Below, piece after piece: positions 1-32,189 of a stretch of 32,189 bases of DNA. Position numbers and translations under genes: made by a program. The DNA is from an uncultured Pseudomonadales bacterium (lineage in GTDB: Bacteria; Pseudomonadota; Gammaproteobacteria; Pseudomonadales; UBA7239). The notes under the pieces are model-generated. The model had not been told where the DNA came from. It ran no database searches and worked only from the letters and a program-made list of their open reading frames with translations. How positions within the stretch are numbered: the first letter of the stretch is position 1; each line of letters opens with the position of its first letter. The stretch spans positions 1 to 32,189 of the forward strand of contig CAZHQZ010000002.1 of NCBI GenBank assembly GCA_964534675.1. The letters run 5' to 3'.

Positions 1-167
1 GCGAATATTTTGCCACGCGTGCACAAGCCATGGCGGCGGTGTTCGAGTACATCGACATCTACTACAATCGACAGCGCCTGCATTCGTCGCTGGGCTATCT
101 CAGCCCAGAAGCGTTTGAGGCAAAAAAAGTCTCTTAGCAAATTGCACGAGAAAGGTTGGCAAGATCA
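1..167 (+). mobile_element. IS3-family insertion sequence, right end only (window starts inside the element)
   Basis: The transposase C-terminus ends at 137. About 30 bp later the element terminates ...GGTTGGCAAGATCA at 167, which reads TGATCTTGCC... inward. The same terminus recurs inverted at 18419 and 24261, and weakly at 12410. Confidence 0.8.
3..137 (+). CDS. IS3-family transposase OrfB, C-terminal fragment (5' part outside window)
   Basis: Frame-3 translation gives EYFATRAQAMAAVFEYIDIYYNRQRLHSSLGYLSPEAFEAKKVS*. This is the conserved extreme C-terminus (YYN-x-R-x-HSSLGY-x-SP) of IS3-family DDE transposases. Confidence 0.85.
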   Translation, partial: EYFATRAQAMAAVFEYIDIYYNRQRLHSSLGYLSPEAFEAKKVS

Positions 168-377
168 AAGGCATTTAGAAGTGCCTATAATGACTTTGTT
201 GTAAAAATTCATAGAAGAAAACTAACAGAAAAAGACCTATATTCTGTAAAACCGAAAGGGAAGCTATCAGAGCTGCAAATAGAATCCATAAAGTCATTTT
301 CTGTTTGGGGCTTTTATTTGTCGCTTGCGATTCTTGTATATGTTACCAAGCTATTAGTTCTTGAAAATGCAACATAA
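156..377 (+). CDS. Hypothetical small protein with a C-terminal hydrophobic helix; possibly the 3' remnant of a gene truncated by the IS
   Basis: 73-codon ORF. Its only in-frame start is a TTG inside the IS terminal repeat. The C-terminal segment FSVWGFYLSLAILVYVTKLLVL looks transmembrane. No recognisable family and no ATG. Confidence 0.2.
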   Translation: MARSKAFRSAYNDFVVKIHRRKLTEKDLYSVKPKGKLSELQIESIKSFSVWGFYLSLAILVYVTKLLVLENAT

Positions 378-514
378 CAAGTCGATCAAGGCGTTCGCTA
401 CGCTCACTAGGACAGTCCAAATCGGCGCTCTTCGCATTATCGCGCTAGTTTGTCCTGCTCCTTAGCTCGGTGTTATACGCCATCAAACTCCTCAGCCACA
501 TTCACAGGCCTTTT

Positions 515-1948
515 ATGACTCTAGTAAAAAATGCTTTTCTCCGGGATGTTGGGAAAGAACTAATAGAGGAAAACGTAGCAATATTTGCTGGTGCCGGCAT
601 GTCGGCTGGGGCAGGCTTTGTCAATTGGTCAGAGCTTCTCCGGCCAATCGCTGAAGAGCTTGGGCTAAACATCGAACGTGAAACCGACCTGGTGGCGTTA
701 GCGCAATTTCATTGCAACGATAACGCGAACAATCGTAGCCAGCTTAATCAGCGTCTTATCGAAGAGTTTTCTCGCGAGGCGCATGAAACAGAGAATCATA
801 AAATCCTTAGCCGTTTGCCAATCCGTACTTACTGGACAACGAACTACGACAAAATCATTGAAACATCGCTCGACAGATCCGGCAAGATTGTTGACGTTAA
901 GTATACAAAAGATCACCTATCTACAACGAAGCCGCGAAGGGATGCTGTCTTATATAAAATGCATGGTGATGTAGACCATCCAAATAATGCTGTTTTGACG
1001 AAAGATGATTATGAAAAATATCACGTCAAAATGGATCAATATATTGCCAACTTAAAAGGCGATTTGATCTCAAAGACTTTCGTCTTTATTGGCTTTAGCT
1101 TCACAGACCCAAATTTAGATTACATTTTGAGCCGCGTTCGTGTTGCTTATGAAGGTAGCCAAAGGCGACACTATTGCTTTATCAAGCGAGTTGAACAACA
1201 ACGCGATGAGGATAAAGCTGATTTTGATTATCGCGCCAAGAAGCAAGAATTCTTCGTAAAAGACCTTGCAAGATTTAATATTAAGACGGTACTTGTAGAT
1301 GATTACGATGAAATCACAAAGCTACTAGCACAGCTGGAGGTCAACTATAAGTCAAAAACCGTTTTTATTTCTGGCGCTGCATGCGAGTATTCTCCTATTT
1401 CAGAAAAAGACGCATTGCGTTTTGTTTATGATCTCAGTCGTGCGCTGGTGGCTCAAGGAGTGCGCATTGTTTCTGGGTTTGGACTTGGTGTAGGCAGCTC
1501 AGTGATTTCTGGGGCGCTTGAAGAAACCTTTAAAACCGCGAAAGCCAAGATTGATGATGCTCTCGTTTTGCGGCCATTTCCGCAATCAACCGAGGGGGAT
1601 ATTCCGCTGCCAGCTCTTTGGACTCAATATCGTGAAGACATGATCGAGCGAGCGGGTATCGCATTATTTTTATTTGGAAACAAGCTTTCTGGAAGCAATA
1701 TCATTCTTTCAAATGGAATGAGGGAGGAGTACGCGATTGCTAAAGAGCGGGGGTTATTTTTGATTCCAATAGGGGCTACCGGCTATATGGCAGAGGAGCT
1801 TTGGACGGAAGCGAATGCTGAAATTCAATCAAATTCAGATATTTCTAGCGAAACAAAGATGCTTTTTGAAAAGCTAGGAGATAAATCAATTCCATTGAAC
1901 GAAATTATAGATGTCGTACTAAAAATTATTAATTCAAGGGAGAGGTAA
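515..1948 (+). CDS. thsA: Thoeris ThsA: N-terminal SIR2-like NADase domain plus C-terminal SLOG ligand-binding domain
   Basis: Motifs AIFAGAGMS, HKILSRLPIRTYWTTNYDKIIE, AVLYKMHGDVDHP and FVFIGFSFTDPNLDYILSRVR are SIR2 Rossmann/catalytic Asn and His motifs. The C-terminal half (TVFISGAA...VSGFGLGVGSSVISGALEE...RPFPQ) is SLOG-like. The protein is collinear with Bacillus ThsA as I recall it. I chose the ATG at 515 because it gives an N-terminal length matching ThsA; the ORF-track GTG at 470 is the alternative. Confidence 0.9.
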   Translation: MTLVKNAFLRDVGKELIEENVAIFAGAGMSAGAGFVNWSELLRPIAEELGLNIERETDLVALAQFHCNDNANNRSQLNQRLIEEFSREAHETENHKILSRLPIRTYWTTNYDKIIETSLDRSGKIVDVKYTKDHLSTTKPRRDAVLYKMHGDVDHPNNAVLTKDDYEKYHVKMDQYIANLKGDLISKTFVFIGFSFTDPNLDYILSRVRVAYEGSQRRHYCFIKRVEQQRDEDKADFDYRAKKQEFFVKDLARFNIKTVLVDDYDEITKLLAQLEVNYKSKTVFISGAACEYSPISEKDALRFVYDLSRALVAQGVRIVSGFGLGVGSSVISGALEETFKTAKAKIDDALVLRPFPQSTEGDIPLPALWTQYREDMIERAGIALFLFGNKLSGSNIILSNGMREEYAIAKERGLFLIPIGATGYMAEELWTEANAEIQSNSDISSETKMLFEKLGDKSIPLNEIIDVVLKIINSRER

Positions 1949-1953
1949 CCTTC

Positions 1954-2562
1954 GTGGCTAGAAAAACATTTATTTCATATAAATATAGCGAAGCGAGCGG
2001 CGTTAGGGACAAAATTCTCAAAGCGCTAGGAGATGATGCGACCTATTATCAGGGGGAGACAGCTGATTCTCCTGATTTAACGGATACATCGACAGAAAAT
2101 ATTAAGAAAAATCTGAAAGACATGATGCATGGGACGTCAGTTACGATAGTTGTTATTTCTCCAAATCTTACAAAAAGCAAGTGGATAGATTGGGAAATAA
2201 CGTATTCACTAAAAGAAATTACAAGATCGGACAGAGCGTCGAGAACAAATGGAGTTGTGGGCGTGATAATGAAATGCAACGGTGGTTATAGCTGGTTAGT
2301 GAACAGTGAAACCAACGATGACGGATGTTCTGTGAGAACGATTGATGGAAGCTATTTGTACAAAATCATTAATAAAAATCGATACAACCTTAAAAGCGGT
2401 AATGATGCCTGCTCTCACTGTAAAACGTACAGTAGACTTGATGGATCGTATATCGCGTTGATTGAAGAAGAAACGTTCGTTGCGGATCCTGAAAAATATA
2501 TTGAAAATGCATTTGAAAAGTCCCAAAACATCGAAAACTATGAGATCACAAAAGAAGTCTGA
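1954..2562 (+). CDS. thsB: Thoeris ThsB: TIR-like (DUF1863-type) domain protein
   Basis: It starts (GTG) 5 nt after the thsA stop, behind the SD-like AAGGGAGAGG. The N-terminus KTFISYKYSE...SVTIVVISPNLTKSKWIDWEI matches the TIR-like pattern (hydrophobic strand-SY, then S-x-W-v-x-WE). Adjacency to a SIR2-SLOG gene defines type I Thoeris. Confidence 0.85.
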   Translation: MARKTFISYKYSEASGVRDKILKALGDDATYYQGETADSPDLTDTSTENIKKNLKDMMHGTSVTIVVISPNLTKSKWIDWEITYSLKEITRSDRASRTNGVVGVIMKCNGGYSWLVNSETNDDGCSVRTIDGSYLYKIINKNRYNLKSGNDACSHCKTYSRLDGSYIALIEEETFVADPEKYIENAFEKSQNIENYEITKEV

Positions 2563-2757
2563 ATGTCCGTGAAGTTGATATGGGTGTATAGCCCTTTGTG
2601 GCTCGCCACTTTCGGCGGTGGCCTGATTCCGTAGCCCGTTAGATAGAACGCAGTCGGGCTCAATGTCGCCTTGTGGCAGCGGACCGTATTTTGTCTGTCT
2701 GGGCAGCATTACTCCGCTCGCTATACAGCCCAATAGTGAGTGTTAAAACCCAGAATA

Positions 2758-2800
2758 TGGACTAAAAAGCAAAAATAAGTAATATATACACTACTTATTT
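2758..2800 (+). promoter_or_regulatory. Candidate sigma70 promoter overlapped by a 9-bp inverted repeat (possible operator) upstream of the AAA ATPase gene
   Basis: TGGACT (2758-2763), a 16-nt spacer, then TAATAT (2780-2785). The inverted repeat is AAATAAGTA (2773-2781) / TACTTATTT (2792-2800), ending 13 nt before the ATG at 2814. This is a pattern match only. Confidence 0.3.
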
Positions 2801-2813
2801 ACAGGTAACAGGT

Positions 2814-4262
2814 ATGGATATCCCCAAAACAGAGCTCTATTCCGTACTGCAGGAGTTTAATCCCTGGTGGTCCAGCCAGGCATTGGCAGATCTGCCGGAC
2901 TGGGAGCGGTCTGCGGTGGAGCAGGTGTGGCGCTGGACGCAGAACACGGATACCCGGCGCGCCCTGTTACTGAGTGGTGCCAGGCAGGTGGGCAAGACCA
3001 CCATTTTTCGCCAGACCGTGCGCCGCTTGCTGGCTGCCGGTACACCACCTACCAATATCCTCTATGCGACCTTCGACCACCCACTACTGAAGTTGGCTGG
3101 GCTGGAAAACACCCTGCGTGCCTGGGAGGAGCTGTTTCCCCAGGTGCCGGGCAGTGGCCAGCGCTGGTTGTTTCTCGATGAGATCCAGTACGTGCCGGAT
3201 TGGCAAACCTGGGTGAAGCATCAGGTGGATTTCCAGCCCACCAACCGGGTGGCCATGACCGGCTCTGCCGATCCACTGCATACCGGCTCGAAGGAATCCG
3301 GTGTCGGGCGCTGGGAGACACTGCCAGTGGCCACACTCGCGTTTGCCGAATATCTGCGCCTGCGCAAAGTCGAGGTGCCGGAGCTGCCGGAGTTCCGTTC
3401 GCTGCGTGATCTGTTTGACTGGCGTGAAGCGGATTTCGTGCTCACGGCCCGGCAGGCACGCCCGTTGACGGCGCACTTTCATGAATACCTGCTGCGTGGC
3501 GGCTTCCCGGAGCCGGCGCTCGCCAATGACCTGACCCGTTGCCAGCGCCTGTTGCGTGAAGACATTGTGGAAAAAGTGCTGAAGCGCGACATGACAGCCA
3601 TTTACAACGTGCGGCGCGTGCTGGAAGTGGAAAAGATTTTTCTCTACCTCTGCTACCACGATGGCGGCATTCTCGACATCCCGACCCTGACCCAGCAGCT
3701 CGACGGCGTGAATCGCACGCTCGCGCTCAACTTTCTGGATCTGTTTGAATCCACCCACTTGATTTATCGCCTCAAACCGCACGGTTATGGCAAGGAAGTG
3801 CTGCGCGGCCGCGACAAGGTGTACTTGGCTGATGCTGCCTTGCCCGGTGCAATGATGTTGCTGGGCCGTAAATTGCTGGAACAGCCGGAGCGCCTGGGTG
3901 CTGCGGTGGAAACAGCCTTTTTCAAGCATGTTTACACGCGGTTCTATGATCGCACACCGCAGTTTTCCTACTGGCAAGACAAGAAAAACCGCGACGTGGA
4001 AGTGGATCTGATTGCGCAGATGGGTGAGCGCATTGTGCCGTTTGAAGTGAAATACCACGATGCCGAAGTGTCTGCCAAGCGGCTGAAAGGCTTGCGCCTG
4101 TTCATGGAGCAGCAACAGGTGGATGAAGGCTATGTGATTACGCAGCGCTGGGAAGATTTCAAGATGTTCAGCGTGCCTTCTGCACGCAAGGGCGAAGACA
4201 CCACCATTGGCCGCGTGGTTTCCATTCCCGCGCCACTCGCTTGTTACTGGTTATCTGCATGA
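2814..4262 (+). CDS. AAA+ ATPase of the COG1373 / DUF4143 type
   Basis: Walker A LLLSGARQVGKTT and Walker B WLFLDEIQYVPDW. The ~480-aa length and the C-terminal region with VDLI...VPFEVKY resemble the restriction-endonuclease-like DUF4143 module. The stop overlaps the hsdS start (ATGA at 4259-4262). Confidence 0.75.
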   Translation: MDIPKTELYSVLQEFNPWWSSQALADLPDWERSAVEQVWRWTQNTDTRRALLLSGARQVGKTTIFRQTVRRLLAAGTPPTNILYATFDHPLLKLAGLENTLRAWEELFPQVPGSGQRWLFLDEIQYVPDWQTWVKHQVDFQPTNRVAMTGSADPLHTGSKESGVGRWETLPVATLAFAEYLRLRKVEVPELPEFRSLRDLFDWREADFVLTARQARPLTAHFHEYLLRGGFPEPALANDLTRCQRLLREDIVEKVLKRDMTAIYNVRRVLEVEKIFLYLCYHDGGILDIPTLTQQLDGVNRTLALNFLDLFESTHLIYRLKPHGYGKEVLRGRDKVYLADAALPGAMMLLGRKLLEQPERLGAAVETAFFKHVYTRFYDRTPQFSYWQDKKNRDVEVDLIAQMGERIVPFEVKYHDAEVSAKRLKGLRLFMEQQQVDEGYVITQRWEDFKMFSVPSARKGEDTTIGRVVSIPAPLACYWLSA

Positions 4263-5605
4263 GCTTTTCTCGTTATCCCGAATACAAAGACAGCGGCGTG
4301 GAATGGCTGGGGGAAGTGCCAGAGCATTGGACTTCTGTTGCCATTAAATACATGGCAACAGACGAAAAATCTATTTTTATTGATGGAGACTGGATTGAAA
4401 GCAAGGATATTTCTGGAAATGAAATAAGATACATAACAACCGGAAATGTTGGTGAAGGAAAATATAAAGAACAAGGATCAGGATATATTTCTAGCGAAAA
4501 GTTTTATGAGTTGAATTGCACCGAAGTATTCCCAGGTGACATTTTAATTTCTAGGCTTAACCCTCCAATCGGAAGATCTTGCCTTGTTCCAGATCTTGAA
4601 AGTCGGATAGTGACATCAGTTGACAATGTTATATTCAGGCCTGATAGCTGTTACTCGCGAGACTATCTTATCTATCTTTTTTCATGCCCGGAATACTTTG
4701 AACATACGGGGAATATAGCTCGCGGTGCAACAATGCAGAGAATCAGCAGGGGTCTGCTTGGAAACATTCGAGTCGTTACGCCGCCAATAGCCGAGCAAAA
4801 CTCTATTGCTGCATTTCTGTATCAAGAAACCGCCAAAATCGACACGCTCATTGCCGAGCAAGAACAACTCATCGCCCTGCTGAAAGAAAAGCGCCAGGCC
4901 GTTATTTCCCATGCCGTGACCAAAGGGCTTGATCCCAACGTCAAGATGAAGGATTCAGGAATTGAGTGGCTGGGGGAAGTGCCGGTGCATTGGGGGGTTC
5001 TGCCACTGAAATACTTTGCCAGCTTTTCAGGCGGCGGCACGCCAAGCAGAGAAAATCTCAGCTACTGGAACGGCGATATCCCTTGGGTATCTCCTAAAGA
5101 CATGAAGAGCGAGAGAATTATTGGCGCCGAGGAATGTATTACGGAAGTTGGCTTATCTAATAGCTCCTCGTCCTTGCTCCCGGCCGATAGAGTTCTAATG
5201 GTGGTGCGATCTGGAATTCTACAGCACACCATTCCTGTAGCTATCAATGATGTTCCTGTGGCCTTGAATCAGGATATGAAAGCCATTTTGTTTAAGGAAG
5301 GAAGTTGTTTAAGTGATTTTTTCTTTCGTTGGGTGCAGGGATTAAATAGTGTGCTTTTGCTGGCTTGGGCAAAGCAAGGCGCTACGGTAGAAAGTATTGA
5401 GCAGGCATATCTTGCCAATACAGTATTCCCACTTCCTCCCATTGAGGAACAAAAAGCGATAATAAAATTTATCAATCAGCAGGTCGATATGTTCGATGAG
5501 CTAACGGCTGAAGCTGTGCGAGGAATTGAATTGCTCAAAGAGCGCCGCAGTGCGCTGATTTCGGCGGCGGTGACGGGGAAAATTGATGTGAGGGGTTCAG
5601 CATGA
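4259..5605 (+). CDS. hsdS: Type I restriction-modification specificity subunit HsdS (two target-recognition domains)
   Basis: An internally duplicated conserved motif precedes each TRD: DSGVEWLGEVPEHW at the N-terminus and DSGIEWLGEVPVHW mid-protein. The central conserved region is LIALLKEKRQAVISHAVTKGL and the C-terminal one is LLKERRSALISAAVTGKIDV. Both are typical HsdS coiled-coil spacers. Confidence 0.9.
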   Translation: MSFSRYPEYKDSGVEWLGEVPEHWTSVAIKYMATDEKSIFIDGDWIESKDISGNEIRYITTGNVGEGKYKEQGSGYISSEKFYELNCTEVFPGDILISRLNPPIGRSCLVPDLESRIVTSVDNVIFRPDSCYSRDYLIYLFSCPEYFEHTGNIARGATMQRISRGLLGNIRVVTPPIAEQNSIAAFLYQETAKIDTLIAEQEQLIALLKEKRQAVISHAVTKGLDPNVKMKDSGIEWLGEVPVHWGVLPLKYFASFSGGGTPSRENLSYWNGDIPWVSPKDMKSERIIGAEECITEVGLSNSSSSLLPADRVLMVVRSGILQHTIPVAINDVPVALNQDMKAILFKEGSCLSDFFFRWVQGLNSVLLLAWAKQGATVESIEQAYLANTVFPLPPIEEQKAIIKFINQQVDMFDELTAEAVRGIELLKERRSALISAAVTGKIDVRGSA

Positions 5606-6423
5606 AGCACACGCTGAGCTTGCTTGAAAATGCGATGGACAGCCTGGCAGAGGCTCTGAAAAAGTATGAGGAAGGCGAGGGTGGAGAAAGCAAGGCATAT
5701 AAATTTGCCGTCCTTCATATGTCCCACTTTGTTGAGTTGATCTTCAAATACCACATATCAAACAAGCATCATCTTCTTATATATAAAAATCCATTCTCAG
5801 AAAAAATTGATAAAAACATAACAATAGGGCTATGGGAGGCAATAAATTTTATTTCTAATGAAGGCGAGTCGGATCTTGGTGCGCAATTTAAATCCGACTT
5901 GCGGTGGCTGAAGAAACTAAGGAATGACATTGAGCATCACAAGTTTGAGATGGATGTGAATGAGGTAAGGGTTTCACTTGGTAGATTGTTTAGTGCGCTT
6001 GTCGAGTTTATAGAGGCAGAGGAGTCGCTTGAAATCAAGAATCATATCCCTGCGGAAACATGGGAAACATTCAAAACATTGTCAGATGAGTACGCGTTCA
6101 AGCTGAAAGACGCTATAAAAGAGGCTGATAGAATTGAGGAAGAGAACACTCCTGCCTATGATTCTGGGGAATACAGAACAATTAGAGTTATCTGTGAGAA
6201 TTGTGGCAACCCGACAATGGTGGTTAATCCTGAATCAGACGGCGGATTCAAATGTACATTTTGCGGCAGTGATGAGGGAGATAATCTTCCCGCTTTCTGC
6301 GATATGTGCGGAGCTGAATCAACAGTCGAAGAAATGGATTATTGGCGCGATGAGGAAACGGGTGGCGTTGAAACCCGCTGTTATTACTGTTCTGGCCGAT
6401 ATTTCATGGAAAAAGATGACTAG
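5602..6423 (+). CDS. Uncharacterised protein: N-terminal helical HEPN-like domain (Rx4H motif) plus C-terminal double zinc ribbon (4 x CxxC)
   Basis: ATGA overlap with the hsdS stop (5602-5605). The LRNDIEHH motif (R107...H112, nt 5920-5937) fits the HEPN Rx4-6H RNase signature and resembles the RNxxxH of HepT/DUF86. Cys pairs at C198/C201, C218/C221, C233/C236 and C260/C263 (nt 6193-6390). I do not recognise a named family. Confidence 0.6.
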   Translation: MKHTLSLLENAMDSLAEALKKYEEGEGGESKAYKFAVLHMSHFVELIFKYHISNKHHLLIYKNPFSEKIDKNITIGLWEAINFISNEGESDLGAQFKSDLRWLKKLRNDIEHHKFEMDVNEVRVSLGRLFSALVEFIEAEESLEIKNHIPAETWETFKTLSDEYAFKLKDAIKEADRIEEENTPAYDSGEYRTIRVICENCGNPTMVVNPESDGGFKCTFCGSDEGDNLPAFCDMCGAESTVEEMDYWRDEETGGVETRCYYCSGRYFMEKDD

Positions 6424-6435
6424 CTTGGGTGCGGC

Positions 6436-8118
6436 ATGAAAGAAACAGAGCTAAAGCAGCACTTGCTGCAAAAATTCCCGAAAGAAAATTCTGCGTGTGA
6501 GTGGAAGGAATTCAAGAGTCTGAAACATTCTGTGTTTGGTAATGCAGGCAACGACATCATTAGCTATATTTCCTCCATTGCTAATATGGAAGGTGGTCAT
6601 CTTGTCATTGGTGTTGAAGATGCAGCCCTGAATATTGTCGGCATACAGGAATTTCACAATCACACACCAGACAATATCCGTCAGCGAATACTGGAGCGAT
6701 GCAGCGCCCTGGATTCCGAAGCTTTTCATGTCCAGCCATTCATAACCGATGACACGCAAAAAACTGTCTGGGTTTTCTATATCCCCAAGCATCGACCCCG
6801 CATGCCGGTGTATGCGCATGACAAGGTTTGGCAGCGCCTTGATGATTCGTTAGTGGAAATGCGCGCTGAACGCTTGAATGCCATTCTTGCAGAGCCTATA
6901 GATAACAGTGACTGGACTGCAGAGATTGTAGAAGGTGCGACATTGGCTGATCTTGATCCGGCGGCTATTGCATTGGCAAGAGAAAAATATTCCGAGAAAT
7001 TCAAGACCGCACCCTATGCTGCTGAAATGGCTGGATGGAGTGACGGCACCTTTCTAGACAAGGCCAAAATTACAATCGGTGGAAAAATCACAAGGACCGC
7101 TTTGCTCTTGCTCGGCAAGGCGGAATCCAGTCACTTCCTGCCAACGCTGGCGCAAATCACCTGGAAGCTGGAAGGTGCTGAACGCGCTTACGAGCATTTT
7201 AGCTTGCCATTCCTGATCGCCACCACACAGGTCTTGCACCGCATCCGCAATCTTGCCTACAAGATTTTTCCTCAAGATCAGCTTCTAGCAACCGAAGTCA
7301 GCAAATACGACACGCGCGTAGTGCTTGAAGCATTACACAACTGTATTGCTCACCAGGACTACACGGTGGGAGCGCGGGTGCTTGTTATCGAGCAAACCGA
7401 CAAGCTGGTGTTTGAGAATATGGGTGGTTTTTATGACGGGAAACCGGAAGATTATTTCAGTGGTGACAGAACACCCGGCCGTTACCGCAATCACTGGTTA
7501 ACGCAGGCGATGGTCAATTTGAACATGATTGATACCGTTGGCGATGGCATTCGCACCATGACTCAATCCCAGCGCAGCCGCTACTTTCCTCTGCCGGATT
7601 ACCAGAAATCAACGCGTGACAAAGTGGTGCTGGAAATTTATGGGCATGTCATGGACGAAAACTACACTCGCTTGTTGCTTGCCCAGCGTGATTTGCCATT
7701 AACCACAGTGATTCTGTTGGACCGGGTGCAGAAAAAACTACCTATCACCGACGAGGCGGCCGCCATGCTCCGCAAGGCTGGCCTGATCGAGGGTAGAAAA
7801 CCCAATTACTACACATCCGCTCAAGTAGCCAAAACAGCAGATAGGCAAGCAGAATATATCCACTATCGGGGCTTCAAGGATTCCTACTATAAAGATAAGG
7901 TTATTGCCTACCTGCAACAGTACGGTTCGGCTGACAGGGCGCGGCTGCGGCAGCTGATTCTAGACATGCTTCCGGCAGTATTAGACGAGAAACAGAAGGC
8001 TAACAAGGTGAGAAACCTGCTTCACGCCATGTCCACAAGGGACAAAACCATAGAAAAATCAAAGGGTTTGCCTGTAGGTCACTGGGGGCTCACACAGTCT
8101 AAACATGAAAATATTTAG
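6436..8118 (+). CDS. AlbA_2 (Schlafen-type divergent AAA) / HATPase_c_4 domain protein, COG2865-like putative nucleic-acid-binding regulator
   Basis: The N-terminus EWKEFKS...IISYISSIANMEGGHLVIGVED...IVGI matches the AlbA_2 pattern (E-x-K...FAN-x-GG-x-L-x-GV-D). The central EALHNCIAHQDY matches the EAL-x-NA-x-HRDY region of the RecG-C-terminal-like ATPase domain. The C-terminal region is wHTH-like. Confidence 0.7.
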   Translation: MKETELKQHLLQKFPKENSACEWKEFKSLKHSVFGNAGNDIISYISSIANMEGGHLVIGVEDAALNIVGIQEFHNHTPDNIRQRILERCSALDSEAFHVQPFITDDTQKTVWVFYIPKHRPRMPVYAHDKVWQRLDDSLVEMRAERLNAILAEPIDNSDWTAEIVEGATLADLDPAAIALAREKYSEKFKTAPYAAEMAGWSDGTFLDKAKITIGGKITRTALLLLGKAESSHFLPTLAQITWKLEGAERAYEHFSLPFLIATTQVLHRIRNLAYKIFPQDQLLATEVSKYDTRVVLEALHNCIAHQDYTVGARVLVIEQTDKLVFENMGGFYDGKPEDYFSGDRTPGRYRNHWLTQAMVNLNMIDTVGDGIRTMTQSQRSRYFPLPDYQKSTRDKVVLEIYGHVMDENYTRLLLAQRDLPLTTVILLDRVQKKLPITDEAAAMLRKAGLIEGRKPNYYTSAQVAKTADRQAEYIHYRGFKDSYYKDKVIAYLQQYGSADRARLRQLILDMLPAVLDEKQKANKVRNLLHAMSTRDKTIEKSKGLPVGHWGLTQSKHENI

Positions 8119-8182
8119 ATGGCTTTAGACGAATTTAGACAATGGTTGATAACCAGCCAGAGGCTTACCACATGGATTTACG

Positions 8183-11100
8183 ATGACCCTCCACCTCGAA
8201 ATCAAGTTTGAAGACGACATCTGCAACCACCTCGCAGCCAATGGCTGGCTGTATGCGGAGAAGGATGCCCAGCACTACGATCGCACACGGGCACTCTATC
8301 CTGCCGATGTGATTGCCTGGGTGCAGGCTGCCCAGCCACAGGCTTGGGAAACCCTGAATAAGAATCACGGTGCCAATGCGGAAAACACATTGCTTGATCG
8401 CCTGCGCAAGCAGCTGGATGATCGCGGCACGCTGGATGTGTTGCGCAACGGTATTGAGTTGCTGGGCCTCAAGCAGCCGCTGGCGCTCACCCAGTTCAAA
8501 CCGGCATTGGCCATGAACCCGGACTTGCAGGCACGCTACGCCGCCAACCGCTTGCGTGTGGTGCGACAGGTTCGCTATTCCCTGCACAACGAGAATTCGA
8601 TTGATCTGGTGTTGTTTCTGAACGGCATTCCCGTTGCCACCGTGGAACTGAAAAGCGATTTCACGCAGAGCGTGGAAGATGCGGTGGATCAGTACCGTTT
8701 CGACCGTCACCCCAAACCCAAGGGCCAGCATGCTGCCGAGCCGCTGCTGGACTTTCCGCGCGGGGCGCTCGTGCATTTTGCGGTGAGCAATTCCGAAGCG
8801 CGCATGACCACACGCCTGGCTGGCCCTGCTACCTTCTTCCTGCCGTTCAACCTGGGTGATCACGGCGCTGCCGGTAACCCGGTGAACCCCAACGGCCACA
8901 AGACGGCGTATCTCTGGGAAAGCGTTTGGGCGCGTGATTCCTGGCTGGAAATTATCGGGCGTTATCTCGTGACGAAACGGGATGACAAGAAGCAGATCAC
9001 TTCGATTATTTTTCCGCGCTACCACCAGCTGGATGCCACTCGCCAACTCACAGCGGCAGTACTGGCAGAGGGGCCGGGCCAGAAATACCTGATCCAGCAT
9101 TCGGCAGGCTCTGGCAAAACCAACTCCATCGCCTGGACTGCGCACTTTCTGGCCGATCTACACGACGCTGCCCAGAAAAAGCTGTTTGATTCGGTGTTGG
9201 TGGTGAGTGACCGCACCGTGCTGGATGCACAGTTGCAGGAAGCCATCTTCGATTTCCAGCGCACTACTGGCGTAGTCGCTACCATCAAGGGTGAGGCGCA
9301 AAGCAAGAGCGGCGAATTGGCAGAGGCGCTATCCGGTAACAAGAAAATCATTGTGTGCACCATCCAGACCTTCCCGGCCATTTACAAAAAAATGAGTGAG
9401 ATGGCTTCCAACGAAGGGAAGCGTTTCGCGGTTATTGCCGATGAGGCGCACAGCTCGCAAACCGGCAGCGCTGCCGCCAAGCTGAAACAGGTGCTTTCTG
9501 CAGAAGAAATGCAGGAACTGGAAGACGGTGGCGAATTTAGCGCAGAAGACATGCTGGCGGCACAAATGGCTGCACGGGCGAATGACGCTGGTATCACCTA
9601 CATAGCCTTCACTGCCACCCCCAAGGCCAAGACAATGGAGTTGTTTGGCCGTTTGCCAGACTCGACCAAGCCTGCCGATGAAGGCAATCTCCCCGCGCCG
9701 TTCCATGTGTACTCCATGCGGCAGGCTATCGAGGAGGGTTTCATTCTCGATGTGCTGAAGAACTACACCTCGTACAAACTCGCTTTCAAGCTGGCCAGCG
9801 GTGGCAAGGAGTGGAACGAGAAAGAAGTGGAAAAGAGCGCTGCCATGAAGGGCATCATGCGCTGGGTGCGCCTGCATCCGTACAACATCAGCCAGAAAGT
9901 GCAGGTGGTGGTTGAGCACTTCCGCGAGAATGTGGCACCACTGCTGGGCGGCCGTGCCAAGGCGATGGTCGTGGTGGGCAGTCGCCTAGAAGCCGTGCGC
10001 TGGCAGATCGCCATCAACCAGTACATCAAGTCTTCTGGGTACAAAATAGGCACACTGGTGGCGTTTTCTGGCGAGGTAAACGACAAGGAATCTGGTGACG
10101 AGCCGCTCACGGAAAACAGCAAGCTGTTGAACCCGAACCTGAAAGGTCGCGACATGCGCGAAGCGTTCAAGACCGAGGAATACCAGATTCTGCTCGTTGC
10201 CAACAAATTCCAAACCGGGTTTGACCAGCCATTGTTGTGTGGCATGTATGTGGATAAGCGATTGGGAGGCATCCAGGCCGTGCAGACACTTTCACGCCTG
10301 AACCGCGCCCATCCTGGCAAAGACACCACCTACATTCTCGATTTCGTCAACGAACCAGCCGACATCCTCGCTGCCTTCAAAACCTACTACGAGACCGCCG
10401 AACTGGAGGGGGTGACTGATCCCAATCTGGTATTTGATTTGCGCTCACAGCTCGATGCGGAGGGCCATTACGACGATAACGACATCACGCGTGTCATCAA
10501 GGCCGAGTTCAACCCGAAACCCACTCAATATGAACTCAGTGCCGCCATCGCGCCGGTCGCTGATCGTCTGCTCAAACGCTACAAGGCTGCCAAGATGGAT
10601 TTGGAAGCAGCTCAGGCCAAGGGCGACAAGAACGCCGAACAGGAGGCCGCCAACGCCATCGGTGCTCTGGTTCTGTTCAAGCGTAACATCGGTGTGTTTC
10701 TGCGCGTGTACAGCTTCCTGTCGCAGATCTTTGATTACGGCAATACCGACATCGAGAAGCGCGACATTTGCTACAAACGGTTACTACCGCTGCTGGAGTT
10801 TGGCCGTGAGCGAGATGGTGTTGATCTGTCAAAAGTGACCCTCACCCACCACAAACTGAAAGACAAAGGTATCCAGACCTTGTCATTGAAAGATGGTGAC
10901 AAGCCGACATTGCCGCCAATGGAGGGCGTTGGTAGTGCCGAGGTGCGGGAGCCGGAGAAAATCCTGCTCAATGAAATCATTGCCAAGGTGAATGACCTGT
11001 TCGAGGGCGAGCTCACCGACGACGACAAACTGGTTTATGTGAATAGCGTGCTGAAAGGCAAATTGATGGAATCAGAGGTTCTGAAGCAGCAGGCGCAGAA

Positions 11101-11314
11101 CAACACCAAGGAACAGTTTTCCAATTCGCCGGATCTGGCTGCCGAAATCATGAACGCCATTATGGATGCTCTGCAGGCTCACACGGCCATGAGCAAGCAG
11201 GCCTTGGATTCCGAGAAGGTGCGTGGCGGTCTGAAAGACATTCTTCTGGGGCCTGGGCAGTTGTATGAAATGCTGAAAGATGGGGGTGCCAATACGGTTC
11301 GGCCAGCACTTTGA
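8183..11314 (+). CDS. hsdR: Type I restriction endonuclease subunit HsdR (SF2 helicase/translocase plus nuclease)
   Basis: 1043 aa. The N-terminal HSDR_N-like region has EDDICNHLAANGWLY and DLVLFLNGIPVATVELK (PD-(D/E)xK). Helicase motif I QHSAGSGKTNS, motif II VIADEAHSSQTG, motif III FTATPK, and KFQTGFDQPLL late in the helicase region. Confidence 0.92.
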   Translation: MTLHLEIKFEDDICNHLAANGWLYAEKDAQHYDRTRALYPADVIAWVQAAQPQAWETLNKNHGANAENTLLDRLRKQLDDRGTLDVLRNGIELLGLKQPLALTQFKPALAMNPDLQARYAANRLRVVRQVRYSLHNENSIDLVLFLNGIPVATVELKSDFTQSVEDAVDQYRFDRHPKPKGQHAAEPLLDFPRGALVHFAVSNSEARMTTRLAGPATFFLPFNLGDHGAAGNPVNPNGHKTAYLWESVWARDSWLEIIGRYLVTKRDDKKQITSIIFPRYHQLDATRQLTAAVLAEGPGQKYLIQHSAGSGKTNSIAWTAHFLADLHDAAQKKLFDSVLVVSDRTVLDAQLQEAIFDFQRTTGVVATIKGEAQSKSGELAEALSGNKKIIVCTIQTFPAIYKKMSEMASNEGKRFAVIADEAHSSQTGSAAAKLKQVLSAEEMQELEDGGEFSAEDMLAAQMAARANDAGITYIAFTATPKAKTMELFGRLPDSTKPADEGNLPAPFHVYSMRQAIEEGFILDVLKNYTSYKLAFKLASGGKEWNEKEVEKSAAMKGIMRWVRLHPYNISQKVQVVVEHFRENVAPLLGGRAKAMVVVGSRLEAVRWQIAINQYIKSSGYKIGTLVAFSGEVNDKESGDEPLTENSKLLNPNLKGRDMREAFKTEEYQILLVANKFQTGFDQPLLCGMYVDKRLGGIQAVQTLSRLNRAHPGKDTTYILDFVNEPADILAAFKTYYETAELEGVTDPNLVFDLRSQLDAEGHYDDNDITRVIKAEFNPKPTQYELSAAIAPVADRLLKRYKAAKMDLEAAQAKGDKNAEQEAANAIGALVLFKRNIGVFLRVYSFLSQIFDYGNTDIEKRDICYKRLLPLLEFGRERDGVDLSKVTLTHHKLKDKGIQTLSLKDGDKPTLPPMEGVGSAEVREPEKILLNEIIAKVNDLFEGELTDDDKLVYVNSVLKGKLMESEVLKQQAQNNTKEQFSNSPDLAAEIMNAIMDALQAHTAMSKQALDSEKVRGGLKDILLGPGQLYEMLKDGGANTVRPAL

Positions 11315-11388
11315 AAGCATTATGCTCCATATTTGTAGCGTATATAGGTTTTGTCTATTGATAAAGTCATAAGCTGGTATTAGCTTCT

Positions 11389-12378
11389 ATGGTAGAGGCA
11401 TTATTCAGTGGGTGGCTTATGAACGACAAACTCGACTTCTCCGGCATTACCGATACTACCGCCAGTGAATACTTGAAAATTGGTGAAATGCTGATTCGAA
11501 ATTTTATGGCATCTGATAATAAAAAAACGATGGAGTCTTATGCCAACTGGATTGCGAATACATACATCAATAAATGTGCCGCCAACACATGGAGAAAGTA
11601 CCGCAGAGCTGCTATTTATCATGTCTATATAAAAAAGCCTGAAACTGCAGAGTTTTTACAAAAAATCCTGCTCGATAAAAAACCTGAAGAACGAGTTCGT
11701 GCCAAGCGCCGTAAAAGTAGGAAGAGCTACAGGGAGCAGGATTTCGCGAAACTTTTGCAATATTTGCAACAAAAGGCTGCGGGTAAGCGGTGCAGTTATT
11801 GGTGGCGTCAGGCTGCGGTGACTTTGCAAGCCAACAGTATTGTTGGCTTGAGGCCAAGTGAGTGGATGACCGCTTTTTCACAAGTAATTAATAATGAGAT
11901 TGTTCTGCGGGTCATCAATGCCAAAAACACGCATAACCGGTCGCACGGTTTTTCAAGAACACTGCATATTCCGATTTCAAAAGATAATGATGTGCATGTA
12001 ATTGAAACAAAAATCATCATGACTGGAGATGCTATTCTCAACAAGAGAGCCAAGTCATTTGAGGCCTACGGGGCTACGGTTGCTTCGTATTTATTGCGCG
12101 CCAACAACGCTGTGTTTGGTAAGGATAAGCCGACAATTGCGATTTACTCTACTCGGCATCAGTGTGCTGCCAATTTCAAAGCGGCTGGGCACACAAAAAA
12201 TGAAGTGGCGGCAGTCATGGGGCATGCCTCCAACAAAACAGCGGGCAGGCATTACGGCAGGAAAAGTAGGGGCAGGCGCGTGGCTAACTTGCCTACGCCA
12301 TCGCTTGATGACATGAGTAGGGTTGCTGCGATAAATAATTCGGTGGCCGCATCCGTATCGTTTTCTCTTGGGATGTAG
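11389..12378 (+). CDS. Tyrosine recombinase / phage-type integrase family protein
   Basis: The C-terminal catalytic-domain pattern is GLRPSEW (Arg I), YSTRHQCAANF (Arg II region), and VMGHASNKTAGRHYGR (His...Tyr nucleophile). The start is uncertain: ATG at 11389 or ATG at 11419 (MNDKLDF). Confidence 0.7.
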   Translation: MVEALFSGWLMNDKLDFSGITDTTASEYLKIGEMLIRNFMASDNKKTMESYANWIANTYINKCAANTWRKYRRAAIYHVYIKKPETAEFLQKILLDKKPEERVRAKRRKSRKSYREQDFAKLLQYLQQKAAGKRCSYWWRQAAVTLQANSIVGLRPSEWMTAFSQVINNEIVLRVINAKNTHNRSHGFSRTLHIPISKDNDVHVIETKIIMTGDAILNKRAKSFEAYGATVASYLLRANNAVFGKDKPTIAIYSTRHQCAANFKAAGHTKNEVAAVMGHASNKTAGRHYGRKSRGRRVANLPTPSLDDMSRVAAINNSVAASVSFSLGM

Positions 12379-12391
12379 TCTGGAATTCATC

Positions 12392-12408
12392 GAGGGTAGA
12401 TTACCCTC
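12392..12408. terminator. Hairpin between the convergent integrase and glycosyltransferase genes
   Basis: GAGGGTA-gat-TACCCTC, a 7-bp perfect stem that overlaps the glycosyltransferase stop codon. There is no clear U-tract on either strand, so function as a terminator is uncertain. Confidence 0.3.
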
Positions 12409-14485
12409 CTGATCTTGCCCCAGTTTCTCGGATGGTTGGCAAAAAACCATAGAATGCGTGGTAGAGACTTTTCTTGTTTAAATAGTCGTCTAGACAAGTA
12501 AACTCTTGCTCCAAATCCTTTCTCAAATACCCTGGGATTACCAACAAGTCTACTTCTTGACAGATATCAATACGCCCATTTAATGAGGTTGAAATACCAT
12601 CCCACGTATTCATCTCCCCCTCAATAAAGCATTGCAACATCTTTTTTGGCGAAGCAGGCTCATAAGAAGTTTTTCCACGGCAGAAAATATCGGTAATGAC
12701 ATAAGGTCCATGCGTAAGTGCTGCTTCCTTACCTCTTCTATGCATGCTCTGTACCACAACCTCCCCTAATAATTCTGGTTGCCTAGTAATGATAAGATGG
12801 TAAATAGAGTAATGGACGTGATATTCATTCAAGAAACTTATTTGACCCAAGCCGTATTCTTTAAATGGCGGATAATCCCTATAGTCTTTGTCGGATGTTT
12901 TCCACTCCCAGTACTTGTCGATTTCACAATTAAAAATCCGAAGAATATTAGACTTTTGTTTTGCGTACAAAATGCCTAATTCAATACCATCTTTTGCTTC
13001 TTCAAAATAATTATGTCCTTCCTCATCCTTACGAGTAAATGTTACGTTTGTATGGCCAGCCAATGAAGCACCTGCTGAGCAAATAAGTTTCTTGTATAAG
13101 GACACGTCTTCAAAATCATGCCTGAGAAAAATAGTACTCGTATCTAGATAAACGCCACCATATTTTTCTAAAAGTCTAAGCCTAATAATGTCACTATGAT
13201 TTCCATTCTGAACACTAGGATCGCTAGCCTTCTCTATTAGTTGATGAAAGTATGGTGGGAGGGATATGTAGTTTTCAATATAATCAGGCGCGCGCTTGTC
13301 TAACGTAGTAACGATAACAATCCAATCACTGTTGCTTAGCCTAGTCTCTAAATTTCTTATGTTTAAGGCATGACCGATAGGCATGTCCTCTTTAGAGGAG
13401 TGCCAGTACAAGAAAACCACTTTTTTATTTTTCAATCTATCACTGTTCTTAATTCGGTTTAACGCATAATCGACATCTGCGTTTTCGAATTGATTCATAT
13501 CCTTAATGCCTCCAAAGTCAACCAGGCATTTGCTCTGAACAACTTCAAAGTTTCGACTTGTTGTTGGTTGCCAAATATTAAAATACTTAGTCTCAGGGTA
13601 GATAGCGACAACACCTTTATTTAGCACCTTAGAAACATGGACAAGAGATGTGTCTACTGAGATCAATAGTCCTGATTTGCGAATGATCGGAATAACACTT
13701 TCAAAATTTGTTATTCCTTTTGCCAAATCAACATTAGGTAAACTCAAGTCGTCAACCAACTGTGAGGCTGGCAGTAAAGAATTAGGAGAGTGCATAACGC
13801 CAAAGCTACTATCGCGATGAGACGTCGCTAGGTGCCTTATAAGAGACTTGGTTTTTTCGATAGCAAGAGACTTATCATTACGACTCCCGTAAGGGTTGAT
13901 AAGAAAATCATAACTTTTGGAAAAACAGTCGTTCTCTACACAAAGTGAAGCTCCAATCAAATTGTTGTTCCCGCTGACTACCATATCGACAACCGACTGG
14001 TAGATTCCGTAGATATCATTGTGTTTCGACTTATCTATGAATGCCTTGCTTGACATCTTTAAGGTGCTATCTGTGCTAAAAATAACTCGAGGGTTCAAGA
14101 GAAACGCACACAAAACATCCATAACCCCAAGCTTGCCAAAGAGTGGGACAACTGCATCACACCTTTTTACATTGAATGTGATCTTAACTAGATCAAGCCA
14201 TCCAAAATTCTTCTCAATTACGTGAATAGAGTCTACTTGTATCAGCGAACAATAGAGCGTACGCAGTGGTTCGTTGGTAATCACGCTAACTCTTATGCCG
14301 CAGCGAGAGGTTAGGAATTCGATGATGGGGGCTGAAGCGATAGCGTCACCGTACTTACCATTCCAGTTAACGAAAACAACATGCCTGACATTGCTGTCTT
14401 TTTTCGCAAGCCGCTTTTTGAATACAAATAACCAATCAAGAAGCCGTATCAGGAGCTCACTAAGCGCAGGCAATAAGGTCATCAT
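12401..14485 (-). CDS. Two-domain glycosyltransferase: N-terminal GT9 (heptosyltransferase-like) fused to a C-terminal Caps_synth/GT32-like domain
   Basis: In the N-terminal half, HVVFVNWNGKYGDAIASAPIIEFL and LLISVDTSLVHVSKVLNKGVVAIY parallel the GT9 motifs (..LGD....P....L and ..DSG..HLA.A...P.VALF). In the C-terminal half, VVFLYWHS...SDIIRLRLLEKYGGVYLDTSTIFL matches the capsular-polysaccharide-synthesis family motif (SD..R..LL.kyGG.w.DaT). The gene is markedly AT-rich. Confidence 0.6.
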   Translation of the reverse strand: MMTLLPALSELLIRLLDWLFVFKKRLAKKDSNVRHVVFVNWNGKYGDAIASAPIIEFLTSRCGIRVSVITNEPLRTLYCSLIQVDSIHVIEKNFGWLDLVKITFNVKRCDAVVPLFGKLGVMDVLCAFLLNPRVIFSTDSTLKMSSKAFIDKSKHNDIYGIYQSVVDMVVSGNNNLIGASLCVENDCFSKSYDFLINPYGSRNDKSLAIEKTKSLIRHLATSHRDSSFGVMHSPNSLLPASQLVDDLSLPNVDLAKGITNFESVIPIIRKSGLLISVDTSLVHVSKVLNKGVVAIYPETKYFNIWQPTTSRNFEVVQSKCLVDFGGIKDMNQFENADVDYALNRIKNSDRLKNKKVVFLYWHSSKEDMPIGHALNIRNLETRLSNSDWIVIVTTLDKRAPDYIENYISLPPYFHQLIEKASDPSVQNGNHSDIIRLRLLEKYGGVYLDTSTIFLRHDFEDVSLYKKLICSAGASLAGHTNVTFTRKDEEGHNYFEEAKDGIELGILYAKQKSNILRIFNCEIDKYWEWKTSDKDYRDYPPFKEYGLGQISFLNEYHVHYSIYHLIITRQPELLGEVVVQSMHRRGKEAALTHGPYVITDIFCRGKTSYEPASPKKMLQCFIEGEMNTWDGISTSLNGRIDICQEVDLLVIPGYLRKDLEQEFTCLDDYLNKKSLYHAFYGFLPTIRETGARSGG
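12409..12443 (-). mobile_element. Possible degenerate relic of an IS3-family right terminal repeat
   Basis: CTGATCTTGCC (12409-12419) is identical to the first 11 nt of the IS terminus at 18418 and 24260. Farther in, TTTCTCG matches the same position in the reverse-complemented end at 167. Roughly two thirds identity over ~35 nt by eye. It lies inside the last codons of the glycosyltransferase ORF. Confidence 0.3.
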
Positions 14486-14830
14486 TTAGAGCTAGTCACG
14501 GTTATTTGGATGTTTTTTCTGGCCGATAAGTGGACGCCTGCGGGTAGCTGTCCAGCCCCGGACGATTAATTACGTGTCTATTGAATAATGCGAGCTTGTG
14601 TCGCTGCCACTTCTTGATTATAAAAAATCAACCACCTGCAGAGTCGTCTGGCAATGTTTGTCTATGCCGTGTGAATTTGTCAGGAGATTACCTATAACAA
14701 AATCTCGCATACCGTGGCAAGTTTCATGATGAGATGATAAATATGATCATGCGGAGCTAGACACCGTCTTTGGCTCGGATCGCCTATAGTCGGCAAGAAG
14801 GATATAAATGCGTTCTCGACAGAGGTTCTG

Positions 14831-15295
14831 TTGGACAGTCTTCACGAGTTGTTAACCACAATGCCCGAAGCTGAGCGAATCCATTCGCTTAAAGCACGGA
14901 TAGTTCCCGGCCTAGGCGTGGCGCAGGGAACTCTCGCTCGCCAGTTGCCACTGATCAGCCAAGGCTTCCCCGAGGTCGTAGACTGTTACCCTGGGACCAT
15001 AAATATGGAGCTCGAATGTCCTCTCGAAGTGACGCAGCCCGATCATCGCACTCCTCCGCTTGCCTGGACTCCGAGCGGACGAACGACTGAAGTATTCGAC
15101 CTAGTGCGTATTGAGCTTGAGTTCGGCTCACTACCAACGCGCGTGCCGGCATGGTTGTACGTTGCCCACTTATCTCCTCACCGTGACACCCCGACCGTTC
15201 ATGAGGTGATAACTCAGCAGTTAAACCTGAGTGATGCCAGTGAGTGCCAAATTCATCTGCGCGCAAGTGCAGTAACACTGACATCCACACATTAA
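14831..15295 (+). CDS. DUF120-like protein (fold of the archaeal CTP-dependent riboflavin kinase)
   Basis: ARIVPGLGVAQGTLARQLPLISQGFPEVVDCYPGTINMELE parallels the RibK/DUF120 pattern G-x-V-x-SG-x-G-x-G...PY-x-GTLN-x-x-L. The C-terminal AWLYVAHLSPHRDTPTVHEVITQQLNLSDASECQIHL parallels ...H...-x-EIIA...L...L-x-DGD-x-V. The TTG start at 14831 follows AGAGG; the ATG at 14861 is the alternative. Confidence 0.45.
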   Translation: MDSLHELLTTMPEAERIHSLKARIVPGLGVAQGTLARQLPLISQGFPEVVDCYPGTINMELECPLEVTQPDHRTPPLAWTPSGRTTEVFDLVRIELEFGSLPTRVPAWLYVAHLSPHRDTPTVHEVITQQLNLSDASECQIHLRASAVTLTSTH

Positions 15296-15319
15296 CAAAC
15301 GAAGCTTCAAGGCTGCTAC

Positions 15320-16444
15320 TCACGGGTGAATCACCCTGCCATTGGTGCTTAACAACTCGGCATTTGTCAGGTACTCCCTCAGCAACACCAAGGAAGGCGC
15401 ACATTGCGGCTGACTTAGAAACTCGTTACCCAATGCAGACTTGTAAAGACGCAGCCAAGTCGGCGCAGGCACCTTCGGCAGGAATGCGGCGAGAGACTCT
15501 CGGTTTCCCTCCCCGAACAACAGGCGCAGGGTGCGCAGGATTGGTTGGTAGTCCCGTGCAGACAACAGCTCCGCAACGGTATCATCCAGCCGCTGCTCGA
15601 TCGCCACGCTATTCAGTCGATCCTCGACTGAGGCGTCGCCCAGCGCCACCCGGGGGTCGATCGCTACTGGATAGATTGCGCGGAACGACTTTGCACCGTT
15701 ACGCATGGATTCATAAAGCACTTTGTCGGCAGTAGATCCGGTAACCAACACATCGTCGCCGAAGATCACATGCACACCGCTCCATCGGTAGAAATTCTCA
15801 GCCGGAATGACATGATCTTGGAGCAGATTGACATGCTCGCGCTCGTCGGTGCTGAGGCTAGCGTAGTTCTCGCAGGGCGGTGCAATCCTGGGTAGCTTGA
15901 CGTTGATGATGGTCGGCAACGCCATATGCGCCAGTTTGACGTTGACTTCCTCGACCACGAACTCATAGAGCACGTTCGCCGTGGACGGCACGTTGCGCCA
16001 ACCAGTGGTCATCATCACCACGTTGTCACCACAGACCTTGGCGTTCTGGAACAGGTATGACCATTGCGAGTCTGGCCTATCCAGCTCGCCACAGAGGTAG
16101 TCGATCAGTTGCCTTGCGAGATACCGGATGTCATGCACACCGCCGTATTTTGCACGGCTGTAGATCCCAGCCAGTGCTGTGGCATCGCTGCCCGTGGCCA
16201 TGTCGCGGAACACCCCCGACTCGGCAGGTGTAAGGCAGTGCAGGGCGGTACCGCCAAAAATCGAAACATACTCGGTCATGCTGATCAGGTCACACGCAAA
16301 TAGCTCGGCAGCGAACGCGCGGAATCCAGTTTTCACATCATTCGCACGAGGTTGAGCGGCAGCCTGACGAAACATCGCCAACTGGACATCAACCGGGCTT
16401 TTAAGTACATCGGACCATAGCGGAGAATTTGTGGGGCAAATCAT
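15320..16444 (-). CDS. Phosphoribosyltransferase-fold protein with large unassigned N- and C-terminal extensions
   Basis: The type I PRTase PRPP-binding loop VHVIFGDDVLVTGSTADK (residues ~225-241, nt 15734-15772) is a hydrophobic run followed by DD-x-x-x-TG-x-T. The other ~220 N-terminal and ~130 C-terminal residues are not recognisable to me. The start lies 2 nt after the PHP gene stop. Confidence 0.6.
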   Translation of the reverse strand: MICPTNSPLWSDVLKSPVDVQLAMFRQAAAQPRANDVKTGFRAFAAELFACDLISMTEYVSIFGGTALHCLTPAESGVFRDMATGSDATALAGIYSRAKYGGVHDIRYLARQLIDYLCGELDRPDSQWSYLFQNAKVCGDNVVMMTTGWRNVPSTANVLYEFVVEEVNVKLAHMALPTIINVKLPRIAPPCENYASLSTDEREHVNLLQDHVIPAENFYRWSGVHVIFGDDVLVTGSTADKVLYESMRNGAKSFRAIYPVAIDPRVALGDASVEDRLNSVAIEQRLDDTVAELLSARDYQPILRTLRLLFGEGNRESLAAFLPKVPAPTWLRLYKSALGNEFLSQPQCAPSLVLLREYLTNAELLSTNGRVIHP

Positions 16445-16446
16445 GT

Positions 16447-17313
16447 TTAAGGCAGTTCAAGTCCTGCTGTTAAAGTTGCAGGTGTGTCCGGTAACGTTAG
16501 GCTGTCGAGGGAGACATCGATTCGTCGGCGCCTCTCGTAGTAACTAATGCTCTTCAGACCCAAAGGCCTCAGGGCCTCAAGCAGTTCAGCGACGCCCGCA
16601 CCAGCGTCGCTCGGGTCATGGGTGTCAGACCCAACCGTGAAAGGCACCTCGTGTGAGATAAGCTGTGCCACCAATTCCCGAGACGGATAAGACCAAAAGC
16701 CTTGGACCTCCCTGCCCGTTGTTGGGTCCAGGCTCGACTTTCGAAGACCTGAGGCATTGAGCTCGAATGCAATACCGCTTCTGGCGAGCTGCGCTAGCAA
16801 TGGTTCGAAACGGCGCAGGAAAATATCTTCCGGCACGCCACGCAGCAAGGTGTCAGCGTGCCCTACAGCATCAAACAATCCACTGTCTAGCAGATCTTCG
16901 AGATTGGCGAAGTAGCGATCTAGAAACGCCTGCCCGGCAAGGCGTGGCAGTTCCCAGACTCTCACCATCGCTTCATCTGGAACTTCCACGTAATGAATCG
17001 AGCCGATAACAAAGTCCATCGGGTAACGAGCAAGCAGCTCGCGATTGAAGACGTCGGTGCCAGGCATGTAGTCGAACTCCAGACCACACAGGATGGTGAT
17101 CTGTCCCTGATAAATCTCCTGAGCCCGCTCGATGTCAGCGAAATAGCGATCAAGTTCCGACGCGAGCAAACGATTATCCATATCCACGGGGAACGGCGCG
17201 TGGTCGGTGATGGTTAGGATGGTCACACCGGCGGCGATCGAGGCGCGAACCAATTCATCGACGGTACCGGTTGCATGCTTCGAATAAGAGGTGTGGCTGT
17301 GTGAGTCGATCAT
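16447..17313 (-). CDS. PHP-family phosphoesterase (histidinol-phosphatase HisJ/HisK-like)
   Basis: The N-terminal MIDSHSHTSYSKHA...ITDHAP carries the PHP metal-binding His motifs. GSIHYV, VGHAD and GSDTHDP occur farther on. I chose the ATG at 17313 because it forms an ATGA overlap with the radical-SAM stop; the ORF track starts at 17325. Confidence 0.8.
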   Translation of the reverse strand: MIDSHSHTSYSKHATGTVDELVRASIAAGVTILTITDHAPFPVDMDNRLLASELDRYFADIERAQEIYQGQITILCGLEFDYMPGTDVFNRELLARYPMDFVIGSIHYVEVPDEAMVRVWELPRLAGQAFLDRYFANLEDLLDSGLFDAVGHADTLLRGVPEDIFLRRFEPLLAQLARSGIAFELNASGLRKSSLDPTTGREVQGFWSYPSRELVAQLISHEVPFTVGSDTHDPSDAGAGVAELLEALRPLGLKSISYYERRRRIDVSLDSLTLPDTPATLTAGLELP

Positions 17314-18338
17314 GCAGCCTCCCACTGTTCGATCAACCCGGCATGACCAGCCAGATTCTTCACCAGCCAGTAGGGGTTGTTCGTCTTGGCGATGATCGAA
17401 CGAAGCAGGTCGGTGTTTTCAAGGCGCGCGAGTAACTCTGTTAGGGGTTGCGTATAGAGAGCTCGGGCCAGAGGTGTTTCCAACACATGTGCAACTAGCA
17501 GTTCCCAATCGACTCGGTCAAAGTGAATGTTTCCTAGGCGCTGATTCTCGATGCCATACAGGTATATGTCGCCGCTAGGCTTCACCGTGACATCCAAACC
17601 GTTGGCCTGCGGCGGCTTATTCAGGTTGCCGAAGGTGAAAGGTTTGTTGACCTTGGACTCGATCGCCTCAATGTAGCCGAGCATATCCAGATAACCGGGG
17701 GCGGTTCCTGGAGTTGGGTGAACGAGGTTCTTGTAGTCGATGCTGAAGCTCTCGCCGCCCGTGACCAGTATATCTTCCAGCACGCTCCGCGGCTCGATGG
17801 CTGCCTCAAGCCCCCAGGAGACCAGTTCGGACTTTAGGTACTCGCGGGTGAAATCGCGGTCGGTATCGATTGAGCGAAACGAGAAACTCAGCCCAGACGG
17901 TCGCCGACGACGCAGGAAGTCCAAGCTGAAACCATGGGCACGCCATTTGACCTTCTCGATATGATGGCTGTCTGCACTGAGGCGGATGTTGCAGGTGTCG
18001 CCATTGGCCAAGACAATCCGGTTTGTCGTGTCATAGAACTCCTCCATCTTGTCATGTGGGTAGAACCCACTGGTGATGAATTCGAAGCGCTTGCCACCTT
18101 TGGATAACCCGAGAATTTCGTGGAACACTTTGGCGTTGTTGAGTGGCTCGCCTTCACCACTGATGGAGATACGCTTGACCTCCGAAGCATTGATCAACCT
18201 AGCGAGGTTTTCCCGCGCCAACATTGATAGCTCCATACTAATTCCCGCTTGGTGCTTGTCGGCGTACATACAGAAGGCGCAGCCGATGCCACATATTTGC
18301 GTAATGTCGATATATAGGAGATGTCCCTGAAGATGCAT
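17310..18338 (-). CDS. Radical SAM enzyme of unassigned subfamily
   Basis: CGIGCAFC gives the CX3CX2C cluster at C16/C20/C23 (nt 18270-18293). The SAM-binding GGE-like motif is ISGEGEPL. 342 aa with no additional Cys clusters (no SPASM/twitch-like region). It does not look like a viperin to me, as I recall viperins having a CNYKCGFC-type motif. Confidence 0.8.
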   Translation of the reverse strand: MHLQGHLLYIDITQICGIGCAFCMYADKHQAGISMELSMLARENLARLINASEVKRISISGEGEPLNNAKVFHEILGLSKGGKRFEFITSGFYPHDKMEEFYDTTNRIVLANGDTCNIRLSADSHHIEKVKWRAHGFSLDFLRRRRPSGLSFSFRSIDTDRDFTREYLKSELVSWGLEAAIEPRSVLEDILVTGGESFSIDYKNLVHPTPGTAPGYLDMLGYIEAIESKVNKPFTFGNLNKPPQANGLDVTVKPSGDIYLYGIENQRLGNIHFDRVDWELLVAHVLETPLARALYTQPLTELLARLENTDLLRSIIAKTNNPYWLVKNLAGHAGLIEQWEAA

Positions 18339-18417
18339 AAAGTTCTCGGTTCAACCTTGCGCCAATGCATAGGTTTTTTTGTGAATAATTTTAAATAGTT
18401 ACAACGACTGATGAAAT

Positions 18418-18646
18418 CTGATCTTGCCAGCATTTTTCGTACAGTCTGCTAAGAGACTTTTTGTGCCTCAAACGCTTCTGGGCTGAGATAGCCCGGCGAC
18501 GAATGCAGGCGTTGTGATTGTAGTAGATGTTGATACTCAAACACCGCTGCCATGGCTTTGCGTGGCGTTGTTTTTTTCACTGTCTCGTTTGCTTTCTTCA
18601 TGGTGTCACCTTTGTTAAGTCTAGGCTTAACAGCGTGTCCATGTCA
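18418..18646 (-). mobile_element. Internally deleted (MITE-like) IS3-family element
   Basis: Read on the minus strand, the left end is TGACATGGACACGC... (from 18646). An orfA-like start MKKANETVKKTTPRK (ATG at 18601) is fused directly to an orfB C-terminus AMAAVFEY..QRLHSSPGYLSPEAFEAQKVS* (stop at 18449-18451). The right end is ...GGCAAGATCAG at 18418. The orfB remnant carries small indels relative to the copy at 3-137. Confidence 0.75.
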
Positions 18647-18649
18647 GGT

Positions 18650-18659
18650 GGGGGGGGGG
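18650..18659. repeat. Homopolymeric G10 tract immediately outside the IS left end
   Basis: G at 18650-18659, 3 nt beyond the IS terminus at 18646. Confidence 0.9.
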
Positions 18660-18801
18660 CAAACGGCGACTACACCTTTTTGCTGCGCAGCCTTGGATAA
18701 TGACTTATGCAAAGAGCCAAAACATGAGGACTGTCTGCCCAACAGAAGTGAGAATTATGGAATGGAAGCGAAGTCAGTCAAGGTCGGTAAGATCAGTATA
18801 G

Positions 18802-19335
18802 TTAAGAAGGTTTTGGTGCTAGATCTTCATCAAACTTTTTCATTCTGACTTTATCCCAGTCGATTCCTCTGTTTGCAGCTAACATGGGATCTCTGCCTAA
18901 ACTGAATAACAGTTTTGGTGAAACCCATGATTTCCTTTCGATTGTCTCTGCGACGAGCAACTCTAGCATGCTTAGCATTTTCTCAGATGTGTAAAAGCTT
19001 CTACGAAAATACAAATCTATGTGCAGCATTGGTGACTCATGAACCACTAACCTAATGAGCCAGGGTTCTGGTCTCTTCAATGTAAACTCACCGGTTTTTA
19101 GTGCTTGGGTGATATTGAACGCGCAGGTGGTTTTCCATCCGCCGTTTCGGAGATGGTAGTAAATAATTTTTTTAGCCTGAGCCGCTATTAAATACAGATG
19201 ATAGGTGGAGTGGTCTTTTTCCTTTTTTGTGGCGTTGTTTTCCAGTATGCACAGCGACAGATCTCGGCAAATTTTGTACTTTGATATATCAATCACAATG
19301 CCCATAAAAAAATTCTGCATGATGGTTTTATGCAT
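18802..19335 (-). CDS. Hypothetical protein (orphan, AT-rich)
   Basis: 177-codon ORF with no competing ORF. AT-rich composition like the other horizontally acquired segments. I recognise no motif. The start is ambiguous (M1, M6 or M11). Confidence 0.45.
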   Translation of the reverse strand: MHKTIMQNFFMGIVIDISKYKICRDLSLCILENNATKKEKDHSTYHLYLIAAQAKKIIYYHLRNGGWKTTCAFNITQALKTGEFTLKRPEPWLIRLVVHESPMLHIDLYFRRSFYTSEKMLSMLELLVAETIERKSWVSPKLLFSLGRDPMLAANRGIDWDKVRMKKFDEDLAPKPS

Positions 19336-19549
19336 AACATCTCACAGAATAATTGTTGGTATTAAATCAAGGAATTGTGGGTTTTTTAGACTTTCCTCAG
19401 GCTGCTCGAATGCTGCGCGGCGTAGTCCAATGATAGGTTTTGTAAAAAGGGGGGGCAGAAGAATGTTAGTTTCAAGCGTGTTATCGGAGTTTTCTCTACC
19501 ACTTAATTGGTGATCTAAAGCCTAAAATTGTCGGGTGATGCGATAGCAG

Positions 19550-19605
19550 GCACCCGACAGGAGGCACCCGACAGGAGGCGCTCGACAGAAAGCACCTGAC
19601 AGGAG
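19550..19605. repeat. Four tandem copies of a 14-bp unit (GCACCCGACAGGAG)
   Basis: Units at 19550-19563 and 19564-19577 are identical. 19578-19591 reads GCGCTCGACAGAAA and 19592-19605 reads GCACCTGACAGGAG. An inverted partial copy TGTCGGGTG lies at 19529-19537. Confidence 0.85.
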
Positions 19606-19702
19606 GCCTCTCCATATACGGATAACAAGCAATGCCGGTGTATGACACCGCTAAATTGTTGGTGCAATGTTGGTGCGGGAGAGGGAGGTTGGGCAACAGG
19701 CC

Positions 19703-19733
19703 AAAAAAAAGACCTAGCGCGTTAACGCTAAGT
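19703..19733 (-). terminator. Rho-independent terminator of tRNA-Arg
   Basis: On the minus strand, GACTTAGCG-ttaacg-CGCTAGGTC (9-bp stem, one mismatch) is followed by T8. It lies 12 nt downstream of the tRNA 3' end. Confidence 0.75.
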
Positions 19734-19745
19734 CTTTGAAAATAA

Positions 19746-19822
19746 TGGCGCGCCCGGAGAGATTCGAACTCCCGACCACCTGGTTCGTAGCCAGGTACTC
19801 TATCCAGCTGAGCTACGGGCGC
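19746..19822 (-). tRNA. tRNA-Arg (anticodon ACG)
   Basis: The reverse complement is GCGCCCGTAGCTCAGCTGGATAGAGTACCTGGCTACGAACCAGGTGGTCGGGAGTTCGAATCTCTCCGGGCGCGCCA. It has a 7-bp acceptor stem, a D-loop AGCTCAGCTGGATAGAG, an anticodon loop CT-ACG-AA, a T-loop GTTCGAATC and an encoded CCA. Confidence 0.95.
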
Positions 19823-19959
19823 GCAGAGGGTGCGTACTATAGGTGCGGCATGTGAAAGCGTCAATCCAATTTGATAAATAATGGCACTTAAACGCGAGGA
19901 AGTTGTCGCAGTAACGGAAAAATCTATCATTCACGCAAGAGAGTAACGAGGTGTTGGCA

Positions 19960-20787
19960 ATGAAAAGCAGAGCGATGTTGGTGTGGGCTGTGATGAGTGT
20001 GTGCAGTGTGTTTTGGGCAGATGTCGCGCACGCGGCGGACGCTAGAGTGGCGGAGCGTTTTGATTTCAAGGGGCGAGAAGTGGTGATGTATGCCCCGCAC
20101 AAGTTGCCGGCATGGGGGCAACGCGCACTGTTGGTGGTGCTGCACGGTGGCATGGGCAATGCGGATGGCGTGCGGCAAAGTTTGCAAATGGACGGCATGG
20201 CAGATAAATACGGTTTTTTGATTGCGTACCTCAACGGTAATGCCACGCGTGTGAACGCCAGAATGAAAATGTGGAATGCTGGTGAATGCTGTGGTTTAGC
20301 GCAGCACGATAAGGTAGATGATGTGGGCTATATCACCGCCGCTATACATGAAATAGAACAGAAATATGGCGTGAAAGCAGATCGCGTATACGGCATGGGG
20401 CATTCCAATGGTGCGATGATGACGCAGCGCGTGATGTGTGAAACAGGTATTTATCAAGCGGCGGTACCGGTTTCTGGTCCGTTGGAATTGGCTGTGGCTA
20501 CTTGCCCAGCAGCGCGCGGTAAACGCTTGCTGGCGATTCACGGCGCTGAAGATAAAAATGTACCGATTGCAGGTGGGCGCGGCAGCAAAGGTATTTCTAA
20601 TGTGAGTTTTCGTGCAGAAGCGCAAACGCAGCGCGTGTATGAGAAATCGGGTGCGCAGTACAAATTGTGGGTAGTGCCGGGCGCAGATCACAAGCCGAAG
20701 GATATTGAGGCGGCGATTGCTCAGTCTGGCTTGGTGATGCAAGAAGAAGTAGTGAAGTTTTTGGGAATAGCCAAGACAGATCATTAA
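19960..20787 (+). CDS. Secreted alpha/beta-hydrolase, PHB-depolymerase/esterase-like (COG3509 LpqC type)
   Basis: Signal peptide MKSRAMLVWAVMSVCSVFWADVAHA. LLVVLHGG, and the nucleophile elbow GMGHSNGAMM (G-x-S-x-G). I chose the ATG at 19960 over the GTG at 19951. Confidence 0.7.
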   Translation: MKSRAMLVWAVMSVCSVFWADVAHAADARVAERFDFKGREVVMYAPHKLPAWGQRALLVVLHGGMGNADGVRQSLQMDGMADKYGFLIAYLNGNATRVNARMKMWNAGECCGLAQHDKVDDVGYITAAIHEIEQKYGVKADRVYGMGHSNGAMMTQRVMCETGIYQAAVPVSGPLELAVATCPAARGKRLLAIHGAEDKNVPIAGGRGSKGISNVSFRAEAQTQRVYEKSGAQYKLWVVPGADHKPKDIEAAIAQSGLVMQEEVVKFLGIAKTDH

Positions 20788-20845
20788 CTATTGTTTTTTC
20801 GCATTGCTGCCCCAACGTCATTGCATCCACACGGAGGGTTTTACG

Positions 20846-21097
20846 ATGAGTTTTGATGAGGTGCGCATACTGGTTGAGGGCGGTAAGTCGCAAGAGGCGC
20901 TGGCGCTCTTGAATGACATGCATCGCGCGTGGCACGACAGACCGCGCGAACATGTGTTGATTCACGCGTGGCAGGCGCGTATTGCATGGAAAACGCAGCA
21001 TTATCGCCGTGCGGCGTGGGAAGTATTCGCGCTGATTTTTGCCGCGCCGACATCCTTGGTGCAAAAATATTTAGGTTTGGTGCGTAAAAATATTTAA
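20846..21097 (+). CDS. Small hypothetical protein (possibly DUF3703-like)
   Basis: The ATG at 20846 is preceded by GGAGGG. The 83-aa helical protein has a hydrophobic C-terminus. The family assignment is a weak recollection only. Confidence 0.45.
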   Translation: MSFDEVRILVEGGKSQEALALLNDMHRAWHDRPREHVLIHAWQARIAWKTQHYRRAAWEVFALIFAAPTSLVQKYLGLVRKNI

Positions 21098-21117
21098 TTA
21101 AAAATAAGGGAGAAAAC

Positions 21118-22065
21118 GTGATGGGTATGTATCAAGCCGTGCGCGGCTGCCTGGTAAAAGCGCCGTTTGCTGAAAAACAAAATCTGCAAGGAAAAACTGC
21201 CATTGTGACGGGATGCGCACAAGGGTCTATTGGTTTTGAAACCGCAAGAACGCTGGCGCTGTGGGGCGCGAAAGTCATCATCACCACGCGCAAGAATGCA
21301 GAAAAGCTGGTGGACGTTTTGCGTGCGGCCAGTAATGGCGGGCAAATCGACGGGCATGTGTTGGAAACCACATCCGCCGAATCGGTTTCTGCTTTTGCGG
21401 CGTGGTTTGCAAAAAATCACGGTGAGCGCTTGGATATTTTAGTAAATAACGTCGGCGTGCATTTCGATTTGTTGTCGCAGTGGAAGGAGCCGCATCTCAC
21501 AGCAGACGGTTTTGAAATTCAGTGGCGCACCAATTACCTCGGCGTGTTGCATCTCACTCATCTATTGCTGCCACTGCTGCGAGAAACAGGCAGAAAAACT
21601 GGTGATGCGCGCATCGTGAATGTGGCTTCGCAAATGCACAGCAAGGGCTACAACGCCGGTTTGCTGGGTGATTATCCCTACAACTCATGGACGGCTTACG
21701 GCATGTCTAAACTCGCGATTGTGCACGCGACGTTTGAAATACAGCGTCGCTTTGCAGAGAGCGATCATCTGCAAGCGTATTGCCTGCATCCAGGGGCGGT
21801 GTACACCAATATTGCCGACAAAGGTTTGGCAGGAAATAACGCGCTGCAAACCGTGCGCCACGCACTCGCACCATTGGAAAAATTTATGTTGCTCACGCCG
21901 GAAGAGGGCGCGCAAACCAGCGTGTATTGCGCCACAAACCCTGCCGCAGTGGGCGGGCAGTATTACCAACAGTGCAAACCGCACGCAGCGAGTGCAGACA
22001 GCAAAGACAGCGCAGTTGCTGCGCAGTTGTGGGAAGAAACTGAACTCTGGGTGCAGGGTTTGTGA
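21118..22065 (+). CDS. Short-chain dehydrogenase/reductase (SDR) family oxidoreductase
   Basis: GKTAIVTGCAQGSIGFETA is the Gly-rich NAD(P) motif. NNVG is present, and YGMSKLA is the catalytic YxxxK. The start is GTG at 21118 or ATG at 21121, both behind AAGGGAGAA. Confidence 0.85.
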   Translation: MMGMYQAVRGCLVKAPFAEKQNLQGKTAIVTGCAQGSIGFETARTLALWGAKVIITTRKNAEKLVDVLRAASNGGQIDGHVLETTSAESVSAFAAWFAKNHGERLDILVNNVGVHFDLLSQWKEPHLTADGFEIQWRTNYLGVLHLTHLLLPLLRETGRKTGDARIVNVASQMHSKGYNAGLLGDYPYNSWTAYGMSKLAIVHATFEIQRRFAESDHLQAYCLHPGAVYTNIADKGLAGNNALQTVRHALAPLEKFMLLTPEEGAQTSVYCATNPAAVGGQYYQQCKPHAASADSKDSAVAAQLWEETELWVQGL

Positions 22066-22135
22066 TGTTCTGCTACTGCGGCAGTTATGGCAATCTTTGC
22101 CAGTAATTGCCGCAATGCAGGCGGAGGTATTCGCT

Positions 22136-22381
22136 ATGGCAACCATGAATATATCGCTACCTGACCCAATGAAAAGCTGGGTTGAGGATCAGATCAGCAC
22201 AGGGCATTACAGCAATGCCAGTGACTATATGCGAGATTTAATTCGGCGAGATCAGACCATGCAGCGTGAAAGGGAAGCTCTGATTCAAGCGCTCATCGTG
22301 GGAGAAAACAGCGGTATTTCTGAGCGAACCGTTGATAGTGTTTGGCAGGCAGCCAAATCACGGCGAGGAATAGATGTATAG
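22136..22381 (+). CDS. parD: ParD-family (RHH/CopG-like, COG3609) type II antitoxin
   Basis: MATMNISLPDPMKSWVEDQISTGHYSNASDYMRDLIRRDQ matches the ParD pattern (...S-x-SL...F-x-...V-x-SG-x-Y-x-SASE-x-x-R-x-x-LR). The ATG follows GGCGGAGG. The gene overlaps the parE start by 8 nt. It is the last 81 codons of the long ORF-track entry 21620..22381. Confidence 0.8.
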   Translation: MATMNISLPDPMKSWVEDQISTGHYSNASDYMRDLIRRDQTMQREREALIQALIVGENSGISERTVDSVWQAAKSRRGIDV

Positions 22382-22662
22382 GTTGTCTGAAGCGGCAGCC
22401 ACCGATATAGAGCACATTTTTGATTGGTCGCTGGCGGAGTTTGGTTTTGCTCAAGCAGAGGCGTACTACAAATCAATTTCTGCGTGCATGGATGCGTTGG
22501 TCGCTAACCCCGCTGTGGGCGTGAGTATTGAGAATATTCGTACAGGTTACAGGCGCTTTTCTCATCAAAGCCACGTTATTTTTTTATACGCAGATGCGAG
22601 ACGGAATTTTAATTGTCCGCGTTTTGCACAAACGCATGGATGTAACGAAGCGATTGCTGTAA
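22374..22662 (+). pseudogene. parE: ParE/RelE-family toxin gene interrupted by a +1 frameshift in a T7 run
   Basis: The annotated frame gives ...YRRFSHQSHVIFLYADARRNFNCPRF..., which loses the family C-terminus. Removing one T from the run at 22579-22585 gives ...HVIFYTQMRDGILIVRVLHKRMDVTKRLL* ending at 22662. That is a canonical ParE C-terminus (I-x-I-x-R-V-L-H-x-R-M-D) in a 95-aa protein. Confidence 0.75.
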
Positions 22663-23202
22663 TTGTTAAAAAAGTTTGGATTATTATTTGACACGATTAT
22701 TCACTGCACCAAAAAACTTGCCGCTAAACTGTCAGCGGTTTCTGCTGCGCCATTGCAGGAAACTAGCCCGCTGGGTAGTTGGCATGCGCAAGTACACACT
22801 ATTCACCGCCAGAATTGCCTTTTATTTTGTCACGATGACACGCGCTTCACGATATTCCTGCCCGGTTTGCGCAAAGCTGAATTTACCAGGCTGGGGTTCT
22901 GGTTTCGCGAAGCATTTGTTGGCTCGCTGGGTTATATGGGTGTGCCGGATAATCAGGTGCGTCGAGCAGAACTGGCATTGGGGTCGGTGGTATTTGATAC
23001 ACAATGTGATCGATCTGCGCAGGGCAGCCTGAAACAGATGCGCTACATACTGGACGGTTATATAGAAGAAGTGCCGGATGTGATGTTGCTAAACCAGCTA
23101 AAAGTCACGGCGCGGCTTAGCCATTACCCGGTGCGTGTGCGTGGCGGTAAAGAATGCTGGCTTGCAGATGAAGCGATGCGTGAAAAAGTAATGATGTTGT
23201 GA
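22663..23202 (+). CDS. Hypothetical protein, DUF6933-like (weak recollection)
   Basis: The ORF begins with a TTG immediately after the restored parE stop. The N-terminal IIHCTKKLAAKL....SWHAQVHTIHRQNCLLFCHDDTRFTIFL resembles a family I recall as DUF6933. There is no nearer canonical start. Confidence 0.5.
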   Translation: MLKKFGLLFDTIIHCTKKLAAKLSAVSAAPLQETSPLGSWHAQVHTIHRQNCLLFCHDDTRFTIFLPGLRKAEFTRLGFWFREAFVGSLGYMGVPDNQVRRAELALGSVVFDTQCDRSAQGSLKQMRYILDGYIEEVPDVMLLNQLKVTARLSHYPVRVRGGKECWLADEAMREKVMML

Positions 23203-23335
23203 GTGGATGATGTAAGCCACTTGATGTGGTAGCGTGTGAGCGTCTCAAAATGTACTAAAAATAGAAAGGAAAAGGAATGTTATATGCCAACGCTACGGAC
23301 GCTTCGGAGAAACGGTAGCGGATTTTGAAACCATA

Positions 23336-23551
23336 TTGTGCAAAGCCCTGGCTCTGGGTAGCGAGAAGGATCTGGAGATGCTGCCCACCCGTGGCATAGT
23401 GAAATACACGGAGGAGCTGATCCTCAATCATCCTGATCTGGGCAATGTGGAGATTGCCGAACTGGTGCGGCGCCAGTTTCCCCAAGCTCAGAGCACCAAC
23501 CGCTCTGTGGCTTCTATTCGTTACAACATGAAGCGGGACTTGAGTAGGTAA
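23336..23551 (+). CDS. Small hypothetical protein; true start unclear
   Basis: The ORF is followed directly by a hairpin plus T-run. The frame stays open upstream to 23240 with protein-like sequence (..RYGRFGETVADFETIL..) but no in-frame ATG. A well-placed ATG at 23277, behind GGAAAAGGA, is out of frame. Confidence 0.4.
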   Translation: MCKALALGSEKDLEMLPTRGIVKYTEELILNHPDLGNVEIAELVRRQFPQAQSTNRSVASIRYNMKRDLSR

Positions 23552-23556
23552 AACAG

Positions 23557-23581
23557 AAAACCCCGCTACGGTGGGTTTTTT
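23557..23581 (+). terminator. Rho-independent terminator-like hairpin plus T6
   Basis: AAAACCCCG-cta-CGGTGGGTTTTTT starts 6 nt after the stop at 23551. The stem is imperfect (one bulge). Confidence 0.55.
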
Positions 23582-23603
23582 ATGACAACGGAAATACCAC
23601 CAC

Positions 23604-23637
23604 CAGAAACAAAAACGCCCCGACTAGCGGGGCGTTT
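23604..23637 (-). terminator. Rho-independent terminator of rpsT
   Basis: On the minus strand, AAACGCCCCG-ctagt-CGGGGCGTTT is followed by a T-rich tract (TTTTTGTTT). It lies 26 nt downstream of the rpsT stop. Confidence 0.8.
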
Positions 23638-23662
23638 GGTCGAACATTGGAGCTTTAGAGGA

Positions 23663-23926
23663 TCAAGCCATAGCCTTGATCTGAGCGCTCAAGCGGCTCT
23701 TATGGCGAGCAGCTTTGTTCTTGTGGATTTGATCTTTGTCTGCGATGCGGTCGATCACTGGTACAGCAGCCGTGTATGCCGCTTGCGCCGCTTCCTTATT
23801 GCCGCTCTCGATAGCCAGTACCACTTTCTTGATGTATGTGCGAACGGTAGAGCGCAGGCTGGCGTTATGGTCACGGCGCTTGTCAGCCTGAAGGGCGCGT
23901 TTCTTGGCTTGCTTGCTGTTTGCCAC
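23663..23926 (-). CDS. rpsT: 30S ribosomal protein S20
   Basis: [35 protein letters not shown]... is the canonical S20 N-terminus. 87 aa. Confidence 0.97.
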
Positions 23927-24090
23927 TGTAAAACCTCAGAAAATAGTTGCGGATTTCGGGACGCGCAAATATGCCGTCTCACCCTTGTTCTGTCAAGCAA
24001 AATCAACGGATTTCACAGCGTTTTCGTTGCTTTCAAACAGGCGCTTGTGTACAGTGCGCCCTCCCTGATTTTCAGGGTTTTTCCCCATAC

Positions 24091-24181
24091 GGTGAGATGG
24101 CCGAGCGGTTTAAGGCGCACGCCTGGAAAGTGTGTGTACGTTAATAGCGTACCCAGGGTTCAAATCCCTGTCTCACCGCCA
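24091..24181 (+). tRNA. tRNA-Ser (anticodon GGA), long variable arm
   Basis: GGTGAGATGGCCGAGCGGTTTAAGGCGCACGCCTGGAAAGTGTGTGTACGTTAATAGCGTACCCAGGGTTCAAATCCCTGTCTCACCGCCA. The anticodon loop is CT-GGA-AA. The variable arm is a stem-loop (GTACG...CGTAC). The T-loop is GTTCAAATC and CCA is encoded. Confidence 0.93.
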
Positions 24182-24214
24182 TATGCTTGTTTTATACAAT
24201 CCAAAGAAGTCCGC

Positions 24215-24241
24215 AAAGCCCAGTATTTACTGGGCTTTTTT
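24215..24241 (+). terminator. Rho-independent terminator after tRNA-Ser
   Basis: AAAGCCCAG-tattta-CTGGGCTTT followed by TTT. Confidence 0.8.
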
Positions 24242-24259
24242 ATGCCCAAGCGTCCGAAA

Positions 24260-24336
24260 CTGATCTTGCCAGCATTTTTCGTACAGTCTGCTAAGAGACT
24301 TTTTGTGCCTCAAACGCTTCTGGGCTGAGATAGCCC
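24260..24336 (-). mobile_element. Solo 77-bp IS3-family right-end fragment (terminal repeat plus last ~14 transposase codons)
   Basis: Base-for-base identical to 18418-18494 by my direct comparison. Homology stops abruptly at 24336. Confidence 0.85.
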
Positions 24337-24350
24337 CTCGTCTAACTTTC

Positions 24351-24548
24351 ATGCTCTTTGCCATGGCGCTTATTAGTTGCGCGGCCTACGCATATGGCAG
24401 CATTCTTGATAATCAGTTTTACAGTTGCCGCGTTGCAAATAGCTACGGCGTTAGCAATGTTCCAACACCAAGTTATTATGTTCCAGATGGCTGGGATCAC
24501 AGTAGTGACAGAGATGGTGACGGTATTTCATGTGAGCCAAAGCGTTAA
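24351..24548 (+). CDS. Small Excalibur (calcium-binding) domain protein, probably a 5'-truncated lipoprotein gene
   Basis: The C-terminal DRDGDGISCE is the Excalibur motif. The N-terminal MLFAMALISC has a lipobox-like LISC but no charged n-region and no SD. The gene starts 15 nt after the IS fragment. Confidence 0.55.
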   Translation: MLFAMALISCAAYAYGSILDNQFYSCRVANSYGVSNVPTPSYYVPDGWDHSSDRDGDGISCEPKR

Positions 24549-24613
24549 CCATCAGGCAGTCTGGATGAGCTTCGCTGCTCTTCGAGCCTTGCCTGCGCGG
24601 GAATGACGAACAC

Positions 24614-24642
24614 AAAAAAACCCGCATTGCTGCGGGTTTTTT
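24614..24642. terminator. Bidirectional rho-independent terminator (groEL on the minus strand, Excalibur gene on the plus strand)
   Basis: AAAAAAACCCGCA-ttgc-TGCGGGTTTTTT, a perfect GC-rich stem flanked by an A-run and a T-run. Confidence 0.85.
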
Positions 24643-24666
24643 GTTGGTGCTTTGGGTTGGGACAGC

Positions 24667-26334
<1,668 letters not shown>

Positions 26335-26359
26335 TCAAATGGATGAAGAAATGTCGGAC

Positions 26360-26650
26360 TTATTCCAACACGCCCAGGATTTCGCTTTCGCTCATGATGA
26401 TGAACTCGTCATCACCTTCTTTCAGGGTCTGGCTGCCGGCATAGCTGGCAAATACCACCTTGTCGCCGATTTTCACTTGCAGGGCGCGCACTTGGCCGTT
26501 ATCCAGCGCCTTGCCCGAGCCCACGGCGATGACTTCACCTTTGTTGGGTTTTTCACGCGCAGTGGCAGCCAGCACGATGCCACCGGCTGATTTCTCTTCT
26601 TTCTCTTCGCGGCGGATGACGACGCGATCATGCAAAGGACGGATCTTCAT
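26360..26650 (-). CDS. groS: Co-chaperonin GroES (Hsp10)
   Basis: [27 protein letters not shown]... 96 aa, 46 nt upstream of groEL. Confidence 0.98.
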
Positions 26651-26742
26651 GGTTCTCTCCGTAAAGGTTTTGGTTAGTTAAAACAGATAGTTGGCGCAGC
26701 CTTGCGGCCTTGCTCACTCTTTGTTCCAAAGAGGTGGCTGGT

Positions 26743-26770
26743 TTATGGGGGAGGCAGCCGGGGATTTCAA
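26743..26770 (-). promoter_or_regulatory. Sigma32 (RpoH) heat-shock promoter of groES-groEL
   Basis: On the minus strand, TTGAAA (26770-26765), a 14-nt spacer, then CCCCATAA (26750-26743). This matches the consensus cTTGAAA-N13-15-CCCCATnT and lies ~90 nt upstream of the groES ATG. Confidence 0.75.
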
Positions 26771-26794
26771 TGGTGAAGCGGCAAAAATTCCTGC

Positions 26795-27256
26795 TCAGCG
26801 CAGGCGGGAGTCGTCCTCGCGGCGGTATTCGCCTTCGATGATGTCGCTATCGTAGCGATAAGGCGCGTGGGTCGATGCGTTTTGATGGGGTGTATAGTGC
26901 TGTGCATAAAAACCAGTGCTGAGAAAACGCCGCACCAGCCAGCGACGCAGCGGCGGGATGAGCAGCGGGATGGCGAGCATGTCGGAGATGAAGCCGGGAA
27001 GGATCAACAGAAAGGCGGCCAGAGAGAGAGCAAAGCCCTCCAGTATTTCATCGGCGGGCAGCTCGCCGCGTTGCAGGCGTTGATCCAGCTTGGTCAGCGT
27101 GTTGAAACCCTGCAAGCGCAGCAAATTCATGCCGAGAATGCCCGCGCCGAGCAGCAGGGCGATGGTAGCAAAGCCGCCGATGGACGCACCCACACGGATG
27201 ATGAACCACAGTTCGATCAAAGGCATGGCTAAGAGTAGCCATAACAACACACGCAT
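26795..27256 (-). CDS. fxsA: FxsA family inner-membrane protein
   Basis: The hydrophobic N-terminus is followed by NLLRLQGF...LLILPGFISDMLAIPLLIPPLRR. This matches the E. coli FxsA pattern LLLLPGFFTDFLGLLLLLPP, and the protein has an acidic C-terminal tail. Confidence 0.85.
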   Translation of the reverse strand: MRVLLWLLLAMPLIELWFIIRVGASIGGFATIALLLGAGILGMNLLRLQGFNTLTKLDQRLQRGELPADEILEGFALSLAAFLLILPGFISDMLAIPLLIPPLRRWLVRRFLSTGFYAQHYTPHQNASTHAPYRYDSDIIEGEYRREDDSRLR

Positions 27257-27298
27257 GATTTGCTTGCCTCTTATGTATTTAAAATCGTATATCGGCGC

Positions 27299-28609
27299 TT
27301 ATGTTGGCAAATGCGCGCAATTAAAAAAAGCAGTGAGTGCTTGCTGTAAATAGGCGACATCCTGTGCGCCTGCCAGTTCGCGGATGGAGTGCATGGCAAA
27401 AGTTGGCACGCCAATGTCTAAAGTTTTAATGCCGGTTTCTGCGGCAGTGAGTGGGCCGATGGTGCTGCCGCAACCCATATCAGCGCGTGCGACAAAACTT
27501 TGCACGGGGATATTTTTTTGCGCGCATAAATCGCGAAAAAAAGCCTGTGTGACGGCGTTGCTCGCGTAGCGTTGATTGGCATTGATTTTAATCACGGGGC
27601 CGCTATTCAACAGCGGGCCGTGTTTTTCATCGTGTTTTTCAGGGTAATTGGGATGCACGCCGTGCGCATTGTCGGCGGAGATCATCAGCGAGCGATGTGT
27701 GGTGCGTGCCAGAATTTCACTGCTGCCCAGCCAACGCTGCAAAACACTGGTGAGAAACGTGCCTTGTGCGCCGCAGCAGGAAACGCTGCCCACTTCTTCG
27801 TGATCGGTGCACACCAACATGGCCGGTTGTAAACCGTCGCAAGCCAGCAGTGCTTGCAGGCCGGCGTAGCAGCTCAGTAAATTGTCCAAGCGCGCGCTGG
27901 CAATAAAATCATTTTTCAGGCCGATGCAGCTGGCTTGTTGTGTGTCACAGGCGCTGATTTCAAAATCTAAAACCGCTTCTGCTTCGCAGTGCGGGTGTTC
28001 GTCCAACAATTGCGTGAGCAGTAGTTGCCGAAAATCTGTTTTTTCGTCAGCGGTTTGTGTGTGCAGCAACAGCGGCAATTCTTTTTGTGCATTCAGCGCG
28101 CGACCGTTGTTCACATCGCGATCCAAATGAATGGCAAGGCTGGGAATACAGGCAATCGCGCGCGAAAAATGAATCAGTGCCGTGGCAAGCGAGCCGTTGT
28201 TTTTGCGATAACTGACGCGGCCGGCGAGGGTGAGATCGCGATCAAACCACGGGTGTAACAAAACGCCGCCGTACACTTCTACGCTGAGTTGTGCGTAGCC
28301 TTGTCGCTGTAAATCGGGTTCGGGTTTGAGTTTCAGGCAGGGACTGTCGGTGTGTGCGCCGACCAAGCGTATGCCGCTTTGCGCTGGGTCTTGTTGCGAA
28401 GTGATAAACGCGATCAGCGAGGAATCATTGCGCGTGACTACATAACGGTTGCCTGCTTGAATTTGCCACACATCACTTTCATTCAGCGCGATAAATCCGG
28501 CGGCGAGCAGCGTTTGTTGCATCTGCTGCACAGCGTGAAAAGGTGTGGGCGAGGCGTTGAGAAACGCGAGAAAATTGTCGAGCGAGTGTTGAGTCATGGC
28601 GATAGGCAA
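27299..28609 (-). CDS. apeB: M18-family aminopeptidase (aspartyl aminopeptidase-like)
   Basis: [25 protein letters not shown] and [14 protein letters not shown] are conserved M18 motifs. ~430 aa. The start may be the M at 28594 (MTQHSL). Confidence 0.85.
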
Positions 28610-28643
28610 TTAGAGAATTGCCGCCATTCTAAACAAGGCTGTC

Positions 28644-29909
28644 TTACAGCGGATAGTGTGCAGGATAAGGCAGGTGAGCTGCGCCGCTATCCACTGCTGC
28701 GCGCGCAACGGCTGCCGACACACGCGACAACAAACGCGGATCCGTAGGCTTCGGCAAAATGTAATCGCGTCCAAACGCGAGGGGCTTACCGCCGTAAGCC
28801 GCAATAACAGAGGCGGGCACGGCTTCTTTGGTGATTTCGCACAAGGCGTGCACAGCGGCCATTTTCATTTCGGTATTGATTGCCGCTGCACGAACATCCA
28901 ACGCGCCGCGAAAAATGAACGGGAAGCCGAGCACGTTGTTTACTTGATTGGGGTAATCCGAGCGGCCGGTGGCGATCAAGACATCGCTGCGCGCAGCCAG
29001 TGCCAACTCAGGGCGAATTTCTGGGTCGGGGTTGGAGCCGGCAAACACAATCGGCTTCTCTGCCATTTTTAACAACTGCTCAGAGCTGAGCAGATTGGGA
29101 CCGGACAAACCGACAAACACATCCGCACCGGCGATGGCATCGTCCAGCGTGCGTGCCGCTGTTTCCACCGCAAAGCACTGCTTGTATGGTCCGAGACCTT
29201 GGCGTTCACTGTGGATCACGCCTTTGCTGTCCAGCATCAGAATATTTTCACGCGGCGCACCTGCGGCGATCAGGAGCTCGCAACTGGCGATAGCCGCTGC
29301 ACCAGCGCCCAGAAAGACGATTTTTACCTTGTCCAGTTGCTTGCCCTGTACTTCCAGTGCGTTTAACAAACCGGCCAAGCCGACGATGGCGGTGCCGTGT
29401 TGGTCGTCGTGAAAAACGGGTACATCGCAGCGTTTAATCAACTCGGCTTCAATATCAAAGCACTCGGGCGCGCGAATATCTTCTAGGTTGATACCGCCAA
29501 AAGAGTTGGCGATCAGCGCCACGGCGTCGATAAAGCGCTCGCTGTCTTCGGTATCCACTTCAATATCAATAGCATTGATGTCGGCAAAACGCTTGAATAA
29601 CAAGGCTTTACCTTCCATTACTGGTTTGCTCGCCATCGCGCCGAGATTGCCCAAGCCGAGGATGGCCGTGCCGTTGGAAATAACAGCCACTTGATTGCCC
29701 TTGCCGGTGTAGCGGTAGGCGAGGTCTGGGTTTTGCGCGATCTCGCGCACCGGCTCGGCTACGCCAGGGCTGTAGGCCAGCGACAAATCGCGCTGGTCAT
29801 CGGCGGGCGTAGTCAGAACAGTGGCCAGCTTTCCTGGCGTCGGCAGGGCGTGGTAATCCAGCGCCGCTTGGCGCAAGTCGTCATCACACGGCTTTTTTAC
29901 ATCAAGCAT
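28644..29909 (-). CDS. NAD(P)-dependent malic enzyme (short form, no PTA-like domain)
   Basis: LSLAYSPGVAEP, VISNGTAILGLGNLG, KPVMEGKALLFK, VFHDDQHGTAIV, GAGAAAIA and NQVNNVLGFPFIFRGALD are canonical malic-enzyme motifs. Confidence 0.93.
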   Translation of the reverse strand: MLDVKKPCDDDLRQAALDYHALPTPGKLATVLTTPADDQRDLSLAYSPGVAEPVREIAQNPDLAYRYTGKGNQVAVISNGTAILGLGNLGAMASKPVMEGKALLFKRFADINAIDIEVDTEDSERFIDAVALIANSFGGINLEDIRAPECFDIEAELIKRCDVPVFHDDQHGTAIVGLAGLLNALEVQGKQLDKVKIVFLGAGAAAIASCELLIAAGAPRENILMLDSKGVIHSERQGLGPYKQCFAVETAARTLDDAIAGADVFVGLSGPNLLSSEQLLKMAEKPIVFAGSNPDPEIRPELALAARSDVLIATGRSDYPNQVNNVLGFPFIFRGALDVRAAAINTEMKMAAVHALCEITKEAVPASVIAAYGGKPLAFGRDYILPKPTDPRLLSRVSAAVARAAVDSGAAHLPYPAHYPL

Positions 29910-29951
29910 GCCGTTGGATCCTGCCGGTTAGTAAAGAGGTAAGGGTTGAGA

Positions 29952-29972
29952 GGCAGGGCGAGAAGCCCTGCC
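29952..29972 (-). terminator. Hairpin downstream of rpmE (no clear U-tract)
   Basis: GGCAGGGC-gagaa-GCCCTGCC, an 8-bp perfect stem 22 nt after the rpmE stop. The downstream sequence on the minus strand is not T-rich. Confidence 0.4.
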
Positions 29973-29993
29973 GAGCGGTACAAAGTGCGGGAC

Positions 29994-30206
29994 TTATTTC
30001 AAGCCGCGCGCGCCGAAACGCTGCTTGAAGCGGTCGATACGGCCGCCGGTTTCAGCCACTTTCTGGCGACCGGTATAGAACGGGTGGCAAGCGGCGCACA
30101 CGTCGAGGTTGATGTCGCGGCACAGAGTGGAGCGAGTGGCAACGGTGTTACCGCAGCTACATTTCGCGGTGATTTCAGCGTACTTGGGGTGGATGTCAGT
30201 TTTCAT
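29994..30206 (-). CDS. rpmE: 50S ribosomal protein L31 (zinc-binding type, CxxC...CxxC)
   Basis: [44 protein letters not shown] chose the start at the internal ATG (30206) of the ORF-track entry, giving the normal 70 aa. Confidence 0.96.
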
Positions 30207-30395
30207 GGTGGAGCGCTCCGGGTGTCGTGCCGCCATCAGCGCCAATAGCTGACACGGCAACAGGGAAAAACGGGACGCGCATGCTACCAGATGCCCTCGT
30301 GTATTGAAACTGCTACAGAGAAGCGCTCGCGAGTTAAGCCAGCATAAACAAAGGCTTGCCGGTCGATTGATTAACTGAGTGATTTTCTAAGGTAA

Positions 30396-30420
30396 AAGAT
30401 TGAGAAAAACACTCGGTTAT
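30396..30420 (+). promoter_or_regulatory. Candidate IscR type-1 operator in the iscR promoter region
   Basis: AAGATTGAGAAAAACACTCGGTTAT aligns with my recollection of an E. coli iscR-promoter site (ATAGTTGACCAATTTACTCGGGAAT): TTGA, 7 nt, then ACTCGG. It lies ~45 nt upstream of the iscR ATG. This is a recollection-based match only. Confidence 0.35.
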
Positions 30421-30463
30421 TGCACAATGACAATGTGTTCAATCAACGGGGTGGATGGTCGCC

Positions 30464-30949
30464 ATGCGTCTCACAACGAAAGGTCGCTATGCGGTAACCG
30501 CTATGCTGGATTTGGCACTGCGCGCTGACAAAGGGCCGGTCAGCTTAGCGGAGATTTCAAGCAGGCAGGGCATCTCGCTGTCGTATCTGGAGCAGCTGTT
30601 TGCCAAGTTGCGCGGCAATGATTTAGTCAGTAGTGTTCGCGGCCCCGGCGGCGGCTACCGCTTGAGCCGTGATGCGGCGCTGATTTCCGTGGCGCAGATC
30701 ATCGATGCGGTCAATGAGTCAGTAGATGCCACCAGTTGCGGCGGCGAAGGCGATTGTCAGCAGGGTGAGAGATGTTTAACACACGATCTCTGGTGTTTGT
30801 TGAGCGAGAAGATTCACGATTTTCTCGGTGCAATCACACTGGCGGGTCTCGTCAGCAGTCAGGGCGTGCAGGATGTATCGGCGCGCCAGCAACGCAAGTT
30901 GGATGAAGCGCGTCCCGTTACGGTATTGAGCGCGCGCACATCCGCGTGA
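30464..30949 (+). CDS. iscR: Fe-S cluster assembly transcriptional regulator IscR (Rrf2 family)
   Basis: [19 protein letters not shown]...[14 protein letters not shown]...[13 protein letters not shown], plus the cluster-ligand region C-x-G-x-x-x-C-x-x-x-x-x-C-L-T-H. Nearly collinear with E. coli IscR. Confidence 0.95.
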
Positions 30950-30976
30950 TCGTTGTCACCAGTAGAGAGAATGACC

Positions 30977-32189
30977 ATGAAACTGCCTATTTATTTTGAT
31001 TATTCCGCTACCACGCCAGTTGATCCGCGTGTGGCAAAAAAAATGATGGATTGCCTCACTTTGGATGGCAATTTTGGCAACCCCGCGTCGCGTTCGCATC
31101 TGTTTGGTTGGAAGGCAGAAGAAGCGATAGAAGAGGCGCGCAATCAAGTGGCAGCTTTGATTGGCGCAGACCCGCGTGAAATTGTTTGGACCTCGGGCGC
31201 CACCGAATCCGATAACTTGGCAATCAAAGGTGTGGCGCATTTCAACGAGAAAAAAGGCAAACACATCGTCACGTCAAAAATCGAACACAAAGCAGTGTTG
31301 GATACTTGCCGTCAGTTGGAGCGCGAAGGTTTTGAAGTTACTTATTTGGATCCGAGCTCTGATGGTTTAATCAGCGCACAGCAAGTGGAAGCGGCGTTGC
31401 GCCCAGACACCACGCTGGTGTCGATCATGCACGTCAACAATGAAATCGGCACGATCAACGATATTGCTGCCATCGGTGCCGTGTGTCGTGCCAAAGGTGT
31501 TTTTTATCATGTGGATGCTGCGCAGAGCGCAGGTAAAGTGCCGCTGAATATGGCTGAAATGCCGGTGGATTTGCTCTCGCTATCCGCACATAAAGTCTAC
31601 GGTCCCAAAGGTATCGGTGCTTTGTATGTGGGTCGTAAGCCGCGCGTGCGTTTGGAAGCACAAATGCACGGCGGTGGGCACGAGCGCGGTATGCGTTCTG
31701 GTACATTGCCTACGCATCAAATCGTGGGCATGGGTGAAGCATTTCGTATTGCCGGTGAAGAAATGGCGACAGAAAATGCGCGCATTTTGGCCTTGCGCAA
31801 TCGCTTACTGGCGGGTGTTAGCGACATCGAACAAGTGTTTGTTAACGGCTCGCTCGATCATCGCGTAGCCAGTAATTTGAATATCAGTTTTGCGTTTGTT
31901 GAAGGTGAATCTTTGATTATGGCGCTGAAAGATTTGGCGCTGTCTTCTGGGTCTGCTTGCACATCTGCTAGCTTGGAGCCTTCGTATGTTTTGCGTGCGT
32001 TGGGTTTGACCGATGAATTGGCACACAGCTCGTTGCGCTTCAGCATTGGTCGCTTTACTACGGAAGCTGACATCGATCACGCCGTGGCGCAACTGCGTCG
32101 CGCTGTTGGCAAATTGCGTGAATTGTCGCCGTTGTGGGATATGTACAAAGAAGGGATAGATTTGAATTCTGTGCAATGGGCTGCGCATT
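30977..32189 (+). CDS. iscS: Cysteine desulfurase IscS (all 404 sense codons present; the window ends on the first base of the stop codon)
   Basis: Not in the ORF track because no stop is reached. Translation gives [24 protein letters not shown]...[13 protein letters not shown]...[16 protein letters not shown]...[21 protein letters not shown]...NSVQWAAH. It is collinear with E. coli IscS, including the active-site Cys loop. Confidence 0.96.

Follow-up and report, generated by a model that had tools for sequence, protein, structure and literature searches.

A 273-aa protein encoded in a type I restriction-modification (R-M) operon of an uncultured Pseudomonadales bacterium is, judging from its domains and relatives, quite probably a stand-alone, single-protein effector of defense against mobile elements, of the HEPN-DUF3644 plus zinc-ribbon kind, which resembles PDC-S64 and is a shorter relative of HEC-08. 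Its gene lies in the window, that is, the whole stretch of 32,189 nucleotides analyzed here (contig CAZHQZ010000002.1), where it sits inside the operon and is coupled to it translationally; it is transcribed and inherited together with the hsd genes, yet most likely acts independently of them. The present analysis shows homology, conservation of motifs, fold topology, and genomic distribution; for this protein, we infer RNase activity, a defense role of its own, dimerization, a role of the ribbons, and independence from R-M; a defense function and the requirement for a histidine are known from its relative HEC-08 (bioRxiv 10.1101/2024.01.29.577857).

We propose that the N-terminal four-helix HEPN domain, which, like that of other HEPN RNases, would probably form a homodimer, carries a metal-independent RNase site made up of R107, N108, and H112 with help from E45 and K49, and that two C4 zinc ribbons on a long linker helix may serve as a sensing, nucleic-acid-binding, or auto-inhibitory module. 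The ribbons would hold the RNase quiet until a cue of infection arrives, and cleavage of RNA would then stop the propagation of the phage or plasmid. Metal independence and products with 2',3'-cyclic phosphate ends are characteristic of HEPN RNases.

Gene and operon setting

The whole gene (5602..6423, +; HEPN of the DUF3644 type plus a double zinc ribbon, PADLOC PDC-S64-like) is a 273-aa ORF with an ATG start according to the ORF call and translation, and its start overlaps the stop of hsdS by a genuine 4 nt (ATGA at 5602-5605, with the hsdS TGA at 5603-5605), so that the ORF and its coupling to hsdS are just as the initial annotation had described them. A Shine-Dalgarno-like GAGGGG run is located at 5589-5594, 7 nt 5' of the ATG. 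The hsdS gene (4259..5605, +, with the start at 4241 or 4259) encodes the type I specificity subunit (Methylase_S; PADLOC Specificity_I, E = 7.8e-123), and hsdR (8183..11314, +) encodes the type I restriction subunit with HSDR_N, SWI2_SNF2, and ResIII domains. The 273-aa gene had also been assigned to the position of PrrC; its place is indeed between hsdS and hsdR, but a gene for a 560-aa SLFN_AlbA_2/HATPase_c_4 protein (6436-8118) separates it from hsdR. No hsdM was found in the window. The hsdM gene of this operon is presumably the one represented on a sister contig (L048), which is 99.96% identical to positions 168-2782 of the window and encodes the C-terminus of HsdM upstream.

An identical ATGA overlap joins an unrelated upstream gene, that of the PDC-S01 ATPase, to hsdS, and translational coupling is therefore a habit of this operon rather than the sign of a specific link. 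The GC content is a mosaic across the operon, indicating that its cassettes were acquired separately. At least four cassettes, i.e., Thoeris, the PDC-S01 ATPase, the 273-aa gene, and the AlbA_2/Schlafen-type protein, are found inside the type I R-M operon, and this locus illustrates how such an operon can serve several independent defense cassettes as a landing pad.

HEPN domain and zinc ribbons

The N-terminal half of the protein is predicted to be a HEPN domain with a conserved and canonically placed Rx4H site, which is supported by both sequence conservation and structure modeling. The HEPN core (residues 7-139; 5620..6018, +) was delineated from AF2 models, Foldseek, and helix topology. 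In AF2 (pLDDT 84.8 for the full length and 92.9 for the N-terminal domain folded alone), it consists of helix 1 (7-26), helix 2 (32-55), an insert (57-87), helix 3 (93-111), and helix 4 (119-140). In the HEPN fold, four helices form an up-down bundle, an insert separates helix 2 from helix 3, and the motif sits where helix 3 ends or the loop toward helix 4 begins (PMC3710099); in terms of the order of AF2 secondary structure, the arrangement 1-2-insert-3-4 with the motif at the C-terminal end of helix 3 fits this definition. The predicted RNase active-site motif is R107-N-D-I-E-H112 within LRNDIEHH (5920..5937, +). HEPN proteins also have Ex3[KR] in helix 2 and a polar N, D, or H straight after the conserved R (PMC3710099). 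Besides the Rx4-6H signature, the 273-aa protein accordingly has the polar N108 after R107 and, upstream in helix 2, E45-x3-K49 (5734..5748, +), which we regard as an accessory acidic/basic motif from its conservation and its place in helix 32-55 of the AF2 model.

R[NDH]xxxH occurs by chance in 4.6% of 20,000 shuffles of the protein, and the Rx4H motif alone is thus weak evidence. Across 30 close relatives and a diverse alignment of 75 relatives (A3; 23-55% identical to the protein and partly chosen for carrying the motifs), however, R107 and H112 are invariant, and in the diverse alignment N108, E45, and K49 are each at least 90% conserved. Of 112 full-length cluster representatives taken without such selection, 105 have R[NHDQK]xxxH at the equivalent place. 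The initial annotation had noticed a helical N-terminal half with Rx4H at nt 5920-5937 and had suggested a model and profiles as a check for HEPN. The helical half and its motif are supported, with the invariant R107/H112 pair at the end of helix 3 in the AF2 secondary structure and with profile matches of the family to DUF3644 and HEC-08.

The Foldseek matches of highest probability are all HEPN proteins, namely Csm6 (5yjc, 0.98), SO_3166 (5yep, 0.90), and HepT (7bxo, 0.85); AbiV, AF0298, and Las1 are further HEPN matches, and 2hsb was matched at a TMt of 0.57. The TM-scores against HEPN structures are about 0.4-0.57 with E-values that are all at least 0.1 (best 0.1-0.3) and hence non-significant, and they were still non-significant for the N-terminal domain folded alone, despite its higher model confidence. 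Searching the PDB by sequence and by profile gave no match for the HEPN half and only weak zinc-ribbon matches (S27e, PriA, PHD) for the protein. Toxins of toxin-antitoxin systems occur among HEPN proteins, one of them being HepT, a top structural match, and the gene is mobile. Both points would suit a selfish toxin, an addiction element, or an RNA- or DNA-binding protein without catalytic activity that stabilizes or regulates the island instead of defending the cell. We consider this most improbable, since no conserved antitoxin-like neighbor (e.g., MNT) was found among the homologs, the strictly conserved R, N, H, E, and K point to catalysis, and the family has been catalogued for its embedding in defense systems.

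The C-terminus of the protein is predicted to form two C4 zinc ribbons, which is likewise supported by conservation and the model. Cys occurs exactly eight times in the protein, always in a CxxC pair (198/201, 218/221, 233/236, and 260/263), in agreement with the earlier description of four pairs from C198 to C263, enough for two Zn ribbons. Four or more CxxC arise by chance in 0.005% of shuffles of the protein (20,000 shuffles). All eight Cys are invariant in the 30 close and 75 diverse relatives, and exactly four CxxC are present in 75 of the 112 unselected representatives. A long linker helix (residues 151-182; 6052..6147, +), seen in the AF2 secondary structure, leads from the HEPN domain to the ribbons. 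Putative ribbon 1 (C198-x2-C201 ... C218-x2-C221; 6193..6264, +) appears to be an S27e-like C4 ribbon, judging from the invariant Cys, the modeled beta hairpins, and the weak profile matches of residues 192-222 to zinc ribbons of ribosomal protein S27e. Putative ribbon 2 (C233-x2-C236 ... C260-x2-C263; 6298..6390, +) is suggested by the invariant Cys and by beta strands at 230-259 in the AF2 model.

Genomic distribution and linkage to R-M

Linkage to R-M is not a trait of this family. The large candidate family (345 homologs by word-index search; 1023 clusters at 50% identity, E ≤ 1e-3) is strongly constrained at ten residues, and the homologs other than the closest one are solo genes carried by chromosomal islands (defense or mobile), Tn3 transposons, plasmids (as Tn3 cargo of conjugative plasmids), and prophages; a scan of viral contigs with the close alignment gave three loci. 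A survey of homologs for linkage to hsdS/hsdR, one of the checks suggested by the initial annotation, covered 35 genome loci (homologs 50-62% identical to the protein, about 8 kb around). A related hsdR or hsdS was found within about 8 kb at none of the 35, and an hsdM-like gene was found at only one, 5 kb off and on the other strand. At most one of 118 near neighbors of the homologs is possibly a type I R-M protein, and neighbor scans revealed no conserved neighbor gene, the SLFN/AlbA_2 gene included.

R-M embedding was seen only in the window and at the locus of the closest homolog (P0002), which is 67% identical and occupies the same ATGA-coupled position after hsdS. The last 55 residues of HsdS at that locus are 64% identical to those of the window, and its hsdR (locus L036) is 77% identical to that of the window by tblastn, while the other embedded cargo differs.

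These data bear on the proposal, made in the initial annotation, of an R-M-guarded latent RNase similar to PrrC, in which HsdMSR binds and silences the protein, an anti-restriction protein of a phage frees it as a suicide RNase, and the ribbons replace the ABC ATPase of PrrC as the contact or sensor. The precedent of PrrC, the location between hsdS and hsdR with an overlap of the hsdS stop codon, and the retention of this position in the closest homolog all speak for it, and the HEPN Rx4-6H RNase chemistry of PrrC and RloC is also predicted for the 273-aa protein. It fits poorly, however, with the absence of related hsdR and hsdS from all 35 loci and with homologs whose neighbors are unrelated genes or which are carried by Tn3 transposons and plasmids, whereas PrrC is almost exclusively embedded in R-M. 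HEC-08, a relative, is active in a deltaRM host, and the ATGA overlap is shared with the unrelated PDC-S01 ATPase gene. The architectures differ as well: in PrrC, an ABC ATPase at the N-terminus precedes the HEPN domain, which is C-terminal, in contrast to the N-terminal HEPN domain and two zinc ribbons here, and no P-loop or ABC match, nor any PrrC-like region, was found in the protein with Pfam, PADLOC, and NCBIfam. Such a guard is thus quite unlikely.

Since the hsdS-coupled position is conserved in the two closest lineages, a functional link to R-M retains some plausibility. Because the ATGA position after hsdS was kept though the other cargo of the operon was completely exchanged, it is conceivable, if very unlikely, that the sub-lineage of the window and the closest homolog is wired to the type I enzyme, with ribbons that would dock onto HsdS or HsdM and an RNase that would be unleashed by loss or inhibition of R-M. 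If true, this would be a PrrC-like guard on a different, ATPase-free scaffold. We favor the stand-alone effector, and the family would be a sensible choice for functional studies of how latency is maintained in a solo HEPN RNase and what its ribbons sense.

Comparison with known defense systems

The best database match of the protein is PADLOC PDC-S64 (PDLC05059; E = 3.8e-30, 103 bits, residues 5-224), and its relatives match the same HMM with E-values of 2e-10 to 9e-29. PDC-S64 is a single-gene phage defense candidate, and the genes from which it was defined lie within BREX, DISARM, or type I R-M systems; the 273-aa gene is similarly embedded in type I R-M here. Only positions 4-226 of the 339 in the profile are covered, with the C-terminal third unmatched, so that the protein looks like a member of a shorter subfamily. 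A literature search for "PDC-S64" found nothing, and no tested member appears in the searchable literature.

The match to Pfam DUF3644 (PF12358) is 18.7 bits (E = 1.4e-3), below the gathering cut-off of 27.6 bits, while 38 of the 75 diverse relatives match PF12358 at E ≤ 0.01 (best 1.6e-8). From these profile matches, the family appears to border or overlap the DUF3644/EC042_2821 HEPN clade, which has Rx4-6H and ZnR fusions and occurs in R-M operons (Anantharaman et al., 2013; PMC3710099); the type member EC042_2821 differs in carrying wHTH and REase domains, which are absent from the 273-aa protein. HEPN-ZnR fusions in R-M operons have been on record since 2013, and the architecture is therefore not new. 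The initial annotation had recognized no named family for it, a view that does not survive the match to PDC-S64, the profile homology to HEC-08, and the vicinity to the EC042_2821/DUF3644 clade.

Structurally, HepT (SO_3166; 5yep and 7bxo) and the HEPN domain of Csm6 are the best matches (probability 0.85-0.98, TM-scores 0.41-0.55, E-values non-significant), but the 273-aa protein has neither an MNT antitoxin partner nor a CARF domain, and the sequence identity is 11-18%. Ishtar (Ist1/Ist2) comprises anti-plasmid HEPN proteins that cause loss of RP4 (bioRxiv 10.64898/2026.07.06.735840). They are likewise monogenic, about 250 aa long, mobile, and patchily distributed, with an N-terminal HEPN domain (DUF4145/DUF3644) and an RNxxEH motif. 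With the same architecture and chemistry as proposed above, conjugative plasmids rather than phages may accordingly be considered as the natural target, with clearance through, for instance, cutting of the replication primer RNA as proposed for Ishtar. RP4 loss caused by Ishtar1 and Ishtar2 speaks for this alternative, and homologs that ride conjugative plasmids and transposons fit a conflict between mobile elements. We nevertheless judge it unlikely, because the C-terminal domain of Ishtar is beta/alpha without CxxC pairs, alignment of the two families is limited to the region of the active-site helix (hhalign probability 12.6%), and the nearest validated relative, HEC-08, is anti-phage. Assignment of the protein to the Ishtar family was rejected on the same grounds, i.e., the lack of CxxC pairs and a similarity confined to that helix.

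HEC-08 (Hma-embedded candidate 08) is a validated defense protein with DUF3644-HEPN and zinc-finger domains (Payne et al., bioRxiv 10.1101/2024.01.29.577857). It confers phage defense in E. coli deltaRM, and mutation of H128 abolishes the defense (bioRxiv 10.1101/2024.01.29.577857). The profile of the 273-aa protein family, built from the 75-sequence alignment, matched HEC-08 by hhalign at 97.6% probability (E = 3.8e-12) over 232 columns that span HEPN and ribbons, and R107/H112 were aligned with R123/H128 of HEC-08. This homology is clear only with the 75-sequence profile, as the narrow profile of 30 close sequences reached a probability of only 17%, and the direct match of the protein to the HEC-08 HMM (E = 7.2e-4) is limited to the ribbon region, with no stretch passing alone. 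Both proteins have an N-terminal HEPN domain of the DUF3644 type followed by C-terminal CxxC ribbons and an acidic ...DD tail, and both are encoded by one gene inside a larger defense operon, which is Hma for HEC-08 and type I R-M for the 273-aa protein. HEC-08 is longer (366 aa vs. 273 aa) and has eight CxxC pairs (about four Zn sites) instead of four, and it has been tested experimentally, whereas the family described here is a candidate only. The 273-aa protein opens no new category, and is a compact, two-ribbon addition to the single-gene defenses of the HEPN-DUF3644 plus zinc-ribbon kind, among which one relative, HEC-08, is validated.

Motifs and predicted fold of the hsdS-coupled protein

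The HEPN and zinc-ribbon protein (HEPN-ZnR; 273 aa, 5602-6423, + strand) starts with an ATG that shares nucleotides with the TGA stop of hsdS (ATGA, 5602-5605; a 4-nt overlap), and a Shine-Dalgarno-like GAGGGG is located at 5589-5594, 7 nt 5' of this start. R107-N-D-I-E-H112 is encoded by nt 5920-5937, and the eight cysteines of the protein all fall into four CxxC pairs (198/201, 218/221, 233/236, and 260/263). Among 20,000 shuffles of the sequence, at least four CxxC pairs arose in 0.005% and R[NDH]xxxH in 4.6%, so that the HEPN motif by itself is weak evidence. R107, N108, H112, and all eight cysteines are invariant in 30 close homologs (53-67% identical). In 75 cluster representatives (23-55% identical), which were chosen in part for the presence of the motifs, only R107, H112, and the eight cysteines are invariant, and N108, E45, and K49 are conserved in at least 90%. 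Unselected full-length representatives carry R[NHDQK]xxxH at the equivalent site in 105 of 112 cases and exactly four CxxC pairs in 75 of 112. At the level of sequence, this conservation settles that the motifs are real.

An AlphaFold2 model built from the family alignment (pLDDT 84.8 for the full-length protein and 92.9 for residues 1-190) shows helices 7-26 and 32-55, an insert (57-87), helices 93-111 and 119-140, and a long helix (151-182) leading into six short strands that bear the four CxxC knuckles. HEPN domains are defined by four features, namely a four-helix bundle in which an insert separates helices 2 and 3, an Rx4-6H motif where helix 3 ends, a polar residue next after R, and Ex3[KR] within helix 2 (Anantharaman et al., 2013, PMC3710099). 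Judging from the modelled helices and the motifs, all four are present: R107-H112 forms the end of helix 93-111, N108 directly follows R107, and E45xxxK49 lies within helix 32-55. A Foldseek search against the PDB gave no significant E-value; its top-probability matches were HEPN RNases, namely Csm6 (5yjc; probability 0.98, TM 0.55), the HepT toxins 5yep, 7bxo, and 7ae6 (probability 0.60-0.90), AbiV, AF0298 (TM 0.57), Las1, and HepS. In profile searches, residues 192-222 weakly resembled the C4 ribbon found in ribosomal protein S27e, and the C-terminus fits two putative ribbons, the first made by C198/201 and C218/221 and the second by C233/236 and C260/263. The hsdS overlap, the Rx4H motif, and the four CxxC pairs described in the initial annotation are confirmed, and it was right to read them as a HEPN domain with zinc ribbons.

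The hsd operon and its cargo

A transposase gene of the IS3 type (rve; frame 3) reaches into the start of the window with its C-terminal end, which stops at ~nt 137; it is followed on the + strand by ThsA (SIR2-STALD; 470/515-1948; PADLOC E 4e-205), ThsB (TIR; 1954-2562; PADLOC E 8e-85), a 482-aa AAA_14/DUF4143 ATPase (PDC-S01; 2814-4262; PADLOC E 1.4e-45), hsdS (4259-5605), HEPN-ZnR, a 560-aa SLFN_AlbA_2/HATPase_c_4 protein (6436-8118), and hsdR (8183-11314). A search for hsdM in the window did not find it. A sister contig (L048), 99.96% identical to window 168-2782, carries in its upstream part (1-1252) the C-terminus of an HsdM that shares 85% identity with another HsdM, a TIR gene of ThsB-like type (160 aa), and a 152-aa gene that is intact. 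Because this HsdM C-terminus lies upstream of the shared region, hsdM is placed first in the operon, and the intact 152-aa gene indicates that in the window genome the IS was inserted into that gene between hsdM and Thoeris, which probably also explains the contig end at this point. The operon order is hsdM-[Thoeris]-[PDC-S01]-hsdS-[HEPN-ZnR]-[SLFN]-hsdR with an IS insertion near the 5' end; the Thoeris pair (470-2562, +) is a complete type I system located inside the R-M operon between hsdM and hsdS.

The GC content is ~39-44% in Thoeris, ~60% in the PDC-S01 ATPase gene (against ~45% in its neighbors), ~45% in hsdS, 41-44% in HEPN-ZnR, and 53-60% in hsdR, and this mosaic points to cassettes acquired separately. 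The C-terminus of the ATPase is weakly Mrr_cat-like. The stop of the ATPase gene and the start of hsdS share the same ATGA arrangement (4259-4262), and therefore the coupling of hsdS to HEPN-ZnR is not special to that gene pair. The SLFN_AlbA_2/HATPase_c_4 protein, which matches phrog_12156 ("DNA helicase"; E 9e-29), has no convincing PADLOC family, and its gene does not co-occur with HEPN-ZnR homologs elsewhere; it may be a fourth embedded defense cassette. Directly past hsdR, a 329-aa ORF (11389-12378, +) that weakly resembles tyrosine recombinases (Phage_integrase E 1.2e-4, below cut-off) may mark the island edge. Beyond it, a tight cluster of three genes on the - strand (15320-18338) encodes a PHP-domain phosphoesterase (16447-17325) flanked by a radical SAM protein (17310-18338) and a 374-aa product without Pfam hits (15320-16444). 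Further on are a DUF6933 protein (22663-23202, +; E 7e-39) among housekeeping-looking genes, and groEL (24667-26313, -).

Linkage to R-M genes among homologs

The closest homolog, P0002 (67% identical), is encoded in the order hsdM-Abi_2-(half-size hsdS)-homolog-p131-GmrSD-hsdR and overlaps its hsdS by the same 4 nt. The C-terminal end of that HsdS is 64% identical to the window HsdS, and the HsdR is 77% identical. Because the overlap and the hsd backbone are shared and the cargo differs, the gene has been kept in place within this operon lineage while other cargo was swapped. The P0002 locus (L036, 2677-19195) is an integrase-bounded island adjoining csrA, in which the homolog lies between the half-size hsdS and a 131-aa ORF, a HEPN_Toprim_N protein follows hsdR, and all cargo save the HEPN-ZnR gene differs from that of the window.

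The initial annotation had proposed a PrrC-like RNase controlled by the R-M enzyme, and the hsdS-coupled position conserved in these two closest lineages is all that still speaks for it. We searched 35 loci of species-representative genomes (homologs 50-62% identical, mostly 8 kb of flank) by tblastn with the window HsdR and HsdS and an HsdM query. No relatives of HsdR or HsdS were found in these loci, and an HsdM-like gene was present in one, ~5 kb off and on the opposite strand; sensitivity was adequate, as the HsdM query picked up a sequence of just 28% identity (E 3e-23). In a Pfam scan of 118 genes within two positions of a homolog, no family recurred at over three loci and none of the type I R-M families reached two, and a PADLOC scan of neighbors gave just three OLD/PARIS/Gabija-type ATPases. 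Four further homologs adjoin an OLD-like ATPase and helicase, a metal-efflux operon, a RES-Xre toxin-antitoxin pair, and a type II R-M system with a TIR protein and resolvase, respectively; two homologs are Tn3-type cargo of conjugative plasmids, and HEPN-ZnR matches a prophage/phage family (phrog_20824, E 4e-55). The R-M link disappears outside the operon lineage of HEPN-ZnR and P0002. HEC-08, a HEPN and zinc-finger relative, defends E. coli MG1655 deltaRM (Payne et al., bioRxiv 10.1101/2024.01.29.577857), and we consider control by the R-M enzyme quite unlikely.

On the plasmids NZ_CP040265.1 and NZ_CP074141.1 (conjugative IncF-type and other plasmids), homologs ~55% identical form a module with a resolvase, a DUF6530 protein, and a hypothetical gene, beside a Tn3 transposase or IS elements.

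Family assignment and proposed mode of action

PADLOC model PDLC05059 (candidate PDC-S64) matched residues 5-224 (E 3.8e-30), covering only positions 4-226 of its 339. Pfam DUF3644 was sub-threshold (18.7 bits; cut-off 27.6) and was matched by 38 of the 75 relatives. The 145 PDC systems were drawn from genes lying inside loci for BREX, DISARM, or type I R-M, and the same study validated HEC-08 as a defense protein, with SO_3166 (5YEP) as its top PDB match and activity abolished by mutation of H128 in its Rx4-6H motif (Payne et al., bioRxiv 10.1101/2024.01.29.577857). The HEC-08 sequence (Table S2 of Payne et al.) aligned with a diverse family profile at 97.6% probability (E 3.8e-12; 232 columns, HEPN domain and ribbons), with R123/H128 paired to R107/H112. 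It also matched the PDC-S64 model (E 3.3e-8), and some relatives of HEPN-ZnR match both models. The earlier reading of the architecture as that of no recognized family is therefore incorrect: HEPN-ZnR falls under the existing entry PDC-S64, and HEC-08, a relative, has been validated.

We think it likely that HEPN-ZnR is an autonomous single-protein defense. R107, N108, and H112 together with E45/K49 are predicted to form the RNase active site, probably in a dimer by analogy with other HEPN enzymes, and the two ribbons on their long helical stalk would serve in sensing, nucleic-acid binding, or auto-inhibition. Location within the hsd operon would bring co-transcription and co-transfer, but need not place the protein under the control of the R-M enzyme. 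A toxin/addiction or non-catalytic role is very unlikely because the homolog loci have no conserved partner gene and the catalytic residues are strictly conserved. The family is abundant (1023 clusters at 50% identity, E<=1e-3); nothing in HEPN-ZnR lies outside current categories, and the family raises the testable question of what keeps a HEPN RNase latent when it has no partner.

A role against plasmids, as for Ishtar, is a possible but improbable alternative: similarity to Ishtar proteins is confined to the surroundings of the active-site helix, and Ishtar proteins, unlike HEPN-ZnR, have no ribbons. HEC-08 differs in having 366 aa and eight CxxC pairs, compared with 273 aa and four pairs; HEPN-ZnR is a shorter, two-ribbon, putative HEPN-DUF3644 and zinc-ribbon single-gene defense protein, new within a known group.

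Follow-up and report, generated by a model that had tools for sequence, protein, structure and literature searches.

Nucleus-forming jumbo phages evade DNA-targeting immunity, and very few defence systems, Ophion among them, are known to stop them. Ophion was described in a September 2025 preprint as a Pseudomonas aeruginosa system acting against phiKZ-like jumbo phages (bioRxiv 10.1101/2025.09.30.679545). The construct tested in that study held three genes (Table S2 span, about 3.0 kb) and defended without any glycosyltransferase (GT), a type of gene that the preprint does not mention; infection was blocked between formation of the early-infection vesicle and that of the phage nucleus, and the host was not killed, neither toxicity nor abortive infection being reported (bioRxiv 10.1101/2025.09.30.679545). 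Defence needed the catalytic residues of OpnA and OpnC and partly required OpnB, and a modified nucleoside or nucleotide product was put forward by the authors as a proposal only (bioRxiv 10.1101/2025.09.30.679545). Moreover, the preprint placed OpnC in the clade of the PRTase effectors of ShosTA, PsyrTA and type III retrons, likened OpnB to the PHP domains of PolX and Ppl, and found Juk together with Ophion in 98% of the P. aeruginosa cases (bioRxiv 10.1101/2025.09.30.679545).

The PRTases of ShosTA, PsyrTA and type III retrons resemble OpnC in bringing this fold to phage defence; these effectors, however, are toxin-type and abortive and work on their own or beside an antitoxin or retron, whereas Ophion is reportedly non-abortive and depends on its radical-SAM (rSAM) partner. 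The Ter-cluster PRTases (PF15610/PF15609) share the PRTase clade of OpnC, the pairing of a PRTase with a phosphatase and a link to phage and plasmid immunity. Unlike Ophion, Ter clusters use a HAD phosphatase instead of a PHP enzyme, have no rSAM gene, and include TerC/TerD/vWA partners as well as several PRTase domains in tandem. A nucleotide-type product has been proposed for the Ter-system PRTases in work cited by PMC5512222. A like logic is found in the PRPP-dependent ribofuranosyltransferases (gPRT-PRP; Bcs3 CriT/CrpP), in which a PRTase moves ribose-5-phosphate, a phosphatase drops the 5-phosphate and GTs act next, and these provide the precedent for a PRTase and a phosphatase as a ribosylation module (PMC10299916, PMC11127046). 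They differ from Ophion in having a HAD-type phosphatase, surface-glycan acceptors and no rSAM enzyme.

Identity of the locus with Ophion

The DNA analysed here, referred to as the window, is a stretch of 32,189 nt from an uncultured Pseudomonadales bacterium (GCA_964534675.1 CAZHQZ010000002.1:1-32189). Positions 15320-18338 of the window hold a copy orthologous to Ophion (opnA, rSAM; opnB, PHP phosphatase; opnC, PRTase; the proteins are named OphA-C in the supplementary tables of the preprint), with the following genes:

17310..18338, minus strand: opnA, radical-SAM enzyme, 342 aa (ORF; Pfam Radical_SAM; 89% identity to published OphA)
16447..17313, minus strand: opnB, PHP-domain phosphoesterase assigned to the HisJ (histidinol-phosphatase) family, 288 aa (Pfam PHP, TIGR01856, 2yxo)
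15320..16444, minus strand: opnC, PRTase-fold protein assigned to the PF15610 (ComF-like) clade, 374 aa (identity to OphC, alignment, fold)

In BLASTP against Table S1 of the preprint, all three proteins aligned over their full length and without gaps, with 304/342 identities (89%) between OpnA and OphA, 262/288 (91%) between OpnB and OphB, and 332/374 (89%) between OpnC and OphC. In P. aeruginosa PAO1, orthologues 89-91% identical to the window proteins gave at least 10^6-fold protection from jumbo phages (bioRxiv 10.1101/2025.09.30.679545), a result that belongs to the P. aeruginosa orthologue only. Of the residues mutated in the preprint, E64 of OpnA is present within GEGEPL and invariant in the alignment, and E79 of OpnB is present within GLEFD. 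K99 of OpnC, within SRAKYG and invariant, corresponds to the published essential K98, an equivalence judged from the published primer sequence. The original prediction had stated that the operon fits no named defence system, which is overturned by these full-length identities. The trio is thus already a named system and not new; what is new is the near-constant GT genes of Ophion operons and the foreign GT swapped in here.

The window shares with published Ophion the gene order, the coupling, the essential residues and the defence-island setting, in addition to the amino acid identity. The rSAM-PHP-PRTase order in three co-directional genes that characterizes Ophion was found from the ORFs and their junctions, and the tight coupling that had been predicted for the three minus-strand genes was confirmed. 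The opnA stop and the opnB start overlap in ATGA at 17313-17310 (read directly as GAG GCT GCA TGA / ATG ATC GAC), and a 2-nt gap separates the PHP stop from the PRTase start (TAA-AC-ATG, also read directly). The opnB ORF was called from a GTG (16447-17325, minus strand); the true start codon is the ATG at 17313, which gives 288 aa and is the start of published OphB. The composition of the trio also differs from that of its AT-rich flank, as first noted, with a GC content of 0.54-0.56 against 0.40 in the adjoining 694-aa gene.

Unlike published Ophion, the window is not from P. aeruginosa and has no adjoining Juk. The same trio adjoins JukA/JukB in a P. aeruginosa locus (L001), and the JukA/JukB-type genes of that locus had no match anywhere in the window by tblastn; co-localisation with Juk is a typical, not a defining, feature of Ophion. 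The window copy shows that Ophion is neither confined to Pseudomonas nor always found with Juk, its usual companion.

Catalytic features of the three proteins

OpnA carries the rSAM cluster motif CX3CX2C as C16-x3-C20-x2-C23 (CGIGCAFC), with all three cysteines invariant in the alignment, and the SAM motif S60-GEGEPL. The protein has four cysteines in total, so there is no auxiliary cluster, in agreement with the prediction of a lone CX3CX2C motif; the fourth cysteine, C116, is invariant. Pfam PF04055 (Radical_SAM) matched at 32.2 bits (cut-off 29.5). The closest PDB fold to the AF2 model (pLDDT 86.7) was that of the rSAM epimerase EpeE/YydG (8ai1-8ai6; TM 0.58-0.66, E 1e-8, full length), and anSME was the next family, far behind (TM 0.46). 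The resemblance to EpeE/YydG is at the level of fold only, with 15-16% identity, and the TIGR04078 (YydG/EpeE) score was 17 bits (cut-off 300). Furthermore, EpeE/YydG has an auxiliary cluster, whereas OpnA is without the cysteines for one, and EpeE/YydG is a peptide epimerase, whereas no conserved peptide substrate gene lies around OpnA. The modelled fold points to epimerase-like, not viperin-like, chemistry.

Analogies with viperins and with the OxsB/OxsA (oxetanocin) pair had been drawn at the outset; the former found no support in HMM or fold, and the latter failed on domain content. Prokaryotic viperins (pVip) make ddhNTP chain terminators, and pVip and OpnA are both radical-SAM enzymes of phage defence for which blocked phage transcription is a proposed outcome. 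However, the pVip match covered only the generic N-terminal rSAM core of OpnA (NF038283, 15 bits against a cut-off of 180, residues 12-99 only; PADLOC model, E 2e-4, N-terminal part only), no viperin was present in the top 50 PDB fold matches of OpnA, and Ophion further depends on a PRTase and includes a PHP phosphatase. With regard to OxsB/OxsA, neither a B12-binding nor an HD domain was found in any of the three proteins.

OpnB is predicted from its sequence to be a phosphomonoesterase-type PHP enzyme of the HisJ clade. The full set of His/Asp metal motifs claimed for it was borne out by the alignment with T. thermophilus histidinol phosphatase 2yxo, in which the PHP ligands H5, H7, D37/H38, E79, H107, H152, D230 and H232 are aligned. 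OpnB matched Pfam PF02811 (PHP) at 84.9 bits (cut-off 26.4) and TIGR01856 (HisJ family) at 124.3 bits (cut-off 90.2), and remained under the HisJ equivalog cut-offs (NF005996, 83.4 vs 133; NF005596, 170 vs 202). The match to 2yxo extended over the full length (E 4.6e-31), whereas that to PolX covered only the N-terminal part (E 5e-13).

The clean PRPP-binding loop ascribed to the third protein was recovered as VIFGDDVLVTGST at residues 226-238 of OpnC, in which D230, D231, T235, G236 and T238 were invariant among 28 sequences. The AF2 model (pLDDT 88.6) gave HGPRTs (Foldseek probability 1.0, TM to target 0.4-0.49) and H. pylori ComF as top PDB fold matches, the core alone being covered; for gPRT-PRP and Bcs3 CriT/CrpP, no fold or sequence match to OpnC ranked above HGPRT or ComF. 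In the Pfam scan, window OpnC was unmatched to PF15610 at E<=0.1, close homologues scored 24.9-25 bits (cut-off 28.7) and Vibrio-type OpnC scored 29.9 bits, and phmmer connected window OpnC to PF15610 proteins at E 1e-78. Judged by these searches, OpnC is a probable member of the PF15610 clade common to the Ter-cluster PRTases, and its closest non-Ophion relatives are PF15610 proteins located beside HAD phosphatases in metabolite-type Ter clusters.

Glycosyltransferase genes of Ophion operons

The DNA that follows opnC contains two remnants and one fused GT gene:

15292..15319, minus strand: 3'-end remnant of g4, the usual fourth gene of the Ophion operon, the remainder being deleted (sequence reading; comparison with L006)
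14792..15301, plus strand: C-terminal remnant of a convergent 509-aa GT9-family gene, normally found after g4 (tblastn; alignment; residues ~329-498, 81% identity)
12401..14485, minus strand: 694-aa fused glycosyltransferase, GC 0.40 (Pfam; BLAST-type identities; fourth-gene homologues)

Intact g4 encodes a 266-aa DXD/Caps_synth-like glycosyltransferase and, in 19 of 25 loci, has a 4-nt overlap with the opnC stop; locus L006 retains the last ~28 codons of g4. Against L006, the dN/dS of the GT9 remnant is 0.36, whereas intact copies give 0.13-0.23. A 154-aa ORF at 14831-15295 that had been called DUF120-like lies inside this remnant (residues 329-498 of the GT9-family protein, by tblastn); the label was abandoned, as no Pfam family, neither DUF120 nor CTP-dependent riboflavin kinase, matched the ORF at E<=10 with 15 homologues, and a PDB profile search gave nothing relevant. 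The neighbours with a functional link to the trio are GTs, a gene type that the original prediction had left out of account.

The 694-aa protein combines a GT9-like N-terminal half with a Caps_synth/Gly_transf_sug DXD C-terminal half (Pfam). It is 84% identical to a V. parahaemolyticus protein, and its N-terminal half shares 28% identity (E 2e-31) with the GT9 domain of the 509-aa protein. The fused GT was the fourth gene after rSAM-PHP-PRTase_3 in all six outside loci inspected (five proteins looked up). Whereas the P. aeruginosa Ophion locus keeps the downstream g4/GT9 genes, the window has relics only and a Vibrio-type fused GT instead, and from these alignments the fused GT is taken to be a replacement of the degraded pair that was recombined in.

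A third architecture, GT9-rSAM-PHP-PRTase-Caps_synth, was found in locus L051, so that the trio is co-inherited with two GT domains (GT9-like and DXD/Caps_synth-like) in at least three gene architectures. A GT was present in 28 of 34 informative loci and absent from six (Psychrobacter, Acinetobacter and two others). Moreover, divergence tracked that of OpnC for both g4 (rho 0.75) and GT9 (rho 0.90). Since the trio is translationally coupled to the DXD GT and paired with the GT9-like GT in most genomes, the natural Ophion product or its target is probably glycosylated. The GTs are dispensable for the phiKZ phenotype, because the published three-gene construct defends without any GT.

Proposed mechanism, alternatives and genomic setting

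The most likely way in which Ophion works is a ribosyl route through OpnC, OpnB and OpnA. With its intact PRPP loop, OpnC would take 5-phosphoribose off PRPP and attach it to a base-like or hydroxyl acceptor; the counterpoint is that ComF-type PRTases may bind nucleic acid and not catalyse transfer. OpnB, as a HisJ-type phosphomonoesterase, would then take off a phosphate; a PRTase with a phosphatase is the recurrent logic of two-step ribosylation. Hydrogen-atom abstraction by OpnA may subsequently remodel the ribosyl unit, for example by epimerisation or dehydration, with C116, the single invariant extra cysteine, as the candidate H-atom donor. Finally, the resulting ribosyl compound would disturb early phage gene expression. 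The initial guess of a conflict-related, nucleotide-centred system is partly supported by the sequence comparisons, which suggest that it was right in kind, the chemistry being a proposal. The phosphomonoesterase-type PHP, the PRTase of the Ter-type 'nucleoside-like metabolite' clade and the rSAM enzyme with an epimerase-like fold are handles on the mechanism, and the two co-inherited, translationally coupled GT domains, which were left off the construct of the original study, are a further one. It is conceivable, although we hold it only tentatively, that Ophion is natively a four- or five-component glyco-pathway in which OpnC and OpnB ribosylate, OpnA, EpeE-like and with one candidate H-donor cysteine, epimerises the pentofuranose or remodels it in another way, and the GT9-like and DXD GTs glycosylate the product or transfer it to a target, giving a glycosylated nucleoside-like or pentofuranosyl antiviral; the GT module would be exchangeable between Ophion subtypes and the window a natural chimera of a Pseudomonas-type trio and a Vibrio-type fused GT. 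Should the trio's product also be the substrate of the GTs, Ophion would amount to a pathway that synthesises a new glycosylated antiviral metabolite.

An unlikely alternative is that the trio and the GTs carry out a PRPP-dependent pentofuranosylation of the LPS core or capsule, with phage resistance as a by-product of the changed surface; the gPRT/phosphatase ribofuranosyltransferases and the decaprenyl-phospho-arabinose route are models for it. The co-inheritance of GT9 (LPS heptosyltransferase family) and Caps_synth domains with the trio agrees with such a route, and a PRTase and phosphatase with auxiliary epimerases are a known way of adding pentofuranoses to glycans (PMC10299916, PMC11127046). 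However, the block imposed by the three genes alone comes after DNA entry, with early vesicles formed, nuclei not formed and a surface block unreported (bioRxiv 10.1101/2025.09.30.679545). Furthermore, flippase, polymerase and export genes were not found in any locus inspected, and the loci lie outside LPS and capsule clusters, in defence islands and on plasmids with Juk, AbpAB, Wadjet and BREX-type genes as neighbours. It seems quite improbable, too, that the trio attacks nucleic acid without any small molecule, OpnC binding phage ssDNA or RNA like ComFC, OpnB serving as a nuclease in the manner of the proofreading PHP domain of PolX and OpnA modifying the nucleic acid. That reading draws on the ComF fold match of OpnC, the 'ComF-like' name of PF15610 and the comparison of OpnB with PolX and Ppl in the preprint. 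Against it stand the position of OpnB in the HisJ phosphomonoesterase clade, with 2yxo ahead of PolX, the invariance of the PRPP loop throughout the OpnC family, and the pairing of the nearest non-Ophion OpnC relatives with HAD phosphatases.

The PRTase effectors of ShosTA, PsyrTA and type III retrons, whose clade includes OpnC according to the preprint, suggest that OpnC might, in the way described for ShosT, deplete PRPP or purines and cause abortive arrest of the infected cell, with the other two enzymes as accessories. This is very improbable, given that the preprint reports no host toxicity or abortive infection, that all three enzymes are co-conserved, and that the rSAM catalytic residues are needed. 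A housekeeping 'histidinol-phosphatase' operon of histidine or nucleotide metabolism is already effectively refuted: RefSeq names the OpnB orthologue a histidinol-phosphatase and OpnB matches the HisJ-family HMM, but it scores under the HisJ equivalog cut-off (83 vs 133 bits), the distribution is patchy, defence genes flank the trio, and a phage phenotype has been published.

As a whole, the explanation that we consider very likely is that of an Ophion orthologue in a tRNA-Arg-linked island, with the proposed ribosyl-product mechanism and a decayed and replaced GT pair. Ophion is patchily distributed, island- or plasmid-borne, across Gamma- and Betaproteobacteria. Co-occurrence of the three genes, named beforehand as a check, was confirmed, as OpnA and OpnB were collinear with OpnC in 36 of 37 informative species-level loci. 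An IS relic had been suggested at 18418; Pfam, BLASTP and tblastn gave no support for one near 18418-18600. The accessory, conflict-related role assigned to the operon agrees with the protection of PAO1 by its orthologues and with the presence in the window of Thoeris ThsA/ThsB (470-2562) and of type I HsdS and HsdR. The island ends at the following feature:

19746..19822, minus strand: tRNA-Arg(ACG), boundary between core genes and the Ophion-bearing defence island (ARAGORN; Rfam)

Past this tRNA gene, the window carries core-type genes, including those for GroEL and an M18 peptidase.

The rSAM-PHP-PRTase operon and its identity with Ophion

Three minus-strand genes of the window encode a radical-SAM (rSAM) protein, a PHP protein and a phosphoribosyltransferase (PRTase)-like protein, as follows:

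17310-18338, minus strand: opnA, rSAM, 342-aa ORF
16447-17325, minus strand: opnB, PHP, GTG-started ORF; the ATG at 17313 gives 288 aa
15320-16444, minus strand: opnC, PRTase-like, 374-aa ORF

At the opnA/opnB junction, GAG GCT GCA TGA was read to overlap ATG ATC GAC with ATGA common to both genes, and the 288-aa PHP protein that begins at this ATG has the start of the published orthologue. The stop codon of opnB, TAA, is followed by AC and then by the ATG of opnC. OpnA carries the motifs CGIGCAFC (C16/C20/C23) and GEGEPL and has four cysteines only, the fourth of which, C116, is invariant among 25 homologues. The ligands H5, H7, D37/H38, E79, H107, H152, D230 and H232 of OpnB were aligned with those of a solved histidinol phosphatase, and residues 226-238 of OpnC are VIFGDDVLVTGST, with D230, D231, T235, G236 and T238 invariant. 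Thus, the tight coupling of the three genes, the rSAM motifs without auxiliary Cys clusters, the full PHP metal-ligand set and the PRPP-binding loop were all present as the original prediction had described them. The same applied to base composition, the GC content being 0.54-0.56 in the trio vs 0.40 in the next, AT-rich gene. In the Pfam search, Radical_SAM (OpnA) and PHP (OpnB) passed their cut-offs, and OpnC from the window matched no family. A scan for promoters and terminators gave fewer sites than shuffled sequence gives and was discarded as uninformative.

A full-text search for the combination of rSAM, PHP and PRTase found a preprint (bioRxiv 10.1101/2025.09.30.679545) describing a three-gene P. 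aeruginosa system named Ophion (OpnA, rSAM; OpnB, PHP; OpnC, PRTase), which makes the jumbo phages phiKZ and phiPa36 plate at least 10^6-fold less efficiently, arrests infection past the early-infection vesicle and before nucleus formation, and is not abortive. The same preprint reported that E64 of the rSAM (E64A) and K98 of the PRTase (K98A) are needed and that E79 of the PHP (E79A) is partly needed, and that Juk occurs alongside Ophion in 108 of 110 P. aeruginosa cases. A 2026 review of jumbo phages and a survey of the P. aeruginosa defensome already cite Ophion. Against the protein sequences of Supplementary Table S1 of the preprint, the window's proteins aligned gap-free with 304/342 (OpnA), 262/288 (OpnB) and 332/374 (OpnC) identical residues, and all three mutated residues were kept; the published K98 of OpnC, judged from the mutagenic primer, is K99 in the window. 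The trio is therefore orthologous to Ophion, and the original view that it fits no named system reflected a gap in knowledge rather than a property of the locus. The interpretation was right about the kind of system, which already had a name and a phenotype. PADLOC v2 (2023), which predates Ophion and contains no models for it or for the glycosyltransferases described below, gave the operon a weak, N-terminal pVip match only.

On a P. aeruginosa chromosome (locus L001), the same trio lies directly downstream of genes matching the PADLOC JukA and JukB models. In contrast, no Juk-type gene was found in the window. The window locus is a copy of Ophion without Juk, in which the glycosyltransferase module has been naturally swapped.

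Distribution and the linked glycosyltransferase genes

The family of OpnC homologues is small and well conserved: a word-indexed search gave 243 clusters at 90% identity, and exhaustive searching of 1.84 billion proteins gave 149 representative clusters at 50% identity. When each GTDB species was represented by one genome, a scan yielded 41 loci, in Pseudomonas, Stutzerimonas, Halomonas, Marinobacter, Yersinia, Pectobacterium, Mixta, Comamonas, Variovorax, Acidovorax, Paraburkholderia, Ideonella, Psychrobacter and Acinetobacter. Of the 37 loci having enough upstream sequence, 36 had OpnA and OpnB collinear with OpnC, and the co-conservation expected by the original prediction was thus observed. 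The sole exception (L011) has a transposase gene directly upstream of opnC, where OpnA and OpnB would be expected; as an example of OpnC without its partners it was set aside as uninformative. Ophion was also found on three large Enterobacterales plasmids, adjoining a JukA-like gene and AbpAB. No OpnC relatives were found by a scan of IMG/VR viral contigs, a Foldseek search of OpnC against viral structures returned generic PRTases only, and no E. coli genome was matched by the operon in a megablast search.

Downstream of opnC, the P. aeruginosa locus has a gene of 266 aa with weak Caps_synth/Gly_transf_sug (DXD) matches, here called g4, and then a convergent 509-aa gene of the GT9 family. Among the 34 species-level loci whose downstream sequence reached at least 2.4 kb, both genes occurred in 26, g4 alone in 1, a fused equivalent in 1 and none in 6. 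In 19 of 25 loci, an in-frame start of g4 lay in a 4-nt overlap with the opnC stop, and divergence tracked that of OpnC (Spearman 0.75 for g4 and 0.90 for GT9; 0.49 for OpnA for comparison). The overlap and the tracking are evidence that g4 and GT9 are inherited as one block with Ophion. Furthermore, a third architecture, GT9-rSAM-PHP-PRTase_3-Caps_synth on one strand, surrounds an OpnC relative of 39% identity. The main text and the accessible supplement parts of the preprint make no mention of glycosyltransferases, and its Table S2 gives Ophion a span of ~3.0 kb, that is, three genes (bioRxiv 10.1101/2025.09.30.679545). The cloned trio gives the phiKZ phenotype without the glycosyltransferases. 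Linkage of Ophion to a GT9-like and a DXD glycosyltransferase, near-universal and independent of architecture, offers a testable lead into its unsolved mechanism.

The full five-gene cassette of trio, g4 and GT9 is carried by large Enterobacterales plasmids. On that of Citrobacter freundii (NZ_CP056645.1, 116851-131939), it is flanked on one side by a WYL gene with a JukA-like gene ('ubiquinol-cytochrome C chaperone family') and a membrane protein, and on the other by AbpA and a DEAD-box helicase. RefSeq labels OpnB 'histidinol-phosphatase' and OpnC 'hypothetical protein' there.

In the window, g4 is deleted save its last codons, and residues ~329-498 of the GT9 gene survive at 81% identity. 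This C-terminal remnant is the 154-aa ORF at 14831-15295 formerly called 'DUF120-like', a name that was not supported, no DUF120 similarity being detectable. Its dN/dS was 0.36 vs the Oryzomicrobium copy, and intact copies gave 0.13-0.23. The lost genes are replaced by the following gene on the Ophion strand:

12401-14485, minus strand: fused glycosyltransferase, 694 aa, GC 0.40

Homology to the GT9 domain of the 509-aa protein covers the N-terminal half of the fused protein (28% identity, E 2e-31), and the Caps_synth/DXD domain that makes up the C-terminal half has the g4 motif in common. This fused family is very small, at 38 clusters in 5.8 billion proteins, and in each of the outside contexts examined (V. 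parahaemolyticus, S. algae, P. damselae and two metagenomic contigs) the fused gene is the fourth, directly after rSAM-PHP-PRTase_3. Since the fused protein is 84% identical to its Vibrio counterpart and the trio only 50%, 43% and 34%, the window locus is a chimera of a Pseudomonas-type trio, decayed Pseudomonas-type glycosyltransferase genes and a recombined Vibrio-type fused glycosyltransferase.

The C-terminal domain of ~170 residues of the 509-aa GT9 proteins (alignment A3) had no Pfam or PDB match. Its invariant residues C52, H72, H113, H117, H124, C139 and H142 suggest a putative metal site, and it stays an open frame in the window and in two related loci (L006, L010) despite loss of the upstream GT9 domain. 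Upstream of the Vibrio- and Shewanella-type Ophion operons (L047, 1-5048; L049, 1-4890; L057, 1-2839) lies a conserved four-gene set that is absent from the window, encoding a PIN_4 protein (700-800 aa), an unknown 375-381-aa protein, an AAA_2/AAA_5 ATPase (PADLOC PDC-M37B/DolB-like) and a small rSAM of 193-195 aa (Fer4_12; pVip HMM E 9e-10). This set may be a second rSAM-containing defence module.

Enzyme assignments and proposed mechanism

OpnB passed the HisJ-family model TIGR01856 (124 bits, cut-off 90), failed the HisJ equivalog models and aligned end to end with the T. thermophilus histidinol phosphatase 2yxo (E 4.6e-31). Because of the family score and the end-to-end match, OpnB looks like a small-molecule phosphomonoesterase, not a PolX-type nuclease. 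The confident model of OpnC (pLDDT 88.6) has a core matching HGPRTs and H. pylori ComF; members of its family fall just under the cut-off of PF15610, and the Vibrio-type orthologue just over. With phmmer, OpnC reached proteins that carry PF15610 in two or three tandem copies (E ~1e-78). Relatives of 600-950 aa, considered as rSAM-PHP-PRTase 'Rosetta stone' fusions, were rejected as such, being two or three tandem PRTase_3 domains. Among the wider relatives (L053, 4389-8218; L054/L055, 5600-14529), some form arrays of three neighbouring PRTase_3 genes, and others are proteins of two or three tandem PRTase_3 domains, encoded in Ter clusters together with a HAD hydrolase, TerC, two TerD and vWA-TerF. 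Nucleotide production has been proposed for Ter-system PRTases, and the Ter system is linked to immunity against plasmids and phages (cited in PMC5512222).

The confident model of OpnA (pLDDT 86.7) matched best, by a wide margin, the B. subtilis rSAM epimerase EpeE/YydG (TM 0.58-0.66, E 1e-8), the next fold family being anSME (TM 0.46). The analogy with viperins drawn earlier was not backed, as viperin HMMs matched the generic N-terminal core only and no viperin was among the top 50 fold matches. Unlike EpeE, OpnA lacks the auxiliary-cluster cysteines; its single extra invariant cysteine, C116, could be a candidate hydrogen-atom donor. Searched as profiles against the PDB, the OpnA and OpnC alignments gave no relatives at the level of sequence. 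An OpnA that is epimerase-like rather than viperin-like provides another testable lead into the Ophion mechanism.

For the orthologues only, it was demonstrated that Ophion defends, at which stage infection stops and that residues of OpnA and OpnC are needed. OpnC and OpnB may act as a phosphoribosyl-transfer and dephosphorylation pair, the same logic as in PRPP-dependent ribofuranosylation by CriT/CrpP in the Hib capsule polymerase Bcs3 and by gPRT-PRP enzymes, whose systems include auxiliary epimerases that diversify the pentofuranose (PMC10299916, PMC11127046). OpnA would next remodel the ribosyl unit via radical chemistry, and the product would inhibit early phage gene expression, as the Ophion authors likewise suggest; the glycosyltransferases probably extend, mask or transfer it.

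Four rival readings each have evidence in their own field: a pathway to surface glycans, direct action on nucleic acids, a toxin draining PRPP or purines, and housekeeping metabolism. They agree less well with the HisJ-type PHP and the invariant PRPP loop, and the published phenotype, which is post-entry and non-abortive, fits them less well, as does the setting in defence islands or on plasmids. The conflict-related system originally proposed, with its putative nucleotide-centred chemistry, was right in kind and wrong in being nameless.

The defence island

The Ophion operon sits in a defence island with its edge at tRNA-Arg(ACG). The other features were as follows:

470-1948: ThsA, Thoeris type I, SIR2 + STALD/SLOG (PADLOC E 4e-205)
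1954-2562: ThsB, Thoeris type I, TIR (PADLOC E 8e-85)
4241-5605: HsdS, type I restriction
5602-6423: PDC-S64-type gene, inserted between HsdS and HsdR
6436-8118: Schlafen/AlbA_2 gene, inserted between HsdS and HsdR
8183-11314: HsdR, type I restriction
11389-12378, plus strand: weak integrase-like ORF, 329 aa (Phage_integrase E 1e-4, under cut-off)
19746-19822: tRNA-Arg(ACG), island boundary

The predicted presence of Thoeris and type I restriction genes in the same island was confirmed. The Thoeris pair (470-2562) is complete; in the type I locus (2814-11314), an AAA_14/DUF4143 gene (PADLOC PDC-S01) fills the slot upstream of HsdS, and no HsdM ORF was found anywhere in the window. Past the tRNA lie the housekeeping-type genes GroEL, M18 peptidase and SDR.

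An IS relic near 18418, upstream of opnA, was not supported. The minus-strand 50-aa ORF at 18449-18601, ending ...RLHSSPGYLSPEAFEAQKVS, resembles by eye the C-terminal end of an IS3-type transposase; it had no Pfam match, was unlike the IS of the P. aeruginosa locus and gave no plasmid tblastn match. An AT-rich 177-aa ORF between tRNA-Arg and opnA (18802-19335, minus strand) had no family match. The integrase-like ORF, between HsdR and the fused glycosyltransferase and ~7 kb from the tRNA, may mark the junction between two island modules. The island edge also has ~4.3 tandem copies of the 14-nt unit AGGCACCCGACAGG (19541-19607), which lie ~140 nt from the tRNA-Arg 3' end and may be a recombination or binding site.
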